Shown here: in pieces, positions 1 to 64,000 of the stretch
Layout: each line of letters begins with the position of its first letter
Numbering within the stretch: position 1 is the stretch's first letter
The notes under the pieces: generated by a model
Seen by the model: the letters and a program-made list of their open reading frames with translations, nothing else
What the model was told of the DNA's origin: nothing
Database searches by the model: none
Source of the DNA: a virus
Strand: one strand, 5' to 3'
Length of the DNA: 64,000 nt
IMG/VR virus record: IMGVR_UViG_3300032298_000540
Coordinates: 12,875 to 76,874 of that record
Program-made: the position numbers and the translations under genes

Positions 1-951
1 CAACACCTATGGAAGGTTCGACGAATGGGAACAGACGGAAAAGGAGATTGGCGCAGCATGACGCTTAATGAAATACGTACACAAAAAACAGTAGGGATTA
101 AAGGGAATGGTCGCCCTGGAGCACTGACCCAAAGAGTTACTGCAACATGTGAGTCAGGAGAAACACCTTGGTTAGATAGTAGAGGTTATCCTCGTTATCA
201 GATTCCTGTCACACAACCAGTTGAATATCCAGCAACAGAGCTTCCTCTTGATCCATATTTATTAGGGGCATTACTTGGTGATGGTTCTCTTAGTTCCAAT
301 AACCTTTCCTTATGTAGTGCAGATCCAGAGATTGTTGAACGTTGTTCCTTAGGATTACCAGAAGATTATCGTTTTAAAAAAGTAGCAAAATATGGATATA
401 ATATCTCACATGTTAAAGGGGTTCTTGCGGGAGGAAAACCAAGTGTTGTGCGAGAGATCCTAAAAACACTTGGGGTCTATGGTAAAACATCAATTGATAA
501 GTTTATTCCTAAGTCTTATTTGACAGCATCGATACCTGATCGAGAAGCATTGTTACAAGGGCTGCTAGACACAGATGGTACTGTTGCATCTACAGGAGGG
601 GTGTCTTTTTGTACAACATCTACAGCTCTTGTTAAAGATGTAACAGAACTAGTTCAATCCCTTGGAGGGATAGCAACACAACGTGCGTCACAATTAAATA
701 CATACCTAAACAAACATCAAGAGCGTGTACGTACGACAACACCATCAGTTACCTTAGGTATCAAATTACCAGATAGCATTAAACCTTTTCACTTACACCG
801 TAAAGCCCAAAGATATTCTCCTTGCACCAAGTATCTTCCTTGCCGCAGCATTAAAGATATTCGTCCATCAACAACAGAAAAAGTACGTTGTATTGAAGTA
901 GCTGACACCTGTCATACTTTCTTAACTAAAGATTATATTGTTAGTCATAAT
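1..951 (+). mobile_element. Intein 1 with LAGLIDADG homing endonuclease (N-terminus outside window)
   Basis: Block B-like HLWKV at the window start; LAGLIDADG motifs LLGALLGDG and LLQGLLDTDG; ends VRCIEV...FLTKDYIVSHN followed by Ser of SAKST. Confidence 0.92.
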
Positions 952-2856
952 TCGGCAAAGTCAACGACCTTAGGTTTGTTTACTGCATGGGCTATTGGTG
1001 TACATACCACAGCTAAATTACCTTTACAAATTCTTTATCTTTCTTATACTGTTGAAATTGCACGTCCTAAGTCAGCTGCAATTAAACGTATTATAGAAAG
1101 TCGTAAATATCAAGAAGTATTTCCTGCAGTAAGACTTCTTAAGAACGTAACAAGTAATGAATACTGGTCAGTGGACCATAAATTTGCAGGCATAGAAAGT
1201 ATCGGAGACGAGATGTTTACTCTCTGTGCTGCAGGCTTAAAAGGCTCAGTGACATCTAAGCGTTCCCATCTTTGCCTGATAGGGGATACACTGGTGTTAA
1301 CAAATCATGGCAACGTTCCAATTGCCACTATTTATGCAAATCCTGACGACTACCAAATTGCTACCAGAAATCACACCACAGATCAAATTGAGTGGAGCAA
1401 CGTGGCCGCAGTTACAAAACGTAATACCAAAGGAATTATTAGCATTGAAACAGAATGTGGAAATAAGATTCAATGCACTCCCGAACATCCTTTCATTACG
1501 GCGGACGGAAGGCAAAAGAGGGCAGCAGATTTTAGTCCAGGGGAAACCATTGTCGGATTATCCAACAGGGGACAAGTTGACACATTTACTAATTCTTGCA
1601 AGAGATTGTTCAATTTGCGTTGGTTGCAACACCTCGGAACACAAATAGCTATTAAACAACGGGCAACTGAGAACCAATCTTTGTGTCCACCATATAGATC
1701 ACAATCTTTCAAACAATACCCCACAAAATTTAATCACGTTGTGCAGGCAGTGCCATGTAGCACATCACCAGATAACAGACAAAGCTGGGAGGCCGTCACC
1801 ATTTCTAGAGTTGAGTTCTTTAGCGAAAAAGAGGAGTTTGTCTATGACTTAGAAGTCAGTCATAGCAGTCATAATTTTATTGCTAATGGTTTAAATGTTT
1901 TGAATTGTTTAATTGACGACTGTATAAAATCTGCTACGGATATAGCTAACCCTGATATACGTAAGGCAATGCAAGATAACTGGAACGCAGTTATTTCCCC
2001 AACTATGTTTGAAGGTGGAAGAGCAATATGTCTGGGCACCAGGTTTAGACATGACGATATACATGCCACTACATTTAATGAACAAAATAATTGGCGACAG
2101 ATCGTATTGTCTGCAATTCAACAAGATCCTAAAACAGGAGATGAACTTTCCTATTGGCCTGAAATGTGGTCACTTGAATACCTAAAGGAAAAAAAACGAA
2201 CGGCACCTATTGCATTCTCTTTTCAGTACATGAATCAAATAGTCAGACAAGGTGAATTATCCCTGGCACCAGAACTAATTGTAAAAGCCGAGATAGCAAC
2301 AGAATTTGATTCACTTGGAATAGGGGTTGATTTATCTGCTGGTATTAAAGAAAAGAATGACTACACCGTAATGGTTCTAGGTGGACGCATTGATGATCGT
2401 ATCCATATTATTGATTACCGCAGGATACGGGCCATGGGTAATCTAGAAAAGCTAGATGAAATGAAAGAATTACTTAATGATTGGTCAATCATAGGAAAGG
2501 ATGACAATGGGAATTACTTCCCAACCTTTTCTACTTGTGATGTTTGGTCAGAAGCCGTCCAGTATCAAGCCTCTCTCGAAGCCGACTTTAAGAGGATTTG
2601 CCTTAATGACGAAGGTCTGCACAACTTGATCTGGCACCCCGTCAAGGGCTTCCGTGCAGATAAGCTGGCGCGGTTTAGGGGGATTATAGGCATGTTTGAA
2701 GAACGAAAAATAATCTTTAATCGTTTTCGGAACTTCACTAATCTCTTCGAGGAACTCACAAATTTCGGCGTGAGTAGTCATGATGATTGTGTGGATGCGT
2801 TGGTATGGCTAGTAAATGGATTGGCCAAAAAAGGAAAGCTCCAATTTGATTACTAG
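1..2856 (+). CDS. terL: Terminase large subunit (5' truncated by window), interrupted by two inteins
   Basis: Frame is open from base 1. Extein pieces give Walker A remnant SAKST, Walker B (L)CLIDD, coupling motif GTRF, and RNase H-like nuclease motifs GIGVDLS...DYT and HDDCVDAL. It precedes the portal. Confidence 0.93.
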   Translation, partial: QHLWKVRRMGTDGKGDWRSMTLNEIRTQKTVGIKGNGRPGALTQRVTATCESGETPWLDSRGYPRYQIPVTQPVEYPATELPLDPYLLGALLGDGSLSSNNLSLCSADPEIVERCSLGLPEDYRFKKVAKYGYNISHVKGVLAGGKPSVVREILKTLGVYGKTSIDKFIPKSYLTASIPDREALLQGLLDTDGTVASTGGVSFCTTSTALVKDVTELVQSLGGIATQRASQLNTYLNKHQERVRTTTPSVTLGIKLPDSIKPFHLHRKAQRYSPCTKYLPCRSIKDIRPSTTEKVRCIEVADTCHTFLTKDYIVSHNSAKSTTLGLFTAWAIGVHTTAKLPLQILYLSYTVEIARPKSAAIKRIIESRKYQEVFPAVRLLKNVTSNEYWSVDHKFAGIESIGDEMFTLCAAGLKGSVTSKRSHLCLIGDTLVLTNHGNVPIATIYANPDDYQIATRNHTTDQIEWSNVAAVTKRNTKGIISIETECGNKIQCTPEHPFITADGRQKRAADFSPGETIVGLSNRGQVDTFTNSCKRLFNLRWLQHLGTQIAIKQRATENQSLCPPYRSQSFKQYPTKFNHVVQAVPCSTSPDNRQSWEAVTISRVEFFSEKEEFVYDLEVSHSSHNFIANGLNVLNCLIDDCIKSATDIANPDIRKAMQDNWNAVISPTMFEGGRAICLGTRFRHDDIHATTFNEQNNWRQIVLSAIQQDPKTGDELSYWPEMWSLEYLKEKKRTAPIAFSFQYMNQIVRQGELSLAPELIVKAEIATEFDSLGIGVDLSAGIKEKNDYTVMVLGGRIDDRIHIIDYRRIRAMGNLEKLDEMKELLNDWSIIGKDDNGNYFPTFSTCDVWSEAVQYQASLEADFKRICLNDEGLHNLIWHPVKGFRADKLARFRGIIGMFEERKIIFNRFRNFTNLFEELTNFGVSSHDDCVDALVWLVNGLAKKGKLQFDY
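1273..1905 (+). mobile_element. Intein 2 (211 aa) inserted just before Walker B
   Basis: Starts CLIGDTLV; block B CTPEHPF; block F/G VYDLEV..SHNFIANGLNVLN followed by Cys of CLIDD. Confidence 0.9.
1307..1852 (+). pseudogene. HNH endonuclease in the +1 frame inside intein 2, with one in-frame TAG at 1646-1648
   Basis: Hand translation: LILARDCSICVGCNTSEHK*LLNNGQLRTNLCVHHIDHNLSNNTPQNLITLCRQCHVAHH, which carries a complete HNH/zinc motif set. Confidence 0.8.
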
Positions 2857-2892
2857 ACCTTAGAATAGTAGCAGAAAGAACAGGCTGACGCA

Positions 2893-3168
2893 TTGGGACC
2901 CGAACTCTTGCTGGTTATTATTGGCTTTTCGGTACCAGCTGTTACTGGTGTTGGGTGGGTGACAAATAAATTGTTAGGCCGTTTTCATGAACGCATCCTT
3001 CGTGTGGAAAAACGAATGGACAACACCGATGCCGATCTGAATTCCATGTATCATCGTTTACCTATTGAGTATGTTCTTAAGGTTGATTTTTTAAGAGAGA
3101 TGCAACAAATGCAGGATAATTTTAAACAGATTAATATTAAACTTGATAAACTAATTGAAAAGTTGTAA
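2893..3168 (+). CDS. Small membrane-anchored coiled-coil protein
   Basis: N-terminal hydrophobic helix followed by heptad pattern; TTG start. Confidence 0.6.
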   Translation: MGPELLLVIIGFSVPAVTGVGWVTNKLLGRFHERILRVEKRMDNTDADLNSMYHRLPIEYVLKVDFLREMQQMQDNFKQINIKLDKLIEKL

Positions 3169-3172
3169 CCAA

Positions 3173-3355
3173 ATGAATTACACCCTTGAAATCCAAGAAG
3201 ACAGCAACGGAGATTATTTTATTGAATTTCCCACTGAAATAGTAGAAGCCCTTGGTTGGGCAGAAGGAGATATTTTAGAATGGAAATTAAAAGCTCAAGG
3301 TGTAATTTTATCAAAACTTAATGATCCAACAGGATATGAAGCAATAGAAGAATAG
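3173..3355 (+). CDS. AbrB/MazE/SpoVT-like DNA-binding protein
   Basis: EDSNGDYFIEFPTEIVEALGWAEGDILEW swapped-hairpin pattern; start moved to ATG 3173. Confidence 0.7.
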   Translation: MNYTLEIQEDSNGDYFIEFPTEIVEALGWAEGDILEWKLKAQGVILSKLNDPTGYEAIEE

Positions 3356-3388
3356 GTTGATAGAATAGAAACAATGATTGATAAATAA

Positions 3389-3925
3389 ATGAGAGTAAGT
3401 GGATTTCAGAATGTTCCAGGGGCACCTGGTAATTTACTAGCTGGCATTAACATGTCAGGTTTTGATATTAATAAGAGACCAGGAACACTAGGAGGACGTG
3501 CAGGAGAACAGCTTAAAGGTATTTACGAAGGTGGTACACAACAGAATCAACAACTGAACGAAGAGTTAAGAAACAGAGGCATCATGCCACGAGGTGTGAA
3601 TCTTCCTTTAGTTCAAGGAGGGCCTTCCCCTCTTGGTAATGCAGGATTCTTTGAAGGGCAAAATATTAATGCTTTCCAAACTCCTTTTTCTAATCCTTTA
3701 CTAGCAGAAAATCAAGGACCTAGTACACCTGTTAAATACTATCCTGATGCAAATAAAGGACAAGGAGGATATCTTCCTAATCGTGGTGCAGGCTATCCCG
3801 CAAATGTGCGCCCTAAAGGCCAGCAGCTTCTTGCTCAAGGGGATCCCGATAACGTTGAGGACAACGAACAAATGTTAAATCAATTTTCTTTACCAAATGG
3901 ATTTATTAATAAATACATCTCTTGA
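3389..3925 (+). CDS. Gly/Pro/Gln-rich hypothetical (possible virion protein)
   Basis: 178-aa ORF with upstream TAGAAT, located between terL and portal. Confidence 0.6.
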   Translation: MRVSGFQNVPGAPGNLLAGINMSGFDINKRPGTLGGRAGEQLKGIYEGGTQQNQQLNEELRNRGIMPRGVNLPLVQGGPSPLGNAGFFEGQNINAFQTPFSNPLLAENQGPSTPVKYYPDANKGQGGYLPNRGAGYPANVRPKGQQLLAQGDPDNVEDNEQMLNQFSLPNGFINKYIS

Positions 3926-3966
3926 AGTTATTAATCTTTAACTAAATTAGTAATTTATAACGTGTT

Positions 3967-4587
3967 ATGAATCCTTTTCAACAATTACTAGCTAATTTAA
4001 AAGCTCCAAAAATACTTGATGATTTACCTCAATTAACTGGTGTAATACCCTCTTCGACTGCTTTAAGACATTCACCAGTTGCAGCTAATTTATTTAGTGC
4101 TTTTACAGGTGGTCCTTTAAAGTTAAAGGATTTTAATAATACGGGTAGTGCAACTATTAACCCTCTGGCAGGAGGAATGAACCTGTCTTTTGGAAATGGT
4201 TTTGGCGTAGATTTAAATGCAAAAAATAAACAAATAGGACTACAGACCCCAATTGGCACTTTAAGCGGTAATTTCAACAAGGACAACCCAGGGGTAAATG
4301 TAGCATTTCCTGTAGGAAAAACTGCTGATGTGCAAGCTGGTTACGATCCTACACGCGGAGCGTTTGGCGAATTTAATTTTAACATTCCTTTTGGCGGTAA
4401 TCAACAACCTTCTGGCGGACGTTTACCTATACCTTCTTTACCCTCAAACCCAGTACCAGAAGTTGTTCGCCCACCTTCTACAGGAAGATTTCTTTCTGGT
4501 GATACACCTCTCCACCTTCTTCCAAAAGCAGAATTATCTGATCCTGAACAAAAATTTCTAAATGATTTTATACGTGGCCGACTATAA
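3967..4587 (+). CDS. Hypothetical protein
   Basis: 206-aa ORF, Gly/Pro-rich. Confidence 0.6.
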   Translation: MNPFQQLLANLKAPKILDDLPQLTGVIPSSTALRHSPVAANLFSAFTGGPLKLKDFNNTGSATINPLAGGMNLSFGNGFGVDLNAKNKQIGLQTPIGTLSGNFNKDNPGVNVAFPVGKTADVQAGYDPTRGAFGEFNFNIPFGGNQQPSGGRLPIPSLPSNPVPEVVRPPSTGRFLSGDTPLHLLPKAELSDPEQKFLNDFIRGRL

Positions 4588-4648
4588 ATGTCCTAAACTT
4601 TCACTAGAGATGCTAAGATTTACAAAACCAAACTTTAATAAATAAGCT

Positions 4649-6937
4649 GTGGACGCTAACTCTCGCCTAAAAGAAATTATTGATTCCTACATCGAGAAAG
4701 ATGGCGGAGCAAATATTGACACAGGTATTGTTGCGTCCCATGTAGCACAAATGAAACTCTTTGGTATCCGCCAAGGGGTAGAATTTTTTCCTTCTCAAGA
4801 TAATTTTGGTAATCAACGCAAAGATTTTGTCGATAGGGTACTCAAATACAACAGGATGGATACCCGCTTAGATTCAATCTGGGAGTATTTTCTGTGTGAT
4901 GGACAAGGTTTGTTTTATATCAGACCTACTGAGTCTAATTACCGACTTTACTTTTTCCGCCAGCATGAATACCGTTCTTACTACGGAATCAATGGCGAGT
5001 TAGAAGAAGTAATTATTATCTATAGCTATAAAGTAAGACAAGGATCAGGTTTCAGCGATGGTGTTAACATCACTAATATCTCAGGTAATGCTATTACTGG
5101 TCCACAGGGAGCCAAGCGATATATTAAATTATCAATTAAAGATAAGGTAATCGAAGAAACGCATAGTGAAGGAGAGATGTCCTTTGACTTGCCTAGTTAT
5201 AATGTCCCCGGACGTACTCAAACATTTAAAAATACACTCGGATTCATTCCTTGTGTAGAAATCTTCAATAGTCCCAAGGGTTTTTCTAACGAAGGGGTAG
5301 GAGAATTTGATGCATTAGCCAATCATATTGTCACGCATGACGAAATGGTACGTACCATGCGTAAGAATGTACAGTTCTTTGGTAATCCAACTCTTCTTTC
5401 ATCAAGACCTAAGACAGATCTTATGGAAGCAGGATCTGATTCTACTGTTCAACGTCCTTCTATTGCAGCAAACTCTGGTTTTACTGGATTAGGTTCATTA
5501 AGTCAATCACGATTTAAATCAGATCCTCTTTCTAGAGGAATGGATGGACAGATCAGAGTACCTAGGGTGATTGCCAACCTGGAACCGAATGATCGTGTTG
5601 GTTATATTGTCCCAGATGCTATCACTGGAGATCAAAATAACTTTGCACGTCAGTATCGAGAAGAAATACGAACAGCTCTAGGGGGTGTAGACGATCTTTC
5701 TATCTCCGCTGGTATCACAGCAACAGAATATAAATCATTATTCGGTCGTGTATCAGCAACATCCAAGAAGAAAGCAAATGCTATTTATACATATGGTATT
5801 TGTAGGTGTTTAGAGTTAATCATCTATCAAGAAGAACGTTTATTTCGTGATACATTAGCTGCTTCTAGTGGAATTGAAAAGCCAATAGAACCATCAGAGA
5901 ATGCATCTAAAGAAGAAATTGATTTATATGAAGCCAGTTTAAAAGGATTTGAAGAGAAAGTTAAACAAATAATGAAGGCTTGTGTAGAAACTCAATACAT
6001 ACCAACAGGCGTCATGGGCTTAATACCAGACGGGGATCTAACCATGCTTTGGAGGTGGTTAGGTCCTGTTTACGAAGACTCCACGCAAGATATTTTAAAT
6101 AATTCTATCGTGGTACGTAACCTCCAAGAATTAGGTGTTGATAGTATTGAAGCACTGAAGTACCTCTTCCCGTCAAAAACGGATGAGGAGCGGGCCTCGA
6201 TGTTATCGGGATTCCCGTTCAGGATGGTCAACGAATTGCAAGGTGCTTACTCAGCCTTTGCAAAATTAGTGGGGGGCATGATGCAGACCCCTCACCCGCA
6301 GTCACCAGATTTACCGATGGCTGCAGACCCACGTCTTGACCTTACACCTTATCTGTATCGTACCTTAGAAGCATTACAAAAGGAGATGAGTTATGCAGGA
6401 CGCTACCGTCCAATCGATCCCACAGATGAGCCAAGTACCAACCGCAGTAGCGCCAAGCAGCTACGTGGCAGTACCAGCGCCTCAAGCTCCAGCACCGAGC
6501 TACCAGGGACCGGTCAATTACCAGGTGGGTACCAGTTACCCCCAAGCGGTGCCACAAGCGCCTATCAGCTACCAATCAAGCCCTACTCAGTACGCCCCCC
6601 AATCCCAACCGGCGGCACCCCAGAACAGCCCATGGGAATCGGCGTTCAACAAGGTGGTGGGTCTGCTGAGCGCACCAGTCCAATCCCCGTTCCAGGGTCA
6701 ACCCTCGGCTCCGACGCCAACATACGCCCCGGCCAATTACGGTCAGACGTACAACGGCCAAGCTACGCCCAACTTGGGGACGCAGACCTCGTATCCCAAC
6801 CAGGAATCCTCAGCCAATTATTCCCAAACTTCCTCGAGTCCCTCACTGCCCGAAATAGCGGACTACCTGGGCCTGAGCAACGAAAGCCGCCAGGTGATCG
6901 ACGCGTTCGGGGTAGAAGCACCAGCCGTCCTAAATAA
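4649..6937 (+). CDS. Portal protein with long low-complexity C-terminal tail
   Basis: Position between terL and MCP, size, portal-like GFIPCVE...GEFD and N.P.L segments; the last ~180 codons overlap the next ORF. Confidence 0.75.
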   Translation: MDANSRLKEIIDSYIEKDGGANIDTGIVASHVAQMKLFGIRQGVEFFPSQDNFGNQRKDFVDRVLKYNRMDTRLDSIWEYFLCDGQGLFYIRPTESNYRLYFFRQHEYRSYYGINGELEEVIIIYSYKVRQGSGFSDGVNITNISGNAITGPQGAKRYIKLSIKDKVIEETHSEGEMSFDLPSYNVPGRTQTFKNTLGFIPCVEIFNSPKGFSNEGVGEFDALANHIVTHDEMVRTMRKNVQFFGNPTLLSSRPKTDLMEAGSDSTVQRPSIAANSGFTGLGSLSQSRFKSDPLSRGMDGQIRVPRVIANLEPNDRVGYIVPDAITGDQNNFARQYREEIRTALGGVDDLSISAGITATEYKSLFGRVSATSKKKANAIYTYGICRCLELIIYQEERLFRDTLAASSGIEKPIEPSENASKEEIDLYEASLKGFEEKVKQIMKACVETQYIPTGVMGLIPDGDLTMLWRWLGPVYEDSTQDILNNSIVVRNLQELGVDSIEALKYLFPSKTDEERASMLSGFPFRMVNELQGAYSAFAKLVGGMMQTPHPQSPDLPMAADPRLDLTPYLYRTLEALQKEMSYAGRYRPIDPTDEPSTNRSSAKQLRGSTSASSSSTELPGTGQLPGGYQLPPSGATSAYQLPIKPYSVRPPIPTGGTPEQPMGIGVQQGGGSAERTSPIPVPGSTLGSDANIRPGQLRSDVQRPSYAQLGDADLVSQPGILSQLFPNFLESLTARNSGLPGPEQRKPPGDRRVRGRSTSRPK

Positions 6938-7361
6938 CTATGCTCTCCAATTGGAGACAATGTTGGACAATGCTGTTGCATGGGGCCAAAAAGCTAATGG
7001 TTTGCTGCATGGTTATGCCAACTTTGCTGTAAATGAGCACCAAGAGAATCTCGCTTATAACGAAATTCTGACTAATCCTGATGTACTGAGTGACTACACT
7101 TTGAAGTTCTTCGGTCCTGAAGGTCCTTATCCTGTATATGAAAGTGAGGGCGAATTGGAAACACCTGGTTATCGCACAGAGCAAGTAGTACCTGGTTATG
7201 GGAATTTCCCTGCACCTCCTGATGCTGCTGCTCCACAACAACCCCAAAACTTCTGGGGTGGATTCAATGAAATCATGGCACGAGATCCCCAGAATGCCTG
7301 GCGTGTTCTTAACCAAGCTCAACCTAATACTGTAGCTAACAAGCTATTTGTAATGGAGTGA
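6393..7361 (+). CDS. Putative capsid scaffold/assembly protein
   Basis: Pro/Gln/Ala-rich N-half and helical C-half; lies upstream of the MCP. Confidence 0.6.
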   Translation: MQDATVQSIPQMSQVPTAVAPSSYVAVPAPQAPAPSYQGPVNYQVGTSYPQAVPQAPISYQSSPTQYAPQSQPAAPQNSPWESAFNKVVGLLSAPVQSPFQGQPSAPTPTYAPANYGQTYNGQATPNLGTQTSYPNQESSANYSQTSSSPSLPEIADYLGLSNESRQVIDAFGVEAPAVLNNYALQLETMLDNAVAWGQKANGLLHGYANFAVNEHQENLAYNEILTNPDVLSDYTLKFFGPEGPYPVYESEGELETPGYRTEQVVPGYGNFPAPPDAAAPQQPQNFWGGFNEIMARDPQNAWRVLNQAQPNTVANKLFVME

Positions 7362-7365
7362 GGCC

Positions 7366-7893
7366 ATGCGTCCACTTCTTAAATACGGAATCCCTGCAGC
7401 CGCTGGTTTAGCTACCGGTGGTTATGCTCTTTCACAAGGTGAAGATCCAGGTTCTGCTGCGGTAGCTGGACTTACTGGCGCTGCTGGTGCATATGGAGGT
7501 CTTCGTTTAGCTGGTAAATACAGCCCTTCGCTTGCGCAGGATAGTAAACGTTTACTTGGTAAAACAGAAGACAAGCTATCCCGTGCAAGTTACAACACCG
7601 AAAATGATCGTATCTCAGACGTATTATTAGGTCTTTCTGGTGCTGCAGGTAATGTTGCCGACCGTATTACACCTAGGGGTATGGGTAAAGTTACAGCAGC
7701 GGGCTTAGTTCCTGGGGCTTCAGCACTTGCTGGATTAGGTGGAATTGCCCTTGGTGCTATACCTAGTTCTATGGGGATTCCAGGATTTGCCGATCAACCC
7801 ATTGATCCCGAATCTTACGGATCTAGCAATTCACCCGGTGCCCGGTACAAACAAACAACAGGCACTGCAGGTATTAGTAACTATCAACGATAG
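7366..7893 (+). CDS. Gly/Ala-rich hypothetical virion or membrane protein
   Basis: 175-aa ORF with GxxxG-rich hydrophobic stretches. Confidence 0.6.
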   Translation: MRPLLKYGIPAAAGLATGGYALSQGEDPGSAAVAGLTGAAGAYGGLRLAGKYSPSLAQDSKRLLGKTEDKLSRASYNTENDRISDVLLGLSGAAGNVADRITPRGMGKVTAAGLVPGASALAGLGGIALGAIPSSMGIPGFADQPIDPESYGSSNSPGARYKQTTGTAGISNYQR

Positions 7894-7988
7894 TTAAATT
7901 AGTACCTGCTAAAATTTTCATAGATAAAGACAGTTGTACGTCTGAATCTTTTCACCATACATCCTGCAATATAGGAGGATAAACTAAA

Positions 7989-9155
7989 GTGTTTATTGAT
8001 ACCGATTTTCCAAAGATCTTAGGTGCAGAACTTTACCGTCCTCACCCTGCTTACATCTGCGAGATGGCCGTAGAACCAGTAGTGGTTCATGACTTTACTC
8101 GTCAGCCTGGTCAAACCGTTCAACTTGATCGCTACAAATTCTGGGGCACTCCTGGTACTAAGGATAGCCGCGAACGTATTTCCGATCAAACCATTGGTAC
8201 TGCCAACAGCCGTAACATCACCAAGGAAAAAGTCCTTGTGGTGCTTAAGGAATACACTGGCCCTGCGGATCCTTCTGATCCTACTCAGCCTAGTACCTTT
8301 AAGATTGCTCGTGAAACTCTGATTACTGCTCAGCGCATGTTGCTGGACACAGGTAATCTGAATATGTTCCACCAGTCTATTGGCTCCCTTACACTTCTTG
8401 ATGATTATCGCCGTTGGCGTGATCGTGTGTTTATTGATGAACTAGCCAAAGCAGAAGCTAATGGCGAAGCATCAACATCACAAGGTGGTTACTACTTCCC
8501 AACTGGTGCTGCTAAGGATTCCAGTGGCCGTATTTCTTACACCACTGCTCAGTACACAGCTAACGCACAACAGTTCCACGTATCTACCGACCTGTTGAAT
8601 GTTGTTAAGGATCTCCGTAAGCGCAACGTACCTACCTTCTCTGATGGTCTGTATCGTTGTATTTGCGATCCTACATTCATGATGCACCTGCGTCGTGATG
8701 CTGACTTCCGTGAAATTGCACGTTATTCAGGTAATCCTGGTCAAGGCATGTATATGTCTGGCAATCCCATGATGCCTAATAATGCTAGTTTCTACCAAGG
8801 TCCTCAAGCGGGTCAAGGTTACTTCCTGGCTGGTGAACCTGTAATGCCTACTGGCGTTCAGTTTGAAGGTGTTAAATTCTATGAATCTACCAACTTCCCA
8901 ACCAAGAATATTACAGCTAGCTTTACTGATGCTCCTGCTTATACTTCCCAGGAAGTAGCCCAAGGTTTCTTCTTTGGTCCTCAAGCAGTAGGCGTTGGTG
9001 TAGGCGGTCCTAATGCTCAAGTTCTCATTAACAATAATGATGACTTCAGCCGCTTTATCATTCTTATCTGGCAACTGTATGCTGGTTTTGAAATCCTGAA
9101 CAAGGACTTTGTTACCACTGCTTACAGCTTTGTCAGCGATGACGGCGTTCTTTGA
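7989..9155 (+). CDS. Major capsid protein
   Basis: 388 aa; the clearest AGGAGG SD in the region (~7973); highly biased codons; PGQTVQL and G.FEGVKFYES segments typical of HK97-fold MCPs. Confidence 0.85.
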   Translation: MFIDTDFPKILGAELYRPHPAYICEMAVEPVVVHDFTRQPGQTVQLDRYKFWGTPGTKDSRERISDQTIGTANSRNITKEKVLVVLKEYTGPADPSDPTQPSTFKIARETLITAQRMLLDTGNLNMFHQSIGSLTLLDDYRRWRDRVFIDELAKAEANGEASTSQGGYYFPTGAAKDSSGRISYTTAQYTANAQQFHVSTDLLNVVKDLRKRNVPTFSDGLYRCICDPTFMMHLRRDADFREIARYSGNPGQGMYMSGNPMMPNNASFYQGPQAGQGYFLAGEPVMPTGVQFEGVKFYESTNFPTKNITASFTDAPAYTSQEVAQGFFFGPQAVGVGVGGPNAQVLINNNDDFSRFIILIWQLYAGFEILNKDFVTTAYSFVSDDGVL

Positions 9156-9185
9156 TACAATAAATAAAACAACAAGGAGAAATAA

Positions 9186-10019
9186 ATGACTTATTTGACT
9201 TCCAAAAAGATCTACCCTGGCAACTGGGTAGAAGCTCTTAATGGCTGGTACAAAAACTTTGACTCCACTGGCGCTGGTGGAAGTGCAGATGCGTCTAAGG
9301 CTGGCCCTACATCTGTTCTAGCTATTCCCGGTTATCGTTACTTTCAGCAACGTGGTTATGTTCCTGTAACCTGGGTGTCTGGTGATTCTGCTACTTATGG
9401 TCAAACCATGAGTGTTATCATCCCATCTCCTTACAGGCAAGATGATACTCGTACTGATATTACCGGAATGGTAATCAGTGGTAACTCCACCCAAGCAGGC
9501 TATGTTTACCGCGCTGCAATCTCCGTTGGTTCTGGCTGGGGAGACAATCGTGTTGCTTCTGGTGTTTACGCCGCAACAGGTAACGTAATTGCCTTTGGTC
9601 GTGATAGCTCTGGTCCAGTTGCCGCTTCTGGTGAATCAGTGGCTGCTGCTGTACTATCTTCTACTGTTTCAGGTGAAGGCGCTGGCACTGTTTATTTTGC
9701 AGGTGGTAATCAAGCCTTTGGTTCAGTTCCTGTATTTATTGGACCTGCATCTGGCCTACAAGTTACAACTGGTTCAGGTTTTGTAAACAGTGGTGCTGTA
9801 TACAAACAGATTACTTCTGCTACAACCTTTAAGGTATACGCCAAATCTTCTGGTGATGCCACTGCTGTTTCAGGCGGTGTGTACATCTCACAAGCAGACA
9901 AAAATGCTGGTTTAACCGGTTACCTGTTTGTGGAAGTTTGCTACCTGGTTCCTGATAACGCCCCTGATTACAGCGATCTAGAAGCTTATCTTAATAATCG
10001 GACCGTCAGTTCGACTTAA
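9186..10019 (+). CDS. Structural protein (capsid decoration-like)
   Basis: Follows the MCP with an AAGGAG SD; Gly/Ser/Ala-rich, beta-type composition. Confidence 0.6.
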   Translation: MTYLTSKKIYPGNWVEALNGWYKNFDSTGAGGSADASKAGPTSVLAIPGYRYFQQRGYVPVTWVSGDSATYGQTMSVIIPSPYRQDDTRTDITGMVISGNSTQAGYVYRAAISVGSGWGDNRVASGVYAATGNVIAFGRDSSGPVAASGESVAAAVLSSTVSGEGAGTVYFAGGNQAFGSVPVFIGPASGLQVTTGSGFVNSGAVYKQITSATTFKVYAKSSGDATAVSGGVYISQADKNAGLTGYLFVEVCYLVPDNAPDYSDLEAYLNNRTVSST

Positions 10020-10053
10020 TTAGGGTAAACTAATACCAGAACACCTGGTACCC

Positions 10054-10464
10054 ATGCTTTATCAACACACCAAAACCGGCGCTCGGATTAAAGTTATTAG
10101 TGAATGGGATAATGGCGAATGGTTCATGGTCGAAGACCAGGACGGTCGCCTTTATACCGTTTACAAGACTGAAATCAAGCCGGATGAGTCCGCTAATAAA
10201 ACGGTTAAGACTCTACAGGTAAAAGATAAAGCAGCAAAGGAAGCACCCCGTGCCTTTCCCCCAGATCATCGCTTGAATCTTAATTCAGCAACCGCTCAAA
10301 TGATTGCTGATCATATTAAAGGGATTGGTCTCAAGACAGCACGTGAGATTAAAGACATACAGATGAGTCTTTCTGGTGAAAAGTTCAGTAATCTAGATCA
10401 GTTAAAACAGATTAAACGTGTTGATTGGGACTCTGTATTTGCTGCTGATTTGGTACGTGTGTGA
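10054..10464 (+). CDS. Helix-hairpin-helix DNA-binding protein
   Basis: LNLNSATAQMIADHIKGIGLKTAREI...FSNLDQLKQI, a ComEA-like HhH pattern. Confidence 0.75.
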   Translation: MLYQHTKTGARIKVISEWDNGEWFMVEDQDGRLYTVYKTEIKPDESANKTVKTLQVKDKAAKEAPRAFPPDHRLNLNSATAQMIADHIKGIGLKTAREIKDIQMSLSGEKFSNLDQLKQIKRVDWDSVFAADLVRV

Positions 10465-10467
10465 TGT

Positions 10468-10498
10468 AAGCCCTGCTTCGGCGGGGCTTCTTCATTTT
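10468..10498 (+). terminator. Intrinsic terminator after the capsid operon
   Basis: AAGCCCTGC-TTCG-GCGGGGCTT followed by CTTCATTTT. Confidence 0.75.
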
Positions 10499-10520
10499 AG
10501 AATTGAAATAAAGTAGTAAA

Positions 10521-11252
10521 ATGACAAATTCAGGTGGTAGGTTTTTTGTAGGCAATATTGGCAGTACTGGTACAGCCACTGGTCCTCATATTCATAAATA
10601 TGTCAAGGATTTAAAGACAGGTTCTTATATTGATCCATCGACAATTAAAAGCGCTTTAACCGGGATTCAGATAGGAGAGAAAAGAACTCCTTTGGTTAGA
10701 CGTACCTCTACAGGTGGTTTTGAGTGGAATCCTGATACAGGATTAGTAGTTACCTCACCGTTTGGCCGAAGGACAGCACCAACGGCAGGAGCATCGACTG
10801 ATCATAGAGGCATCGATTTTGGTGGCACAGCTGGAACACCAGTTTATTTACAAGGTTATGGTAAAGCTTTACCTGTACCATCAGCAGGTGGTTACGGTAA
10901 CTTAATGACGTTTAAAACAGCAGATAATAAATATGAATTAGGTTTTGGTCATATGAGTAAGCTGGGACCAGAAGCCCAAATATATGCATCAAATTTAAAC
11001 ACAAAGCCAACGGCACCTGCATTACCAGCATCTGATTTTGCTGTTTACAATCAGGGACAGCAAGCAGGACAAGGGTTAGGTGCCTTAGCAACATTAGGTT
11101 TTATGAGTAAATTATTAGGAGATGCAAAAAGCAGTAGGAGTAGTTCTAGTGGTTTGTATAGTAGTTTAATAGGATCTTTATTAAAACCTGAACAAAATAC
11201 AACTACTGATTTCTTGATGAACTATATGATGAATAATCCTTATGAAGTATAA
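10521..11252 (+). CDS. M23-family peptidase, circularly permuted
   Basis: GSTGTATGPHIH lies at the N-terminus; TSPFGRR..HRGIDFG..GGYGN..GHMS lie downstream. Confidence 0.8.
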   Translation: MTNSGGRFFVGNIGSTGTATGPHIHKYVKDLKTGSYIDPSTIKSALTGIQIGEKRTPLVRRTSTGGFEWNPDTGLVVTSPFGRRTAPTAGASTDHRGIDFGGTAGTPVYLQGYGKALPVPSAGGYGNLMTFKTADNKYELGFGHMSKLGPEAQIYASNLNTKPTAPALPASDFAVYNQGQQAGQGLGALATLGFMSKLLGDAKSSRSSSSGLYSSLIGSLLKPEQNTTTDFLMNYMMNNPYEV

Positions 11253-11297
11253 GGTTGATTTATTACACCTATAATAAAAGAATGATGGTAACAAGAA

Positions 11298-11759
11298 GTG
11301 CAGCTATCTGATTTTGATAAAAGTAGAGTAAGGTATCATCTAGGGTATTTTACTGTTTCTATTCCAGCGGGAGACTACGCTCGTCTAGAAGAAGCATTGA
11401 ATACTGTACCAGATTCTTATTTCTACAATAAGATCACTATTCAGATTGGGCGTTGTGATACAGCTGAAAAGAAAACTGAAGTTGCAACATCTCCTTCCAC
11501 AAGGATTGAAAGCATCCTTGGAGACGTAGACCGTACTATCCGATCTTCTAATGCAAAAGAAGCCCTTAAAGTATGGGATGAAATATACTTGTATGAAACA
11601 AATCGGCTAGCAATGATTCTTTATGTACCAAATTATAAAGATCCATTCCAAGCACGTTATCGTTATGAACGTTCAGGTGCTGAATATATTCAAGCATTAC
11701 CTGGACCCGCTGATACTGCCGTAGGTAGTAATCTTTATCTTCACGTAAACCATAGGTAG
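11298..11759 (+). CDS. Putative head-tail adaptor
   Basis: Position; N-terminal L(S)DFDKSRVRYHLGY helix pattern. Confidence 0.5.
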   Translation: MQLSDFDKSRVRYHLGYFTVSIPAGDYARLEEALNTVPDSYFYNKITIQIGRCDTAEKKTEVATSPSTRIESILGDVDRTIRSSNAKEALKVWDEIYLYETNRLAMILYVPNYKDPFQARYRYERSGAEYIQALPGPADTAVGSNLYLHVNHR

Positions 11760-11763
11760 TATC

Positions 11764-12582
11764 ATGAATCCAGTTCAAAAATTATTACAAAGTATTTCAG
11801 GATCAGGTATTCAACGTGTTGCTGAATCTCTTCTTCCAAAACAAGCATTTAATCCCATTGGCGGTGTGGGTGGTTTAATTCAAAATTTAAATAAATTAAC
11901 ACCAGCGGGTGCAGTAAAGCCAGGACTTAAACTTGGAGGTACTATCACAGGAATAGGGGATGTAATACTGACAGGATACAAAGGATCTGTACAACAAAAC
12001 GAATTAGGAGGACTTCTTTCTCCTACAGGAGCTGCCTACGGTGCAGCACGTATGCTTACAGGAGGTCCCTTTTCGCTATTACCTGAAATAATGGATATAA
12101 AAATACCACGAACTTCAGGTACACAAACAAAAAAAGGGACATTAGATACAGGACGTTACATCCCTGGCGACCAACAAAAAACTATTTTTACAAAACAATT
12201 TGATCCAGCACCTCCCGTTACTACTCCTCCTGTTAATACAGGATCTACGCAAGCAGGTACTCTAAACACTGGTATAGGATCACCAGATCAACGACGTGTA
12301 ATAGAAGAACGTAATTATCAAACTCAATTAAGTAATGCTAAACAACAATATGCCACACCTGATCCTATGTCTTCAGACTTTCAAGGATATCCAAATGAAT
12401 TAGCTGCTCAGTATGGATTAGAGCAATCCTACGGACAAGAATTAAAACAAGCTGGAACCTTAGTACCCCAGTTACAAGAAGCAGGAGCAGGCGCTGGTAT
12501 GACACCTGAAAACTTTGCAGCCTGGGCTAAAGCTAATCCAGGACTTGCTGTACGTTTACTAAGTCAAGGACAAAGAAACTAA
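11764..12582 (+). CDS. Hypothetical (possible internal virion protein)
   Basis: 272-aa Gly/Thr/Gln-rich ORF. Confidence 0.55.
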   Translation: MNPVQKLLQSISGSGIQRVAESLLPKQAFNPIGGVGGLIQNLNKLTPAGAVKPGLKLGGTITGIGDVILTGYKGSVQQNELGGLLSPTGAAYGAARMLTGGPFSLLPEIMDIKIPRTSGTQTKKGTLDTGRYIPGDQQKTIFTKQFDPAPPVTTPPVNTGSTQAGTLNTGIGSPDQRRVIEERNYQTQLSNAKQQYATPDPMSSDFQGYPNELAAQYGLEQSYGQELKQAGTLVPQLQEAGAGAGMTPENFAAWAKANPGLAVRLLSQGQRN

Positions 12583-12583
12583 A

Positions 12584-13249
12584 ATGGCACCTAACGTTAT
12601 TAGTCCACAAGCGGCTGCTCTTTTAAGAGTTATCCGCCACGCAGAAGGAACTGCTGGTCCAAAGGGATATTCTACGATGTTTGGTGGAGGTCAATTTGAT
12701 CCATCAAAAGGACATCCAGATCGAGTTGTAAAAAGTGGTGGGTATTCTTCAGCCGCAGCAGGTGCGTACCAATTTATGCCAGATACCTGGAGAGGCGTGT
12801 CAAGTAAACTTAAACTTCCAGACTTCTCTCCCGGTTCACAAGATTTAGGTGCCTTACAGTTAATTAGAGCACGTGGTGTAAATCCAGATCAGCCATTAAC
12901 ACCGCAAAGTTTAAATAAATTAGCCCCTGAGTGGGCATCTTTACCTACACTAAAAGGTACTAGTTACTATGGACAACCTGTAAAAGCTGTTAAAGAATTA
13001 TTAAATATATATCAACAAAATTTGAATCCTGATCCTTCTTCTGTACCAAAGAAACCACAACAACTGTCACAAGCACCAGACACTCTAAGACAAGTTTCAG
13101 CCGGTAACTTATTCGGAGGAATGACAATGGAAAGCCTTATGAAACAAGGCATACAAGAAGAACTTTTAACTAATTTGATTCAACCAGAAGAAGATAAAAC
13201 CAATTTATTTGCTCAACTTTTAAATCAAACTAGACCATATTACAGTTGA
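12584..13249 (+). CDS. Lambda R-like lytic transglycosylase (GH104) with C-terminal extension
   Basis: AEGT, SAAAGAYQFMPDTW, SQDLGALQLI and LAPEWASLP motifs. Confidence 0.85.
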   Translation: MAPNVISPQAAALLRVIRHAEGTAGPKGYSTMFGGGQFDPSKGHPDRVVKSGGYSSAAAGAYQFMPDTWRGVSSKLKLPDFSPGSQDLGALQLIRARGVNPDQPLTPQSLNKLAPEWASLPTLKGTSYYGQPVKAVKELLNIYQQNLNPDPSSVPKKPQQLSQAPDTLRQVSAGNLFGGMTMESLMKQGIQEELLTNLIQPEEDKTNLFAQLLNQTRPYYS

Positions 13250-13289
13250 ATAAGCTAGAATTTAAATACGAAGAATTAAGGTAAGGAAC

Positions 13290-14075
13290 TTGTCATCTAC
13301 TTCCACGAATAAACAACCTCTGTTTATTGATCGTCCTTTATTTGATACAGTTCGTGTAACGACACAAACAGTTGGTAGTGCAGGTTCTAATACATTAGAA
13401 GTTCAAGGGGGACAAGCTCCTTCTATTCTTGTTGATGTAGATGCTGCTCTTAGTGATGATACAAATAATGGTGTTGTTATAGACGCTATTACAATTACTC
13501 GCAGTGATTTTTATCGTCCTGCGGACTACACTCTGAGTGCAAGTACATCAGGTACGGTTGTTTCAATTGCAAGTGGTCAAATTGTTAATGTAACAACAAC
13601 AGGAAGTTTCACTGGTGCAGGTGTTGTTGAGAGCGGTGTTGGTCATTACACATATACAGGATCAACTACATTAACTGGCGTTAATACAACACTTCGTTAT
13701 TCAGGGGGTACTTCTTCAGGCTTTACATATAAAGGTGTATCTTATGGGCAACAACCTGCTGTAACTTTTGTCTTTTACCAAACACGGGGTACAACAGTAC
13801 CGATCCCTGCTTCTTTTGATTATCATATATTGTTTTCTAAGACTGTTACTGATGGGGTCGATACAATCGATTGTTCAGATGTAATGCCTCAGTTAGCGGC
13901 TCCTGTCATGTCAGCGGGTAATACCAGTGGGTTAGGTAGTACTGCACCACTACGTAATAAAGGAATCTACCTGGAACGGGGCGACCGTTTATACGTAGGT
14001 GTTTTTCCTGATGGGCCTAATGTTGGCGGGTATACTCCAGGGGCATATGTGTACGCACAAGGTGGCTTCTTCTAA
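13290..14075 (+). CDS. Structural protein (tail-associated)
   Basis: Thr/Gly/Ser-rich beta protein; TTG start. Confidence 0.55.
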   Translation: MSSTSTNKQPLFIDRPLFDTVRVTTQTVGSAGSNTLEVQGGQAPSILVDVDAALSDDTNNGVVIDAITITRSDFYRPADYTLSASTSGTVVSIASGQIVNVTTTGSFTGAGVVESGVGHYTYTGSTTLTGVNTTLRYSGGTSSGFTYKGVSYGQQPAVTFVFYQTRGTTVPIPASFDYHILFSKTVTDGVDTIDCSDVMPQLAAPVMSAGNTSGLGSTAPLRNKGIYLERGDRLYVGVFPDGPNVGGYTPGAYVYAQGGFF

Positions 14076-14077
14076 TA

Positions 14078-15646
14078 ATGCCTTTTAAAGGTAATGATAA
14101 TTTTGGATTCTTTGGTAGACCAAAAGATTTTAAACCTTTTGAAATAAAGCCGATCACCACAGAATTTTCACAAGGTGGTGTCCCAGGTTCAATTACTGTA
14201 TTAAACAGAGAATCAGCATGGGCTAGATGGCGCCGTGGTTATGAAATATACTCTTCTAATATCTATAACAATCCATATGAATTTAAATTTATTTATAACA
14301 TTCCCTTTCCTTCTGGGACGATAACTCCCTCCGGTTCCAATCCGACATCTATCGTCTCAGGTGCATTTAAAGGTTTTCCAACTCGAACAAAAGAATTTGG
14401 AATGCACTGGACTGGATTAAGACGAGGGGGAAATATGCGTACAGATAATCTACTTGATTCAGCTGGCACCAGGCTTTCTATCGCAGGTGTAACAGAAGAT
14501 TCTTCTTATTGGTATGTACAATTAGCCGGAACCTGGAGTTCAGGTAATCCTTTACCTTCTCCTTTATTTGCCACGGTATCCGGTATAACAACACCTTTGA
14601 AACCAACTAATGGTGAAATACTAGAAGATAGAATTCTCACTGTTAGTGGTGAAGTGCTGACACCTGATTCTATTAATCCAGATACACAAAGAAGATATGG
14701 TTATGTCCAGGCTGTCTTGGCAGATGTCATTGAAGACACAGGCGTCCTAAAACTAAAAAAAGCAGGATCAGTAGAAGTAACACCTGATAAACAATTCTTA
14801 ACCCCCTCGACAAAACCTCCTGCTATTGGACGATTCCTGTTGACAGGTAATAGGTATGCTTGTACGTGTCAAGATTTTACACGCAGGGAATATACCTTCA
14901 TGACAACAATCAATGATACAAGTAAAACCAAAAGAAGAAAATATTTTCCTCACTCTAGTGTTGCTTCTGTTAAGCCAGGAAGACACGAAGATACTTTAAG
15001 TGACGGCGTATATAACAATAATGCAATGGTAACATCTTTAGAAAATAGATCTTTGAATGTAGAAGCGCCTGCTGCATTGTTTGTACTACCGGATTCAATT
15101 GCAACATCAGCAGTAAACCGCCTATCAACAAGGGATAACCCTGGTATATATCAAGATTTTGGAGCTACGTATAAACGTAATATAGAAGCCCCATCGCTCC
15201 CTGGTAACAAACCAGATGGCTTACCTGTATATGAAGACTACACTGCTTCGCAAGATGTCATAACTTCGTTAGGAGATTATTGGGAACCAGTATTAGACGA
15301 AATGCGTTATTGCAAACATGTCTATGCACTTAAGTTTGCAGAGAGAGTATTTCCTCCTGAACCTTCCGATTATCCTGTTGAGTATGAATCAATGGCGGAA
15401 TGGGAACAAACCTTGGTGCAAGAAGCAGAAAGTAATCAACAAAAATATGAAACGTTTCAAGTAACCAAAAATTCTTTAAGCTATATGGATGTTCCTCCTT
15501 ATAATTGCCAGTCCCCAACTGTTGCACCCATGCTGCAAAAATTATTTAATATTCCTAATCAAATTGTATTTTTATCAGGGTTCACCATGATAGACAAGAC
15601 AGGGCGCACATATGTACCAGCCTCAGGTGAAAAACCTTCTCTTTAG
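14078..15646 (+). CDS. Hypothetical protein with split SWIM-like zinc motif
   Basis: YACTCQDF and YCKHVYAL separated by about 145 aa. Confidence 0.55.
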   Translation: MPFKGNDNFGFFGRPKDFKPFEIKPITTEFSQGGVPGSITVLNRESAWARWRRGYEIYSSNIYNNPYEFKFIYNIPFPSGTITPSGSNPTSIVSGAFKGFPTRTKEFGMHWTGLRRGGNMRTDNLLDSAGTRLSIAGVTEDSSYWYVQLAGTWSSGNPLPSPLFATVSGITTPLKPTNGEILEDRILTVSGEVLTPDSINPDTQRRYGYVQAVLADVIEDTGVLKLKKAGSVEVTPDKQFLTPSTKPPAIGRFLLTGNRYACTCQDFTRREYTFMTTINDTSKTKRRKYFPHSSVASVKPGRHEDTLSDGVYNNNAMVTSLENRSLNVEAPAALFVLPDSIATSAVNRLSTRDNPGIYQDFGATYKRNIEAPSLPGNKPDGLPVYEDYTASQDVITSLGDYWEPVLDEMRYCKHVYALKFAERVFPPEPSDYPVEYESMAEWEQTLVQEAESNQQKYETFQVTKNSLSYMDVPPYNCQSPTVAPMLQKLFNIPNQIVFLSGFTMIDKTGRTYVPASGEKPSL

Positions 15647-15759
15647 CGTTTTGTAGTATAATACAACAAAGGTTAAAACCTTGTAAGTTTAAGGGCCGAC
15701 AAATCTTGTATTCAGGGTCGGTTCTGTCTATAGTCCAGGTAAAAATATGATCCCCTCCC

Positions 15760-16185
15760 ATGACCCACGTAATTTCCCCTCCTCTAGATCAGAGGATAGT
15801 TGACGATTTTTTCCAGCTGGCACAAAGCAGAAAAACCTATAAGCTAGCCTGGTTCTATGGAATGCTTGCAACCTTTGGTGTAAAAGCTGAACATCTCTGG
15901 GGGTTTACTTGGAACCCAGATGGTACTATCAACATTCAAAACAAAAAGAAACCGATTCGACCCATGCATCCGCAGTGGGTTTTCTTGTTTCAACTAAAAG
16001 AAAAACAGCCTTCAGATCTTGAAGACTGTTGGAAAGATGCTTGGTTACTAATCTATAAAGCAATGGCATGCAAAGAAGTTCAATGCAATGTGTTTGAACT
16101 ACTCCTGGCCTACAAGATGCGTAAAGCCTTCTACAAGCCTGCTAAACCATCGAAGGTACTAGAACCTGCTCTTGCTTGCTCATAG
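15760..16185 (+). CDS. Degenerate tyrosine-recombinase (integrase) catalytic-domain homolog
   Basis: YGMLATFGVK, PMHPQWV and FELLLAYKMR resemble the cyanobacterial integrase segments YGMLATYGLR, PLHPEWV and YDLRHAYAIR. Confidence 0.55.
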   Translation: MTHVISPPLDQRIVDDFFQLAQSRKTYKLAWFYGMLATFGVKAEHLWGFTWNPDGTINIQNKKKPIRPMHPQWVFLFQLKEKQPSDLEDCWKDAWLLIYKAMACKEVQCNVFELLLAYKMRKAFYKPAKPSKVLEPALACS

Positions 16186-16369
16186 TCTTCTGAACAGCTC
16201 TGCGGTTCCATAGGTAACTTCCCCTGGAGTACGTCTTACCTTTAAAAGCAGCATAGTGACGCCCAAGCTTTAGCGTTCCATCATCCATCATGCTAATTAG
16301 CTTGGTGCGAGGAACTTCAAGCGTTTCTGCCATTTGATTGGTTGTCAACCATCCAGTGGGTGTGCACAT
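16142..16369 (-). CDS. Excisionase/MerR-like HTH protein
   Basis: WLTTNQMAETLEVPRTKL..MMDDGTLKLGRHY; start moved to ATG 16369. Confidence 0.6.
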   Translation of the reverse strand: MCTPTGWLTTNQMAETLEVPRTKLISMMDDGTLKLGRHYAAFKGKTYSRGSYLWNRRAVQKTMSKQEQVLVPSMV

Positions 16370-16505
16370 AAAATAAAAGGCCTTGTACATGTTTACGATA
16401 CACAAAAGGACACCTGATAGCAAGGATTTAATAAAGGTTTTATAAGTTTACTATTCGTCACAGAGATTGGGCTATCTTAAAATTAGGTAATGGCAATTAT
16501 AGAGT

Positions 16506-16886
16506 ATGTTCGCAACAGAGCATGACCCTCTCGCCCTACTGGTTGAATTAACACCAAAGCTTGCCAAAAGACGTTTTCGAGAAGAGATATACAAATCCTG
16601 GGACCACTGCTGTGGTTATTGTGGGGCTACTGCAACTAGTCTTGACCACATAATTCCCCGCTTTAGGTCTGGCTCTAGTAATAGAAACAATCTTTTACCT
16701 TCTTGCCAGCAATGCAATAACCATAAAGGCAGTAGTAAAATGGAGGAATGGTATATGTCTCAAGCCTTTTTTAGTGATGATAAACTACAAAAAATTAAAG
16801 ATTGGAGAAATCAAGAAGTTCTTGACCTTTTCCAGTACACTAGTGATTATATTATTAATGAATTAAACAATAAAAATGCCTCCTGA
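16506..16886 (+). CDS. HNH endonuclease
   Basis: CGYCG, LDHIIP and NLLPSCQQCNNHKG. Confidence 0.9.
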   Translation: MFATEHDPLALLVELTPKLAKRRFREEIYKSWDHCCGYCGATATSLDHIIPRFRSGSSNRNNLLPSCQQCNNHKGSSKMEEWYMSQAFFSDDKLQKIKDWRNQEVLDLFQYTSDYIINELNNKNAS

Positions 16887-19800
16887 TTTTAATTGGCAGA
16901 GTTATCTAAACGCTAATCCGGATGTAGCTAATGCATTGGGGTACAGTGAAGATGCTGCTGTCAACCATTACTTAAATCATGGGCAATATGAAAATAGACC
17001 TTTAAGTTTTGATTGGCAAAGTTATTTAAACGCTAATCCTGATGTATCTAATGCACTGGGGTACAGTGAAGATGCTGCTATCAAGCACTACAGAGAATAT
17101 GGATACAAAGAAAACCGTCAGTTAAGTGGCCCTCCTCCTCCTACACCTACTACACCTACTACACCTACTACACCTACACCTCCCCCCACACCTACGCCTC
17201 CTAATGTTTCAATAGGAACAATAGGTTCACGTATACCTGCATCTGAGATAGCACCGACAACAGCACCTTTGATTTATCAAGGGGTGACTATTCCTGTATA
17301 TACTCAAAACAATATAGAACCTAATCTTGTTTATGATAAAACAAATAAAAAATGGATTAAAACTTCAGGTACAACAGATAATAAAACAGATCATGTAACA
17401 AATAACAAAACGGATTATCCAGCTGCTTACAGAACGGATTATAAAACAAATTACAGAATAGATTATATAACAGATTATAAAACAGACTATAAAACAGATT
17501 ACCAAACAAATTTACCTACAGACGCACCTACTAATAACGCTGCACAATATCAAACAGCAATTAATAATTATTTACAAGCAGGAGGGAAACAAAGCGGCCC
17601 AGCATGGACCAACATACAAAACACTAAAAAAAACTTAGAAGCAACAGATAAAAATAATGCAACTGCAAATCAAAATAACGCAGAGGCAAACGCAAGAAAC
17701 GATCAATTAAACAAAGAAAACGCAAGTGCAAATAACACAAATACTACAACTAATACAGAGAATAGAAAAATAAATGAAGAAAACAGACAATTAAATAGCA
17801 ATAATGAAAGGGCCAACAATGATAATTTTAAAGCAAATGAAGAAAATAAAAAAACAAATGAAAACAATAAAATAGCAAATCAAAAAGGACAAGATTTTAA
17901 TCAGCAAAATACTAATTTAAATAATCAAAATACCAAAAATAATCAAGCTTTTGATAAAACTTATTCCATTGCAGCTAATACAACAGGTGGTGATTACTTA
18001 GAAAAAAGAAACATGATAAGGCAACTTGAAAAAGAAGGTTTAATTAATGAAACAACAAAAAATAAATTAGAAACTGATTTTAAAACGTTTTATAGCAATG
18101 AAAAATTAACTCCGTGGGATCCAAAAACAGCAGCTAAACCACCCTCTCCTGGTGGAACAAAGGAATTAGATCTTGCTTTCTATGCTAAACAAGTTCCCTC
18201 ATTAACATCTCAATGGGCAGAAGCTGTCATTAATGATGATTTAGATATTGTAGGAAGGTATAACAATAATTGGAAAGATTACTTTTCTGCTCATTACACA
18301 ACACAAGGAAGACTAAATGGTATCCGAGGATATGAAGAAGAATCAACAGATAGAGCAGATGATTATGTAGAGACACCAACAGACTTAGATAAACAACGCG
18401 TCATGGATGCGACGCTTGGTGCAGGTACAGCTTTTGATACATTAATTAAATCAATATTAGGTCCAAAGGAAGAAGAAGAGACTAAACAGTATTCAGCATT
18501 AGTAGAAAACACATTAAAAGATACGATTGCAAAATTGAACAAAGTTAAAAATCAAGAATTACAATGGGACCTTTACCGTAATCTAGATGGCTTTACTGAA
18601 GTAATGGATTTAAATAAAACCTTAGCCAATTCTATTATGGGAGATTCAGGAATTGGTGGTTATTTAGCGGCAAGCGCAAAGAAAACAGAAGCTGAATTAA
18701 CAACAGATTTAGAAACACAATTAGAAAAAGCTACTGGTCTTCAAAGTAATGTTACATACAATTGGCAAAAATGGTTTGATGATCAATTAACTGAAAAATA
18801 CGGAATTGATTATAAGCAATTTCAAGCAACAGAAGATACACTTGACATCGTTAACACAGCTTTAAAAACAGATGCTACAAAAATATACGACAAGCAGGGT
18901 AAAAAATTTACGGATGAGTTTATAAAAAAAGCTGGCTTTAATACAAATGAAGCTCTTACTGAATTCTTAAACAAACAAGGAGTAACGGGGACAGATTTAT
19001 TAACTCGTTTGCAAAATCCTACTTCAAATATACAAACAGAATTAACAACTTTAAAAACAAATTTAGAAAAGAAAGTTACAGAAATAGATGCAACCAAGAA
19101 TAGAGATTTAAAATTAACATACAAAGGTGCTGATAGCATTCCAGAAGAAGTTAAAGTAGAAGCTTCGTTTGCACGTCAATTTATTGATGAATACTTAAAA
19201 CCTAGATTTGATTTTTCAAAATCTATGGATGAGTTCCGCGATTATTTAAACGTTATTGAAAAAGATAAAAACATATTTCAAACAACAGACCGTTTAACTG
19301 AAGTAAAAACGTATGCACAAAGTGTAGCAAAAGCAATAGCTCCGGATTTAAACACACGTTTTAATTATGCTTTTGGACAAACAGAAGAGGGAGGAACAGA
19401 TTTTTATTTTAATCCAGTAGATAAATATGCTCCACCTGAAATGCAAGCTACTTATAAAAAACAAAAGGACATGGTAGCAAAAGATTGGGAAACAGCTAAG
19501 AATAATCCCAATGCATTAGTAAACCCAAGTATGCCGTATCTAGGAACATGGGCAGAGAATGCATACATGTACAACGTAAAAGATTTATCTAATAAAAATA
19601 ATTTTGCTAAATTACATTATCAAATTATTGGTTCTTTGCCTGCTTTTGGTTTTGACCCAGCTATGAATCCAAGCTCAGTACTAAAAGTAAAATTTGAAAG
19701 TCCTATCACAACAAAAGCAGCATCGATAGAAACAGTCTTTGGTGAGTTTACAACACCTGAAAGTTATGCTGATACAATATTAAAAAATATTGATCCTTTT

Positions 19801-20358
19801 GCAGATAAAGAAACATGGGAAAAATTATTAGAACAATATGATTTAGATGAAGATGCAACTAAAGATGAAATCAAAAAAGTAATAGTAGACGCTTTAACCT
19901 CAGGTACAGCGGAAGAAATTAGAACACGCATTAAAGAATTACAAGAATTAGAAGAGATACCAACACAAGAAAAATTAGGTGTTACCTATATAGAACGACC
20001 AGAAGATAATCTTGCGACGATAGAAAAAACTGAATTGTATAAAATTTTTAAAGATGCGGGATATACAGGCACAGAAAAAACTTTTTACACTGACTATATG
20101 ACAGATACAAGTCCAGAAGACATTAAATTATTAACTGATGCAACAAAAGGAAAAATGCCTGAATTTGATTTTACATTTGACACAAAAGATCCGGCGTCTA
20201 CATTAAGTAAATTAAAAGAATTAGAAACACCATCAACTAAAAAAACAACTGATAAAACAACTAGTTACTTTAAAATAGGATTAGATGATGAGGAAGAAGA
20301 AAAAGAAACTGATCCTGATTCCTTCCTTAGTGATTTTGCCGCCCTCTTTAAAAAATAA
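16876..20358 (+). CDS. Large repeat-rich virion protein (1160 aa)
   Basis: Two 40-aa FxWQSYLNANPDV repeats, PT linker, KTDY repeats, Asn-rich coiled coil, helical body. Confidence 0.7.
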   Translation: MPPDFNWQSYLNANPDVANALGYSEDAAVNHYLNHGQYENRPLSFDWQSYLNANPDVSNALGYSEDAAIKHYREYGYKENRQLSGPPPPTPTTPTTPTTPTPPPTPTPPNVSIGTIGSRIPASEIAPTTAPLIYQGVTIPVYTQNNIEPNLVYDKTNKKWIKTSGTTDNKTDHVTNNKTDYPAAYRTDYKTNYRIDYITDYKTDYKTDYQTNLPTDAPTNNAAQYQTAINNYLQAGGKQSGPAWTNIQNTKKNLEATDKNNATANQNNAEANARNDQLNKENASANNTNTTTNTENRKINEENRQLNSNNERANNDNFKANEENKKTNENNKIANQKGQDFNQQNTNLNNQNTKNNQAFDKTYSIAANTTGGDYLEKRNMIRQLEKEGLINETTKNKLETDFKTFYSNEKLTPWDPKTAAKPPSPGGTKELDLAFYAKQVPSLTSQWAEAVINDDLDIVGRYNNNWKDYFSAHYTTQGRLNGIRGYEEESTDRADDYVETPTDLDKQRVMDATLGAGTAFDTLIKSILGPKEEEETKQYSALVENTLKDTIAKLNKVKNQELQWDLYRNLDGFTEVMDLNKTLANSIMGDSGIGGYLAASAKKTEAELTTDLETQLEKATGLQSNVTYNWQKWFDDQLTEKYGIDYKQFQATEDTLDIVNTALKTDATKIYDKQGKKFTDEFIKKAGFNTNEALTEFLNKQGVTGTDLLTRLQNPTSNIQTELTTLKTNLEKKVTEIDATKNRDLKLTYKGADSIPEEVKVEASFARQFIDEYLKPRFDFSKSMDEFRDYLNVIEKDKNIFQTTDRLTEVKTYAQSVAKAIAPDLNTRFNYAFGQTEEGGTDFYFNPVDKYAPPEMQATYKKQKDMVAKDWETAKNNPNALVNPSMPYLGTWAENAYMYNVKDLSNKNNFAKLHYQIIGSLPAFGFDPAMNPSSVLKVKFESPITTKAASIETVFGEFTTPESYADTILKNIDPFADKETWEKLLEQYDLDEDATKDEIKKVIVDALTSGTAEEIRTRIKELQELEEIPTQEKLGVTYIERPEDNLATIEKTELYKIFKDAGYTGTEKTFYTDYMTDTSPEDIKLLTDATKGKMPEFDFTFDTKDPASTLSKLKELETPSTKKTTDKTTSYFKIGLDDEEEEKETDPDSFLSDFAALFKK
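16888..17127 (+). repeat. 120-bp tandem duplication encoding FxWQSYLNANPDV..HY...G..ENR repeats
   Basis: Near-identical DNA starting at 16888 and 17008. Confidence 0.85.
17141..17200 (+). repeat. 9-bp coding microsatellite (CCTACTACA)n encoding a PTT linker
   Basis: cctacacctactacacctactacacctactacacct. Confidence 0.8.
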
Positions 20359-20645
20359 TGTCAAACAAACATAAAAAAGCAGCTAGTGCCGCTAAGCGGT
20401 ACAAAAAAGAAAACATGGAGTGCAATAAACCAAAACGCGCCCCCACTGGAGACAAGCATAAGTATGTCGTAAAGGGATGCCAGGATGGTAAAGAGGCAAT
20501 CGTTCGTTTTGGTCTTAGAGGATACTCCGATTACCTTTCGCATAAAGATGAAAAAAGACGGGCTAATTTTAAAGCTCGCCATAACTGTGACGAAAAGAAA
20601 AACAAACTAACTCCTGGTTATTGGGCTTGCAACCATAACTGGTAA
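20358..20645 (+). CDS. Small basic viral protein (DUF5754-like)
   Basis: VRFGLRGYSDY..HKD.KRRANFKARH...PGYWA. Confidence 0.6.
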   Translation: MSNKHKKAASAAKRYKKENMECNKPKRAPTGDKHKYVVKGCQDGKEAIVRFGLRGYSDYLSHKDEKRRANFKARHNCDEKKNKLTPGYWACNHNW

Positions 20646-20678
20646 CTCTTTTTAAAGCTGTCAAAATTAAAATATTGT

Positions 20679-21347
20679 ATGTATGATAGGTGTAATGTGT
20701 CTATCTCAATCATGCAAGACTTACCCACTGGCATTGACATCATTATCAATTATGAAGGGTACAATGAAAAAGCGTTCCCGGATCCAACTACCGGTGGGGC
20801 ACCCTACACGATAGGTTTTGGAACACAATACTATCCTGACGGTGAACCAGTCGAACGAGGTCAGCTTTGTACCTATAAAAAAGCTAAAGAATATCTTCTG
20901 CATGAAGTAGAAAAAATTAATAAACTTTTAATAAAAGAAATGCCTGATTTAGACGAATGCATGAAAGAAGCTTTAATTTCTTTTATTCATTCAATCGGAT
21001 GGGAGCCCTTTCTTTACAGTGATATCCTGGATGCAATAGAAGAAAACAAATGGGACACTGCAGCAGAAGAAATGTACAGATGGGTATTTGATCAAGATTA
21101 CCAAGTGATTAGTAATTTGATCCATAGGCGTAGGGATGAAATTGATCTGTTCTTAACGGGAGTACAGAAGAACAATTGTGGATTTGGTGGGCAACTTCTA
21201 CTGAATGCTTTTATGCTTTTTGATTCATCTCCTAATCAAATCAAAGCTATTAAACGTCTAGAGTCGGGTATTCATGCCGTTATCCTTGCTGAATTTACTA
21301 ACGAATTCAAGTTGCCGGTATTGCACCAAGGTGAAATTACAGTGTAA
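20679..21347 (+). CDS. GH24 (T4-type) lysozyme
   Basis: YEGY...PD....PYTIGFGT catalytic region, ALISF and RRRDE. Confidence 0.8.
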   Translation: MYDRCNVSISIMQDLPTGIDIIINYEGYNEKAFPDPTTGGAPYTIGFGTQYYPDGEPVERGQLCTYKKAKEYLLHEVEKINKLLIKEMPDLDECMKEALISFIHSIGWEPFLYSDILDAIEENKWDTAAEEMYRWVFDQDYQVISNLIHRRRDEIDLFLTGVQKNNCGFGGQLLLNAFMLFDSSPNQIKAIKRLESGIHAVILAEFTNEFKLPVLHQGEITV

Positions 21348-21372
21348 GCTTTAGAATAGATACAGGCAGAAA

Positions 21373-21684
21373 ATGAAACCTCTAATGGACCCCTCATGTG
21401 AGCCCAAAGAATTAGAACTCCCCTTGGAGTTTAAATTTGCTATGCGCAAAGCTGAGTTACGTGCATCAGAAATGACATGGGAGCAACTTCACCAAGCTCT
21501 ACTGAACCTGTATCAACAACGTCTTATTGAGATTACAGCCATCAAAGACATAATGGAAGAAGAGGGCGTCAATATTGAATTTGATATTCCCACAGAACTA
21601 GAACTAGAAGAACTAGCTTTTATGTGTGGTGATGACGAAGAAGATGACGAGGAAATTGATGAGGATAATCTTCAACCTTTCTGA
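21373..21684 (+). CDS. nblA: NblA-like phycobilisome degradation protein with acidic tail
   Basis: ELPLEFKFAMR...EMTWEQLHQALLNLYQQ matches the NblA pattern L.LE..F..R.....M+.+Q...L..LY.Q. Confidence 0.6.
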   Translation: MKPLMDPSCEPKELELPLEFKFAMRKAELRASEMTWEQLHQALLNLYQQRLIEITAIKDIMEEEGVNIEFDIPTELELEELAFMCGDDEEDDEEIDEDNLQPF

Positions 21685-22049
21685 AGACGGTCCAGGTACC
21701 ACGTAGCTTTCTTAAGAGACTCGTCTTGTCCCTTCAGGCGTTCACGCCATACATATTTAATTGCATTACCTTTACAGTACCCACGAAATTCTTCTGGTGT
21801 CAACGCTGCTTCAATAGCTTCAATACACTCAACAGACCCTTGATTGTAGTGAAGAGGGTTATTGATTAGATCTACTAGATGCCGCGACGCATCGCTGACA
21901 ACTTCTTCTCCCGTGTTGGTATTGCACCTAGATCCAGTACCACTGCACCCTTCGGTAGAGGAGCAGCTCCCACTTCCATCCCCTCCTCCACACTTGGAAT
22001 ATATCCCGTCAATCCTGGACGAGTGTTTGACATTGGTGAAGTCGGACAT
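21672..22049 (-). CDS. DUF3310-domain protein (start uncertain)
   Basis: NNPLHY..G.VECIEAI...GYCKGNAIKYVWR...KG...LKKA.WYL. Confidence 0.8.
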   Translation of the reverse strand: MSDFTNVKHSSRIDGIYSKCGGGDGSGSCSSTEGCSGTGSRCNTNTGEEVVSDASRHLVDLINNPLHYNQGSVECIEAIEAALTPEEFRGYCKGNAIKYVWRERLKGQDESLKKATWYLDRLQKG

Positions 22050-22270
22050 TGGTTACCTTCTAGGGCAAGGTTTTGACGAGGCCGATCCGCTTGGGTCAAA
22101 GCCAGACCTCTATTATACTGATCATACAAGGGAACGTCATTCTCCTCGTTATCCAGTTGCCCGCCAAAATCACAAGCCGTTAGCTCGCGTCTGCTGACTT
22201 CGTCATCGATACGAATACCACGTTGCATGAAGCCATCAAGGAAATCGTGAGCATCTACTGCGTTATGCAT
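21875..22270 (-). CDS. Hypothetical protein
   Basis: 131-aa ORF. Confidence 0.55.
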   Translation of the reverse strand: MHNAVDAHDFLDGFMQRGIRIDDEVSRRELTACDFGGQLDNEENDVPLYDQYNRGLALTQADRPRQNLALEGNQCPTSPMSNTRPGLTGYIPSVEEGMEVGAAPLPKGAVVLDLGAIPTREKKLSAMRRGI

Positions 22271-22302
22271 TTGCTTAAATCTTCTTCGTTTACAATATTA
22301 AC

Positions 22303-22668
22303 ATGGGACGATTCAACCAACCACTAAACAGAGCAGGGAAGGAGATAATCCCTGGTACTTATGACCCGTCACTTGATGCGGGTACATCAGCGACAGATAC
22401 GTCAGACCTTAATCCAGGTCGTGCATATGACGTTGATATCCGACGTTTAGATAATAATGAACGAGATATTTCTAAAAGAGCTGATAATGAAAGACAACAA
22501 GAAAGAATAAATAAATTTATGGCAGCTGCAAAATCAGCAGGTAAGTTCAGACAAAGCGCATTACTTAATGAACCAACTAGTGCCGATCAAGGAGAAACAT
22601 TTTCTCCTGTTGGAAGTGTAGGTTATGCACGTAAACCACAACCTAACTTTGGCTCACCCTTCGTCTAA
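22303..22668 (+). CDS. Hypothetical protein
   Basis: 121-aa ORF with TACAAT upstream. Confidence 0.55.
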   Translation: MGRFNQPLNRAGKEIIPGTYDPSLDAGTSATDTSDLNPGRAYDVDIRRLDNNERDISKRADNERQQERINKFMAAAKSAGKFRQSALLNEPTSADQGETFSPVGSVGYARKPQPNFGSPFV

Positions 22669-22872
22669 GTAGTGTCCATAATCTTGCATTTCTAAAGCAT
22701 CTTGTAATTGTTGAAACATCTCGTTGATCATGTTTAAAGTCCACTGCACATTATCAGATTTAAATCTAGATAACTCAGCCATTAACAAAGGATTGTTTTG
22801 ATGGACTACTGTATCAGTAATAATTTGTAACATCCTAAGGCGTTGATCCACATCAAGCGAAGTTGGTTTCAT
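22654..22872 (-). CDS. Hypothetical protein
   Basis: Start overlaps the dcd stop (ATGA coupling). Confidence 0.55.
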   Translation of the reverse strand: MKPTSLDVDQRLRMLQIITDTVVHQNNPLLMAELSRFKSDNVQWTLNMINEMFQQLQDALEMQDYGHYLDEG

Positions 22873-23456
22873 ACTCGACAGGTCACAATTTCTTTTGCTT
22901 GATCCTGGTACTTACCTGCGCGATCTTCATAGGTAACGCTGCAAGGATTACCACGGAAAAACAAGAGTTGAATAATACCTTCATTGGCGTAAATACGATT
23001 AAACAACGGAGTAGCATTACTGATTTCAAGTGTTAAATGTCCGCGCCACAGCGCTTCCGCAGGCGTGATATTTGCAATAATCCCTGTTCTAGCATATGTA
23101 CTTTTCCCCATTGCAACAACAGTTACATCCGCTGGTAACGATAACCGTTCTTCTGCTACTCCTAAGCAATAACTGTAAGGAGGAATAAGAAAGTATTTAC
23201 CTCTTTCATCTTCTAGTAATTCAACAGGACGTAAGATATCAAGATTAAAATTCTTTGGATCAGTTTCACCAACATCAATACGACCAAGCACTAGACATTG
23301 CGTTGGCGACAGCCGAATATCGTAACCGTAAGAACCAAGTCCATAACTTAGAACACGTCTCCCTTCCTCTTCCTTAACCATATGATCAACAAACGGACTG
23401 ATCATCTCATGATTTAAAGCTAAATCCTTGATTTCAAGATCACAAAGGATGCTCAT
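22869..23456 (-). CDS. dcd: dCTP deaminase
   Basis: SYGLGSYGYDIRL, GKSTYARTG, GHLTLEISN, EGIIQLLF and GKYQDQ. Confidence 0.92.
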   Translation of the reverse strand: MSILCDLEIKDLALNHEMISPFVDHMVKEEEGRRVLSYGLGSYGYDIRLSPTQCLVLGRIDVGETDPKNFNLDILRPVELLEDERGKYFLIPPYSYCLGVAEERLSLPADVTVVAMGKSTYARTGIIANITPAEALWRGHLTLEISNATPLFNRIYANEGIIQLLFFRGNPCSVTYEDRAGKYQDQAKEIVTCRV

Positions 23457-23510
23457 CTGATGCCTGACTTTTGTTTACTGTACTGCAGTTACAAGGAAAG
23501 TGCTTGTTTC

Positions 23511-24086
23511 TTAATAAAGAACACGGCCTTTCTCTTCGTAAACATCAATGAATCTTTGGGTAGCGTCTCCAGAGTTATCCTTAGGTTGTAGGTAGACTAG
23601 TAAACTTGTACACGTCCGGTGTTTATCTATTCCTTTGCTGGAATATCTAATTAATTCAGGAGGTGTTTTAAGGATACAAATAGGAAAATCAAATATTTTT
23701 TGCTCGTATCGAATCATGTCAGGACAGTTGGTAAAAAATAGACCCTGCTCAATTTCATTATTCAACCAAGCACGATACAACCTCTGGAACCACACAGCAT
23801 GAGATGACGTAACAGTACCAGCACTAACCCGCGTCATCTTCCATTTGTCTAACGCTTTATTAAAAAAGTAAGATCCACTAGGTGGAAATAAATATACCTT
23901 ACCAAACCACTGTTGTGCATTAAGACCATCATCTTGAGGTGTGAAATATTTTATAGCGCCTACGTATTCATTTGCAGTGTGGGAACTAGCTGGATCCAAG
24001 TCAATTTCACCCATCAACATATGAGCAGCTGCCGCTAGATCAGAGTTTGTAATTAACTCTTGATCTTCTTTCCTTAATGGTTTCAT
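23511..24086 (-). CDS. Phage DNA N6-adenine methyltransferase-like protein
   Basis: IDLDPAS, DGLNAQQW.GKVYLFPP; the usual NPPY motif is replaced by FPPS. Confidence 0.65.
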   Translation of the reverse strand: MKPLRKEDQELITNSDLAAAAHMLMGEIDLDPASSHTANEYVGAIKYFTPQDDGLNAQQWFGKVYLFPPSGSYFFNKALDKWKMTRVSAGTVTSSHAVWFQRLYRAWLNNEIEQGLFFTNCPDMIRYEQKIFDFPICILKTPPELIRYSSKGIDKHRTCTSLLVYLQPKDNSGDATQRFIDVYEEKGRVLY

Positions 24087-24469
24087 TGGTCTGTTAACTG
24101 GTTGTAGTCTATTTGGAAATAGCGAATGCCATCGTTATCATTGATGATATAACCAGCACTTGCTTCTGGATCAATCTTTTGAGCTGACTCAAGAATACGT
24201 CGCAAACTTTCTGCTAGATCACCATTATCATCTTGTTCACACGTTTCTTTTGCTAAATGAATTTCTTGAAGCGTCCAGTAAAACATACTACGTTCTTGTG
24301 ACGTAGGCTGAAATACCATAACACCAGGACCTTCGGTATTCCAAAAATTAATATACATTTTACCCATATCACTAAGGATAAAACGCACCGTGGTATCAAG
24401 GATCTTAGCCTTCTCTTGTGAGAAGTCTTTATCTAATAGGGTTGATAGTAAACGCTCACGTTTGTTCAT
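24083..24469 (-). CDS. Hypothetical protein
   Basis: 128-aa ORF, translationally coupled on both sides. Confidence 0.65.
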   Translation of the reverse strand: MNKRERLLSTLLDKDFSQEKAKILDTTVRFILSDMGKMYINFWNTEGPGVMVFQPTSQERSMFYWTLQEIHLAKETCEQDDNGDLAESLRRILESAQKIDPEASAGYIINDNDGIRYFQIDYNQLTDQ

Positions 24470-24924
24470 GATTGCACCAGGTTTTGTTTAACAAGAGATT
24501 CAAGAAGTTTAGGGAGGGGTTGGTAAACACACACCATTTTACCAATGGCACCACGACGTTTGATCAGTACACCTTCATCATCTTTTAATTTATCAAATTC
24601 TTTAGCTCTAATCAAGTATTCAGCTACACACCTTAACCTTCTCTTAAGAGATAATTCGGCTTGTGGAAATCTTCCACAGATTGTATCAGGTTGCATGTTA
24701 GCAAAAGCGATACGAAGTCTATTGGCAAGAGTCAAACTTGAATTAGCATCTTCCTCTTCATAATCTCTTATGTTTTTCAGGTATCGTTGCAGACAACCAT
24801 CGTCAAAAGAGCCAGAAGGAGGCAGGAAAATTTTAACCTGCTTGCCAATAATACTAGGTAGTAATTGAGAATAGTTCTCAAGAGTGACGGTTGTAACGTC
24901 CAAGTCTTCAATTAGATGTGACAT
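24466..24924 (-). CDS. Hypothetical protein
   Basis: Start moved to ATG 24924, next to the upstream stop. Confidence 0.6.
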   Translation of the reverse strand: MSHLIEDLDVTTVTLENYSQLLPSIIGKQVKIFLPPSGSFDDGCLQRYLKNIRDYEEEDANSSLTLANRLRIAFANMQPDTICGRFPQAELSLKRRLRCVAEYLIRAKEFDKLKDDEGVLIKRRGAIGKMVCVYQPLPKLLESLVKQNLVQS

Positions 24925-24925
24925 A

Positions 24926-25333
24926 TCATAAGTGACTGCTATGACTACTTTGGTACAAAGATCTGTTCCTGAAATCAGTGACGTCTGCTTCTCTGTTCTT
25001 AGCAAAAGAACGGATCAGCTCATTCCAGGGAATCCTAATGATAGCCTTTTTATTTTCTCTTGGGCAAATATTAATATAATGAATGCCTTCAATCCAACCT
25101 TTACCTTGAGTACTTTTAGATTGAGCGATCCAATTCCTGATGGTTTGATCTGATATCCCTAATCGTTTTGCACATTCCTCAGTCGAAATATATTCATCTG
25201 CATAAAGCTCTGGATTCATCAGATCAGTTTCTTCTGTCTTGTAGCGAGAATGCCACATGGAACCTAAGATTGTCCTAATACCTTTCAACTCAGCTGCAAT
25301 GTCCTCAAGACCTTTTCTTAACCCGTAATTCAT
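24926..25333 (-). CDS. HTH (MerR/Xis-like) DNA-binding protein
   Basis: YISTEECAKRLGISDQTIRNWI...GIHY. Confidence 0.75.
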   Translation of the reverse strand: MNYGLRKGLEDIAAELKGIRTILGSMWHSRYKTEETDLMNPELYADEYISTEECAKRLGISDQTIRNWIAQSKSTQGKGWIEGIHYINICPRENKKAIIRIPWNELIRSFAKNREADVTDFRNRSLYQSSHSSHL

Positions 25334-25377
25334 AATGTCAATATAACTTTTTTTATGCTAGCTTTAAATCAAGTAAA

Positions 25378-25680
25378 TTGTCACTCATGGAAGAAAATCA
25401 AGTTCCTGCCAGCATGCCTCCTCAGACCCTTCCTACAATAGAAGATTACCTAACACCTGAAAACCTGGAGCAGCTTAAAGCACAGGCTCGTATGCAAGCT
25501 ATGCAAGCAGCAAGAGTACAGGTACCTTCACCTGGAAGAGTTGTTTATGTACGACGAAATCTAACTGTTGCTGAACTTATTGTTGTATTTTTAATTTCCT
25601 GTGGTCTTGTTTTAGGTATCCAGGGAACCTGGCATCTTGTCAACAATCTTCCTCGCATTGAAGTTAAGTGGAGTAAGTAA
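25378..25680 (+). CDS. Small membrane protein
   Basis: Single hydrophobic helix ELIVVFLISCGLVLGI. Confidence 0.55.
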   Translation: MSLMEENQVPASMPPQTLPTIEDYLTPENLEQLKAQARMQAMQAARVQVPSPGRVVYVRRNLTVAELIVVFLISCGLVLGIQGTWHLVNNLPRIEVKWSK

Positions 25681-25722
25681 AAGGGACCTATAATTAAAAT
25701 AGGAGTATTTGTTGCTTAATAG

Positions 25723-27474
25723 ATGGCTAACAGAAGGATATCCGAACTTCCTTTATTAGATGGTACGCAGGTAGCAGAACAAGATCTGTTTACTGTGGTT
25801 CATGTATTTGAAGTCGATCCAACGTTAAAAAATAAAAAAATTACCGTATCAGGCTTAAAACAATATCTAGATACATATTACCTAACAGCTAGTGGATCTA
25901 CAGTTTACGGTTCTTTAGTCGTTCAAAATAATTTAACAACGTCAGGGCTTATAGTATCCAATTTATCAACTCTTTCAAATGTAATTGTACAGAATAATTT
26001 AACAACGTCAGGCACAATAAGTGGAGCTACTATAACCGGTAATACGGGACAATTTACAAATATCACATTTGTTAACGGTGTTGGCACCACTCAAATTTCA
26101 GGTGCTTTAATCACTGGTGACACAGGGCTTTTTACAACAATCACTGGCGCTAGTGGAATTTTTACTAGTTATTTATTCGGTGCAACAATCACTGGTAATC
26201 AAGTCAGTGCGACAACAGGTACTTTTGGAACTTTAGTTACCAGTGGACATACTGTTCAAAACGATCTAACTGTATCCGGAAATCTTAGGGTTTTAGGATC
26301 AGGTTCTTTTGCTTCTGGTGTAACAGTAACAGGAACGCTAAGCGGAACTACCATTACTGGAACAACGGCCAATTTTACATCTGGTAATTACAGCACACTG
26401 AGTGGCACCACAGTTACCGGCGATGTTGGGCAATTTACTTCAGTCACAGGTATATCAGGTGTATTCACTACTCAATTATCAGGATCAACTGTTACAGGTA
26501 ACGTTGGACAATTTACTTCAGTAACTGGGATATCTGGTATATTCACTACTCAACTATCAGGGACAACCATTACTGGTAATCAAATCAATGCAACAAGTGG
26601 TACGTTTGAAACACTAGTTACCAGTGGACATACTGTTCAAAACAATCTTACTGTATCAGGAAATTTAAATGTACTTGGTTCAGGATCTTTTGCTTCAGGT
26701 GTAACGGTAACGGGAACTTTAAGTGGAACCACAATCACAGGAACTACAGCACAATTCACCACAATCACAGGAAGCGTTGCAGGATTTACCAGTATTACTG
26801 GAATAACTGTAACTGGTACCACCGCTAATTTTGCTACTGTTTCAGGAACAACAACTACTGGTACAACTGCAAACTTTGCATCAGGTGTATTCAGCGCACA
26901 AATATCAGGAGCAATCGTAACAGGAAATACTGGTCAGTTTACTACTCTTACAGGAGGAGCAGCTGGATTTACTTCTGTTACAGGAACAACTGTTACAGGT
27001 ACAACTGCTAATTTTGTTACTCTTTCAGGAACAACAGTAACAGGAAATGCAGGCCAATTTACAACTATTACTGGTGACATTGTTAATTTCACAAGTGTTA
27101 CAGGAATTACCGTAACAGCGACAACGGGTGTTTTCGCTAACCTTACTTTCACCAATGTAACAGTATCAGGAAACCTTAACGTATTTGGCTCAGGTTATTT
27201 TTCATCTGGTGTAAATATAAGTGGAACTTTAAGCGGAGTAACAATTACAGGAACAACAGCACAATTTACATCAATCACAGGAGGCACAGCAGGTTTCACT
27301 ACTGTTACCGGCACGACGGTGACAGGTGCAACCGCTCTATTTACAAACATAACTGGAACAACACTACATGTAACAACCCCATCTGGTGCCACACCTGCAA
27401 TCATTTGTTCAGGTGTTGTCTCTGGTAGTACAGCAGGATTTATTATTCAAGGGCCATTAATAATTCTTCCCTAA
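25723..27474 (+). CDS. Thr/Gly-rich fibre protein
   Basis: MANRRISELP N-terminal attachment motif; about 15-aa TGTTVTGTTANFT repeats; internal ~120-aa duplication. Confidence 0.8.
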   Translation: MANRRISELPLLDGTQVAEQDLFTVVHVFEVDPTLKNKKITVSGLKQYLDTYYLTASGSTVYGSLVVQNNLTTSGLIVSNLSTLSNVIVQNNLTTSGTISGATITGNTGQFTNITFVNGVGTTQISGALITGDTGLFTTITGASGIFTSYLFGATITGNQVSATTGTFGTLVTSGHTVQNDLTVSGNLRVLGSGSFASGVTVTGTLSGTTITGTTANFTSGNYSTLSGTTVTGDVGQFTSVTGISGVFTTQLSGSTVTGNVGQFTSVTGISGIFTTQLSGTTITGNQINATSGTFETLVTSGHTVQNNLTVSGNLNVLGSGSFASGVTVTGTLSGTTITGTTAQFTTITGSVAGFTSITGITVTGTTANFATVSGTTTTGTTANFASGVFSAQISGAIVTGNTGQFTTLTGGAAGFTSVTGTTVTGTTANFVTLSGTTVTGNAGQFTTITGDIVNFTSVTGITVTATTGVFANLTFTNVTVSGNLNVFGSGYFSSGVNISGTLSGVTITGTTAQFTSITGGTAGFTTVTGTTVTGATALFTNITGTTLHVTTPSGATPAIICSGVVSGSTAGFIIQGPLIILP

Positions 27475-27522
27475 TTTCGATCAAGTTTTTGAAGCTATAA
27501 TTAAAAAAACAGTTAAATAACC

Positions 27523-29868
27523 ATGCCATACGGAACCGTTAAGGTAGACAACGTCACCTTTACCAACAATTCAGTAGACGCAACAACCACTTTTTCTGGT
27601 ATCTATGCATCAATAACAAATAATTTAACGTTATCAGGAACAGCAACAGCAGCTACTTTTACTGGTACCACAGCTAATTTTACTAACGTAAACGCTCAAA
27701 ATATTGGTGTAACAACTTCATTAAGCGGGCTTGCTATTACAGGGGGTACAGCAGGTTTTACTACTGTTACTGGTACAACTGTCACAGGAACAACGGCTAA
27801 TTTTGTAACTGTTTCTGGTACTACGGTAACAGGAACAACAGCAAGATTTATCAGTGGAGTATTTACAAGTCTCAGTGGGACAACACATACTATTACATCA
27901 GGAGTTTTTGCGTCAGGTACTGCAGCTCTTCCAAGTATAAGTTTTGTAAGTGATCCAAACACAGGTATCTACAGCCCTGGTGCAGACCAAGTAGCCATCT
28001 CAACTAGTGGCACGGAGAGGGTACGCATTGATGCCAGCGGGAACGTAGTTATAGGCACAACAACTCCTACAAGTACAACATATCCTTTCTATGTTGAATC
28101 ATCAACGGGTATTTTTATAAGTAATGGGTCTAACGTTGCCGCCACATCTCCTTCGTTTTCTGTAAGCCGCCGCAGAACTTCACTTGCTTCTGTAACCAGT
28201 GGAGACAGCCTTGGAAAGTTTAATAGTTTTGGTTGGGATGGCACAGGTTTTGTTGAAGCCTCACGCATTGAAACATTAGTAGACGGCACCCCCGGCACTA
28301 ACGATATGCCGGGTCGTTTGGTTTTCAGTACCACGCCAGACGGCTCAGCTACTCCAACCGAACGCCTACGCATTACTTCCGCAGGGCTGGTAGGTCTGGG
28401 GACTAGTAGCCCTGGCGCGCTGCTCGACGTAGCAACCAGTGATGGTAGCTCAACTGCCACAGTTCGAATTAGTAACACATCTACAGCCGCTACAGGCAAC
28501 GCATCTACAGCAGCGCTTGAGTTCTATTCCGGCGATCTATCAACCCCAGCAGGCGCTTCTGTTCGTGCCAAGATTGACATCTTTGCCAACACTAATGGCG
28601 GAGCAAGCGATCTTCGTTTTCTCACCAACAATTCGAGTGGCGGGATTGATGAGCGCCTGCGTATCGACTCCTCAGGCCGCTTGGGTCTGGGGACTATTAC
28701 CCCTAATTCAACCTTTCACGCAAAAACAGGATCACAGTTTGACGCGACACTTGCAGTAACTACTCCCGGCATCTTTATTGAGCAAACAGGAGGAACAGCA
28801 GGCAGTGGTGTCTATTCAACTGCTTTGACACTAAGCAAAATTAATAGCAGTCGCCCCGGTGCTGCAATTGCGTCTGTGCAAACAAGCGCAGATGACGACC
28901 AGCTTGGTCTCGCTTTTCTTACCCATTCTTCGGCCGTGTCAACTGATGCTCTTGCCGAGGCCATGCGTATTACGCACGGAGGGCTAGTAGGGATTGGCAC
29001 TACTAGCCCTGGCGAAAAACTACAAGTCAACGGAAACATCCGAACGTCGGGCGATGCTGGAACTGGGTATGAGTTGAATGATGCGAATACAAAAATTTCT
29101 ATCCCCGCTGCAAACTCAATAGCATTTAGTACCAGCTCATTAGAACGCGCCCGCATCGACAACTCCGGCAGGCTCTTAGTGGGGACTTCTACGGCAGTTA
29201 GTACTTTTAATTATTTAGGTACAGATCGCACTCCACGCTTTCAAGTATTTGGCGATGACCTTAATAACGGAGCTGCAGCAATTGTCCGCTCTGGACATGC
29301 TCCTTCTTTGTTTTTTGGATCAGGTGCAAGTGGAAGTGATATAACCATTAGCAATACAGTTGCTCGACTGGTATTTAGCGGTTATCACACGGACAAATAC
29401 TATACGACTGCTGATATTCAAGTTCAAATAGACGGCACCCCTGGTGTTGGCGACATGCCGGGCAGATTGGTCTTTAATATCACGCCAGACGGTTCGGCTA
29501 CTACTGTAGAAGCTTTACGCATCACAAATGATCGGGTTATTGCTTACAACCAACCCACACCAACCAGCAAAAGTGCCGCTGCCACACTTACAATAGCTGA
29601 ATTAAAGACCAAGATAATTGAATATACAGGTGCTGTCGCAACACTTACGTTGCCAACTGGAACACTTATGGAAGGCGGCTTTAGCGGGATTTACACCAAT
29701 ATGGCATTTGAATGGTCAGTAATCAATACTGGTGCCGGAATCTGCACTGTTGCCGCTGGCACTGACCATACTGTCGTTGGTAGTGGTGCTGTTGCAATCA
29801 GTGCATCAGCGCGATTTGCTTCACGGCGAACTGCTGCAAATACCTTTGTCTCTTATCGCGTAAGCTAA
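27523..29868 (+). CDS. Tail fibre / receptor-binding protein
   Basis: PSISF..DPNTGIY, repeated ERxRIDSSG.VGIGT modules and DGTPG.xDMPGRLVF modules. Confidence 0.85.
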   Translation: MPYGTVKVDNVTFTNNSVDATTTFSGIYASITNNLTLSGTATAATFTGTTANFTNVNAQNIGVTTSLSGLAITGGTAGFTTVTGTTVTGTTANFVTVSGTTVTGTTARFISGVFTSLSGTTHTITSGVFASGTAALPSISFVSDPNTGIYSPGADQVAISTSGTERVRIDASGNVVIGTTTPTSTTYPFYVESSTGIFISNGSNVAATSPSFSVSRRRTSLASVTSGDSLGKFNSFGWDGTGFVEASRIETLVDGTPGTNDMPGRLVFSTTPDGSATPTERLRITSAGLVGLGTSSPGALLDVATSDGSSTATVRISNTSTAATGNASTAALEFYSGDLSTPAGASVRAKIDIFANTNGGASDLRFLTNNSSGGIDERLRIDSSGRLGLGTITPNSTFHAKTGSQFDATLAVTTPGIFIEQTGGTAGSGVYSTALTLSKINSSRPGAAIASVQTSADDDQLGLAFLTHSSAVSTDALAEAMRITHGGLVGIGTTSPGEKLQVNGNIRTSGDAGTGYELNDANTKISIPAANSIAFSTSSLERARIDNSGRLLVGTSTAVSTFNYLGTDRTPRFQVFGDDLNNGAAAIVRSGHAPSLFFGSGASGSDITISNTVARLVFSGYHTDKYYTTADIQVQIDGTPGVGDMPGRLVFNITPDGSATTVEALRITNDRVIAYNQPTPTSKSAAATLTIAELKTKIIEYTGAVATLTLPTGTLMEGGFSGIYTNMAFEWSVINTGAGICTVAAGTDHTVVGSGAVAISASARFASRRTAANTFVSYRVS

Positions 29869-29964
29869 TTAGTCAACGCCACTACTGCGTCTGACACTTT
29901 TGTTGTAATATGGCAGGGCAGCGAGTTTACGGCTCCTGCCCCTGGCCACGATTCCCTAGAAACC

Positions 29965-30141
29965 ATGACCCAACAAGATTACCCCAGGTTAGCAGTCGGC
30001 TACCAGGCACCAAAGATTGATTGCCCAAAGCACGGGATTCACAGCCACACAATTGTGAGCACTATTCCAAGTCACGAAGGCTATTGGTGCCAAATTTGCT
30101 GGCTGGAGTCACTTGGTGAACCTCTGCCTGTAGTTGAGTAA
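29965..30141 (+). CDS. Small Cys/His protein, 58 aa (not in ORF track)
   Basis: CPKHG...WCQICW; an upstream hairpin and -10-like TAATAT. Confidence 0.55.
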   Translation: MTQQDYPRLAVGYQAPKIDCPKHGIHSHTIVSTIPSHEGYWCQICWLESLGEPLPVVE

Positions 30142-30189
30142 TCATTCCCACTCGTCTATCCTATAGTCCTACAGCCACCCAAACTGCCC

Positions 30190-30369
30190 ATGACTAATAC
30201 CTATATCGAGATCAGCACCGAAGACAACAAGGAAGACGTGACCGGACTGGTCAAGCACGTCGCTGATCGAACCCCTGGCGTCACCGTTGAAACCAAAGAA
30301 GGCGGCGGCATCAAGATGACTGGTGATGCCAAGATCAGAATCTCAGGCGGCGCCATCAAGTTTGGCTAA
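30190..30369 (+). CDS. Small protein, 59 aa (not in ORF track)
   Basis: MTNTYIEIST...GGAIKFG; GC-richer codons. Confidence 0.55.
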   Translation: MTNTYIEISTEDNKEDVTGLVKHVADRTPGVTVETKEGGGIKMTGDAKIRISGGAIKFG

Positions 30370-30460
30370 CTCATTTCTGGGGTGTTATCACCCCCAACTT
30401 GAGTAGTCAACTCAGGGTTAGTGTTCAACTTGCTGAACATAATACTTTTGCGCACCACAG

Positions 30461-30501
30461 GTCTGGCAAGCATGTTTTTTGTTTGCTAGACTTGGTTTTT
30501 T
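30461..30501 (+). terminator. Hairpin plus U-tract
   Basis: GTCTGGCAAGCA...TGTTTGCTAGAC followed by TTGGTTTTTT. Confidence 0.5.
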
Positions 30502-30550
30502 ACGATTTCAACAAAAGGCTATTCTATGAAAATTCTAGTTAGGGCAAGCA

Positions 30551-30886
30551 ATGTCTATTGACGACACTTCAGTTACAAGAACTCAACCCTCCTGGCGCCA
30601 ACTAGCTGTTATTCCTGAGTCGGTACTCAAGGCATCCGTACTTAAAGCTTGTGGTGTAGTACCACCTGCTGCTGGAGTAAGTCGTACATTTGACGGTGGT
30701 AGCTTTCGCGTATTCGCAAATGTCTCCCCTGGTACACACAATACCGAGGGTGTGTGGTTTACGTTGTACCAGGACACAGGCTCACAACTGTTTACTAACC
30801 CTAAACAATTATTAAAAGCAGTACGTACATCACCAGGTACAGCTACAGGTGATGCCATAAGAACTTGGTTTACGTTTTTTACCTAA
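30551..30886 (+). CDS. Hypothetical protein
   Basis: 111-aa ORF. Confidence 0.6.
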   Translation: MSIDDTSVTRTQPSWRQLAVIPESVLKASVLKACGVVPPAAGVSRTFDGGSFRVFANVSPGTHNTEGVWFTLYQDTGSQLFTNPKQLLKAVRTSPGTATGDAIRTWFTFFT

Positions 30887-30995
30887 CCTACATCCTGACT
30901 AGACAACACTAGACTTAATTTTATTATTACCGTATGATAAGCTTTAGATTTATAATCGGAAATTATCCGACTTTGTACTTAAAAAGGAACATCAA

Positions 30996-31166
30996 ATGAC
31001 ACCACAACAAAACGACGTCCTGCAAGCTGCTGTTGATTTAGTAAATGGTGGAATGGACACGGAAGAAGCATTGGGCTGTTACCGCGTTATTTCTCAATAT
31101 GTTCTAAATACAATTCCCCCTGACGCTAAGGAGATTGACGAGCAAGTTGAAACAACTAATCTTTAA
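30996..31166 (+). CDS. Small protein, 56 aa (not in ORF track)
   Basis: AAGGA SD then MTPQQNDVLQAAVDL. Confidence 0.5.
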   Translation: MTPQQNDVLQAAVDLVNGGMDTEEALGCYRVISQYVLNTIPPDAKEIDEQVETTNL

Positions 31167-31899
31167 GTAATGTAAGCACTGAAGTCAACCAGTTTTTTTG
31201 ATAGCTTTTAACTCTCCTTGGGGCGCCATCCACATATTGAATGCGTGTTGGAGGCTCTTGTTTAAACTCAACACGGTATTTTTGAGCAACAAATTTACCA
31301 ACATTACTCATTTGATTACGTGGTAAATTCTTTTGGAATAACTCTAGATAAGCATCACTTATGGTTATTTCCTCGTCCCCAGGGGGAAGAAGAAAGTCTG
31401 AGTTAACACGCATTGCGTTATTTCTAGCTAAATCTGAAAACAAAATACGATCCCTATCTTCAAGGCACCCTAACTCTTTAATAAAATCTACAGATTCTTT
31501 TAACAAGTTAAGTATATTTGCACCAGAAATGGCAGGTTGTGGTTCAGCTTTTTGTTTTTGTGTATTTTCAAATTGTTCAAGAAACCAACCATCCATCCAC
31601 ACTGCGAATGGTGCATTGATCCAGCGAGCCAAGTCAATAGCAATCTGAGGATGAACCCAGGTACCGCCACCCTGGCCCTGGTGGGACTCGATCAGGTCAA
31701 ACATCCGAATTTCGGAGGTTTCAGCCAGAGCATCGAGATAGGTCTGACAACGTTCGCTTTCCCGGTACTTCGACCATTGTTTGCCGTTGGCCTTGCACAT
31801 GGCAGTGGCGTTAACGTAACCATCAGTGGTGCGCCGAGAGATCGGAGTGTCGTTCCATACACGAACAACAAGTGAGTCAGAGGGTGTTAGGCTATCCAT
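31156..31899 (-). CDS. KilA-N domain protein
   Basis: DGYVNATAMCKANGK.W and GGGTWVHPQIAIDLARWI. Confidence 0.9.
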   Translation of the reverse strand: MDSLTPSDSLVVRVWNDTPISRRTTDGYVNATAMCKANGKQWSKYRESERCQTYLDALAETSEIRMFDLIESHQGQGGGTWVHPQIAIDLARWINAPFAVWMDGWFLEQFENTQKQKAEPQPAISGANILNLLKESVDFIKELGCLEDRDRILFSDLARNNAMRVNSDFLLPPGDEEITISDAYLELFQKNLPRNQMSNVGKFVAQKYRVEFKQEPPTRIQYVDGAPRRVKSYQKNWLTSVLTLLKD

Positions 31900-31907
31900 G
31901 AGAAGGT

Positions 31908-31936
31908 AAGGACGGGGTAACAGCCGTCCTTTTTTT
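31908..31936 (+). terminator. Intrinsic terminator-like hairpin
   Basis: AAGGACGG-GGTAACAG-CCGTCCTT followed by TTTTT. Confidence 0.6.
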
Positions 31937-32030
31937 ATGGTAGCAAAGACAGGGATTGACCAGTAGTGCGTAACAGCGTAGTGTAACCGACTAGTTTATA
32001 TATTGATGTATAATAAGAAAAAAGAGTTTT

Positions 32031-32357
32031 ATGACTGACGTTACTCCTGCTACACCTGAATGGAATATTGCTCAACTCGAACGCCATCTAAGTGATGGTG
32101 CCGTCTACACCGCACACTGGACAGTAAATTTACAAGATCAAGGTGAGAGTGCTGGCTGCTACGGCAGTATTGGATTTAGTGATCCAGATCCTACTAATTT
32201 CACGCCTTATGATCAATTGACCCAAGAACAAGTCATTGGTTGGGTAAAAGATACTTTAGGAGAAGAGCAAGTCACTTCTATCGAAACAGGATTAGCTACT
32301 CAAATTGAACAGAAACTACAGCCAACAGATGCGCAAGGGCTCCCCTGGGGCAGTTAA
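32031..32357 (+). CDS. Tail-fibre-associated protein
   Basis: WNIAQLER...VYTAHW...FTPYDQLTQEQVIGWVK...GLPW, a pattern common after cyanophage fibres. Confidence 0.6.
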   Translation: MTDVTPATPEWNIAQLERHLSDGAVYTAHWTVNLQDQGESAGCYGSIGFSDPDPTNFTPYDQLTQEQVIGWVKDTLGEEQVTSIETGLATQIEQKLQPTDAQGLPWGS

Positions 32358-32390
32358 TTCTGCTATATTTTAAACAGTTATTTATTTGCC

Positions 32391-32561
32391 ATGTCTATCC
32401 AGGAAAAAATTGACAGCTCTATGGAGCAATTGCAACAAGCTGTCGATCAATACAACCAAGCTAATCAAGTAGCACAAACATCAAGGGAGCAAATTTTGTC
32501 TTTGCAAGGTGCAATTAGTGCATTGAAAGAATTGCAAAATGAGACTCCTCTTGTAGACTAA
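32391..32561 (+). CDS. Small coiled-coil protein, 56 aa (not in ORF track)
   Basis: Heptad pattern ending ILSLQGAISALKEL. Confidence 0.6.
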   Translation: MSIQEKIDSSMEQLQQAVDQYNQANQVAQTSREQILSLQGAISALKELQNETPLVD

Positions 32562-32581
32562 TACTAAACACATATAAACCC

Positions 32582-32722
32582 ATGGACCCAGCTACAGTAG
32601 CTATTGTTGCAATTGTCGTTGCCGCAGGCAGTGAAATTATTGCTTTGTCAAAACTAAAAGCAAATAGTTGGATTCAACTTTTGCTACAGGTTGCTCGTTT
32701 ACTTTTTCCAAAACAAAAGTAA
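32582..32722 (+). CDS. Holin-like membrane protein, 46 aa (not in ORF track)
   Basis: Hydrophobic N-terminus with SEII...KANSWIQL; directly upstream of the endolysin. Confidence 0.55.
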   Translation: MDPATVAIVAIVVAAGSEIIALSKLKANSWIQLLLQVARLLFPKQK

Positions 32723-32731
32723 ATTATAAAT

Positions 32732-32762
32732 AAAACCCCTTAGACTAACTGAGGGGTTTTTT
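32732..32762. terminator. Bidirectional hairpin terminator overlapping a TAGACT -10 box
   Basis: AAAACCCCT-TAGACTAACTG-AGGGGTTTT. Confidence 0.6.
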
Positions 32763-32768
32763 AATGCC

Positions 32769-33860
32769 ATGGCAGACAAACTTATTGATGCAGCTAGGTT
32801 CTATAAAGGACTTAAACAGCAGAATGATGCTTTTAATTGGTTAGAAGCAACACTTACTACTGATAAACTAAAGGAATTCTTTATTCGTTATCGGACTGAT
32901 CCACCTGTTGACAACAGCTATACCAACGATTGGGATGGTGTTGTAAAAGCAGCTAAAGTTTCTGGTGCCAAATATCCAGAATTAGTAGCAGCACAGTGGG
33001 CAGTAGAATCAAGCTGGGGAAAACATGTATCAGGAAAAAACAATTACTTTGGACTTAAAGGATCGGGAACTAATCAATCTACGCAGGAATTTATTAATGG
33101 CAACTGGATCACAATTACTGATGGGTTCCTTGATTTTCCTGACCTACGTACTTGTGTTTCCTATCTCGTTGACCGGTGGTACAAAGACTATAAAGGATAC
33201 AAAGGTGTCAACAACGCAGCCAATCGTAATGAAGCAGCCAAACAACTTAAAGAACAAGGCTATGCTACAGACCCTGATTACCCCACAAAACTGATTCAGG
33301 TAATGGATCAAAAACTTAGTGTGGCAGCAGATGACACACCTAGGTTAAATCCTTTGCCTGTTCTTTACATGAGTCAACGGGATAATTACAGAGACGCAGG
33401 TAGAACATGTTTTAGTTCTAGTTGTGCCATGATGTTGAAGTATTTAAAACCAAAATCAATAACAGGTGATAATGATTACATCAAAACTGTTTTTACTTAT
33501 GGTGATAGTACTGACAGTACAACGCAATTAAAAACTTTATTTAAATATGGTATAGAAGCAAGATTTAGTACTAAAGGAACACCTGAGATAATTAAAAAAC
33601 AAATTGACAGTAATAAACCTGTACCAGTAGGTTTTTTGCATCATGGTACGGTAACTGCCCCTAGTGGTGGTGGACACTGGCTTTGTATCATTGGGTATAA
33701 CGAAAGTAGTTACATTGTCCATGATCCTTGGGGTGACATGGATTTAATTGGTGGACAATATCTGAATACAAACGGCGCAAGACTGAATTACAGCTACAAA
33801 AATTTTAACCCTAGATGGCTTGTAGATGGGCCGAATTCTGGGTGGTGTATTCTTGCATGA
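32769..33860 (+). CDS. Endolysin: GH73 glucosaminidase plus C39-like peptidase
   Basis: AQWAVESSWG, NNYFGLK and GYATDPDY; then SQRDN..CFSSSCAM, GGHW and VHDPWG. Confidence 0.85.
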   Translation: MADKLIDAARFYKGLKQQNDAFNWLEATLTTDKLKEFFIRYRTDPPVDNSYTNDWDGVVKAAKVSGAKYPELVAAQWAVESSWGKHVSGKNNYFGLKGSGTNQSTQEFINGNWITITDGFLDFPDLRTCVSYLVDRWYKDYKGYKGVNNAANRNEAAKQLKEQGYATDPDYPTKLIQVMDQKLSVAADDTPRLNPLPVLYMSQRDNYRDAGRTCFSSSCAMMLKYLKPKSITGDNDYIKTVFTYGDSTDSTTQLKTLFKYGIEARFSTKGTPEIIKKQIDSNKPVPVGFLHHGTVTAPSGGGHWLCIIGYNESSYIVHDPWGDMDLIGGQYLNTNGARLNYSYKNFNPRWLVDGPNSGWCILA

Positions 33861-34015
33861 AAATAAAACAGAATCCTTGGATAAGGGTCAGTCTTTGTTA
33901 TCAATTAAATAAAGAACGTAGATGTGTATGTGTAAACAAAGAAACTGCTTATAAATTAAGAAAAGAAATTGAAGCTCAAAACGGAACTATCTACTGGTTT
34001 CAACCGGTTGAATAG
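33857..34015 (+). CDS. Small hypothetical protein
   Basis: ATGA-coupled to the endolysin. Confidence 0.5.
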   Translation: MKIKQNPWIRVSLCYQLNKERRCVCVNKETAYKLRKEIEAQNGTIYWFQPVE

Positions 34016-34421
34016 TTTTTAAATAATAAAACAAAAGTTTATCAGGATCAGTGTACCAGTCATTATTTTCACGCTGTTTGAACCAACGAGAATACACCTT
34101 AAATTGTTTAAGTTTTTCTTTAGATTCACATAAGAAGAAAATACAATCACCAGGGGGGAGTTCTTCTGTCCACACACGCAAATGACGGACGGCCATAAGC
34201 TGGGGCAACAAACCAGAATTACCCGTTAAGTTGGTAGCTAACTTTTTAGATCTTTTGTTTTTACGTTTATTTAACCAGTCATTTAATTGACGTTTACTTT
34301 TACTTATTCCAAGAGATAATAACCAAAAAGTTTGATCTTGCAAGCGTCCCCACTTGATAAGTCTAAGCTTAATGTATGTATTTTCAGGTTTAAAGTAAAT
34401 GGTTTTAACCTTATACTTCAT
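33987..34421 (-). CDS. Basic hypothetical protein
   Basis: 144-aa ORF coupled to the upstream gene. Confidence 0.55.
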   Translation of the reverse strand: MKYKVKTIYFKPENTYIKLRLIKWGRLQDQTFWLLSLGISKSKRQLNDWLNKRKNKRSKKLATNLTGNSGLLPQLMAVRHLRVWTEELPPGDCIFFLCESKEKLKQFKVYSRWFKQRENNDWYTDPDKLLFYYLKTIQPVETSR

Positions 34422-35347
34422 GAAGTTGTAATTAAAGAATCAAAAAGAACAGGTAATGTATCTAAAGGACTCCTTTCGCGTTGCCATGCAGCAAGATATT
34501 CAGCACGAGAATGTTCATGAATAGACTCAAAATCAAAAGAATCAGAAGGTTCAATTATAAAAGGATCTCCAGATTCTGTTTCAGTAGCTTCAGCAGCAAT
34601 TAACCAAGACGAATCAAAAGGTATTTCAACTGTCACACTAAAATTTATTGTTGCAAGAATAACAGTAAAAGCATTAAAAGTAGCAGGAAGAGAATAATTT
34701 ACTGTGAATGTAGGACCTATGGTAATAGTATTATCTGAATCAATAAGTGTTTCTTGAGTTAAAAAACTAACATCTAAATCTTCTAATAACAAAAACATTT
34801 CTGTTATTGCTATTTCTATAATAAGTCCTAGTGTGTAATTAAGTAACTCATTACGAGTAGTTGAAACACACAATAAATAACTACCTACACCTAATGCAAA
34901 ATAACGATCATCTCCTCTTCCTAAAGCATTAGGATCAAATGTATTATACAGATCAGATGGTGCCCCCATTGTATGATCAATATAAGGATAGTAAGTTCCA
35001 TCAGTAACACTTGTTGTGGATACACTATCACCTTGAAAAATACCTTGTCCTTCAATCGGATTTTTATTTAGATCATAGGCAGACACTTGAATATAATTAG
35101 GACGCGGCCCACCTTTAGTAGTAATTATCCAAGCAGGAGACGTCAGATTTATTTGGTACCAGTGATTGTAAGCTCCTCCACCAAAACCGCCATTTGAATA
35201 TTGATTAGTATCAGCACGGCCAACAACAACATTCTTGGGTCCTAATGTACCAGTAAGAACACGCAGTGAAGTTTCATTAAAAGAACCAAGAACTAAAGGA
35301 TTGTTCTGAGTACGTTGGCGTTGGGAAACTTGGGATACCCTACTCAT
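34418..35347 (-). CDS. Hypothetical (beta-rich, possibly structural)
   Basis: 309-aa ORF. Confidence 0.6.
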   Translation of the reverse strand: MSRVSQVSQRQRTQNNPLVLGSFNETSLRVLTGTLGPKNVVVGRADTNQYSNGGFGGGAYNHWYQINLTSPAWIITTKGGPRPNYIQVSAYDLNKNPIEGQGIFQGDSVSTTSVTDGTYYPYIDHTMGAPSDLYNTFDPNALGRGDDRYFALGVGSYLLCVSTTRNELLNYTLGLIIEIAITEMFLLLEDLDVSFLTQETLIDSDNTITIGPTFTVNYSLPATFNAFTVILATINFSVTVEIPFDSSWLIAAEATETESGDPFIIEPSDSFDFESIHEHSRAEYLAAWQRERSPLDTLPVLFDSLITTS

Positions 35348-35361
35348 TTATAACTACTGTT

Positions 35362-36042
35362 TTACTCATTGTACTCTGAATTATCAGTTACATCTAGAGG
35401 ATGAGCAATTGTGGGTTTCATATCTTTGCGTATAAGAGTTTGAATATTGTTCTGTAGCTTTGTTCGATTGAATAGCATCAACTGTTCAGCTTCAAATTCT
35501 GTAGTAAAAGGAAAAATTGCAGCAGGAGGGCTGCGTCTATTCCAGTTGGAAACCAGATGCAGGGGATTTGCACAGTTCTTGTTCCTGCAAAGGTGTGTGA
35601 CAAATGTACTACCCACATCTCCCCATGCACATTGATAGATGGCTTTATGAAAGGACACGTTTTCAGCTTTCTGTTCGCTATAGAAGGACCGATAGGACGG
35701 AAAACAGACTCTTTTGTTACCTCGATTGATAGGGGTATCGATGGACCAGCAGCTATCCCACCCACCTATGTCAACCCGTTTCCAGAGTTGCAGGTATTTG
35801 ACCTTGTACTCCTCATTTATAAAATTAATGTTAAATCCACAGTTGTTTGAAAGGATCTTTTCGACGCAGTGATAGCAGAAATGGGTCTCAATATCCCGAA
35901 TAACGTGGTTGTGAGGGCAGGAAAAGCCTCGATAATAACCATTTTCCTTTAGGTTTTCTTTATCTTTGCTGTCAATGTTGGGGACGTAGCGAAAGGGAAT
36001 TGTATCCGTTGATACCTTTTGTTCTTCAGATGGGCTCGTCAT
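35362..36042 (-). CDS. HNH/His-Cys homing-endonuclease-like zinc protein
   Basis: CPHNH..CYHC, SCW, FHKAIY and HLCRNKNCANPLHL. Confidence 0.7.
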   Translation of the reverse strand: MTSPSEEQKVSTDTIPFRYVPNIDSKDKENLKENGYYRGFSCPHNHVIRDIETHFCYHCVEKILSNNCGFNINFINEEYKVKYLQLWKRVDIGGWDSCWSIDTPINRGNKRVCFPSYRSFYSEQKAENVSFHKAIYQCAWGDVGSTFVTHLCRNKNCANPLHLVSNWNRRSPPAAIFPFTTEFEAEQLMLFNRTKLQNNIQTLIRKDMKPTIAHPLDVTDNSEYNE

Positions 36043-36397
36043 TGGCTTGCTCCTGTGTGTTTTTGGATTTGTTCTTACGTGCAGAAGGTGGACGAACGTG
36101 TCGTACCAAGTCTTTTCGGTTGTCCTTGTCTATGTTATCAGGCAAATGAAGTACATCTGCATTACCAGGATCCTGTCCTGTACGTAAAAAGTACACCAAT
36201 CTGTGGCCATGGAACTGTTCACCTGACATGCGTACCAGGTAGTAGCGCCCTGGGAGAGTCCAGCGCCCTGCCATATCCCCAGTCCTGTGATAGTAAGCGT
36301 TCTCAACCCACTCAAGACCACTGGGATACCGATCAGAAAGCTTTAGTTTTTCTTTTACGTACCAGATGGGAAACATTCTGGTGTAGGCACGAGCCAT
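36026..36397 (-). CDS. Degenerate HNH-like protein
   Basis: GHRLVYFLRTG...VLH....DN. Confidence 0.55.
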   Translation of the reverse strand: MARAYTRMFPIWYVKEKLKLSDRYPSGLEWVENAYYHRTGDMAGRWTLPGRYYLVRMSGEQFHGHRLVYFLRTGQDPGNADVLHLPDNIDKDNRKDLVRHVRPPSARKNKSKNTQEQANDEPI

Positions 36398-36424
36398 GGA
36401 AAAATCGTCTTAGCGGTCAAAGTG

Positions 36425-36598
36425 AGGGCGTCATTTCCGACTATACCCCTATTTATATCTTTATATAGAGTAAATGACACTTTTGGTTTGAACCCCCTTT
36501 TCTTCTAGTACTTCTGTACTCCCTCCTTTTCTGCCTTCAAAAGTGTCATTTGCCTTATGTAAAGTATAGATGGGGGGTAAAGTCGGAAAGTCCGCCCT
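36425..36598. repeat. Imperfect ~61-bp inverted repeat with 52-bp pyrimidine-rich spacer
   Basis: Arms at 36425-36485 and 36538-36598 share AGGGCG, TTTCCGACT, TACCCC and AAATGACACTTTTG. Confidence 0.85.
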
Positions 36599-36618
36599 AC
36601 CTCTCTTCCCTACCCCAT

Positions 36619-36645
36619 AAAAAAGCCCCTACCTGAAGTAGAGGC
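36619..36645 (-). terminator. Intrinsic terminator of the replication/glycosyltransferase operon
   Basis: Minus strand reads GCCTCTAC-TTCAG-GTAGGGGC-TTTTTT. Confidence 0.75.
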
Positions 36646-36672
36646 CCTCGTGGTTATTGATCCCGATCTAAC

Positions 36673-37929
36673 CTAAGTGGCAGTCATGAGCTCGCAGACG
36701 CCAGGCTTTGCCTGTTCCTCTACTACTTCAACAGAAGCTTCGGTAGGTGCCTCTAGAACCTCTTCAAACTCCTCTTTGAACTGGTTTGCTACTGTGTCCC
36801 AGTCAAACTCTTTGCTTGTTGCCCGCTCATAACAAAGGTCTGCTACAGAAGCCAACCTTTCCCTGTCCTCATACAACTCATTCAGCAGCTCAGTTAGATG
36901 CTCTGAACTAGGACATGGCATCTCCCTCCCATAATTCGTATCTACATCCACGTGATCACATCTGATCAGTGGTGCATAACCCTCAAACAATTCCTTACAC
37001 GAAGTATGGTCTGGCACAATCTGTGCTACGCGACAGGCAGCATGTTCAAAATTAACCAGCCCAAACCCTTCCCCCTTACAGGTATTAACACCTACATCAA
37101 CAGCATTATAAATACTATTCAAAAACTCAACAGGTACATTAGGTGGATGTGGGCTATTACCTGTAAAAATAATCCTGTTATTAGGATCCAACCCCCTCTT
37201 ATTCATCTCTCTGGCAAACAAAGGCATTAGATCCCACCCTTGATCTTTCATTCCCATATGCAGATACAACCGAGCATCTGGCTTATCTACAGCGAAGTCA
37301 GCAAAAGCGGATATCGTAATATCTTGCCTCTTCCTAAACTGATTCCTGTTCCCATTAAACACAATAAAATGCTCATCAGGTAGTCCCAGCTTCTTACGTG
37401 CGGCTGCCTTATCCTCTGGATAGAACTGACCCTTTGTCACCCCATGGGGAATAACTGTAATAGGTCTACGTATCCCACCTCTGATTGCCTCATTAGCACC
37501 AAATTCCGTATAACAAACACAACCGTCCCAATCATTAGCTGTTTCACCTAGTGATCCGTACCAACCATACGAATCCATTGGGAAATACCCAACAAACTTA
37601 AACTGCCCAGCCTTATGTAAATCAGCAATCTGTCGATACTGCTCATTGATAATCCAAATATCATTAATAGTAAACACAAGATCAGGCTTTTCCCTCTCTA
37701 CAATTTCTCTAAACCGTTGTACACCAAAGGGTTCAGTCTGATTTCTGTTGCTTGAAGGATAGATCTTATACTTCTCCTGCAAGGGGTGTGGGTCACCCCA
37801 ATAGTTATTACCTAAAACAATAACCTCATAATCATCGCAAATACGTTCAAGGATATTTTCGGTTACCCTTGCAAAACCAGTCATGGCAATAATGTCACCA
37901 GACCAAAGTAACTTTGGCTTCTTAGTCAT
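36673..37929 (-). CDS. GT-B (GT4-like) glycosyltransferase
   Basis: TGFARV, NRNQFRKR and YNAVDVGVNTCKGEGFGLVNFEHAAC. Confidence 0.88.
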   Translation of the reverse strand: MTKKPKLLWSGDIIAMTGFARVTENILERICDDYEVIVLGNNYWGDPHPLQEKYKIYPSSNRNQTEPFGVQRFREIVEREKPDLVFTINDIWIINEQYRQIADLHKAGQFKFVGYFPMDSYGWYGSLGETANDWDGCVCYTEFGANEAIRGGIRRPITVIPHGVTKGQFYPEDKAAARKKLGLPDEHFIVFNGNRNQFRKRQDITISAFADFAVDKPDARLYLHMGMKDQGWDLMPLFAREMNKRGLDPNNRIIFTGNSPHPPNVPVEFLNSIYNAVDVGVNTCKGEGFGLVNFEHAACRVAQIVPDHTSCKELFEGYAPLIRCDHVDVDTNYGREMPCPSSEHLTELLNELYEDRERLASVADLCYERATSKEFDWDTVANQFKEEFEEVLEAPTEASVEVVEEQAKPGVCELMTAT

Positions 37930-37960
37930 GTTCTATCAGAAACTTTACACAGTATAAACA

Positions 37961-38320
37961 CTAATCTTGTTCAGTTGAACATGATGTTCTAACCAATTCT
38001 TTTTTGTTAATTGTTGTCGCCTTACATTCTTTAATCAAGAAATCAGCAGCCTTCTCTGTATTCGTCGTATCTCCACAGGTATATAAGTCGATAGCTGCAT
38101 AACCTAACTCAGGCCAAGTATGAATACTAGAATGTGACTCAGACAACAAGGCCAACAAAGTAACGCCCTGCGGCTGGAACTTCTCGCCAATGATATGTAG
38201 TACATTAGCACCAGCAAGGTACATAGCTTTCTCCATTAGCTCAGTCAACAATCCGTAATCGTCTAGCACCAAGGGGTCACACCCATCTAGGTCAAGAATT
38301 AAGTGTCGTCCTTTTGTCAT
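37961..38320 (-). CDS. speD: S-adenosylmethionine decarboxylase
   Basis: GRHLILD, FQPQGVT and LSESHSSIHTWPE..YAAIDLYTCG. Confidence 0.92.
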   Translation of the reverse strand: MTKGRHLILDLDGCDPLVLDDYGLLTELMEKAMYLAGANVLHIIGEKFQPQGVTLLALLSESHSSIHTWPELGYAAIDLYTCGDTTNTEKAADFLIKECKATTINKKELVRTSCSTEQD

Positions 38321-40980
38321 TCGTCTGATTCTTTCCCTTCTATTCTCTCATTGTTTTCTTGACAATCCAATGTATCTCCATAGTATTCCTTAAATTTTTC
38401 TTTATCTGCAGATACTTCCATTAACGAAGGATGCTTTCTATTCTCGTCACTATTTCTGATTGCAATATTAAATACCTTCATTCCTTTTGATGTTCTCTTG
38501 TGATAAATATTAAGCTTCAACTGATGTTGACACGTATCAAAAAACAAGGGTTCAAATCTATTCCTTGACATGATATTCACATTAGATCTCTTACAGAATT
38601 CACAGTAACTTGCATACAACCATTTATCCCACATGAGGTATGGCATGTTATGTCCTTCTGGTTTTGCAAAGCCAACAGGACACATCTCCCCTGGTGCAAA
38701 ATAAAGAGTGTGCTCCATCCAATCCAACAAAGGACTAGACCTTAAGCTTTGAGTCTTAGCGTAAGTCTTAAGGAATTGTACCTTATCGCCAGTGTTCATA
38801 ATGTAAGCTCTCATATCTTCTGTGCTCATATCCAATAACCAATTAACCAACCCTGGCAAGAGAGCAGCAAACTCACCTTGTGGATTACCTTCTGAATCAA
38901 ATTTAATTAGTTCTCTCTGTGCAGTGTGACTACCATCAAATGGTCTATCGAATGGAATTGTTAAACGACGACGAGCTAACCCTGATGTATAGTCCGTAGA
39001 TTGAATTGCTTCGTTAGCGGTAATCATTACAAGACCATGAAACTGAAATGGTTCTGGATTCTCTGATTGATATTTACGTTCTATACGAATCCAGTCACCA
39101 CCCGTCAGTGCTTTCAACTTAGATACTGAACCACCCCATCTATCCATATCTTGGAACAACACCAGCTTTTTACCCATCAAGCTAGTACTTTCAAAACGGT
39201 TAGTCTCTAACTGATTAAAATCTGTACTATGTACATTATTTTTACCTACTAGGGCTACAGCAAGGTTGGCGTAAGTACTCTTGCCACTTTTACCGGGGCC
39301 AATAATCTCAATAAATTTTTGCATGTCATAACAACTTAACAAGGTTGCTCGTAACCAAGCCCTAAGAACTTGCACCCGACCCCAGTTATCACGTTGTGTA
39401 TATTTCAACCATGTAATAATGTCTTCACAATTAGCTTCTGAATTGTAGTCATAAGGCATATGTTGCGTAAGGTATAGATTTTTATTGAAAGGTAAAAGTT
39501 TCTTTGCTTCTACATCTAATACACCATTGTTAAACAACAAGTACTTGTTATTGTCATACCACTTATCAAAAAGAAGAGATATCTGTAATTGAGAAAATAT
39601 ATCATTAACTAAATTGATACTAAAACCTTTTGGCACCAGGGACTCACCCATCTTTTGTATTCTGTTTCTTATGTCTCCCTTTACATTTTCTGTGGGCATC
39701 CAAGACCACAAACCCTGGTTATGTAATTCATAACAGAAAAACTTATTCTGGACTCTATTGAATAACAACCTCCCCTTATAATCTTGCATCAATACATCAG
39801 CAATAACACTAGCCGGGGCATTACGTATCTTATCTTTCTTTCCTTTCTCTTGTAATTCCTTTTCTTCTATCAAAGGTAATGTGTTGCGTGTATCAACCAG
39901 TTCCACTGGGGCAATCAAAGCAGTAGTACCATTCATCTGAGGGGTAGGATCAGGGGGATAATTAAAAGTAGTTTCTTGTTCTAAAGCCAAGTTGTTTAAT
40001 AAGAGAGCTGTTTGTTCTACTAGTGCATCATCCGCAGGTAGTATCTTGTGATCTTGCGGTGGATGCCAACCATAATCTTTTGCTACATAGATAATGCTTC
40101 CCACACCTCGCCCACCTTCTTTACTGAAAGACTTCCATCTTTTATGGCATTCACCCTCTTTATATTTATCACTCAACCTTGACCAGTTATCCCAATGCTC
40201 CAGTAATGATTCATCTAATGAATGTAGACTTTGCCCTATAGTTATCCAGATATCGTGATCATCAGCAGCCTCTGGTGGACAGGCATACATACCTTCGAGT
40301 GCTAACTTGATATCTCTTTCAAGAGAAATTGTTGTATTAATAGCAAACCCCGGACCAACAAAACGACTGTGCTCTGCTGCAGGCTTGCCCTGCCTAACAT
40401 TTTTATTTATGATCCCATTCAATAACCAAGCAGGAAGCAATGGTAATTTATGTGCCCATTCAAATCCTTCCCCTTCCGCCGTAAAATAGCCATCGGTCTC
40501 TGGATGTAAACCCATCAATGCCCCTTGGTGTTTTTCCCAAAGGACTTCTAGTTGTTCACGGTTAGCTTCTGCATGCCAAACATATTTATTGCGTGTGAAA
40601 TGTTGCCAGTCTTTACGCTCTAACTTATATAGCTTGCGGAACCTCCCTTCTTTCCCACTCTTAATAGTAAGCGTTTTAGGTAAAGCTTCTTCTAATGAGC
40701 AACCAGCAGTATCAACAATAAGTTTGGCAACACTGGGACCATCAGCATCCACCCATACTAAACCGTAGGGATTATTAAAAGCAGGGCCTGACATCAGACC
40801 GATTGCTTTACAATGCCCTTCTACCAATTCTGTTTCGATTTCACTGACACCGAATGGTTTGTTTTGCCAACCGGCTTTATAAGGATTTTTTCTTTCTCCT
40901 AAAGGAGTTAAGGGCCAATCAAGTGGAATAAGATCAAGCCTTATCTCACCAGGTGCCAGGGAGGTTTTTTGTCCTTTCAT
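38317..40980 (-). CDS. Primase-polymerase / PriCT-2 / D5-like SF3 helicase fusion
   Basis: N-terminal WVDAD prim-pol region; WITIGQSLH..WDNWS..KY...EC..RWKSF; GPGKSGKST; LKALTGGD. Confidence 0.88.
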   Translation of the reverse strand: MKGQKTSLAPGEIRLDLIPLDWPLTPLGERKNPYKAGWQNKPFGVSEIETELVEGHCKAIGLMSGPAFNNPYGLVWVDADGPSVAKLIVDTAGCSLEEALPKTLTIKSGKEGRFRKLYKLERKDWQHFTRNKYVWHAEANREQLEVLWEKHQGALMGLHPETDGYFTAEGEGFEWAHKLPLLPAWLLNGIINKNVRQGKPAAEHSRFVGPGFAINTTISLERDIKLALEGMYACPPEAADDHDIWITIGQSLHSLDESLLEHWDNWSRLSDKYKEGECHKRWKSFSKEGGRGVGSIIYVAKDYGWHPPQDHKILPADDALVEQTALLLNNLALEQETTFNYPPDPTPQMNGTTALIAPVELVDTRNTLPLIEEKELQEKGKKDKIRNAPASVIADVLMQDYKGRLLFNRVQNKFFCYELHNQGLWSWMPTENVKGDIRNRIQKMGESLVPKGFSINLVNDIFSQLQISLLFDKWYDNNKYLLFNNGVLDVEAKKLLPFNKNLYLTQHMPYDYNSEANCEDIITWLKYTQRDNWGRVQVLRAWLRATLLSCYDMQKFIEIIGPGKSGKSTYANLAVALVGKNNVHSTDFNQLETNRFESTSLMGKKLVLFQDMDRWGGSVSKLKALTGGDWIRIERKYQSENPEPFQFHGLVMITANEAIQSTDYTSGLARRRLTIPFDRPFDGSHTAQRELIKFDSEGNPQGEFAALLPGLVNWLLDMSTEDMRAYIMNTGDKVQFLKTYAKTQSLRSSPLLDWMEHTLYFAPGEMCPVGFAKPEGHNMPYLMWDKWLYASYCEFCKRSNVNIMSRNRFEPLFFDTCQHQLKLNIYHKRTSKGMKVFNIAIRNSDENRKHPSLMEVSADKEKFKEYYGDTLDCQENNERIEGKESDE

Positions 40981-41168
40981 TTTGCTGTTGCTTCTTCTTC
41001 TAGTGTATATGTAAAAGGTTGCTGAGAAAAATTAGATTCTTTTACAAGGAGAAAGGCATGAACGTGTTGGGACGACGGGAGGCGAAAACAAGTTGGTATG
41101 TCAGTGTTTCCTGACATCTGTTCCACTAAGGTCTTCATCCACTGTCCTGTGCTGACGTAAATGTCCAT
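40977..41168 (-). CDS. Small hypothetical protein
   Basis: Coupled to the primase start. Confidence 0.5.
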   Translation of the reverse strand: MDIYVSTGQWMKTLVEQMSGNTDIPTCFRLPSSQHVHAFLLVKESNFSQQPFTYTLEEEATAK

Positions 41169-41229
41169 CCCCTTGTGGCAACATCTACCATCCTACCGCC
41201 ACTGATGTGACCCAATCTCTAAGGAATCT

Positions 41230-42030
41230 TTAAATTAGATCAGGATCATGCATCACCTGATTCTCCATCTGTTGATAGTATTCCTCTACAATCTTGAACC
41301 AATCTTCCCTTAAGCTATCCAAAAACCTCCTGGATATTTTAAAAACTTGTGTCCTGATAGGAGTTGAAACAAGGATGGCTGCCTGCTGGACCTTCATCCC
41401 AAGAGTCTGTTCGATACCTAAGTCGTATGCAGCTAGTTGTTTTAAAGTCTTTTTAAATTTCATGTGACCTCCCAGTAGATCACGCCATTCAGCCGAACCT
41501 TTCTCTAGATCTTTAGGCCAATTTCTTGAATAAGGTTTAACACTAGTCTTGAGATCAGCTAATGTTAACTTGTTGTTAACCACCCCAATAAGGTCAGGTG
41601 ATCCAGCCCAAGCTCTATCTTCATGGTCCTTACCCCATACTCTGCCTACCCCATCTTCTGACAAAGCAAATTGATGTTTATCTAGTAGGGGTGTCTCAGC
41701 CCAAAGTATCTCATCAAACTGATCTAATATCTTTGGCATCCCTTCCCAGTAAGGTTGGTAATCCTCGGGTATTTCAACTGGAACCTTCTTACAGTAATTC
41801 TCCATACAACTATGTATAAAGGTACCTCTCTCCGCAGCAGCTTCTTTTACACCAGGATTATTCTTAGACCACATCTCCAGTTTTTTCTTGTTGGCTTCTG
41901 ATGCAGTCTCCGAAAGAATTGTGGTTACTGAAGGTGCAGGCCCCGTATAGAACGGTGTATTGTAATGGCGTTTACCATTAATTGTGACCCTGGAAGGTAG
42001 CTGATTTAATTCTGCGTAATCAACAGACAT
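41230..42030 (-). CDS. PD-(D/E)XK exonuclease
   Basis: PSVTTIL, RGTFIH, AGSPD, LADLKTS and QLAAY. Confidence 0.85.
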   Translation of the reverse strand: MSVDYAELNQLPSRVTINGKRHYNTPFYTGPAPSVTTILSETASEANKKKLEMWSKNNPGVKEAAAERGTFIHSCMENYCKKVPVEIPEDYQPYWEGMPKILDQFDEILWAETPLLDKHQFALSEDGVGRVWGKDHEDRAWAGSPDLIGVVNNKLTLADLKTSVKPYSRNWPKDLEKGSAEWRDLLGGHMKFKKTLKQLAAYDLGIEQTLGMKVQQAAILVSTPIRTQVFKISRRFLDSLREDWFKIVEEYYQQMENQVMHDPDLI

Positions 42031-42178
42031 TACAAGGTTTTAACTTATCTTAAATATAGTCTATCTCAGAATTTAATACGATCCTACCTATTCTCTTAAT
42101 ATTTTCTTTATTGTTGTTACCTCTTCTTTTCTTCCGTTATACTTGATCTAAACCCCCTACTCTTATGTGTCCCTCATT

Positions 42179-42325
42179 ATGAGCTGTAATATTTCTCGCT
42201 TCTACATCTGTACGGACAAGGAAGAGTCGGATGGATACGTCACAGATATTTTGACTGATGAAGCTGATGAATACGAAGTAACTCTTATTGCTAAGGACGC
42301 AGATTACCTACGTATAGACCTATGA
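42179..42325 (+). CDS. Small acidic protein, 48 aa (not in ORF track)
   Basis: ATGA-coupled to the GT2 gene. Confidence 0.5.
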   Translation: MSCNISRFYICTDKEESDGYVTDILTDEADEYEVTLIAKDADYLRIDL

Positions 42326-43056
42326 AAAAACTTGACTTGATCGCTGTCCCCATCCTGGTAGACGGCGACAAACTCATACGTCATTTTGAAACAATTGATG
42401 TACCCCTTAAACGGTATTTCATCCTAGATAACTCCATGGGCAAAGACCCTTCCGTGGGTGAAGCCATAAAACATATCATCAACTGGAAGCCAGCACACAT
42501 TGATAAAGTTGTTGTCTGTTCCCTGCCACAAAACGTAGGCTTCCCTGGGGCAGTAAACCTAATAGTCCGTCAGAATACTGACTGCAACCACTGGATTATT
42601 ACAGGATTTGATTGGTGGGTAGCCCCTAGTGAATGGCAGAAAGTCCTTAGTAAAATCGATCTGCTCCCCTTTGGTGCAACCCTTGGCACTGGAAACGATG
42701 AGATGTGTGGTCTCGTATTAACTCCTACGCTTTTAGATCGTGTGGGTTGCTTTGATGAAAACTTTTTCCCCGGTTACTTTGAAGACAACGACTATCGCTA
42801 CCGTCTTAAGCTAACCAATACCAAGATTACATCCATCCCCCTTACTAATGAACACCAGACGAGCAGCACTTTAAAAAGTTCTACTATCTTCCAACAAAAA
42901 AACAACTTTACATTCCAAGAAAATTACAACTATTATATAAAGAAATGGGGAGGACCTCCCAACAAGGAAACCTATGTTACGCCTTTTAACAAAAACTATC
43001 CAGTCGATTACTGGAAATATGATCCAACCCGAACGCAACGACTTAGGTGGATCTGA
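42322..43056 (+). CDS. GT2-like glycosyltransferase
   Basis: ILDN, NVGFPGAVN and VGCFDENFFPGYFEDNDY. Confidence 0.85.
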   Translation: MKKLDLIAVPILVDGDKLIRHFETIDVPLKRYFILDNSMGKDPSVGEAIKHIINWKPAHIDKVVVCSLPQNVGFPGAVNLIVRQNTDCNHWIITGFDWWVAPSEWQKVLSKIDLLPFGATLGTGNDEMCGLVLTPTLLDRVGCFDENFFPGYFEDNDYRYRLKLTNTKITSIPLTNEHQTSSTLKSSTIFQQKNNFTFQENYNYYIKKWGGPPNKETYVTPFNKNYPVDYWKYDPTRTQRLRWI

Positions 43057-44215
43057 ACAAACCTTAGTTAATCTAGGTACCCAACCTTTAGTCAACAACT
43101 TGTGTAAGACAAGGAAGGAAGCTCTATCAGCTAAACGCTATCCATTGAAGGCGACCATAGATGACAAGCTAGTTATTAAACTTAATACTGCTGTACCACC
43201 AGACAAGTTATACAAGAACTACCTTTATCATTCAGGAGTCAACAGGCCTTACATTAACCACTGCTACCTTCTCTGGCACAAACTAAAACATCTCACACAC
43301 AATACCATTATTGACATTGGAGGAAACGATGGCACACTCCTTAAAGCTTTTCAATCGCAGACAACAGATAAACTACGTTTGATTAATGTAGATGCCAGTA
43401 CTTCTTTCTTAGAAGAAAATCGTATTGCCAATATTGAATACGTTAATGCATACTTCAATAAAGACTTAGCCTTACCTAAAGCTGATCTAATAATCTCTAC
43501 TAATGTATTTCAACATACTTCAGATGCCCGTAAATTTGTTGAAGGCATCAAGGAACACCTAGATGGTGTATGGATTCTTGAATTTCCTTACACGTTAAAT
43601 ACCCTTAAGACTTTACAGTTTGATCAGTTTTATCACGAACATTATTACTATTGGCTTGTGTCACCGCTACAAAAATTATTTGAAGAGTATGACCTACACA
43701 TCTTTAATGCAGAAGAACTTCCTATACATGGGGGAACAATGCGTCTATGGATAACAAATAAAGAAGTCTATGCCAGTACAAACGCGCATCTTGGCTTTAT
43801 AAAGCAAGAACAGGAGTTTGATTTTAAACAATGCCGTTCTAAACTTGATGTAAAAATTGTAAAAGATATATGTTTTCTTAATAATCTAGAAGGAGAGACT
43901 GCCTACTTTGGGGCAGCGGCCAAAGGATGTGTATACCTGAATGCATTAGATGTAACAACTGCTACTAAACCCAGGGCTTATGTTGTTGATGACACTATAT
44001 CCAAACAAGGTCTATACGTTCCTGGTACTGGGATGCAAATTATGGATCGTGATTACCTATACAAGAATCAACCAGATAATTTGATTGTGTTAGCCCACAA
44101 CTTTAAAGATTACATTATCAAAAGTTTAAGGCCTCACTACAAAGGACGTATTATTACAATGCTTCCTGCCACCGAGATTAGTATGTATAGTGACTATATG
44201 AATGATCTGGAATGA
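42974..44215 (+). CDS. NDP-sugar C-methyltransferase-like class I SAM methyltransferase (start uncertain)
   Basis: LGTQPLVN, IDIGGNDGTLL, FDQFYHEHYYY, IHGGTMR, FGAAAKG and VLAHNFKD. Confidence 0.85.
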   Translation: MLRLLTKTIQSITGNMIQPERNDLGGSEQTLVNLGTQPLVNNLCKTRKEALSAKRYPLKATIDDKLVIKLNTAVPPDKLYKNYLYHSGVNRPYINHCYLLWHKLKHLTHNTIIDIGGNDGTLLKAFQSQTTDKLRLINVDASTSFLEENRIANIEYVNAYFNKDLALPKADLIISTNVFQHTSDARKFVEGIKEHLDGVWILEFPYTLNTLKTLQFDQFYHEHYYYWLVSPLQKLFEEYDLHIFNAEELPIHGGTMRLWITNKEVYASTNAHLGFIKQEQEFDFKQCRSKLDVKIVKDICFLNNLEGETAYFGAAAKGCVYLNALDVTTATKPRAYVVDDTISKQGLYVPGTGMQIMDRDYLYKNQPDNLIVLAHNFKDYIIKSLRPHYKGRIITMLPATEISMYSDYMNDLE

Positions 44216-45552
44216 TGACTAAACTTGCTGTCTTCTATCATGTGTTTCCTTGTGAACCTCATGCATGGGAAGCCATGTACCAAGAACAGATGGGAGCAGT
44301 TTGGTTGAGTGGTCTTTATGATTCCCTAGATTATTTTCATATAGGAGTAAATGGAGATCCCTCTTTAATCAAAGCTCCAGCCAAGGCTGTCGTAATAGAA
44401 AATACTAACAAGACAGAAGAAACAAATACGTTAGAAGCGTTACATACCTGGGCAAAAGCTAATCCAGATTCGTATGTATTGTATATGCATACCAAAGGAA
44501 TCTCACGTATAGATCAACCAGACTTCAAGTATGTAGAAGATTGGCGTCATTGCATGGAATATTTTACAATTCATAACTGGTCTAAGTGTGTGTCTTATCT
44601 AGACGAGGGGTATGCAACAACAGGAATCAACTGGCAAACACAAACAATGCTAGGTGACTACCCCCATTTCTCTGGAGGATTCTGGTGGGCAAACACCAAC
44701 TACATTGCAGCCTTGACCGATGAGTACCTGCTTCATAAACCGGTACGTTACTTTAGAGAATTCTGGATCGGTAGTAATAATCCAACAGTTAAAAACCAAT
44801 GGGAAACAGGATTAAATAAATTAAATAACGCTCAGCATTATGCACAACCTTACCCTAAAACCAGTTATAGTAAAAAATATCTGACAGATACTGAGCCTCC
44901 CAAGATGACAACAACTCAAACCAAACCAAAACTATCTGCTCTTTCCTGGTGTAACCCAGCAAATGACATTGTAGAAATCCTAGATAAACACAAGGTAAAT
45001 GGGTTTGAATATCCAGGTGGAACAGATAAAAACAGTCTGCACAACTACACAGGGATCTATGATCATGTGCTGAAAAGTTATCGTAACTCCCCTGGAACCC
45101 TACTAGAGATAGGTATACAGCATGGTGGATCTTCTTTATTGTGGCATGATTACCTACCTCAATTTTCTTTACATCTAGTTGATATTGCAGATGTTGTCCC
45201 TAGTAAAATCTGGAACAGCATGGACGAAGATCGTTATAAATTCTATTGTACTAATGCATATGATGATAGTTTAGTACAACGGTTTAAAGAAGAAGTACCC
45301 AACGGTTTTGATATTATTATTGATGATGGTCCACACTCTTTACATAGTCAAAACTTTGTTGTGGACAATTACTTTCCCTTATTAAATCTTAATGGTATTT
45401 TAATAATTGAAGATATTCAAGACAGTAATCATCTTGATGTTTTAACCAGTCGGCTGCCTGCAGAACACCGTAGTTCTGTACGTACATTTGACGTACGCCG
45501 AACCAAAGGTAGGTATGACGATTTGATCTGGACAGTAACCAAGACCTGCTAA
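44212..45552 (+). CDS. Glycosyltransferase-like domain fused to a class I SAM (O-)methyltransferase
   Basis: N-part VLYMHTKG..WR..MEYF..HFSGGFWWA..EFWIG; C-part TDK..H.Y, LEIGIQHGGS, FDIIIDDGPH and IIEDI. Confidence 0.75.
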   Translation: MMTKLAVFYHVFPCEPHAWEAMYQEQMGAVWLSGLYDSLDYFHIGVNGDPSLIKAPAKAVVIENTNKTEETNTLEALHTWAKANPDSYVLYMHTKGISRIDQPDFKYVEDWRHCMEYFTIHNWSKCVSYLDEGYATTGINWQTQTMLGDYPHFSGGFWWANTNYIAALTDEYLLHKPVRYFREFWIGSNNPTVKNQWETGLNKLNNAQHYAQPYPKTSYSKKYLTDTEPPKMTTTQTKPKLSALSWCNPANDIVEILDKHKVNGFEYPGGTDKNSLHNYTGIYDHVLKSYRNSPGTLLEIGIQHGGSSLLWHDYLPQFSLHLVDIADVVPSKIWNSMDEDRYKFYCTNAYDDSLVQRFKEEVPNGFDIIIDDGPHSLHSQNFVVDNYFPLLNLNGILIIEDIQDSNHLDVLTSRLPAEHRSSVRTFDVRRTKGRYDDLIWTVTKTC

Positions 45553-45594
45553 CATAACACAAGACAATTATTCCCACCTAACCAAAGCAATCCC

Positions 45595-45795
45595 ATGGCA
45601 CTCACCAAACAAGTAGATGACTCTGTAAACGAAGCAATCGCAAGCTTACGTAATGGCTTAGCTTTCTCCGCTCGTGGAGAACACCCTATTATTATCCAAG
45701 CTTTATCTGAAGTTCTTCTTAAGTTAGATGCTATTAAAAGCATTGAACACTTCATCAATAGAGCAAGTGATCCATCTAAGTGTGGTCCCTATTAA
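45595..45795 (+). CDS. Small hypothetical protein
   Basis: MALTKQVDDS..LRNGLAFSARGE. Confidence 0.6.
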   Translation: MALTKQVDDSVNEAIASLRNGLAFSARGEHPIIIQALSEVLLKLDAIKSIEHFINRASDPSKCGPY

Positions 45796-46868
45796 GCAAA
45801 GGGAACCCGTTGACCTCTAGGATTTATCTTATCCCAAATAGGAGACGGTCTAAACTTTGGATCACCGGGAGTTTTAATTTGATTTGGATTCCATCCTTCA
45901 GTAGGAAGAGGAGTATAAGGTCCACTTGGTTCAGTAGCCATTAGTTTATTTTCATCTTCAAATACACTTAAGTTATTTAATAAACTAACAGTATTTGAAA
46001 ATTCTTCAGTAGGAGAAGTTCTTTGTTCTGTTTGCTCTATTTTAGATTTTTTTAATTGTGTTAATAAGTCATCATATTTAGTTAATGTTTCATCTTTACT
46101 AACAGAAGAAGTTTGTGGTGTTACCTTTGCTACAAAATTCTCATATGTTTTTTCTGGTGTTTCTGATAACCCTGGTCCTGTTGAAGGACTGTTTTTAAAA
46201 GGCTCTATTAGGTTATATCCCTCTCCAGGTTTGAATTTAGAGCCAGGTGTAATAATGGGGATAATACCCCTGGGATCATATGAACGTGGATCTGTATAAC
46301 CAGAAGGACCTGGTTTAACTTGAGCTACAAAATTCTCGTATCTACTCTCAGGTGTTTCTGAACTAGCACTTTTTGTAGGTGATTTTGGTTCGGGTGGTTT
46401 TGGTTCAGGTGCTTTATACCCAGGACCTAGTGTGCCACTTTTAGGCCATTGAATATTAAAAGGATCTCCATATCCTGCCTTACCAGATTGATTATATCCA
46501 GCAATTAAATCTCCTTGATTAGTATTATTTAAAAGATTTTCAAATTGATTTTTTTTATTTTCTTCTTCTTCATTTAAAGAAGAGTTTTCTACCTTTACAG
46601 TGGTGTCTTCTTTTGTAGAGTCAGCAGCTTTTCCATAGTCTACAGTTTGTGAAATCCCTTGTGGCATAGATTCAAGTTGTCTTCTCCTAGAATATTCTTC
46701 AAATGATTCACTCTTTGGAGCTACTATACCGTTAAGTGCATCAAGAGCTGTTTGATTTTGTACTATTTTGTAATATTGTTTTGCCTGATCAACCGTTGCA
46801 GGTGAATAAACAGGAGTACCCCAGCCTCTGCGTATAGTTTCAAATTCCTGTAAATAATCTTTAGCCAT
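45792..46868 (-). CDS. Low-complexity Pro/Lys/Ser-rich protein with internal repeat
   Basis: SETPESRYENFVAQV / SETPEKTYENFVAKV. Confidence 0.6.
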   Translation of the reverse strand: MAKDYLQEFETIRRGWGTPVYSPATVDQAKQYYKIVQNQTALDALNGIVAPKSESFEEYSRRRQLESMPQGISQTVDYGKAADSTKEDTTVKVENSSLNEEEENKKNQFENLLNNTNQGDLIAGYNQSGKAGYGDPFNIQWPKSGTLGPGYKAPEPKPPEPKSPTKSASSETPESRYENFVAQVKPGPSGYTDPRSYDPRGIIPIITPGSKFKPGEGYNLIEPFKNSPSTGPGLSETPEKTYENFVAKVTPQTSSVSKDETLTKYDDLLTQLKKSKIEQTEQRTSPTEEFSNTVSLLNNLSVFEDENKLMATEPSGPYTPLPTEGWNPNQIKTPGDPKFRPSPIWDKINPRGQRVPFA

Positions 46869-46924
46869 TTAACTTCTTACTATCACTTTATATATTCTAC
46901 TAGTAAAAAATTTAAGATTTAAAT

Positions 46925-47122
46925 TTATTTCTTTTTAGGTGTTCTTGCTTTCTTGCTAGCTTTCTTAGCTGCTTCCGTATTAGGTACAAATTGTTTACCT
47001 TGTTTACTACCAGCTTTTTTCTTTGCGTCAGTTTTAGCTCGTTCTTCTTTTGATAAAGAAGCCCATGCTTTCTCTGGTAGGTAACGTTTAGTCTGATCAG
47101 GTTGTATTGCTTTGTCAGCCAT
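46925..47122 (-). CDS. Basic protein, C-terminal half of a DUF5872-like family
   Basis: RYLPEKAWASLS.EE...TD.KK..G...GKQFVPN. Confidence 0.55.
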   Translation of the reverse strand: MADKAIQPDQTKRYLPEKAWASLSKEERAKTDAKKKAGSKQGKQFVPNTEAAKKASKKARTPKKK

Positions 47123-47125
47123 GAT

Positions 47126-47356
47126 TTAACCTAATATGCCAGTAGTTGCTTGCATAATGATAAATTTAATTTCATCTGAATATGGGCTATTTTTTAATTC
47201 GGACATTTTAAAGGGAGATTGAAAATTTAATGCTGCATGCTTTAACTCAGGGTTTGTTGATTGAGTTGCATACCGCTGCATTATTTGTTTGTCAGGCATT
47301 ACGTCTGGTTCAAAATATGGCCTATTGTTTTGTGTGTATTTACCAGCTAATTCCAT
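47126..47356 (-). CDS. Hypothetical protein
   Basis: 76-aa ORF. Confidence 0.5.
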   Translation of the reverse strand: MELAGKYTQNNRPYFEPDVMPDKQIMQRYATQSTNPELKHAALNFQSPFKMSELKNSPYSDEIKFIIMQATTGILG

Positions 47357-47640
47357 TACTTACTCTCCTTATATTTTTTAGCAGCAGCTTTAGCTTTACT
47401 ACGTTTTTCGTATTCATCTTTTGTTTGCCATTTTTCTTTCCCCCATTTTTCCAACGATTTTTGTTTAGAGTCTTTTCCACCTTGGTACCCACCACCAGCT
47501 TTTTCATATTCTTGTGCAACAAGTTGAGCCCTCCTAGCACTCCATTGACCAGGCTTCCCTGCTTTGCTACCTGCCATTATACGATCTTTGATACGTTCAC
47601 GTAACTCAGGCTTAGTATATTTGTTAGCATCTTGTGACAT
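47356..47640 (-). CDS. Basic protein, N-terminal half of a DUF5872-like family
   Basis: YTKPELRERIK...GKPGQWSARRAQL...YEKAGGGY...SLEKW.KE.W.TK. Confidence 0.6.
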   Translation of the reverse strand: MSQDANKYTKPELRERIKDRIMAGSKAGKPGQWSARRAQLVAQEYEKAGGGYQGGKDSKQKSLEKWGKEKWQTKDEYEKRSKAKAAAKKYKESK

Positions 47641-48188
47641 TAACTACTCCTTAAAGTAGCTTTAACCATCCATGCAGCCTTAAAGATTTCTCCTGCTAGT
47701 TCTGCTATATAATTTTGAATATCAATAGCATGCACCTTAGCAGCAAGAGCTTCTACTTTCTTGCAGTGCATAGCAAAATCTTCTAAGTTTTTATAGTATG
47801 TAACTAACATATCATTTGCTTTATAGCTAGTAACATCTTTAAATGCAGGACAGCTATCAGCTAATCCCTTGGAACACATAGGCATTAGATAATCCATAGA
47901 ACGTATGAATTCACCTAAGTTATCAAACTGTTCTTGATGTGCTTCATATTGTTTCTTTAGGAATTCATGGACACCAAAGAAATTTGGTGCTTCATAATTT
48001 AAATGTATTAGATGTGCCTGTGTTCTCAGTTCTGTTAATTGAGCACAGAGTGAAATACATTCTTGTATAAAAGATGCAATGTCTTCATCGGTAGATTTTG
48101 CAGGTAGATTTACTTTAGTAGGTTGAGATACCTCTTGAGTAGCAGGGGTTTGAGGTTGTCTAACCATTTGTGGTCCAGGGGTATACAT
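47640..48188 (-). CDS. dps: Dps/ferritin-like protein
   Basis: AHLIHLNYEAPNFFGVHEFL..QYE.....D..GE and AAWM. Confidence 0.78.
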   Translation of the reverse strand: MYTPGPQMVRQPQTPATQEVSQPTKVNLPAKSTDEDIASFIQECISLCAQLTELRTQAHLIHLNYEAPNFFGVHEFLKKQYEAHQEQFDNLGEFIRSMDYLMPMCSKGLADSCPAFKDVTSYKANDMLVTYYKNLEDFAMHCKKVEALAAKVHAIDIQNYIAELAGEIFKAAWMVKATLRSS

Positions 48189-48265
48189 ACAATCTTTACT
48201 ATTACATATAGTCTATCAAAGTTTATTTTAAAAATCTTAAATTAGAATAAGAAAAAGAGTTTGTT

Positions 48266-48601
48266 ATGGCTAACGCAGAAAGTTTCTTTGTTACATACGA
48301 TACATTAACAGCACCTGGATCTGGAGTTGCGACACCTGTTCAACTAGGTAGTTCTATTAGCACAAGGAATTATATTTTGTTTGTTACTGTTGCATCTGTT
48401 AACACTAACGTCATTGTTGCGTTAGAAGGTTCTATTGATGGTACAAATTATTCAAAAATAATTGCTAACAATACTATTACTGCTAATGGTACAACTCATT
48501 ACAATATTGCTAATCACCCAGTTAAATTTGTACAACCTGTTTTTGTATCTGAATCAGGTGGTACAGCAGCTACTGTATTGTTCAGTGTAGGGGCAAATTA
48601 G
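48266..48601 (+). CDS. Small beta-rich protein (possibly structural)
   Basis: LEGSIDGTNY motif; TAGAAT upstream. Confidence 0.6.
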   Translation: MANAESFFVTYDTLTAPGSGVATPVQLGSSISTRNYILFVTVASVNTNVIVALEGSIDGTNYSKIIANNTITANGTTHYNIANHPVKFVQPVFVSESGGTAATVLFSVGAN

Positions 48602-49250
48602 ATTCTTGTTCTTTTAGGGTATCCCAGAAGTAATCAGTCTCATCACCTAAAGCAAGACGATCATATGTATTTTCTACTTGGTAATACTGAGTAGATACTT
48701 TAAAGTCAGGTGTTTTTGGTTCTGCTGGTGTCAAACTATTATCATAGATTCTCATTCTGTTATTAGGGTAGAGAGCATATTGACCATTCTCTAACTCAAT
48801 TAAATTAAAAGATTTATGCTCAGCAGGACTTTCACTGGTAGCATAATCAATTACATCAGGATCTTGATGATAATTATCTATAGTACAAAGATAAATTCCT
48901 TTTTGGTTTCCATGATCACGAGTACGAATCTCATAATCCATTGAACCAATAAATTGTTTCTGTACAACAGTTATTCCATAGTCCATACAATTCCAAAACT
49001 GTAAGTTTGGAAGACTCATATCAGGAGAAGGCGTAGTAGGTGATGAAGTGAATGCACTGATAGGCAACTTATCATACATAGCTGCATACTCAGGTAGATA
49101 AGTTTCAAAATAAAAGGTGCGTCCAGGCATTGACTTAACAGATACCCACACACCTTTAACAAATTCACCCCATCCACCTTGGTGATCCATCAAATATTCT
49201 TTACGTACCCATACTTCTTGTGATGGAAGATTAGCAATCAAACAAGCCAT
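48582..49250 (-). CDS. Conserved phage hypothetical protein
   Basis: ANLP...VRKEYL.D...GEF, LQFWNC, EHKS and YPNNR. Confidence 0.7.
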   Translation of the reverse strand: MACLIANLPSQEVWVRKEYLMDHQGGWGEFVKGVWVSVKSMPGRTFYFETYLPEYAAMYDKLPISAFTSSPTTPSPDMSLPNLQFWNCMDYGITVVQKQFIGSMDYEIRTRDHGNQKGIYLCTIDNYHQDPDVIDYATSESPAEHKSFNLIELENGQYALYPNNRMRIYDNSLTPAEPKTPDFKVSTQYYQVENTYDRLALGDETDYFWDTLKEQESNLPLH

Positions 49251-49273
49251 CTGTATCTTTTAGCTATATTTTA

Positions 49274-49420
49274 TTATTCTATAAGATCATTTGTAAAAAC
49301 GTCTAGGTCAATACCCTTTAAAGCAGCACAAGCTTTCTTGTAAAAATAACAGTCTGTCTTGCCTGCTTCTTCTAGGGCAGCTTTAACTTTTTCCCATTTC
49401 TTGATCTGATCTTCATCCAT
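49274..49420 (-). CDS. Small protein, 48 aa (not in ORF track)
   Basis: KWEKVKAALEEAGKTDCYFYKKA. Confidence 0.6.
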   Translation of the reverse strand: MDEDQIKKWEKVKAALEEAGKTDCYFYKKACAALKGIDLDVFTNDLIE

Positions 49421-49800
49421 CAGAAAACTGTTTGTTCTTTCTTAAGGTTTGACATAAGAACAACAGCTTGCGCATGTTCTTTACCACTACGTTCGAGTTC
49501 ATCTATAGCTACCTTCATGATTGCTTCAAAGAAATCCTCAGAAGAAAGGTCACCTTCTGAAACAAATTCAGTGTAGCTGTCGTACAAATAGTTGTACAAC
49601 CTAGTTTTTTGCTCTTCTTTATTCTTAGCTATCTCTTCTTCTGTCCTTTCTTTTAAAGGAGGAAGCTCACTTGTCACATAGTAAAATGTTTCACGGCTTT
49701 CTTTAGAGGGAGAAGGAGAACTATGGAAAGAACTAAAAAGATCCTGTTGACTTTTCTTCCACTCTTCGTAAACAGGATTGGTGAAACCGGAGTAAGTCAT
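49420..49800 (-). CDS. Hypothetical protein
   Basis: 126-aa ORF. Confidence 0.55.
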   Translation of the reverse strand: MTYSGFTNPVYEEWKKSQQDLFSSFHSSPSPSKESRETFYYVTSELPPLKERTEEEIAKNKEEQKTRLYNYLYDSYTEFVSEGDLSSEDFFEAIMKVAIDELERSGKEHAQAVVLMSNLKKEQTVF

Positions 49801-49919
49801 GGATAGCTTGGTGGTAACCTTCTAACCAAGAAGGGTCTTGTACTTCTTTAACATAGCGCAAATACTCACGATCTAACAGGTTAATAGACTTTAGATTTTG
49901 TGTGGATTCCACGACATAG

Positions 49920-50174
49920 TTACTGATTGGATTCAGTTATAGCATCTTCTTCTTCTACAAGTTGTTCTGCTACCTGTCTAAGGGCTACATCCAATTGAAA
50001 ATCCTTAATGAATTGTAACTTTGCAAAGTATTCATTACGACAATGTTCAGCAGCTTCTCCCTTGAAGCGTTCCCATAAACCAGTATACAAATGATTAGCA
50101 GGCTGGTACACCTCATAGAGATGTTCCATGAAATCAGCTTTCTGCTGTTCTTTTATGGGATCAGAATAGATCAT
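49920..50174 (-). CDS. Hypothetical protein
   Basis: FMEHLY...LYTGLW. Confidence 0.55.
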   Translation of the reverse strand: MIYSDPIKEQQKADFMEHLYEVYQPANHLYTGLWERFKGEAAEHCRNEYFAKLQFIKDFQLDVALRQVAEQLVEEEDAITESNQ

Positions 50175-50364
50175 TGGTATTCACATCGGTAATACTGGTG
50201 TAGATACCTAGTACATCAGGAGAAACTTCCATCAATAGGTTATGCATCTGATCTTCTATTAAGTCTGCTATCTTTTCAGGGGTATTTCCCTTAAACGGAT
50301 CATAACATACTTCAAGATCTACCGCATATGAAATGCGGACAATAGGCTTCAATTCAGTTTTCAT
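50161..50364 (-). CDS. Hypothetical protein
   Basis: 67-aa ORF. Confidence 0.5.
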   Translation of the reverse strand: MKTELKPIVRISYAVDLEVCYDPFKGNTPEKIADLIEDQMHNLLMEVSPDVLGIYTSITDVNTNDLF

Positions 50365-50390
50365 CTTATCGATGAGGGTACCTGCGCAGT

Positions 50391-50615
50391 CTAACGTTCT
50401 TTTGGTGGTGTGACACCAAGCCCTAATAAAGTAGCAAGCAAAGCTGACAAGGTGCCAGCAGCTCTTTCTCCTGGAGCTTTACATACACTTGTTGTATTTT
50501 CATTTGCTCCTGCTTGAGGTAAAAGATAAAACATACAAGCTGCCCAATCAGCTACTGATACTGTTGAAATTGTAACAACAACAATAAGAACAGAAGTAGA
50601 AAGCCAACGTCCCAT
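50391..50615 (-). CDS. Two-helix membrane protein
   Basis: Two hydrophobic segments separated by a Cys-flanked loop. Confidence 0.55.
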   Translation of the reverse strand: MGRWLSTSVLIVVVTISTVSVADWAACMFYLLPQAGANENTTSVCKAPGERAAGTLSALLATLLGLGVTPPKER

Positions 50616-50875
50616 TACCCCTCCAGTAAACGTTCTAATGTATGAACCTGTTGCTGCTGATACACACCTAATCGTTCTTCTATTAGATTGTTATAAGCAA
50701 TTGCTGCATCTACTAACTCGGCAGGTTCTGAATTAGAACATACTGAATCATTTGAAATGAGGGCAGCCACTAGTATGGTTACCCTCATTTCTTGCTTGGT
50801 ACCAATCAAAGCAGGTAAAGGTGTACCACCATTTGTGAATGACTCTAACAATTGATATAGTTGTTGAGAATCCAC
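50615..50875 (-). CDS. Hypothetical protein
   Basis: 86-aa ORF, GTG start. Confidence 0.5.
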   Translation of the reverse strand: MDSQQLYQLLESFTNGGTPLPALIGTKQEMRVTILVAALISNDSVCSNSEPAELVDAAIAYNNLIEERLGVYQQQQVHTLERLLEG

Positions 50876-50905
50876 AATATCTTAGCCGTTATCTTCACTG
50901 TAGCA

Positions 50906-51373
50906 TTACTTATCTGACTTAATACCGTAGTACCAATAGGCTCTGGCTGCTGTTAGATGAAACCGTTTACCTGCTAATAACTTAAGTCTTTTATTCTCCA
51001 TCTCTTCAAACTCTTCTTCTTGGTACGGTAAGACATCATCTTCTGGCATGAGCGAACGACTAATGTCATTCATCTCAATTTGAATACTAAAGTCTTCTGC
51101 TGCATGGTTATGGCATGACATACGTACATGCGCATCTTCTATATCGGTAGGAGGATCAATCTTGTAATAAAAACTCTCCGTTATATTTGGATGTTTCAGG
51201 GTCCAACCGTTTAGTGGTAAGCAATCTTTTGGGACGGATGGAATAGTCCTGGACAATTTTGATTCCACTGGGGATAGCTTGTCCGGTTTGGTAAGCATTG
51301 CGGAGTTCATCAAGGTTAGGTAGGGTTTCAGTTTTAGTTTTAGGGTCGGTCTTCTCTTCGAGGACCTCCCCAC
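50906..51373 (-). CDS. Hypothetical protein (start uncertain)
   Basis: The C-terminal ~85 aa look coding; the 5' part overlaps the upstream gene. Confidence 0.45.
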   Translation of the reverse strand: MGRSSKRRPTLKLKLKPYLTLMNSAMLTKPDKLSPVESKLSRTIPSVPKDCLPLNGWTLKHPNITESFYYKIDPPTDIEDAHVRMSCHNHAAEDFSIQIEMNDISRSLMPEDDVLPYQEEEFEEMENKRLKLLAGKRFHLTAARAYWYYGIKSDK

Positions 51374-51866
51374 TCATGGATCGTAACACAGTTTGTTTTG
51401 TTGTAGTGACTTCTTGTAATACACAAAACTTTTGACGTTCCTCTTCTGTCCAATCAGCTATATCACTAGAAATAGTAACTGTAAGAACAGGTTTACGCAC
51501 AAGAACAAACTCATAGTTACGCCCTGTGATTTTGTTTTCTTTGATGACACCTGACCTACGAATCCAATTAAGTAATCCTTTGAGGCCAACAATGTTGGTT
51601 TCATGGTGTTTCTTAGCTGCAGCAAGTAGATCCTGTTCTTTTTTGACACGTTCGATAGCATCTTCATGGGCAGCAAGTGCATAGTAGATACGATCAATTT
51701 TGTCTGAACGTAAAGCAACAGTCTGCTCTAGTTCTGCTTTGCAGATAGTCTGAGATTCTGGTGTCAGCAAAGGCATGCTGCGTTCAAGGATCTGATAGTG
51801 TTCATACAATTTAAGAACGTTTAGATCTGCAAGATTAATTGCAGTGATTTGAGTTGCTGTAGTCAT
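51156..51866 (-). CDS. Siphovirus Gp157-like protein
   Basis: Coiled coil KID.IY...E...L...KK and C-terminal L..AY..G..IPSGIK. Confidence 0.6.
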   Translation of the reverse strand: MTTATQITAINLADLNVLKLYEHYQILERSMPLLTPESQTICKAELEQTVALRSDKIDRIYYALAAHEDAIERVKKEQDLLAAAKKHHETNIVGLKGLLNWIRRSGVIKENKITGRNYEFVLVRKPVLTVTISSDIADWTEEERQKFCVLQEVTTTKQTVLRSMSGEVLEEKTDPKTKTETLPNLDELRNAYQTGQAIPSGIKIVQDYSIRPKRLLTTKRLDPETSKYNGEFLLQD

Positions 51867-51939
51867 TTGAATAATTTGATAATAAGGTGATCAATAGTAA
51901 AACAAACAATAAGAATTAAACAAAAAGCTATTACATAAA

Positions 51940-52068
51940 TCATGATGCAAATTGCATCTTGATCTTATTTAATATCCAAGTGATTGTTAATGCACTGAGT
52001 GCAAACAACAAATCTTTTGCAATACTAGAAACACAAGGTAGAACAACAGAAGAAATGAATTCAAACAT
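51940..52068 (-). CDS. Small hydrophobic protein, 42 aa (not in ORF track)
   Basis: ATG lies 22 nt after a pseudoknot copy; MFEFISSVVLPC... Confidence 0.55.
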   Translation of the reverse strand: MFEFISSVVLPCVSSIAKDLLFALSALTITWILNKIKMQFAS

Positions 52069-52090
52069 GGTAATAAAGAAGTGGTATTAG

Positions 52091-52118
52091 TGAATAGTTT
52101 TACGTCATATTCAGGACG
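52091..52118 (-). ncRNA. 28-nt pseudoknot motif, copy 1
   Basis: CGTC-CTGAATAT-GACG-TAAAA-C-TATTCA. Confidence 0.8.
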
Positions 52119-52123
52119 GTAAA

Positions 52124-52408
52124 CTAAAGAGTTTCTTTTTCTTTTCCTGAAGCACAAACTAATTCTAAAAGTGTTTCTATAAATGTTACGTGTTCTTCTT
52201 GAGACATATCAGTCCACCAAGTAAGGACAGGTTCTGTTTCATCCCAAGTAATTTTAATAGAAGGTGTGTCAGTACTATCTTCAGTACAACCGTTGTATTC
52301 AATTTTGAATTTACCTTCTTCTACAAGATCAAGAAATTGGGCAGCCATTAGTGTTTCCATTTGTTCTACGAGAGAGTTGGGATAGGCTTGTACCAGGGAA
52401 CGGTACAA
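52124..52408 (-). CDS. Hypothetical protein
   Basis: Acidic; ITWDE..P...WW motif. Confidence 0.5.
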   Translation of the reverse strand: MYRSLVQAYPNSLVEQMETLMAAQFLDLVEEGKFKIEYNGCTEDSTDTPSIKITWDETEPVLTWWTDMSQEEHVTFIETLLELVCASGKEKETL

Positions 52409-53297
52409 AACTTGCGTCTAGCATAGCGTCAAATAGAGTCCAGACATCCTCCGCTGTGTAATGTTCATCAGGTTTGTAGGTCCTCCAGTGGGACAAAGGA
52501 GCCATTGAACCAGACTTGGTATACAACACAAGGAATCGACCTTTTGATGTGTGGTCTGCTGGTGGGGCATACCACCAGGCACAAGCGTTATCAGGGGAAG
52601 AACCCCTGTATTGATCACGCACTATGGTCCGTTTTACCAATAAGTCACGATACTTTTTGAACCAAGTTAGATGTATACATTGAGGCTTATATCCTTCAAT
52701 CTCCTGCTGGAAATCAGATAGGTTTAGTAGCTGCTGTTGGAATGAACCACATGAACAATAAGGTTCTTTAATCTTTTGTTCTTGTTCAGCAACAGTATCC
52801 TCCAAGGAAGAGTTCAAGTTAACTTCTTCATCAGGTTCAAAGAAACCATCAGGTGCTACTAGATGACCAAGATCTGTATGCTCACCTTGCAATAAAGCTT
52901 TTAACTTTTCTTTATCTTTGAGATAGATAAACTTATCTATCCATTCTCTTTGGAATAAAGCTTGATCACTTTTAGCTCCTAGTTGATGTTGGTAATGCCA
53001 ACCCTTAAACATAATGTAAGAGTTGTTATGCCACATACTTGGACCTCTATAGTTAGGACCAAGGTAAGAAAAGAAATCTTTTAAACGAAAAGTAAATTCT
53101 TGATACGCAACAATAACATTCTGTTTAGGATAGAGTTGCTCTGCTCCATCCTGGTACACAACAACAACAGAATCATCACGTAAATAAATGCCAGCAATAG
53201 CAGTGTCTTTGAAATCAGGGAATGCTCTTCCTAGATTACTAATAGAATAGATTTGTTTCTGAGCGGAATTAAGTTGATCTTGAATAAGAGTTTTCAT
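52329..53297 (-). CDS. SWIM zinc-finger-containing protein
   Basis: YCSCGSF...CIHL; start moved to ATG 53297. Confidence 0.65.
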   Translation of the reverse strand: MKTLIQDQLNSAQKQIYSISNLGRAFPDFKDTAIAGIYLRDDSVVVVYQDGAEQLYPKQNVIVAYQEFTFRLKDFFSYLGPNYRGPSMWHNNSYIMFKGWHYQHQLGAKSDQALFQREWIDKFIYLKDKEKLKALLQGEHTDLGHLVAPDGFFEPDEEVNLNSSLEDTVAEQEQKIKEPYCSCGSFQQQLLNLSDFQQEIEGYKPQCIHLTWFKKYRDLLVKRTIVRDQYRGSSPDNACAWWYAPPADHTSKGRFLVLYTKSGSMAPLSHWRTYKPDEHYTAEDVWTLFDAMLDASFVPFPGTSLSQLSRRTNGNTNGCPIS

Positions 53298-53316
53298 TGG
53301 ATGAGTTGAGATGGGA

Positions 53317-53514
53317 TTAGATGAACAGGTCGTCCTGCTCGTTAGGAATGATAGCATCCCTTGGAGCAGTATCGTAAGCAGTCTTACCAATACGTAACAA
53401 ACCATAGGCAAGCATGCCCCAGCTAATAGGGTTAGCTAGGGCAAGAGCGGCTAAAGTACCGATAGCTGCATAGGGTGCTACATGTTTAGTAGCTGCTTTC
53501 AATCTAGAATTCAT
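53317..53514 (-). CDS. Small membrane protein
   Basis: Hydrophobic core. Confidence 0.55.
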   Translation of the reverse strand: MNSRLKAATKHVAPYAAIGTLAALALANPISWGMLAYGLLRIGKTAYDTAPRDAIIPNEQDDLFI

Positions 53515-53545
53515 GGTAGTAACATTAATTAAAATAGTTTAAACT

Positions 53546-53806
53546 ATGGAATACAAATTGATTCCCTTGGGTAAATTAGAATTAGATCCAGGGTTAGATG
53601 ATCTGTTCTGGAAAGAAAGAATCCAACGTGCAATAAATGAAACAACCTCTGTTGATACCCTTAAACAATACTCAACACTACTGTTGGGATTATGTACACA
53701 AAGACAAGGTGTTATCAAAGGACTAGCAAAAGAATTACTCACTATCAAGAATCTAAAGATTGATGATAGTGAGCTTGCTAATCCTGAACTTAAATTAGAA
53801 AGTTAA
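53546..53806 (+). CDS. Small helical protein (weakly NblA-like)
   Basis: Lone + strand gene; two-helix pattern. Confidence 0.5.
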   Translation: MEYKLIPLGKLELDPGLDDLFWKERIQRAINETTSVDTLKQYSTLLLGLCTQRQGVIKGLAKELLTIKNLKIDDSELANPELKLES

Positions 53807-54870
53807 AGCAGGGAATCATCCTCACCTGTAACAGGATCTTTTGCACTGGGTAGTGCAGCTACATCTGTTATACGACATTCAGGTAGTATCTCAATGCCAT
53901 CTTTGATACCATAGGCACCACCTAATTTAGCTGCGTCTTGCCTTGAGTGTTGCATAATATAATCTTGGAATAGTTCTTGATACTTCCAAGTTGATTCCCT
54001 ATCGTCATCAGGAATACTCATATTACTTAATGATTCAACTGCTGCTTCTTGTGTTGTATAGTCAGGGATATTAAACCCTTCAATAGCACATATCTCAACG
54101 TTATTAGCACCACGCATATCATTAACCAAGCTAGGTGTGAATACAGTAGTAGCATAAAACTTCTCATTAAATACTAGTGGTACTTCAGTATCAAGTGCTT
54201 TACTTAAACATTTGGACATTTCTTTTTCATACATCTTGATCTTCTCTGCTGCATCAGTACCATTTAATCCTTTCAGAGTAAGGACCATTGGTAAATCATG
54301 AGCACGACGGTTGTCTTCTTTAAGAATAAAAACAAGGTACTTTGTACGTACACTGTACTTACGTTTGTACATCTCACCTTTACTATTGGCTAGATCAGCA
54401 GCTAGCTTATCGTTATCCCACTTGGTTTTAACCTCAGGGTTATCGAATGTACCAATCGTTTGTTTCATTCCTGTGGTTTCCTCAACCATAAGAGGTGAAC
54501 GTAATAGAATCTGAATACGTGGTTCAGTAAAGTTAAGACCTTCTTCTACAGAAGTGTTAGGTGCCATTCCGAATGTTTGCTTGTAGTTCCAGATGACTGA
54601 TCCTTTAGCAAACTGATCTTCTATAGCATGCCATTTGCAAGTATCAAGGTCTGTGTTACGTATAAACCAACCTCTTGTTTTAGATTTGTTTAAGGGTTGA
54701 ATAGTAACAAAGTTTTGGTACCCAGTAATATATTCTTTAGATTGAAATATTTTAAATGAGTCAAGGTTGCGTGTTGCTAAAACGGAGCCAGAAGTTTTCT
54801 TCATAGTCATGATCGGAAGTGATTTCGTAGGAGGTGCTTGGGTTGGGATGTCGAACAAGGTTTCAGACAT
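53803..54870 (-). CDS. Conserved cyanophage replication-region protein
   Basis: Follows SSB; start moved to ATG 54870, 21 nt after the pseudoknot. Confidence 0.65.
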   Translation of the reverse strand: MSETLFDIPTQAPPTKSLPIMTMKKTSGSVLATRNLDSFKIFQSKEYITGYQNFVTIQPLNKSKTRGWFIRNTDLDTCKWHAIEDQFAKGSVIWNYKQTFGMAPNTSVEEGLNFTEPRIQILLRSPLMVEETTGMKQTIGTFDNPEVKTKWDNDKLAADLANSKGEMYKRKYSVRTKYLVFILKEDNRRAHDLPMVLTLKGLNGTDAAEKIKMYEKEMSKCLSKALDTEVPLVFNEKFYATTVFTPSLVNDMRGANNVEICAIEGFNIPDYTTQEAAVESLSNMSIPDDDRESTWKYQELFQDYIMQHSRQDAAKLGGAYGIKDGIEILPECRITDVAALPSAKDPVTGEDDSLL

Positions 54871-54891
54871 GAGATGTGCTGAGGTTGAACG

Positions 54892-54919
54892 TAAGCAGTT
54901 TAGCGTCATGCTTAGGACG
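54892..54919 (-). ncRNA. 28-nt pseudoknot motif, copy 2
   Basis: CGTC-CTAAGCAT-GACG-CTAAA-C-TGCTTA. Confidence 0.8.
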
Positions 54920-54935
54920 TAGGTTTAATAGAAGA

Positions 54936-55724
54936 TTAAAAAGGAGGGAACTCTTCAGTCTTACTAAAGGGAGCAGGCAGAGTAGGTAGATTGTCACCTA
55001 CGTTTTGTCCCCATGGTTCAGCAATCTCTTCTACTGTGGCGCCACCCCATAAGCTTGGTGCCTTAGTACCTGTTGATTCTCTAGGAGTGTCAGAAGCCTG
55101 GGGCTTAGGACCTAAAGTCATTGAGATTAGTTGAATCTTAGTATTTGATTTACGTTCTTTAGTTTCTTTATCTGACCAGGTATCAGTAACAAGGCGACCT
55201 TGTATGGTAAGACCTGTTCCTTTTCTGGTAAAGTTAACCATGAGTTCAGCTTGATTAAACTTATCATCAGCTGAGTTGATTGCATAGAAGTTAAATAAGT
55301 CTGCTTGGTTTCTACCAGAACCAACCAATAATGTTTGATTAGCAATCATTAAACCGTCAGCAGTTGTTTTAAAACTACGTTCATCTTCTTTATCCATGTC
55401 TTTGATGCAGCGTCCACTAAGGATTACTGTATTAAAGATAGGGAAAGAAGTATTGACTATAGCAATATTTCCTCCCTGTAAAGAAAAGGTACGTGTTGTG
55501 GTATCATACTTAAGCTTGGCCCCATGTACATAGAGTTGTGAATTTTTAGGTGTCTTAAGAAACCGTTCAGAATTCTTACCATAAAGAGTAAGTTCAATTG
55601 CAGTAGGAGCTTTGTTACCTACTGGAGGTAAGAGCAATGGACATCGTACAGCAGTACTAGTGGCCGATGTATATACCTCAGTCGGTTCTTGAGTTGTTTG
55701 AGCGCAAAGGCTAGTGAAGTTCAT
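54936..55724 (-). CDS. ssb: Single-stranded DNA-binding protein (tandem OB folds)
   Basis: NTVILSGR, KGTGLTIQGRL.TDTW.DKET.E and an acidic/aromatic C-tip EEFPPF. Confidence 0.78.
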   Translation of the reverse strand: MNFTSLCAQTTQEPTEVYTSATSTAVRCPLLLPPVGNKAPTAIELTLYGKNSERFLKTPKNSQLYVHGAKLKYDTTTRTFSLQGGNIAIVNTSFPIFNTVILSGRCIKDMDKEDERSFKTTADGLMIANQTLLVGSGRNQADLFNFYAINSADDKFNQAELMVNFTRKGTGLTIQGRLVTDTWSDKETKERKSNTKIQLISMTLGPKPQASDTPRESTGTKAPSLWGGATVEEIAEPWGQNVGDNLPTLPAPFSKTEEFPPF

Positions 55725-55743
55725 TGGATCAGAAGTGAAGTGA

Positions 55744-55771
55744 AAGACAGTTTAACGTCATGACTAGGACG
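55744..55771 (-). ncRNA. 28-nt pseudoknot motif, copy 3
   Basis: CGTC-CTAGTCAT-GACG-TTAAA-C-TGTCTT (stem 2 imperfect). Confidence 0.72.
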
Positions 55772-55776
55772 GAAGT

Positions 55777-57642
55777 CTAGTGGGTGTCGGCCCAAGTATA
55801 ACCGATCTTGGCATCGCCTTCAATCTTGCAAGTAAACTTAAAGAACTTTTGAGCAGCAGGGAAAGCATCTAGTGCTTGAGCCATAACTAGATCTTTATGT
55901 TCTGGTAGGCAAGCTAGTTGGATTTCATCATGGATCATAGCGAGTTGCATCCAGTCTTCTCCATATACCAAACCAAGTTTGTCTAATGCAGTATTCAGAT
56001 TAATAACAACTTGTTTCATAAGAATGGCACCAGCAGATTGCAACAATACATTCAATCCTTTGAATGCTGAACGACAATATAATTGTCTGTGATCTAAACC
56101 AATAAGATGATCACGTTGTGCTAAGCAATTATTAATTTCTTCCTTTAATGATTTAAGTGCAGGCACACCTTCAAGAAATGAATTGATTGCAGTACTTCCT
56201 GTATGACGTAGAACTCCTTCATCTTTTTCATTCGGATCAATAATACTACCTGCCTTAACACCACCACATCCGTATAACATTCCATAGAGAAGACGCTTGC
56301 TTATATCCCTGGTACTCACACCAAATCTTTCTTGATTGTATGTATGAATATCAACTTCAGGATCTACTACTAGAGCAGCATATTCTCCTTTATCCCAACG
56401 AGACAGATACCCAGCTAAACATCTGAGTTCTAATGCTTTTGCATCTACACCCATAAGTAAATAACCTTTGGGTGCATAGAACAAAGCACGGCATTCTTTA
56501 CCGTAAGGACTATATACCCCTGGGACCTGAGCCATGTTTGGATTCTTGTGTGCACATCGACCAGTGATGCAACCATTCGTGACAACATCACCGTGCATCT
56601 TGCCGTCTTCGTGATTAAATAACTTCAACCAAGCATTCTGTCCATCAGCAATCTGTCCTAATCTTTTCTTAATGAGCTGGTATTCAACTAAGGTTTTGGC
56701 TTCAGGAAAAGATAAGCTTTCCAGTACATCATCATTAACAATTGGGTTTCCTTTCTCTGTTGTTTTTTCTGGTACCCATGCGTACTTAGTATGTAAACGC
56801 TCTACAATTTGCTGACGAGATCCCGGGTTAAACTTCTGTTCTGTTCGTCTGATAAAAGGGACGCCTTTAACAAAGCCTCGTTTCTCATTATTTATTTTGG
56901 GGATGAAGGTGGATTCCACTGGTATGGGTGGGAACATTTGCTGCAGAATCTCGTCCAACTCTTCTTTCTTTTGTCTAAGGTTATCAACCAGATCAAGAGA
57001 CCTATCCACATCAAACGGAAAGCCCACAATAATTTGATCGTTAATTGCTTTAGCAAATGCATGCTCAAGATCAAGCGCTGTCTGAGAGTAGTTCTGTTTT
57101 TGTACATGATTAAATAGCTTATGCGTTACTTGTACGTCTTGTCTGCAGTATGCTGCCATCTCTTCTGAGTAAGCAGAGAAATCTTTGAACTCAATTTTAT
57201 TATCTAGTAGACGATACCCCCAGGCTTTAAGTGAGGCAGAGCCTCGTAGCCTAGGAGGTATGTCATAGTCAGCTTCATTATCTTGATCAAGTAATAGTTC
57301 CTTGGGCCATATAAGCCTGGTACATACGAGCGTGTCGATAAGCTGAGCTGTTCTAAAGGTATAAAAAGGATAAAGTTTTCTTATGACTGGGATGTCATAG
57401 AAGATGATGTTATGTCCTATGAGAATGTCAGCTTTAGCCAGATGCTCAAGACCAGCATCAATAGAATCAGGCCCATAAGTAGTAGTAAGTTCTCCCTTGA
57501 TATCATGGATGACAAGACAGTAGATCTCATTGACATCATTGTAAAGCCCGTTGGTTTCTAAATCAAATACATAAGCTTTCTTATTTCCTAAACAGTTGTT
57601 CGTCTTCGATAAGTAAGTCGTGTTTTGATAAGGCTGGGTCAT
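55777..57642 (-). CDS. polA: Family A DNA polymerase, T7-like, with 3'-5' exonuclease
   Basis: FDLET, GHNI..YD, YC.QDV, TGR, DAKALELR, KRLLYGMLYG and HDE. Confidence 0.95.
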   Translation of the reverse strand: MTQPYQNTTYLSKTNNCLGNKKAYVFDLETNGLYNDVNEIYCLVIHDIKGELTTTYGPDSIDAGLEHLAKADILIGHNIIFYDIPVIRKLYPFYTFRTAQLIDTLVCTRLIWPKELLLDQDNEADYDIPPRLRGSASLKAWGYRLLDNKIEFKDFSAYSEEMAAYCRQDVQVTHKLFNHVQKQNYSQTALDLEHAFAKAINDQIIVGFPFDVDRSLDLVDNLRQKKEELDEILQQMFPPIPVESTFIPKINNEKRGFVKGVPFIRRTEQKFNPGSRQQIVERLHTKYAWVPEKTTEKGNPIVNDDVLESLSFPEAKTLVEYQLIKKRLGQIADGQNAWLKLFNHEDGKMHGDVVTNGCITGRCAHKNPNMAQVPGVYSPYGKECRALFYAPKGYLLMGVDAKALELRCLAGYLSRWDKGEYAALVVDPEVDIHTYNQERFGVSTRDISKRLLYGMLYGCGGVKAGSIIDPNEKDEGVLRHTGSTAINSFLEGVPALKSLKEEINNCLAQRDHLIGLDHRQLYCRSAFKGLNVLLQSAGAILMKQVVINLNTALDKLGLVYGEDWMQLAMIHDEIQLACLPEHKDLVMAQALDAFPAAQKFFKFTCKIEGDAKIGYTWADTH

Positions 57643-57814
57643 TTGCTTTTATCCAATTTAATATGGTAATGATCCCTGTCTTATGAGGGTGAGACAATAC
57701 TTTACCAAGGTGGGACTCACTGGTAAGAGGGATGAGATAGAACTTATGTTCTTTTTCATTAGCTTGGATAGCATAGGGAATACCCTTGAGATAACAACTG
57801 ATTACATAGGCCAT
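57581..57814 (-). CDS. Hypothetical protein
   Basis: 77-aa ORF overlapping the polymerase start. Confidence 0.55.
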   Translation of the reverse strand: MAYVISCYLKGIPYAIQANEKEHKFYLIPLTSESHLGKVLSHPHKTGIITILNWIKANDPALSKHDLLIEDEQLFRK

Positions 57815-57992
57815 GGTCTAAGACTAATAGAGGATTACCCTGGTACTCCCCTCGGGGTGAGGGGAGATATACAGGAAGGAAACAATCAGATGTTATCGGC
57901 CTTATCTATAATTGCAACGTACGACCTAACTTAATCTTTATTAAGTTAAGGATAACAGCTAGTGATACCAATGGATCTACTATCCTTGGTAA

Positions 57993-58772
57993 CTATACCT
58001 TAACAATCTCTTTAGCTTTACGTGTGTTTATGTTATATCCAGTGAAGCCTCCAGTTTTCTTACGTAGGCTGATTGCTTTACTGGCAGCTGACCCTGCCCT
58101 TTGAGAACCATGTACTAATAATGCGAACGGCTTATTGCCAAAACAATGACTATCATCATGATCTATTTCTAGGCCACGTGTAGATGCTTCCTCTTCTGTG
58201 TATACAACGTATGCACGGCGGATAAAAGTAGATTCCCTTCCTGGTATCAATGAATCTAACTGGCCCCCTATAGAAGCAGTCAGGAATAGATTAGGAGGTA
58301 TCTCACTGGCTAGGTTAAGCCACATATTAAGTGACTTAGTGAAAGCATAAAAGGTACGGTTAGGTTCTTGTCTAGCTACGCTAATCCAAGCCATCATATA
58401 TAGTTCTGTCCAGAAGTCACCTGACTCGTGAATCCTTACCAGATCTTCTTTATGTGGTGCTAAGGAACTAATGATTAGATCAGTCATTCCTTCTGTACCT
58501 TCATTATCTGTATACATAGCATCTTTTAGTAAATCCCAGTTGTACCACCTAGCATCTCTAACACTAGGTCGTGTCTCTGCCATAGAAGCAAAGCAGCGAT
58601 AGTCAGCTACTCCTGCACTAGGTAAAGCAAGACTGTCATTGATCTTACCTGTGTGGCGATCAGCAAATGTTCTACATACACCAGCAGAAGGACAAGCATA
58701 CCCCGCTGGTAAATTAAAGATCAAACGGTTAGCAAGTTTAGCATTACCGTGGGAAAACTTAAGCAGTGACAT
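57993..58772 (-). CDS. Gp88-like Cys-rich phage protein
   Basis: GNAKL, LPAG..CP.AG.C...C.A, VRIHESGDF and FYAFTK. Confidence 0.7.
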   Translation of the reverse strand: MSLLKFSHGNAKLANRLIFNLPAGYACPSAGVCRTFADRHTGKINDSLALPSAGVADYRCFASMAETRPSVRDARWYNWDLLKDAMYTDNEGTEGMTDLIISSLAPHKEDLVRIHESGDFWTELYMMAWISVARQEPNRTFYAFTKSLNMWLNLASEIPPNLFLTASIGGQLDSLIPGRESTFIRRAYVVYTEEEASTRGLEIDHDDSHCFGNKPFALLVHGSQRAGSAASKAISLRKKTGGFTGYNINTRKAKEIVKV

Positions 58773-58794
58773 GGTGTGATTGCAATGGGTTTAG

Positions 58795-58822
58795 TGAGCA
58801 GTTTAACGTCATACTCAGGACG
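58795..58822 (-). ncRNA. 28-nt pseudoknot motif, copy 4
   Basis: CGTC-CTGAGTAT-GACG-TTAAA-C-TGCTCA. Confidence 0.8.
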
Positions 58823-58829
58823 ATCTAAA

Positions 58830-59063
58830 CTAAGACAGAAGTCCCATTAAGAACTTCATACGATCAGTACATAGAGCAGATAACTGTTCTTGTTCTGGTG
58901 TTAAACAATGATCTTGTTCATAGATATGTTCATTCAAGCCAGTCATTAACTGGATTTGTTCCAGTCGCTTCTTTAGTTTGGTCTTCTGTGCTGCTGTCAA
59001 AGTTTGATAGAGAGGCTTCATTAGTTTTAATAGAATCAGAATAATGTTTAGTGTCATATGCAC
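58830..59063 (-). CDS. Small hypothetical protein (start uncertain)
   Basis: ORF ends 7 nt before motif copy 4. Confidence 0.45.
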   Translation of the reverse strand: MHMTLNIILILLKLMKPLYQTLTAAQKTKLKKRLEQIQLMTGLNEHIYEQDHCLTPEQEQLSALCTDRMKFLMGLLS

Positions 59064-59274
59064 GACGTTGCCTTATTTCTCCTATGGCATCATACAAAGC
59101 TTCTTCTATTTGACAATCCATAAAAGTTAAAGCTCGCAAGAAAGAAACATATTCTTTTGTGATAGCAGTAATGGTTGGTGCCATAGTAGCTACACAGATA
59201 CTACCTGTATTTGTGAATTGTTCAAATGCAATCCAGTCATCGACAGTAACATCAAAATCAATCGCGGAAGCCAT
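58930..59274 (-). CDS. Hypothetical protein
   Basis: ATG lies 22 nt after motif copy 5. Confidence 0.6.
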   Translation of the reverse strand: MASAIDFDVTVDDWIAFEQFTNTGSICVATMAPTITAITKEYVSFLRALTFMDCQIEEALYDAIGEIRQRRAYDTKHYSDSIKTNEASLSNFDSSTEDQTKEATGTNPVNDWLE

Positions 59275-59296
59275 AATAATAAAGCAATGGAATAAA

Positions 59297-59324
59297 CAAG
59301 TAGTTTAACGTCGTACTCAGGACG
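59297..59324 (-). ncRNA. 28-nt pseudoknot motif, copy 5
   Basis: CGTC-CTGAGTAC-GACG-TTAAA-C-TACTTG. Confidence 0.78.
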
Positions 59325-59330
59325 TGATAC

Positions 59331-59663
59331 CTAATAGATATCGTTAGTTGTATTCTTATCTATTGTTAGTTCATCCGTAGTAGGAATAATTTTTAACTCT
59401 AATGTTTCTAATAAATTAACAGTGTCCTGGATTCCAATAATCTCAAGAGCATCAGGGATAAGCTCATTTGTATTCTCAGTATAGTAATCAGATAGATACA
59501 AAGATGCTATTGATATGATCGTTTGCATAGGCAAATAATCTAACATCCTATGTGCTAAAGAATTAATAACATAATCCCAGGTGTGATCAGGGATACCATC
59601 TTCAATCTTCGCAATTAGATCAGGGTCAATTGCATTGATGCGATCAGCAGCACTCTCAGTCAT
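59331..59663 (-). CDS. Acidic hypothetical protein
   Basis: Start moved to ATG 59663. Confidence 0.55.
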   Translation of the reverse strand: MTESAADRINAIDPDLIAKIEDGIPDHTWDYVINSLAHRMLDYLPMQTIISIASLYLSDYYTENTNELIPDALEIIGIQDTVNLLETLELKIIPTTDELTIDKNTTNDIY

Positions 59664-59752
59664 GGTAATAAGTAAGTCATTGTTATTGTAAAGGAAGTAA
59701 GGGCTTTGTGCTAGGTAAGGAAGCTTGTAGATCACGGATGAACAACAAATAA

Positions 59753-59790
59753 CTTTGTGGACCACAGCTTAGAATCTGTGATCCACAAAG
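59753..59790. promoter_or_regulatory. Intergenic long hairpin
   Basis: CTTTGTGGA-C-CACAG-CTTAGAAT-CTGTG-A-TCCACAAAG. Confidence 0.6.
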
Positions 59791-59835
59791 CTAAGTGTTA
59801 TGGTTACGTAAAGGCAGCGCTTATTTATTTAATCT

Positions 59836-60201
59836 TTAAGCTACAGCTTGCGCACTAGTCTCATGAGACTCACCCACTAGGCCAGCCTCCTTGAGGCGGT
59901 CGAACATGCCACACATAATGGTAGCATGTTCATGTGTTTTCTCCATGAAAGATTGTGCGCGATCTGCAGATATAGTATGGACTGTACCATTGGCTTCAAC
60001 ATAGGCCCAGCTACCATCAGGCTGGGGTTTTCCCTGGAGCGCAAGCCGCTCTGAGTTACGTACATACCTGAGTTCTAGATTGTGACAGTCAGTAAGACCC
60101 TCACTATCTTTCCAAGTAGCACCTAAGTTATAACGTTGATCTTGATCCATGTAAGCATGGAATTGTGGAAGCAGTTGACTGAAGCAAGCAAGGATAGACA
60201 T
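59836..60201 (-). CDS. Hypothetical protein
   Basis: 121-aa ORF. Confidence 0.6.
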   Translation of the reverse strand: MSILACFSQLLPQFHAYMDQDQRYNLGATWKDSEGLTDCHNLELRYVRNSERLALQGKPQPDGSWAYVEANGTVHTISADRAQSFMEKTHEHATIMCGMFDRLKEAGLVGESHETSAQAVA

Positions 60202-60275
60202 GAGTTGAATGTAGTAGGTGGAGTGTGTAAAGCCTGGGACTTACGTCAGGTTGGCGCTGACTGCCCAGGGTTATA

Positions 60276-61907
60276 TCAGTTGACTGATTTTAGTTCTTCT
60301 TCTCGTAGTTGCAATGCATTGCTAAACATATTTTCATACTTACTTCTTTCAATGTCGTTGAGTCTCGCATTGGACAGACCAACGATCTGGTCTACGTGCA
60401 TAACACCGTCTGATACCTTAAGCAGGACAGTGAACTGAGGCTTGTTGTTGCACATGCACAAGACAATGAATGCCTTCTTAGCTTTAACGTTATTAGCATA
60501 TGAGTCTGCTGTACCTATACAGTTACGTACTGCCTGGCCCCATTGTGAAAGCTGGTGTGTATCTTTAGGTTGAAAGAATGTCCAGGTCTGTTCTTCATCT
60601 AACACTTTGATAGGTGTAGGGAATAGATCTTGTGGTAACTCTTGATTAGGATTCTTTATTGTCCATGCTTTAGTCTGGATATGATCATGGAATTCTTCTA
60701 TGCGCCAACGCTTAGGTGGGTCAATAGTTTGACCTGCTGTAAGTATCTGATCAAGCATTGCTATCGTATCTCGCAACGAACTAAACGTAGCATTGTACTT
60801 GGTAGTATGTGAATAGTTTGTGCACCTACTCAACCATTCCTCTGTAAACTTGGTGATAATTTTAAAGAAAGATTCTACAGGTAGATAAGTATTAAGCCAG
60901 GCATGCACTAAGTCTGGTGAGGAAGGTGCAGGGGATAAGCTATAGATATAAAGTGTTTTGAATATGTCATTGTTTATAGCAGTCTGTAAATAATCAACAG
61001 GGCAAGCAGGCCATATCTTTAGTACCATATTAATCCAGGTAAGAATTTTCTTTATATCTTCATGTATATCTACCAATACGTCAGGTGACTTAGTGTCTGG
61101 ATGATTGAAGGCATCAATTATCTTTTGTGCTTCTGTATTGATATAACGTTTGAACCAAGGTGTATCCAGTATGTATTTATTGTCAGCATCTAGATACGAT
61201 TTGTATAATTCTAACCCTGGTACTGAGGGACGTTCTTCTAATAAACGTAGGATATATTTGTAGTTATTAGTCTTAGGATCAAGTCTCTTGAATATGTTAT
61301 GTGTACCACCATCTTTCCAATGAGGTATAGTCTGTTGAAGTTGATCAGTAAATAGTTTAATTCCACGTTTGATTTGTACTAACTTCTGTTTGTAACCGGT
61401 TGCATTATGTGCCCAGTATGGTGTAGTTAACCCTGCTTCAATACTATCTTTCGTTATGTAGTCCGTCCATGTACAGAAGTCAATGCGTCCATACTTCCTA
61501 GGGATAACATTATCTATATTGAATAACCTTCCATCCTTACCGTAGGGAATATTAATCTTCTTGTATGCACCAGGTTTGAATGCAAATGATATTCCATAGA
61601 TATAATCTTCTCCGGGCTTAGGTAACCAAGCTGCTACCCATAGGCTTTCTATGTGGTAGATAATAGCTTTGACTTCGCCAGTATCTTTTTGGAATACACG
61701 GTACCTATCTTCAATTGGATCAGCATTGATATTAGTAACTGCTTGTAGCAGTTCTTCTTTACTGACAATGTGAGCAGGAATCAGATCATCTGGTAACCCA
61801 AGGGTATTACGTGTCACCTTAGGTTTAGCAGCTGCGATAACTTTCTTTAGTTCAGGGTCGTACTTGACGAGGTGTTGCTGAAGGTTTGATGGGAGTTGGA
61901 ATTGCAT
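60276..61907 (-). CDS. PcfJ-domain protein
   Basis: C-terminal FHD....L..WG..VRNCIG...Y...QI.G..N. Confidence 0.7.
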   Translation of the reverse strand: MQFQLPSNLQQHLVKYDPELKKVIAAAKPKVTRNTLGLPDDLIPAHIVSKEELLQAVTNINADPIEDRYRVFQKDTGEVKAIIYHIESLWVAAWLPKPGEDYIYGISFAFKPGAYKKINIPYGKDGRLFNIDNVIPRKYGRIDFCTWTDYITKDSIEAGLTTPYWAHNATGYKQKLVQIKRGIKLFTDQLQQTIPHWKDGGTHNIFKRLDPKTNNYKYILRLLEERPSVPGLELYKSYLDADNKYILDTPWFKRYINTEAQKIIDAFNHPDTKSPDVLVDIHEDIKKILTWINMVLKIWPACPVDYLQTAINNDIFKTLYIYSLSPAPSSPDLVHAWLNTYLPVESFFKIITKFTEEWLSRCTNYSHTTKYNATFSSLRDTIAMLDQILTAGQTIDPPKRWRIEEFHDHIQTKAWTIKNPNQELPQDLFPTPIKVLDEEQTWTFFQPKDTHQLSQWGQAVRNCIGTADSYANNVKAKKAFIVLCMCNNKPQFTVLLKVSDGVMHVDQIVGLSNARLNDIERSKYENMFSNALQLREEELKSVN

Positions 61908-61929
61908 GAGTTGAGTTGTAGTTGGGATG

Positions 61930-61957
61930 TAAACCTTTTAACGTCATGTTTAGGACG
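61930..61957 (-). ncRNA. 28-nt pseudoknot motif, copy 6
   Basis: CGTC-CTAAACAT-GACG-TTAAA-A-GGTTTA. Confidence 0.78.
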
Positions 61958-62015
61958 ATTGGTTTACTTGTAAGTTGCGTGTATATACAAGTAAGTTACT
62001 CGTACATACTATAAG

Positions 62016-62261
62016 TTACTTGTAAATACCGTATTGTCTTTCTTCTTCTAATTCATCGTAGTGCTCTAACATGTAGTTAGTTGCATTACTAATAAACGTA
62101 GAGTACTCGGATTTCAGGTATGTGGATTTTGGTGTAAAGACTGGGAGTTCTTTACACCACCCAGTAGCAAGATAGATTCTCCCCCTGGGACCACGCAATA
62201 CTACGAACCAAGGTTTGAACTCGATACTAAATCCAATCATGATAGAAGAACGTTTAATCAT
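62016..62261 (-). CDS. Hypothetical protein
   Basis: 81-aa ORF. Confidence 0.5.
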   Translation of the reverse strand: MIKRSSIMIGFSIEFKPWFVVLRGPRGRIYLATGWCKELPVFTPKSTYLKSEYSTFISNATNYMLEHYDELEEERQYGIYK

Positions 62262-62610
62262 TAGGTAACGCCTCCAGTGCGCGGCGGATGGTGTTTAAGT
62301 CAGTGATGTCGAGCGTTACTTGTCCATCAGGAGTGGGCAACACTTTCAGCGCCTTTAGCGCCTGTCCCTTCAAGCTCGGCGACTTGGGGCGGCGGGCGGT
62401 GCGAAGAGGGTGGTCTGCTTGTGGGTAGCTGTAGTTGCGCTCTAGCCACTCGCAACACGCCTCCAGCTCTTGATCAGCGCCCCATTGAGCGGCGCGGGTA
62501 AATACGACTTGGTCTTTGCTCCAGGCTAGCTTGTCTGCCCATTGCTGTACCAGATCCGGCGGTGGGGTGATTGGATGTTGGTAAGTCATTGCACGGTAGG
62601 TGTCAGTCAT
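62254..62610 (-). CDS. GC-richer hypothetical protein
   Basis: HPITPPP.LVQQW..AAQWGADQELEACC; composition differs from its neighbours. Confidence 0.65.
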   Translation of the reverse strand: MTDTYRAMTYQHPITPPPDLVQQWADKLAWSKDQVVFTRAAQWGADQELEACCEWLERNYSYPQADHPLRTARRPKSPSLKGQALKALKVLPTPDGQVTLDITDLNTIRRALEALPND

Positions 62611-62674
62611 GGTAATAAAGAAAAGAGTTTAGTAGATTCCCTTTGGTACTTGGTTGTACCGGGAGGTTGAATAA

Positions 62675-62947
62675 TTAGATGTCAGTGGAATCAACGTCGA
62701 TCCAGTCAAGAGAATTACCACGATTTAATTCGTGGATATATTCATCTAGATCTAATGGATCACTAGGTGGTTTGTCCTCTACATAGGTGAAAGCAGAACA
62801 TAAGCCTGGCCTATGCTCTGCTGGTTCTTCCCATGTGGCAGGACTAACTTGAATACGATCTTCTATCCATGCTTCCGCATAGACTTGATATTCGTTGACG
62901 CCTGTGGGATAGACATCAACATGTCTTATAGCCCAGATAGATGACAT
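62675..62947 (-). CDS. Hypothetical protein
   Basis: PAT.EEPAE..P.LC. Confidence 0.6.
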   Translation of the reverse strand: MSSIWAIRHVDVYPTGVNEYQVYAEAWIEDRIQVSPATWEEPAEHRPGLCSAFTYVEDKPPSDPLDLDEYIHELNRGNSLDWIDVDSTDI

Positions 62948-63150
62948 CAGAGTACCTCCGCAAGTTGGCGATCAGTTGAATTGAATACAGACTTAAGTCC
63001 GTACTTAGCTACGATCTCGGGGAACGCAGCTAGAATCTTGTTCTTGTTGATGGGATCAGCGTAGCGGATTGCTACGGCAAGTGATGCGACAAACTTACCG
63101 CCGTAGGTTTCCATACGGGTAGTAAGTTGGTAGGTTTCAGTAGGAGTCAT
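62947..63150 (-). CDS. Small hypothetical protein
   Basis: METYGGKFV.SLA.A...ADP.N; start moved to ATG 63150. Confidence 0.65.
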   Translation of the reverse strand: MTPTETYQLTTRMETYGGKFVASLAVAIRYADPINKNKILAAFPEIVAKYGLKSVFNSTDRQLAEVL

Positions 63151-63171
63151 GAGTTGAATTGAGATGGGACA

Positions 63172-63199
63172 TAGACAGTTTAACGTCATGTCCAGGACG
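63172..63199 (-). ncRNA. 28-nt pseudoknot motif, copy 7
   Basis: CGTC-CTGGACAT-GACG-TTAAA-C-TGTCTA. Confidence 0.8.
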
Positions 63200-63210
63200 T
63201 AGTTAAGTGA

Positions 63211-63411
63211 TTACAATATCTTTATGTTGCGTTTGCTTAAACCAGTACCTGGTAAAGCAATAGATGCATGGACGCCTGACTCACGGGTATTAAGCGTGAG
63301 CTGTAGTGGGCCAAGCTGGATTGTTTTCGTGAATGACTTGATGCCATTCTCTGTGATATTGAATCCAGCAATAGTCTTATCAAAATTAAAAGCAGCCTTA
63401 GGTTTAGTCAT
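63211..63411 (-). CDS. DUF4236-like small protein
   Basis: KTIQLGPLQLTLN...G..ASI.LPGTGLS. Confidence 0.55.
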   Translation of the reverse strand: MTKPKAAFNFDKTIAGFNITENGIKSFTKTIQLGPLQLTLNTRESGVHASIALPGTGLSKRNIKIL

Positions 63412-63447
63412 TTGAATTAGGGAGAGGGATAGTAGACACGGCATGGA

Positions 63448-63654
63448 CAATTGTTGTGTACAATTGGTGTGGTTCTCGAGACCTCACTGGCCGGTGATTT
63501 AAAATCCAGAGTTTGATCTGGTATATTCCTCTGATTAACAGTTGCTTAATCAGAATGGGACCTTGTGATGTTGAAGGCCATCACTGGGACTGACCCAGTT
63601 AATAAGGGGTATCTGGCCGCACCAGACTTAGGATCTAATGCGATCCAGCCCTTT
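63448..63654 (-). ncRNA. Candidate structured non-coding RNA / leader (about 9 tandem hairpins)
   Basis: ORF-free gap almost entirely tiled by short inverted repeats. Confidence 0.5.
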
Positions 63655-63659
63655 GTTAA

Positions 63660-63869
63660 TTAGCCTTCTAATAATTTGGTAATGTTAGGAATAGTAGAAG
63701 GATCCATATTAGTCATGGTGAATTGTTCACCAGTGGTTGGATCAATGAAGCCACCGATGAAACCAGCTCCGACACGGTCAGCTGCTGCTCTCATCTTGGC
63801 AACAAATTCCATAGCTTGTAATCGTTGAATGCTTAAAGCATCAGGCACTTGAATGTTGGAGTCAGTCAT
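63660..63869 (-). CDS. Small hypothetical protein
   Basis: 69-aa ORF downstream of motif copy 8. Confidence 0.6.
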   Translation of the reverse strand: MTDSNIQVPDALSIQRLQAMEFVAKMRAAADRVGAGFIGGFIDPTTGEQFTMTNMDPSTIPNITKLLEG

Positions 63870-63901
63870 GGATGAGTAGGTTAAGAATTGATTAAGTATA
63901 T

Positions 63902-63929
63902 AGGGTAGTTTAATGTCATACCCAGGACA
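63902..63929 (-). ncRNA. 28-nt pseudoknot motif, copy 8
   Basis: TGTC-CTGGGTAT-GACA-TTAAA-C-TACCCT, with a compensatory U-A pair in stem 1. Confidence 0.8.
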
Positions 63930-64000
63930 CTTACTTCTATACTTCTGAATAGTTTATCTTTTCAGACTTGAAATCTACACTGTAGATCATGTCTGCATTC

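Follow-up and report, generated by a model that had tools for sequence, protein, structure and literature searches.

A recurrent 28-nt RNA pseudoknot in the early message of an S-EIV1-like cyanophage and its putative role as a shield against 5′-end-dependent decay

Results

Why does the long leftward early/replication message of a lake cyanophage carry the same small fold ahead of one gene after another? The window analyzed here, a stretch of 64,000 nucleotides, holds eight of the nine copies on a circular 76.9-kb S-EIV1-like contig, each 28 nt long and all on the minus strand. They lie exactly where a sequence-only reading had placed them, and their layout, including a compensatory TGTC/GACA pair in the copy at 63902 and all of the stem-2 pairings it listed, was correct when checked by hand. 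A covariance-model search returned these eight and a ninth at genome positions 823–850, outside the window, with zero matches on the plus (structural) strand of the contig. The repeat of the copy at 63902 at genome positions 25–52 merely reflects a 123-bp overlap between the two ends of the contig. The pattern YGTCCN6YGACRYWAAAM gave 8 matches with no mismatches and 11 with up to two, against 1.04 expected (100 shuffles, maximum 4).

The element is an H-type RNA pseudoknot. Stem 1 has 4 bp (NGUC/GACN), loop 1 is an invariant C, and stem 2 comprises 6 bp of free sequence, Watson-Crick or wobble. A single nucleotide, mostly U, forms the junction between the stems, and loop 3 is UUAAAC, with adenines that presumably lie along the stem-1 minor groove; in the DNA, TAAACT (positions 18–23) is almost invariant. 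Among 126 distinct copies from viral contigs, 92.7% of cells were paired, compared to 20–50% for slid partners, and none of 500 shuffles reached the covariation score, so that the stem-2 covariation proposed from the window proved significant in a larger alignment. Within stem 2, the middle four pairs each occur as 3–5 pair types. Stem 1 also covaries when left unconstrained (GGAC/GUCC, AGAC/GUCU, GCAC/GUGU), and the copy in Staphylococcus phage 96 has CGAC/GUCG. Covariation in both stems thus bears out the proposed pseudoknot with its A-rich third loop on the mRNA strand. Wobble pairs were asymmetric, with 97 G-U cells and 15 A-C cells, showing that the fold forms on the sense RNA strand. The single stems are marginal on their own (−2 to −5 kcal/mol), and tertiary contacts must therefore matter.

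Following the message leftward, the copy at 63902–63929 (UGUCC UGGGUA U GACA UUAAAC UACCCU; 42.3 bits) has UGUC/GACA as stem 1 and 5/6 pairs in stem 2. It lies 7 nt from the stop of genome ORF 60–371, and a leader of 32 nt (63870–63901), G-poor like the other seven, leads to the ATG at 63869–63867 of a 69-aa ORF. The copy at 63172–63199 (CGUCC UGGACA U GACG UUAAAC UGUCUA; 44.4 bits; stem 2 6/6, one G-U) is 11 nt from the stop of ORF 63211–63450 and 21 nt (63151–63171) from the ATG at 63150–63148. The program-made ORF list begins the downstream ORF at 63189, because an ATG inside the knot is in frame with it; the ATG at 54909, inside another copy, is likewise in frame with the ORF downstream. 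At 61930–61957 (CGUCC UAAACA U GACG UUAAAA GGUUUA; 38 bits; stem 2 5/6), ORF 62016–62261 is followed by a 58-nt gap containing a 13-bp hairpin, and a 22-nt leader (61908–61929) runs to the ATG at 61907 of a 543-aa PcfJ-like protein. The copy at 59297–59324 (CGUCC UGAGUA C GACG UUAAAC UACUUG; 39.1 bits; stem 2 6/6, two wobble) sits 6 nt from the stop of ORF 59331–59765, with a 22-nt leader (59275–59296) to ATG 59274 of a 114-aa ORF.

The top-scoring copy, at 58795–58822 (CGUCC UGAGUA U GACG UUAAAC UGCUCA; 47.1 bits; stem 2 6/6), follows a 107-nt gap with a hairpin at 58857–58838 and precedes a 22-nt leader (58773–58794) to ATG 58772 of a 259-aa GP88-family protein. The weakest stem 2 (TAGTCA/TGTCTT, 4/6 pairs) belongs to the copy at 55744–55771 (CGUCC UAGUCA U GACG UUAAAC UGUCUU; 38.6 bits), which lies 5 nt from the DNA polymerase A stop (55777) and 19 nt (55725–55743) from ATG 55724 of the 262-aa SSB. 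The SSB stop (54936) is in turn 16 nt from the copy at 54892–54919 (CGUCC UAAGCA U GACG CUAAAC UGCUUA; 43.9 bits; stem 2 6/6), whose 21-nt leader (54871–54891) ends at ATG 54870 of a 355-aa DUF5895 protein. The last copy, at 52091–52118 (CGUCC UGAAUA U GACG UAAAAC UAUUCA; 40.5 bits; stem 2 6/6), is 5 nt from the stop of ORF 52124–52408, and its 22-nt leader (52069–52090) runs to ATG 52068 of a 42-aa ORF with an MFEFI start that is conserved in S-EIV1.

Six copies sit before orthologous genes in both the contig and the cultured phage S-EIV1, with stems that differ and are compensated. The S-EIV1 copies at 39502, 38783, 33576, 30487, 29143 and 25893 are the counterparts of those at 63172, 61930, 58795, 55744, 54892 and 52091, respectively; stem 1 is GGUC/GACC in the one at 39502, which also differs in stem 2, and AGUC/GACU in the one at 25893.

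The distances to the ATG were exactly as originally reported. The claim that copies start within about 16 nt of the upstream stop held for six of the eight; in the other two the spacer is 107 and 58 nt, and each of these long spacers contains the extra hairpin noted above. Throughout the window, 5 nt or more separate the upstream stop from the knot and 19 nt or more separate the knot from the start codon, a spacing that lets it remain folded between ribosomes. Among 145 non-redundant viral copies, 41 have the upstream stop at a distance of 5 nt, 80 at 5–8 nt and only 10 at less than 5 nt; the first open ATG follows the knot by 19–22 nt in 56 and by less than 19 nt in only six. This supports the proposed position of the knot, bordering the footprint of the initiating ribosome. 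In a compact genome, such tight two-sided spacing is also expected for any element that must stay folded, which tells against reading it as the mark of a decay shield. The description of the leaders as G-poor and free of a Shine–Dalgarno (SD) sequence extends to the wider family, where SD-like tetramers occur in 13/145 leaders and G makes up 11% of the leader vs. 21% upstream. Other intergenic hairpins of the same operon have the same type of leader downstream.

The knot is one of a large, uncatalogued family with members in phages, giant-virus-like contigs and bacteria. A search of Rfam gave zero matches to it, and riboswitch models gave none even at E=10. The suggestion of a phage-wide element of early/replication genes was not supported: in unrelated phages and prophages the knot also precedes head-scaffold or major-head genes, which are the late genes with the highest expression. 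At least three diverged lineages show this, Firmicutes prophages and S. aureus phage 96 among them. In Firmicutes phages, the knot lies 30–66 nt upstream of scaffold genes with SD sequences, and several Firmicutes loci have a T-rich stretch immediately 5′ of it. In three unrelated contigs it stands 1–4 nt ahead of viral tRNA genes, the upstream tRNA of the array being 16–24 nt away. In many bacterial genomes the knot follows a conserved micro-ORF, and bacterial Rrf2 genes carrying SD sequences are also preceded by it. Outside the cyanophages, downstream genes have normal SD sequences at variable distance. Of 116 knot loci, 69 are in phages sharing no detectable proteins with the present one. 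The same invariant nucleotides recur in cyanophages, in phages of Firmicutes and across many bacterial phyla, which favors an intrinsic structural property over a lineage-specific partner. Two metatranscriptome runs hold parts of the phage, as sparse contigs without RNA ends.

Although the element had not been recognized as a named family, it has a close relative. Its conserved core, GUC-C...A-U-GAC-G-UUAAAC-U, matches that of coremin, the Xrn1-resistant RNA (xrRNA-C) of eukaryotic RNA viruses, among them plant viruses (PMC6546385, PMC10520033, PMC10321173). Coremin blocks Xrn1 from the 5′ side and depends on L1 C5, a C-G pair that closes the loop, and the spacer UUAAAC (PMC6546385, PMC10520033, PMC10321173). 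For Xrn1 resistance it also needs the hairpin hp2. The knot is not a strict coremin: it lacks hp2, its stem 2 is a 6-bp Watson-Crick helix, and at loop position 2 it has U instead of the G that coremin needs; the absence of hp2 and this U both speak against a shield. Indeed, hp2 is depleted (19% vs. 37–45% in controls). Xrn1 is not stopped by ordinary frameshifter pseudoknots of similar size (PMC10321173), and the fold by itself is therefore no warrant for resistance. The bacterial exonuclease RNase J1 is also stopped by a flaviviral xrRNA (PMC5760640), and RNase E and RNase J are essential in cyanobacteria (PMC8682795). RNase_J_C matched the Synechococcus elongatus control genome. Two further observations count against a shield: RNase J was found in three of five knot-bearing genomes, the other two being small, incomplete MAGs, and in many bacterial loci the micro-ORF reads into the knot, which requires that ribosomes can open it during elongation.

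Discussion

Among the roles originally put forward for the element, a 5′-exonuclease roadblock best fits these findings. An SD-independent initiation enhancer is unlikely as a general role, since non-cyanophage genes downstream have SD sequences and tRNAs are untranslated. A related idea is that the knot organizes initiation, delimiting on the 5′ side an unstructured, pyrimidine- and A-rich standby or S1-binding leader and serving as a ruler or insulator for start selection on SD-less cyanophage mRNAs. The sharp peak of ATG gaps at 19–22 nt, the G-poor leaders mostly without SD-like motifs and the similar leaders after the operon's other hairpins speak for this, but the same knot stands ahead of tRNA, SD-bearing scaffold and Rrf2 genes, eukaryotic RNA viruses carry a related core in their 3′ UTRs, and any stable hairpin would insulate, leaving the near-invariant loop nucleotides unexplained; we consider it unlikely. 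It seems similarly improbable that the knot is a 3′-end stabilizer or processing boundary, left at the upstream RNA's 3′ end by an endonuclease cut in the leader, or by RNase P at a following tRNA, to block 3′–5′ exonucleases. The strong stop peak exactly 5 nt before the knot, the single-stranded A/U/C-rich leader as a plausible RNase E target, and the very short 3′ tail that RNase P would leave are consistent with this. However, knots in tRNA arrays are closer to the downstream than the upstream tRNA, the upstream gene already has a separate hairpin at two window copies, a T-rich stretch directly precedes the knot in several Firmicutes loci, and the block documented for coremin acts in one direction, against attack from the 5′ end.

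A very unlikely role is that of a ribosome roadblock, stopping terminated ribosomes from sliding or re-initiating and so uncoupling neighbors, or of a stimulator of frameshifting or readthrough at the upstream stop. Coremin does block scanning ribosomes and stimulate −1 frameshifting in vitro (PMC10520033, PMC10321173), and a 5-nt post-stop spacing is as long as the shortest spacer of −1 frameshift signals. Yet slippery heptamers lie 4–9 nt upstream in only 6/145 copies, copies before tRNAs cannot act on ribosomes, and conserved UGA (positions 12–14) and UAA (18–20) close one frame, which, with gaps that are not multiples of three, leaves no readthrough fusions. Equally hard to credit is a specific protein or small-ligand site, be it SSB autoregulation as for T4 gene 32, a RegA-like early-gene repressor or a preQ1-I-shaped riboswitch. 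The near-invariant loop nucleotides, the copy ahead of the SSB gene and an architecture resembling the gene 32 and preQ1-I pseudoknots would suit it, but no lineage-specific protein fits a knot found in unrelated phages and many bacterial phyla, the one-nucleotide junction leaves no room for a ligand pocket, no Rfam riboswitch model matches, and nine copies before unrelated genes are unlike a riboswitch. We give hardly any credence to a DNA-level element, such as a promoter, a replication or priming signal, or a cassette recombination boundary. TAAACT is nearly invariant and fits the −10 pattern TAnnnT, and the knots fall between genes in an early region that is mosaic, but the strand-specific covariation is incompatible with a duplex DNA site, neither a −35 nor any other upstream signal is conserved, the region shows no enrichment of sigma-70-like sites (38 vs. 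49.6 expected), and the related core is present in RNA-genome viruses.

What the knot associates with is the unit downstream of it: tRNAs, head-scaffold and major-head genes, and the SSB gene of the window. By analogy with coremin, we propose, tentatively and a little short of calling it probable, that the knot is a putative protein-independent shield of downstream RNA against 5′-end-dependent decay. It would be a direction-dependent mechanical block, keeping its fold while one ribosome terminates on the gene upstream and another initiates on the gene downstream. Once the polycistronic RNA has been cleaved, or comes under attack from its 5′ side, the knot would halt decay by the 5′–3′ exonuclease RNase J, and possibly also by 5′-sensing RNase E, and would become a protective, cap-like 5′ end of the following cistron or tRNA. 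The stability and yield of that unit would thereby be raised relative to its upstream neighbors.

Genome and Replication Region

The contig is 76,874 bp long, with the window spanning its bases 12875–76874, and its ends share a 123-bp overlap, from which we conclude that it is a circular phage genome. A near-identity search of GenBank phages with 12 kb of the sequence gave no match, and placement came via the PolA protein: the DNA polymerase A shares 66% identity with its counterpart in Synechococcus phage S-EIV1, a cyanophage of polar fresh water that is in culture, and the two genomes are syntenic. The DNA runs containing the sequence were freshwater and lake metagenomes, and two public metatranscriptomes contain small parts of the phage, as sparse Logan contigs without starts, ends or strand. 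The minus-strand arm that runs from about window position 47000 to the contig end, and on into positions 1–3300 of the whole contig (referred to in the following as genome coordinates), carries early and replication genes, including those for PcfJ-like, GP88-family, PolA, SSB, DUF5895 and Gp157-like proteins. No phage RNA polymerase was found among the proteins scanned, a subset of the ORFs, and genome 1–12874, outside the window, gave no Rfam match at E ≤ 0.1. Two gaps between minus-strand genes, of 350 nt (window 57643–57992) and 391 nt (53412–53802), are predicted to fold very stably (−95 and −110 kcal/mol, respectively); the second overlaps an 86-aa ORF on the plus strand (53546–53806).

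Nine Copies of an Intergenic Pseudoknot

The sequence-only reading had described eight minus-strand copies of a 28-nt element, at window positions 52091, 54892, 55744, 58795, 59297, 61930, 63172 and 63902, and the coordinates, strand, length and layout were all as it stated. The element consists of stem 1 (NGUC/GACN), a single-nucleotide first loop (C5), a 6-bp stem 2 of free sequence, a junction U and a third loop, UUAAAC. The degenerate pattern matched the window eight times without mismatches and 11 times with up to two, compared to 1.04 expected. A covariance model based on the broader family recovered the eight window copies and a ninth on the minus strand outside the window, at genome 823–850 (UGUCC UAAGCA U GACA UUAAAC UGCUUA; locus L238:823–850), but no copy on the structural-gene strand. 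The ninth copy starts 6 nt past the stop of ORF 857–1144, and 20 nt beyond its end comes the ATG of a 121-aa ORF. Genome 25–52 also matches, but is the same DNA as window 63902–63929, due to the overlap of the contig ends in the circular assembly.

A near-match inside a gene, at window 59046–59067 on the minus strand (CGUCG UGCAUA U GACA CUAAAC), covers the 5′ two-thirds of the motif. It was rejected as a real copy, having no complementary 3′ hexamer to form stem 2 and being missed by the covariance model, and is probably a chance or decayed copy.

At a gap of 21 nt, a conserved AUG inside the knot (positions 11–13) shares its reading frame with the gene that follows. Consequently, mechanical ORF calling put the starts of ORFs 53803–54909 and 62947–63189 inside knots, at 54909 and 63189; the true starts are likely 54870 and 63150.

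Covariation and Fold

The IMG/VR scan, for which the pattern left the loop middle and the entire 3′ hexamer free, yielded at least 153 copies at a minimum of 116 loci. Among the copies listed, stem 2 was fully paired (6/6) in at least 108 and paired at five of six positions in at least 31 more. In the 126 distinct copies among the matches listed, the pseudoknot as written had 92.7% of its cells paired, compared to 20–50% with slid partners, and the covariation score was 0.399, compared to 0.210 in shuffles; none of 500 shuffles reached it. Stem 2 was 90.1% paired in these copies, with compensatory changes in five of its six pairs, and pairs 7–27, 8–26, 9–25 and 10–24 took three to five pair types each. 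The search patterns fixed much of the core, including the inner stem-1 pairs, so conservation at those positions is partly built in. The outer stem-1 pair, 1–16, takes CG, UA, UG, AU and GC, and when stem 1 was left free and only stem 2 and UAAAC were required, GGAC/GUCC (four times), AGAC/GUCU and GCAC/GUGU turned up; stem 1 of Staphylococcus phage 96 is CGAC/GUCG.

G–U cells outnumbered A–C cells by 97 to 15, showing that the structure is selected on the sense strand, i.e., in the transcript. The proposal of a co-varying H-type pseudoknot on the mRNA strand is thus upheld by covariation in both stems and by the G–U excess. S-EIV1 has seven copies, six of which precede orthologues of the genes that follow window copies (33–77% protein identity), and in each orthologous pair stem 2, and often the stem-1 closing pair as well, differs by compensated changes. 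The element is a conserved sense-strand pseudoknot.

The geometry is textbook H-type, with one nucleotide spanning the deep groove of the 6-bp stem 2 and six spanning the shallow groove of the 4-bp stem 1. Either stem by itself amounts to only −2 to −5 kcal/mol, and nested-fold energies cannot evaluate the knot; such weak single stems fit a fold that would rely on coaxial stacking and loop–stem contacts.

Position between Two Ribosomes

The gaps from the window copies to the next ATG (22, 21, 19, 22, 22, 22, 21 and 32 nt) are exactly those first reported, and the leaders are G-poor as described, with no Shine–Dalgarno (SD) sequence in the 19–32 nt that follow the knots. The distances from the upstream stop to the knot are 5, 16, 5, 107, 6, 58, 11 and 7 nt, with an extra hairpin present in each of the two long gaps (107 and 58 nt).

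Spacing was tallied for the 145 non-redundant viral copies among the matches listed. An open upstream ORF stopped exactly 5 nt before the knot in 41 of them and 6–8 nt before it in 39, while only 10 had a shorter distance. The first open ATG was 19–22 nt past the knot in 56 copies and closer than 19 nt in only six. When a stop codon occupies the A site, the mRNA entrance of the ribosome, where its helicase acts, is five nucleotides further on, and the footprint of an initiating 30S subunit has its edge about 20 nt upstream of the AUG. The knot is therefore packed as tightly as possible without either ribosome having to open it, and is kept clear of both its neighbouring ribosomes.

The leader after the knot is poor in G (11% vs. 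21%) and has less structure than the coding sequence on either side, with hardly any SD-like motifs. Other intergenic gaps of the same operon have unrelated minus-strand hairpins (window 58838–58857, 60202–60275, 61958–62015 and 62611–62674), each of them leading into either a knot or a G-poor 27–31-nt leader of the same kind. Gene boundaries thus appear to carry any of several interchangeable structured modules, of which the knot is one.

Occurrence in Other Phages, tRNA Arrays and Bacteria

The element had been taken for a phage-wide feature of early and replication genes. This view proved too narrow, as the same knot is found in unrelated phages, before scaffold, capsid and tRNA genes, and in bacteria. 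Only 47 of the 116 viral loci among the matches listed have any protein in common with this phage. In the unrelated viral loci, a knot is repeatedly followed by a gene for a head scaffolding or major head protein, with the scaffolds belonging to phrog_194, or to phrog_172/DUF4355 with members down to 27–42% identity. The same arrangement occurs in Firmicutes prophages, and in Staphylococcus phage 96 a variant knot lies between ORF066 and the scaffold gene (NC_007057 4439–4466; L240:2415–2442). These scaffold and head genes carry ordinary SD sequences, 30–66 nt after the knot. Unrelated Firmicutes phages and prophages with a knot just before these genes include loci L118, L144, L151, L098, L019, L037, L070, the L099-type loci and L101. 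Several such loci have a second hairpin about 9 nt after the knot, and some have a T-rich stretch directly before it.

Viral tRNA arrays on three unrelated contigs contain four copies, each just 1–4 nt ahead of a tRNA gene (L057:6553–6580 and 6109–6136, minus strand; L096:520–547 and L089:8642–8669, plus strand).

A scan of 185,579 species genomes gave at least 120 pattern matches, of which at least 68 have five or more of the six stem-2 pairs. The hosts of the latter include Omnitrophota, Desulfobacterota, Bacillota, Planctomycetota, Nitrospirota, Patescibacteria and a Halothece cyanobacterium, among others. In very diverse bacteria (L213, L205, L119, L131, L128, L231 and about 33 more loci), a conserved, SD-led micro-ORF precedes or overlaps the knot. 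Its consensus is M-x-R/K-F/Y-M-I/L-P/R-R/P-V-A-H-C-K/S-E/G-G-C, and it is coding, since its third-position variation is synonymous. It ends either 7 or 1 nt short of the knot, or runs into it and terminates at the conserved UGA (12–14) or UAA (18–20), and 20–38 nt beyond is a gene for an Rrf2 regulator, or one for a Fur, YHS or FAD-oxidoreductase protein. In NCBIfam, the micro-ORF matched no family. Together, micro-ORF and knot look like an undescribed leader-peptide device for metal, Fe–S or cysteine regulators.

Relationship to Coremin and Other Known RNAs

For comparison with coremin (xrRNA-C), the Xrn1-resistant RNA of eukaryotic RNA viruses, we used a presumed 20-nt sequence that agrees with the residue numbers in the text of the published papers. 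Coremin has a first hairpin (hp1) of 3–5 bp with a loop-closing C–G pair, and a conserved spacer of about 10 nt, in which CUAC is thought to contact the loop, leads to a second hairpin (hp2) that resistance to Xrn1 depends on; the RNA halts Xrn1 just short of hp1, and also blocks scanning ribosomes and promotes −1 frameshifting (PMC6546385, PMC10520033, PMC10321173). The coremin loop follows YGAD, or YGNNAD with lengths of up to 8 nt, natural loops of 4–8 nt being functional. Its carriers are BNYVV, cucumoviruses and many others among the eukaryotic RNA viruses (PMC6546385, PMC10520033).

The knot shares the short GUC/GAC first hairpin with its loop-closing C–G pair; C4–G13, U3–A14 and G2–C15 are invariant in the 126 copies, which is partly fixed by the pattern. 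In coremin, U–A is tolerated at the closing position and G–C is not. The knot loop, at 8 nt, is within the functional natural range, and like that of coremin it starts with C (126/126) and ends with A (126/126) followed by U, A or G (121/126). Both begin the spacer with UUAAAC-U, 93–100% conserved in the knot, and both fold into an H-type knot by pairing of loop and spacer, the adenines being turned towards stem 1. Some copies of each are intergenic, just after stop codons.

The second loop nucleotide is U (or C) in the knot and never G in the 126 copies, whereas coremin requires G there, and a loop without it (CCGAAA) fails (PMC10520033). Stem 2 of the knot is six Watson–Crick or wobble pairs of free sequence, the remaining spacer positions being variable and loop-complementary, in contrast to about three non-canonical contacts to the fixed CUAC of coremin; its start is also shifted 3′ by one nucleotide, so that U12 and C22 stay unpaired. 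The hp2 that coremin must have is absent: a 4-bp hairpin 0–3 nt after the knot was found in 19% of the 145 copies among the matches listed, compared to 37–45% at controls, and the 30 nt after the knot are less structured than controls. Finally, the knot has nine copies per genome, between cistrons, in a dsDNA phage of a bacterium without Xrn1, unlike coremin, which resides in the 3′ UTR or IGR of RNA genomes of eukaryotic viruses. The knot is therefore not coremin in the strict sense, but it plausibly has the same three-dimensional core.

The variant xrRNA-WCC (Watson–Crick coremin), known from a laboratory screen and from Sanxia picorna-like virus 5, has a canonical 3-bp stem 2 and stalls elongating ribosomes, as frameshift stimulation, without hp2, although it still needs hp2 for Xrn1 resistance (PMC10321173). 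As in the knot, a canonical antiparallel stem 2 ties the loop of its coremin hairpin to the spacer. However, xrRNA-WCC has a 4-nt loop, three stem-2 pairs (6–20, 7–19, 8–18) and G as the first loop nucleotide, compared to 8 nt, 6 bp and an invariant C in the knot, and it pairs the spacer C (8–18), whereas the knot leaves both this nucleotide (C22) and U12 unpaired.

The luteovirus −1 frameshift pseudoknots (BWYV, PLRV) are likewise H-type, about 28 nt long, with a one- or two-nucleotide first loop containing C and an unpaired U at the junction; their A-rich 3′ loop forms a minor-groove triplex with stem 1, and the BWYV knot does not stop Xrn1 (PMC10321173). In contrast to these, the knot is non-coding, has no upstream slippery site, and has a longer stem 2 and a shorter stem 1. 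A programmed −1 frameshift signal was rejected: a slippery X XXY YYZ was present about 5–9 nt upstream in six of 145 copies and in one at a control offset, and the knots lie after stop codons, not inside an ORF as frameshift signals require.

The T4/T2 gene 32 mRNA pseudoknot is another compact H-type knot with a 1-nt first loop upstream of an unstructured phage mRNA leader, and occurs as one site, in the SSB gene leader, through which gp32 regulates its own gene. One knot copy here also precedes the SSB gene, but the other eight precede different genes, the family is found before scaffold genes and tRNAs as well, and there is no sequence similarity. The gene 32 pseudoknot is mentioned in PMC10690425.

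No relevant Rfam family matched at the gathering score in the whole window or at E ≤ 10 in 51500–64000, in agreement with the sequence-only reading, which recognised no named family. Two families were rejected individually. The P1–pseudoknot core of the Pistol ribozyme (RF02679) resembles the knot, with a hairpin whose 6-nt loop is complementary to a strand further on, and with P1 followed by a UUAAA-type linker; the knot is without P2/P3 and the cleavage-site strand, and window 51500–64000 gave no match at E ≤ 10. The preQ1-I riboswitch (RF00522) had no match at the gathering score or E ≤ 10; the junction of the knot is a single U, in place of an L2 of several nucleotides that bears the ligand-pairing C of the riboswitch, and no SD, with which P2 would overlap, lies within 19–32 nt. 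A promoter was also rejected, with 38 sigma-70-like sites compared to a shuffle expectation of 49.6 and no conserved −10/−35 upstream of knots. No description of the element turned up in the literature searched, under its core sequence or as an intergenic cyanophage pseudoknot, and among the papers listed for coremin none dealt with phages or bacteria.

Possible Function

We consider it quite possible, if somewhat short of probable, that the knot shields the downstream RNA against 5′-end-dependent decay. It would be an intrinsic, directional mechanical block that ends such decay by the exonuclease RNase J, would mask the 5′ end and so also blunt the 5′-sensing RNase E, and would thereby become the protective 5′ end of the downstream RNA. 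The knot directly precedes units that need abundance or integrity (SSB here, scaffold and capsid genes elsewhere, tRNAs), and its invariant nucleotides are the same across very distant hosts. A flaviviral xrRNA stops bacterial RNase J1 (PMC5760640), and both RNase E and RNase J are essential in cyanobacteria (PMC8682795). The RNase_J_C family matched the Synechococcus elongatus control genome. It was also present in three of five knot-bearing genomes, and model R1 found the knot in 4/150 Bacilli and 1/150 Clostridia, and in 0/150 each of a Gammaproteobacteria-like and a small-genome class, numbers too small, and obtained under filters too strict, to bear on a link with RNase J.

Other functions seem less likely to us than such a shield. 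An organiser of translation starts is an unlikely one, weakened by the tRNA contexts and by the SD-bearing genes after knots. We give no better chance to a 3′ stabiliser or processing boundary of the upstream cistron; in the tRNA arrays, the knots are nearer to the following than to the preceding tRNA. A ribosome roadblock or recoding signal is improbable, as slippery sites are not enriched upstream of knots, and so is a site for a specific protein or ligand, since knot carriers have no protein in common and the knot has no pocket. A signal acting at the DNA level is hardly credible, being contradicted by the strand-specific wobble pairs.

Implications

A more far-reaching reading, which we put forward only tentatively, joins the shield to the structural likeness. 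The knot would then be the first natural prokaryotic class of exoribonuclease-resistant RNA: a protein-free 28-nt triplex pseudoknot, built on the coremin core that occurs in plant, fungal and insect RNA viruses, at which RNase J would be stalled and 5′-sensing RNase E blunted. In phages, giant viruses and bacteria alike it would serve cistrons and tRNAs as a portable 5′ shield, and the nine copies on an abundant early transcript might titrate the host decay machinery, as flaviviral sfRNAs do with Xrn1.

The family merits an Rfam entry whatever its function, with more than 150 covarying copies from one scan, and it has cultured carriers in S-EIV1 (host Synechococcus sp. PCCC-A2c) and S. aureus phage 96. 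Its core identity with coremin raises the question of convergence versus an ancient or horizontally spread RNA module. If bacterial 5′-end-dependent decay is indeed stopped by the knot, synthetic operons in cyanobacteria and Firmicutes could be given a modular RNA stabiliser that is only 28 nt long and needs no protein. The knot would then also explain the different yields of neighbouring genes in long phage operons (SSB here, scaffold and capsid elsewhere), and the xrRNA principle, so far one of eukaryotic RNA viruses, would come to include phages and bacteria.
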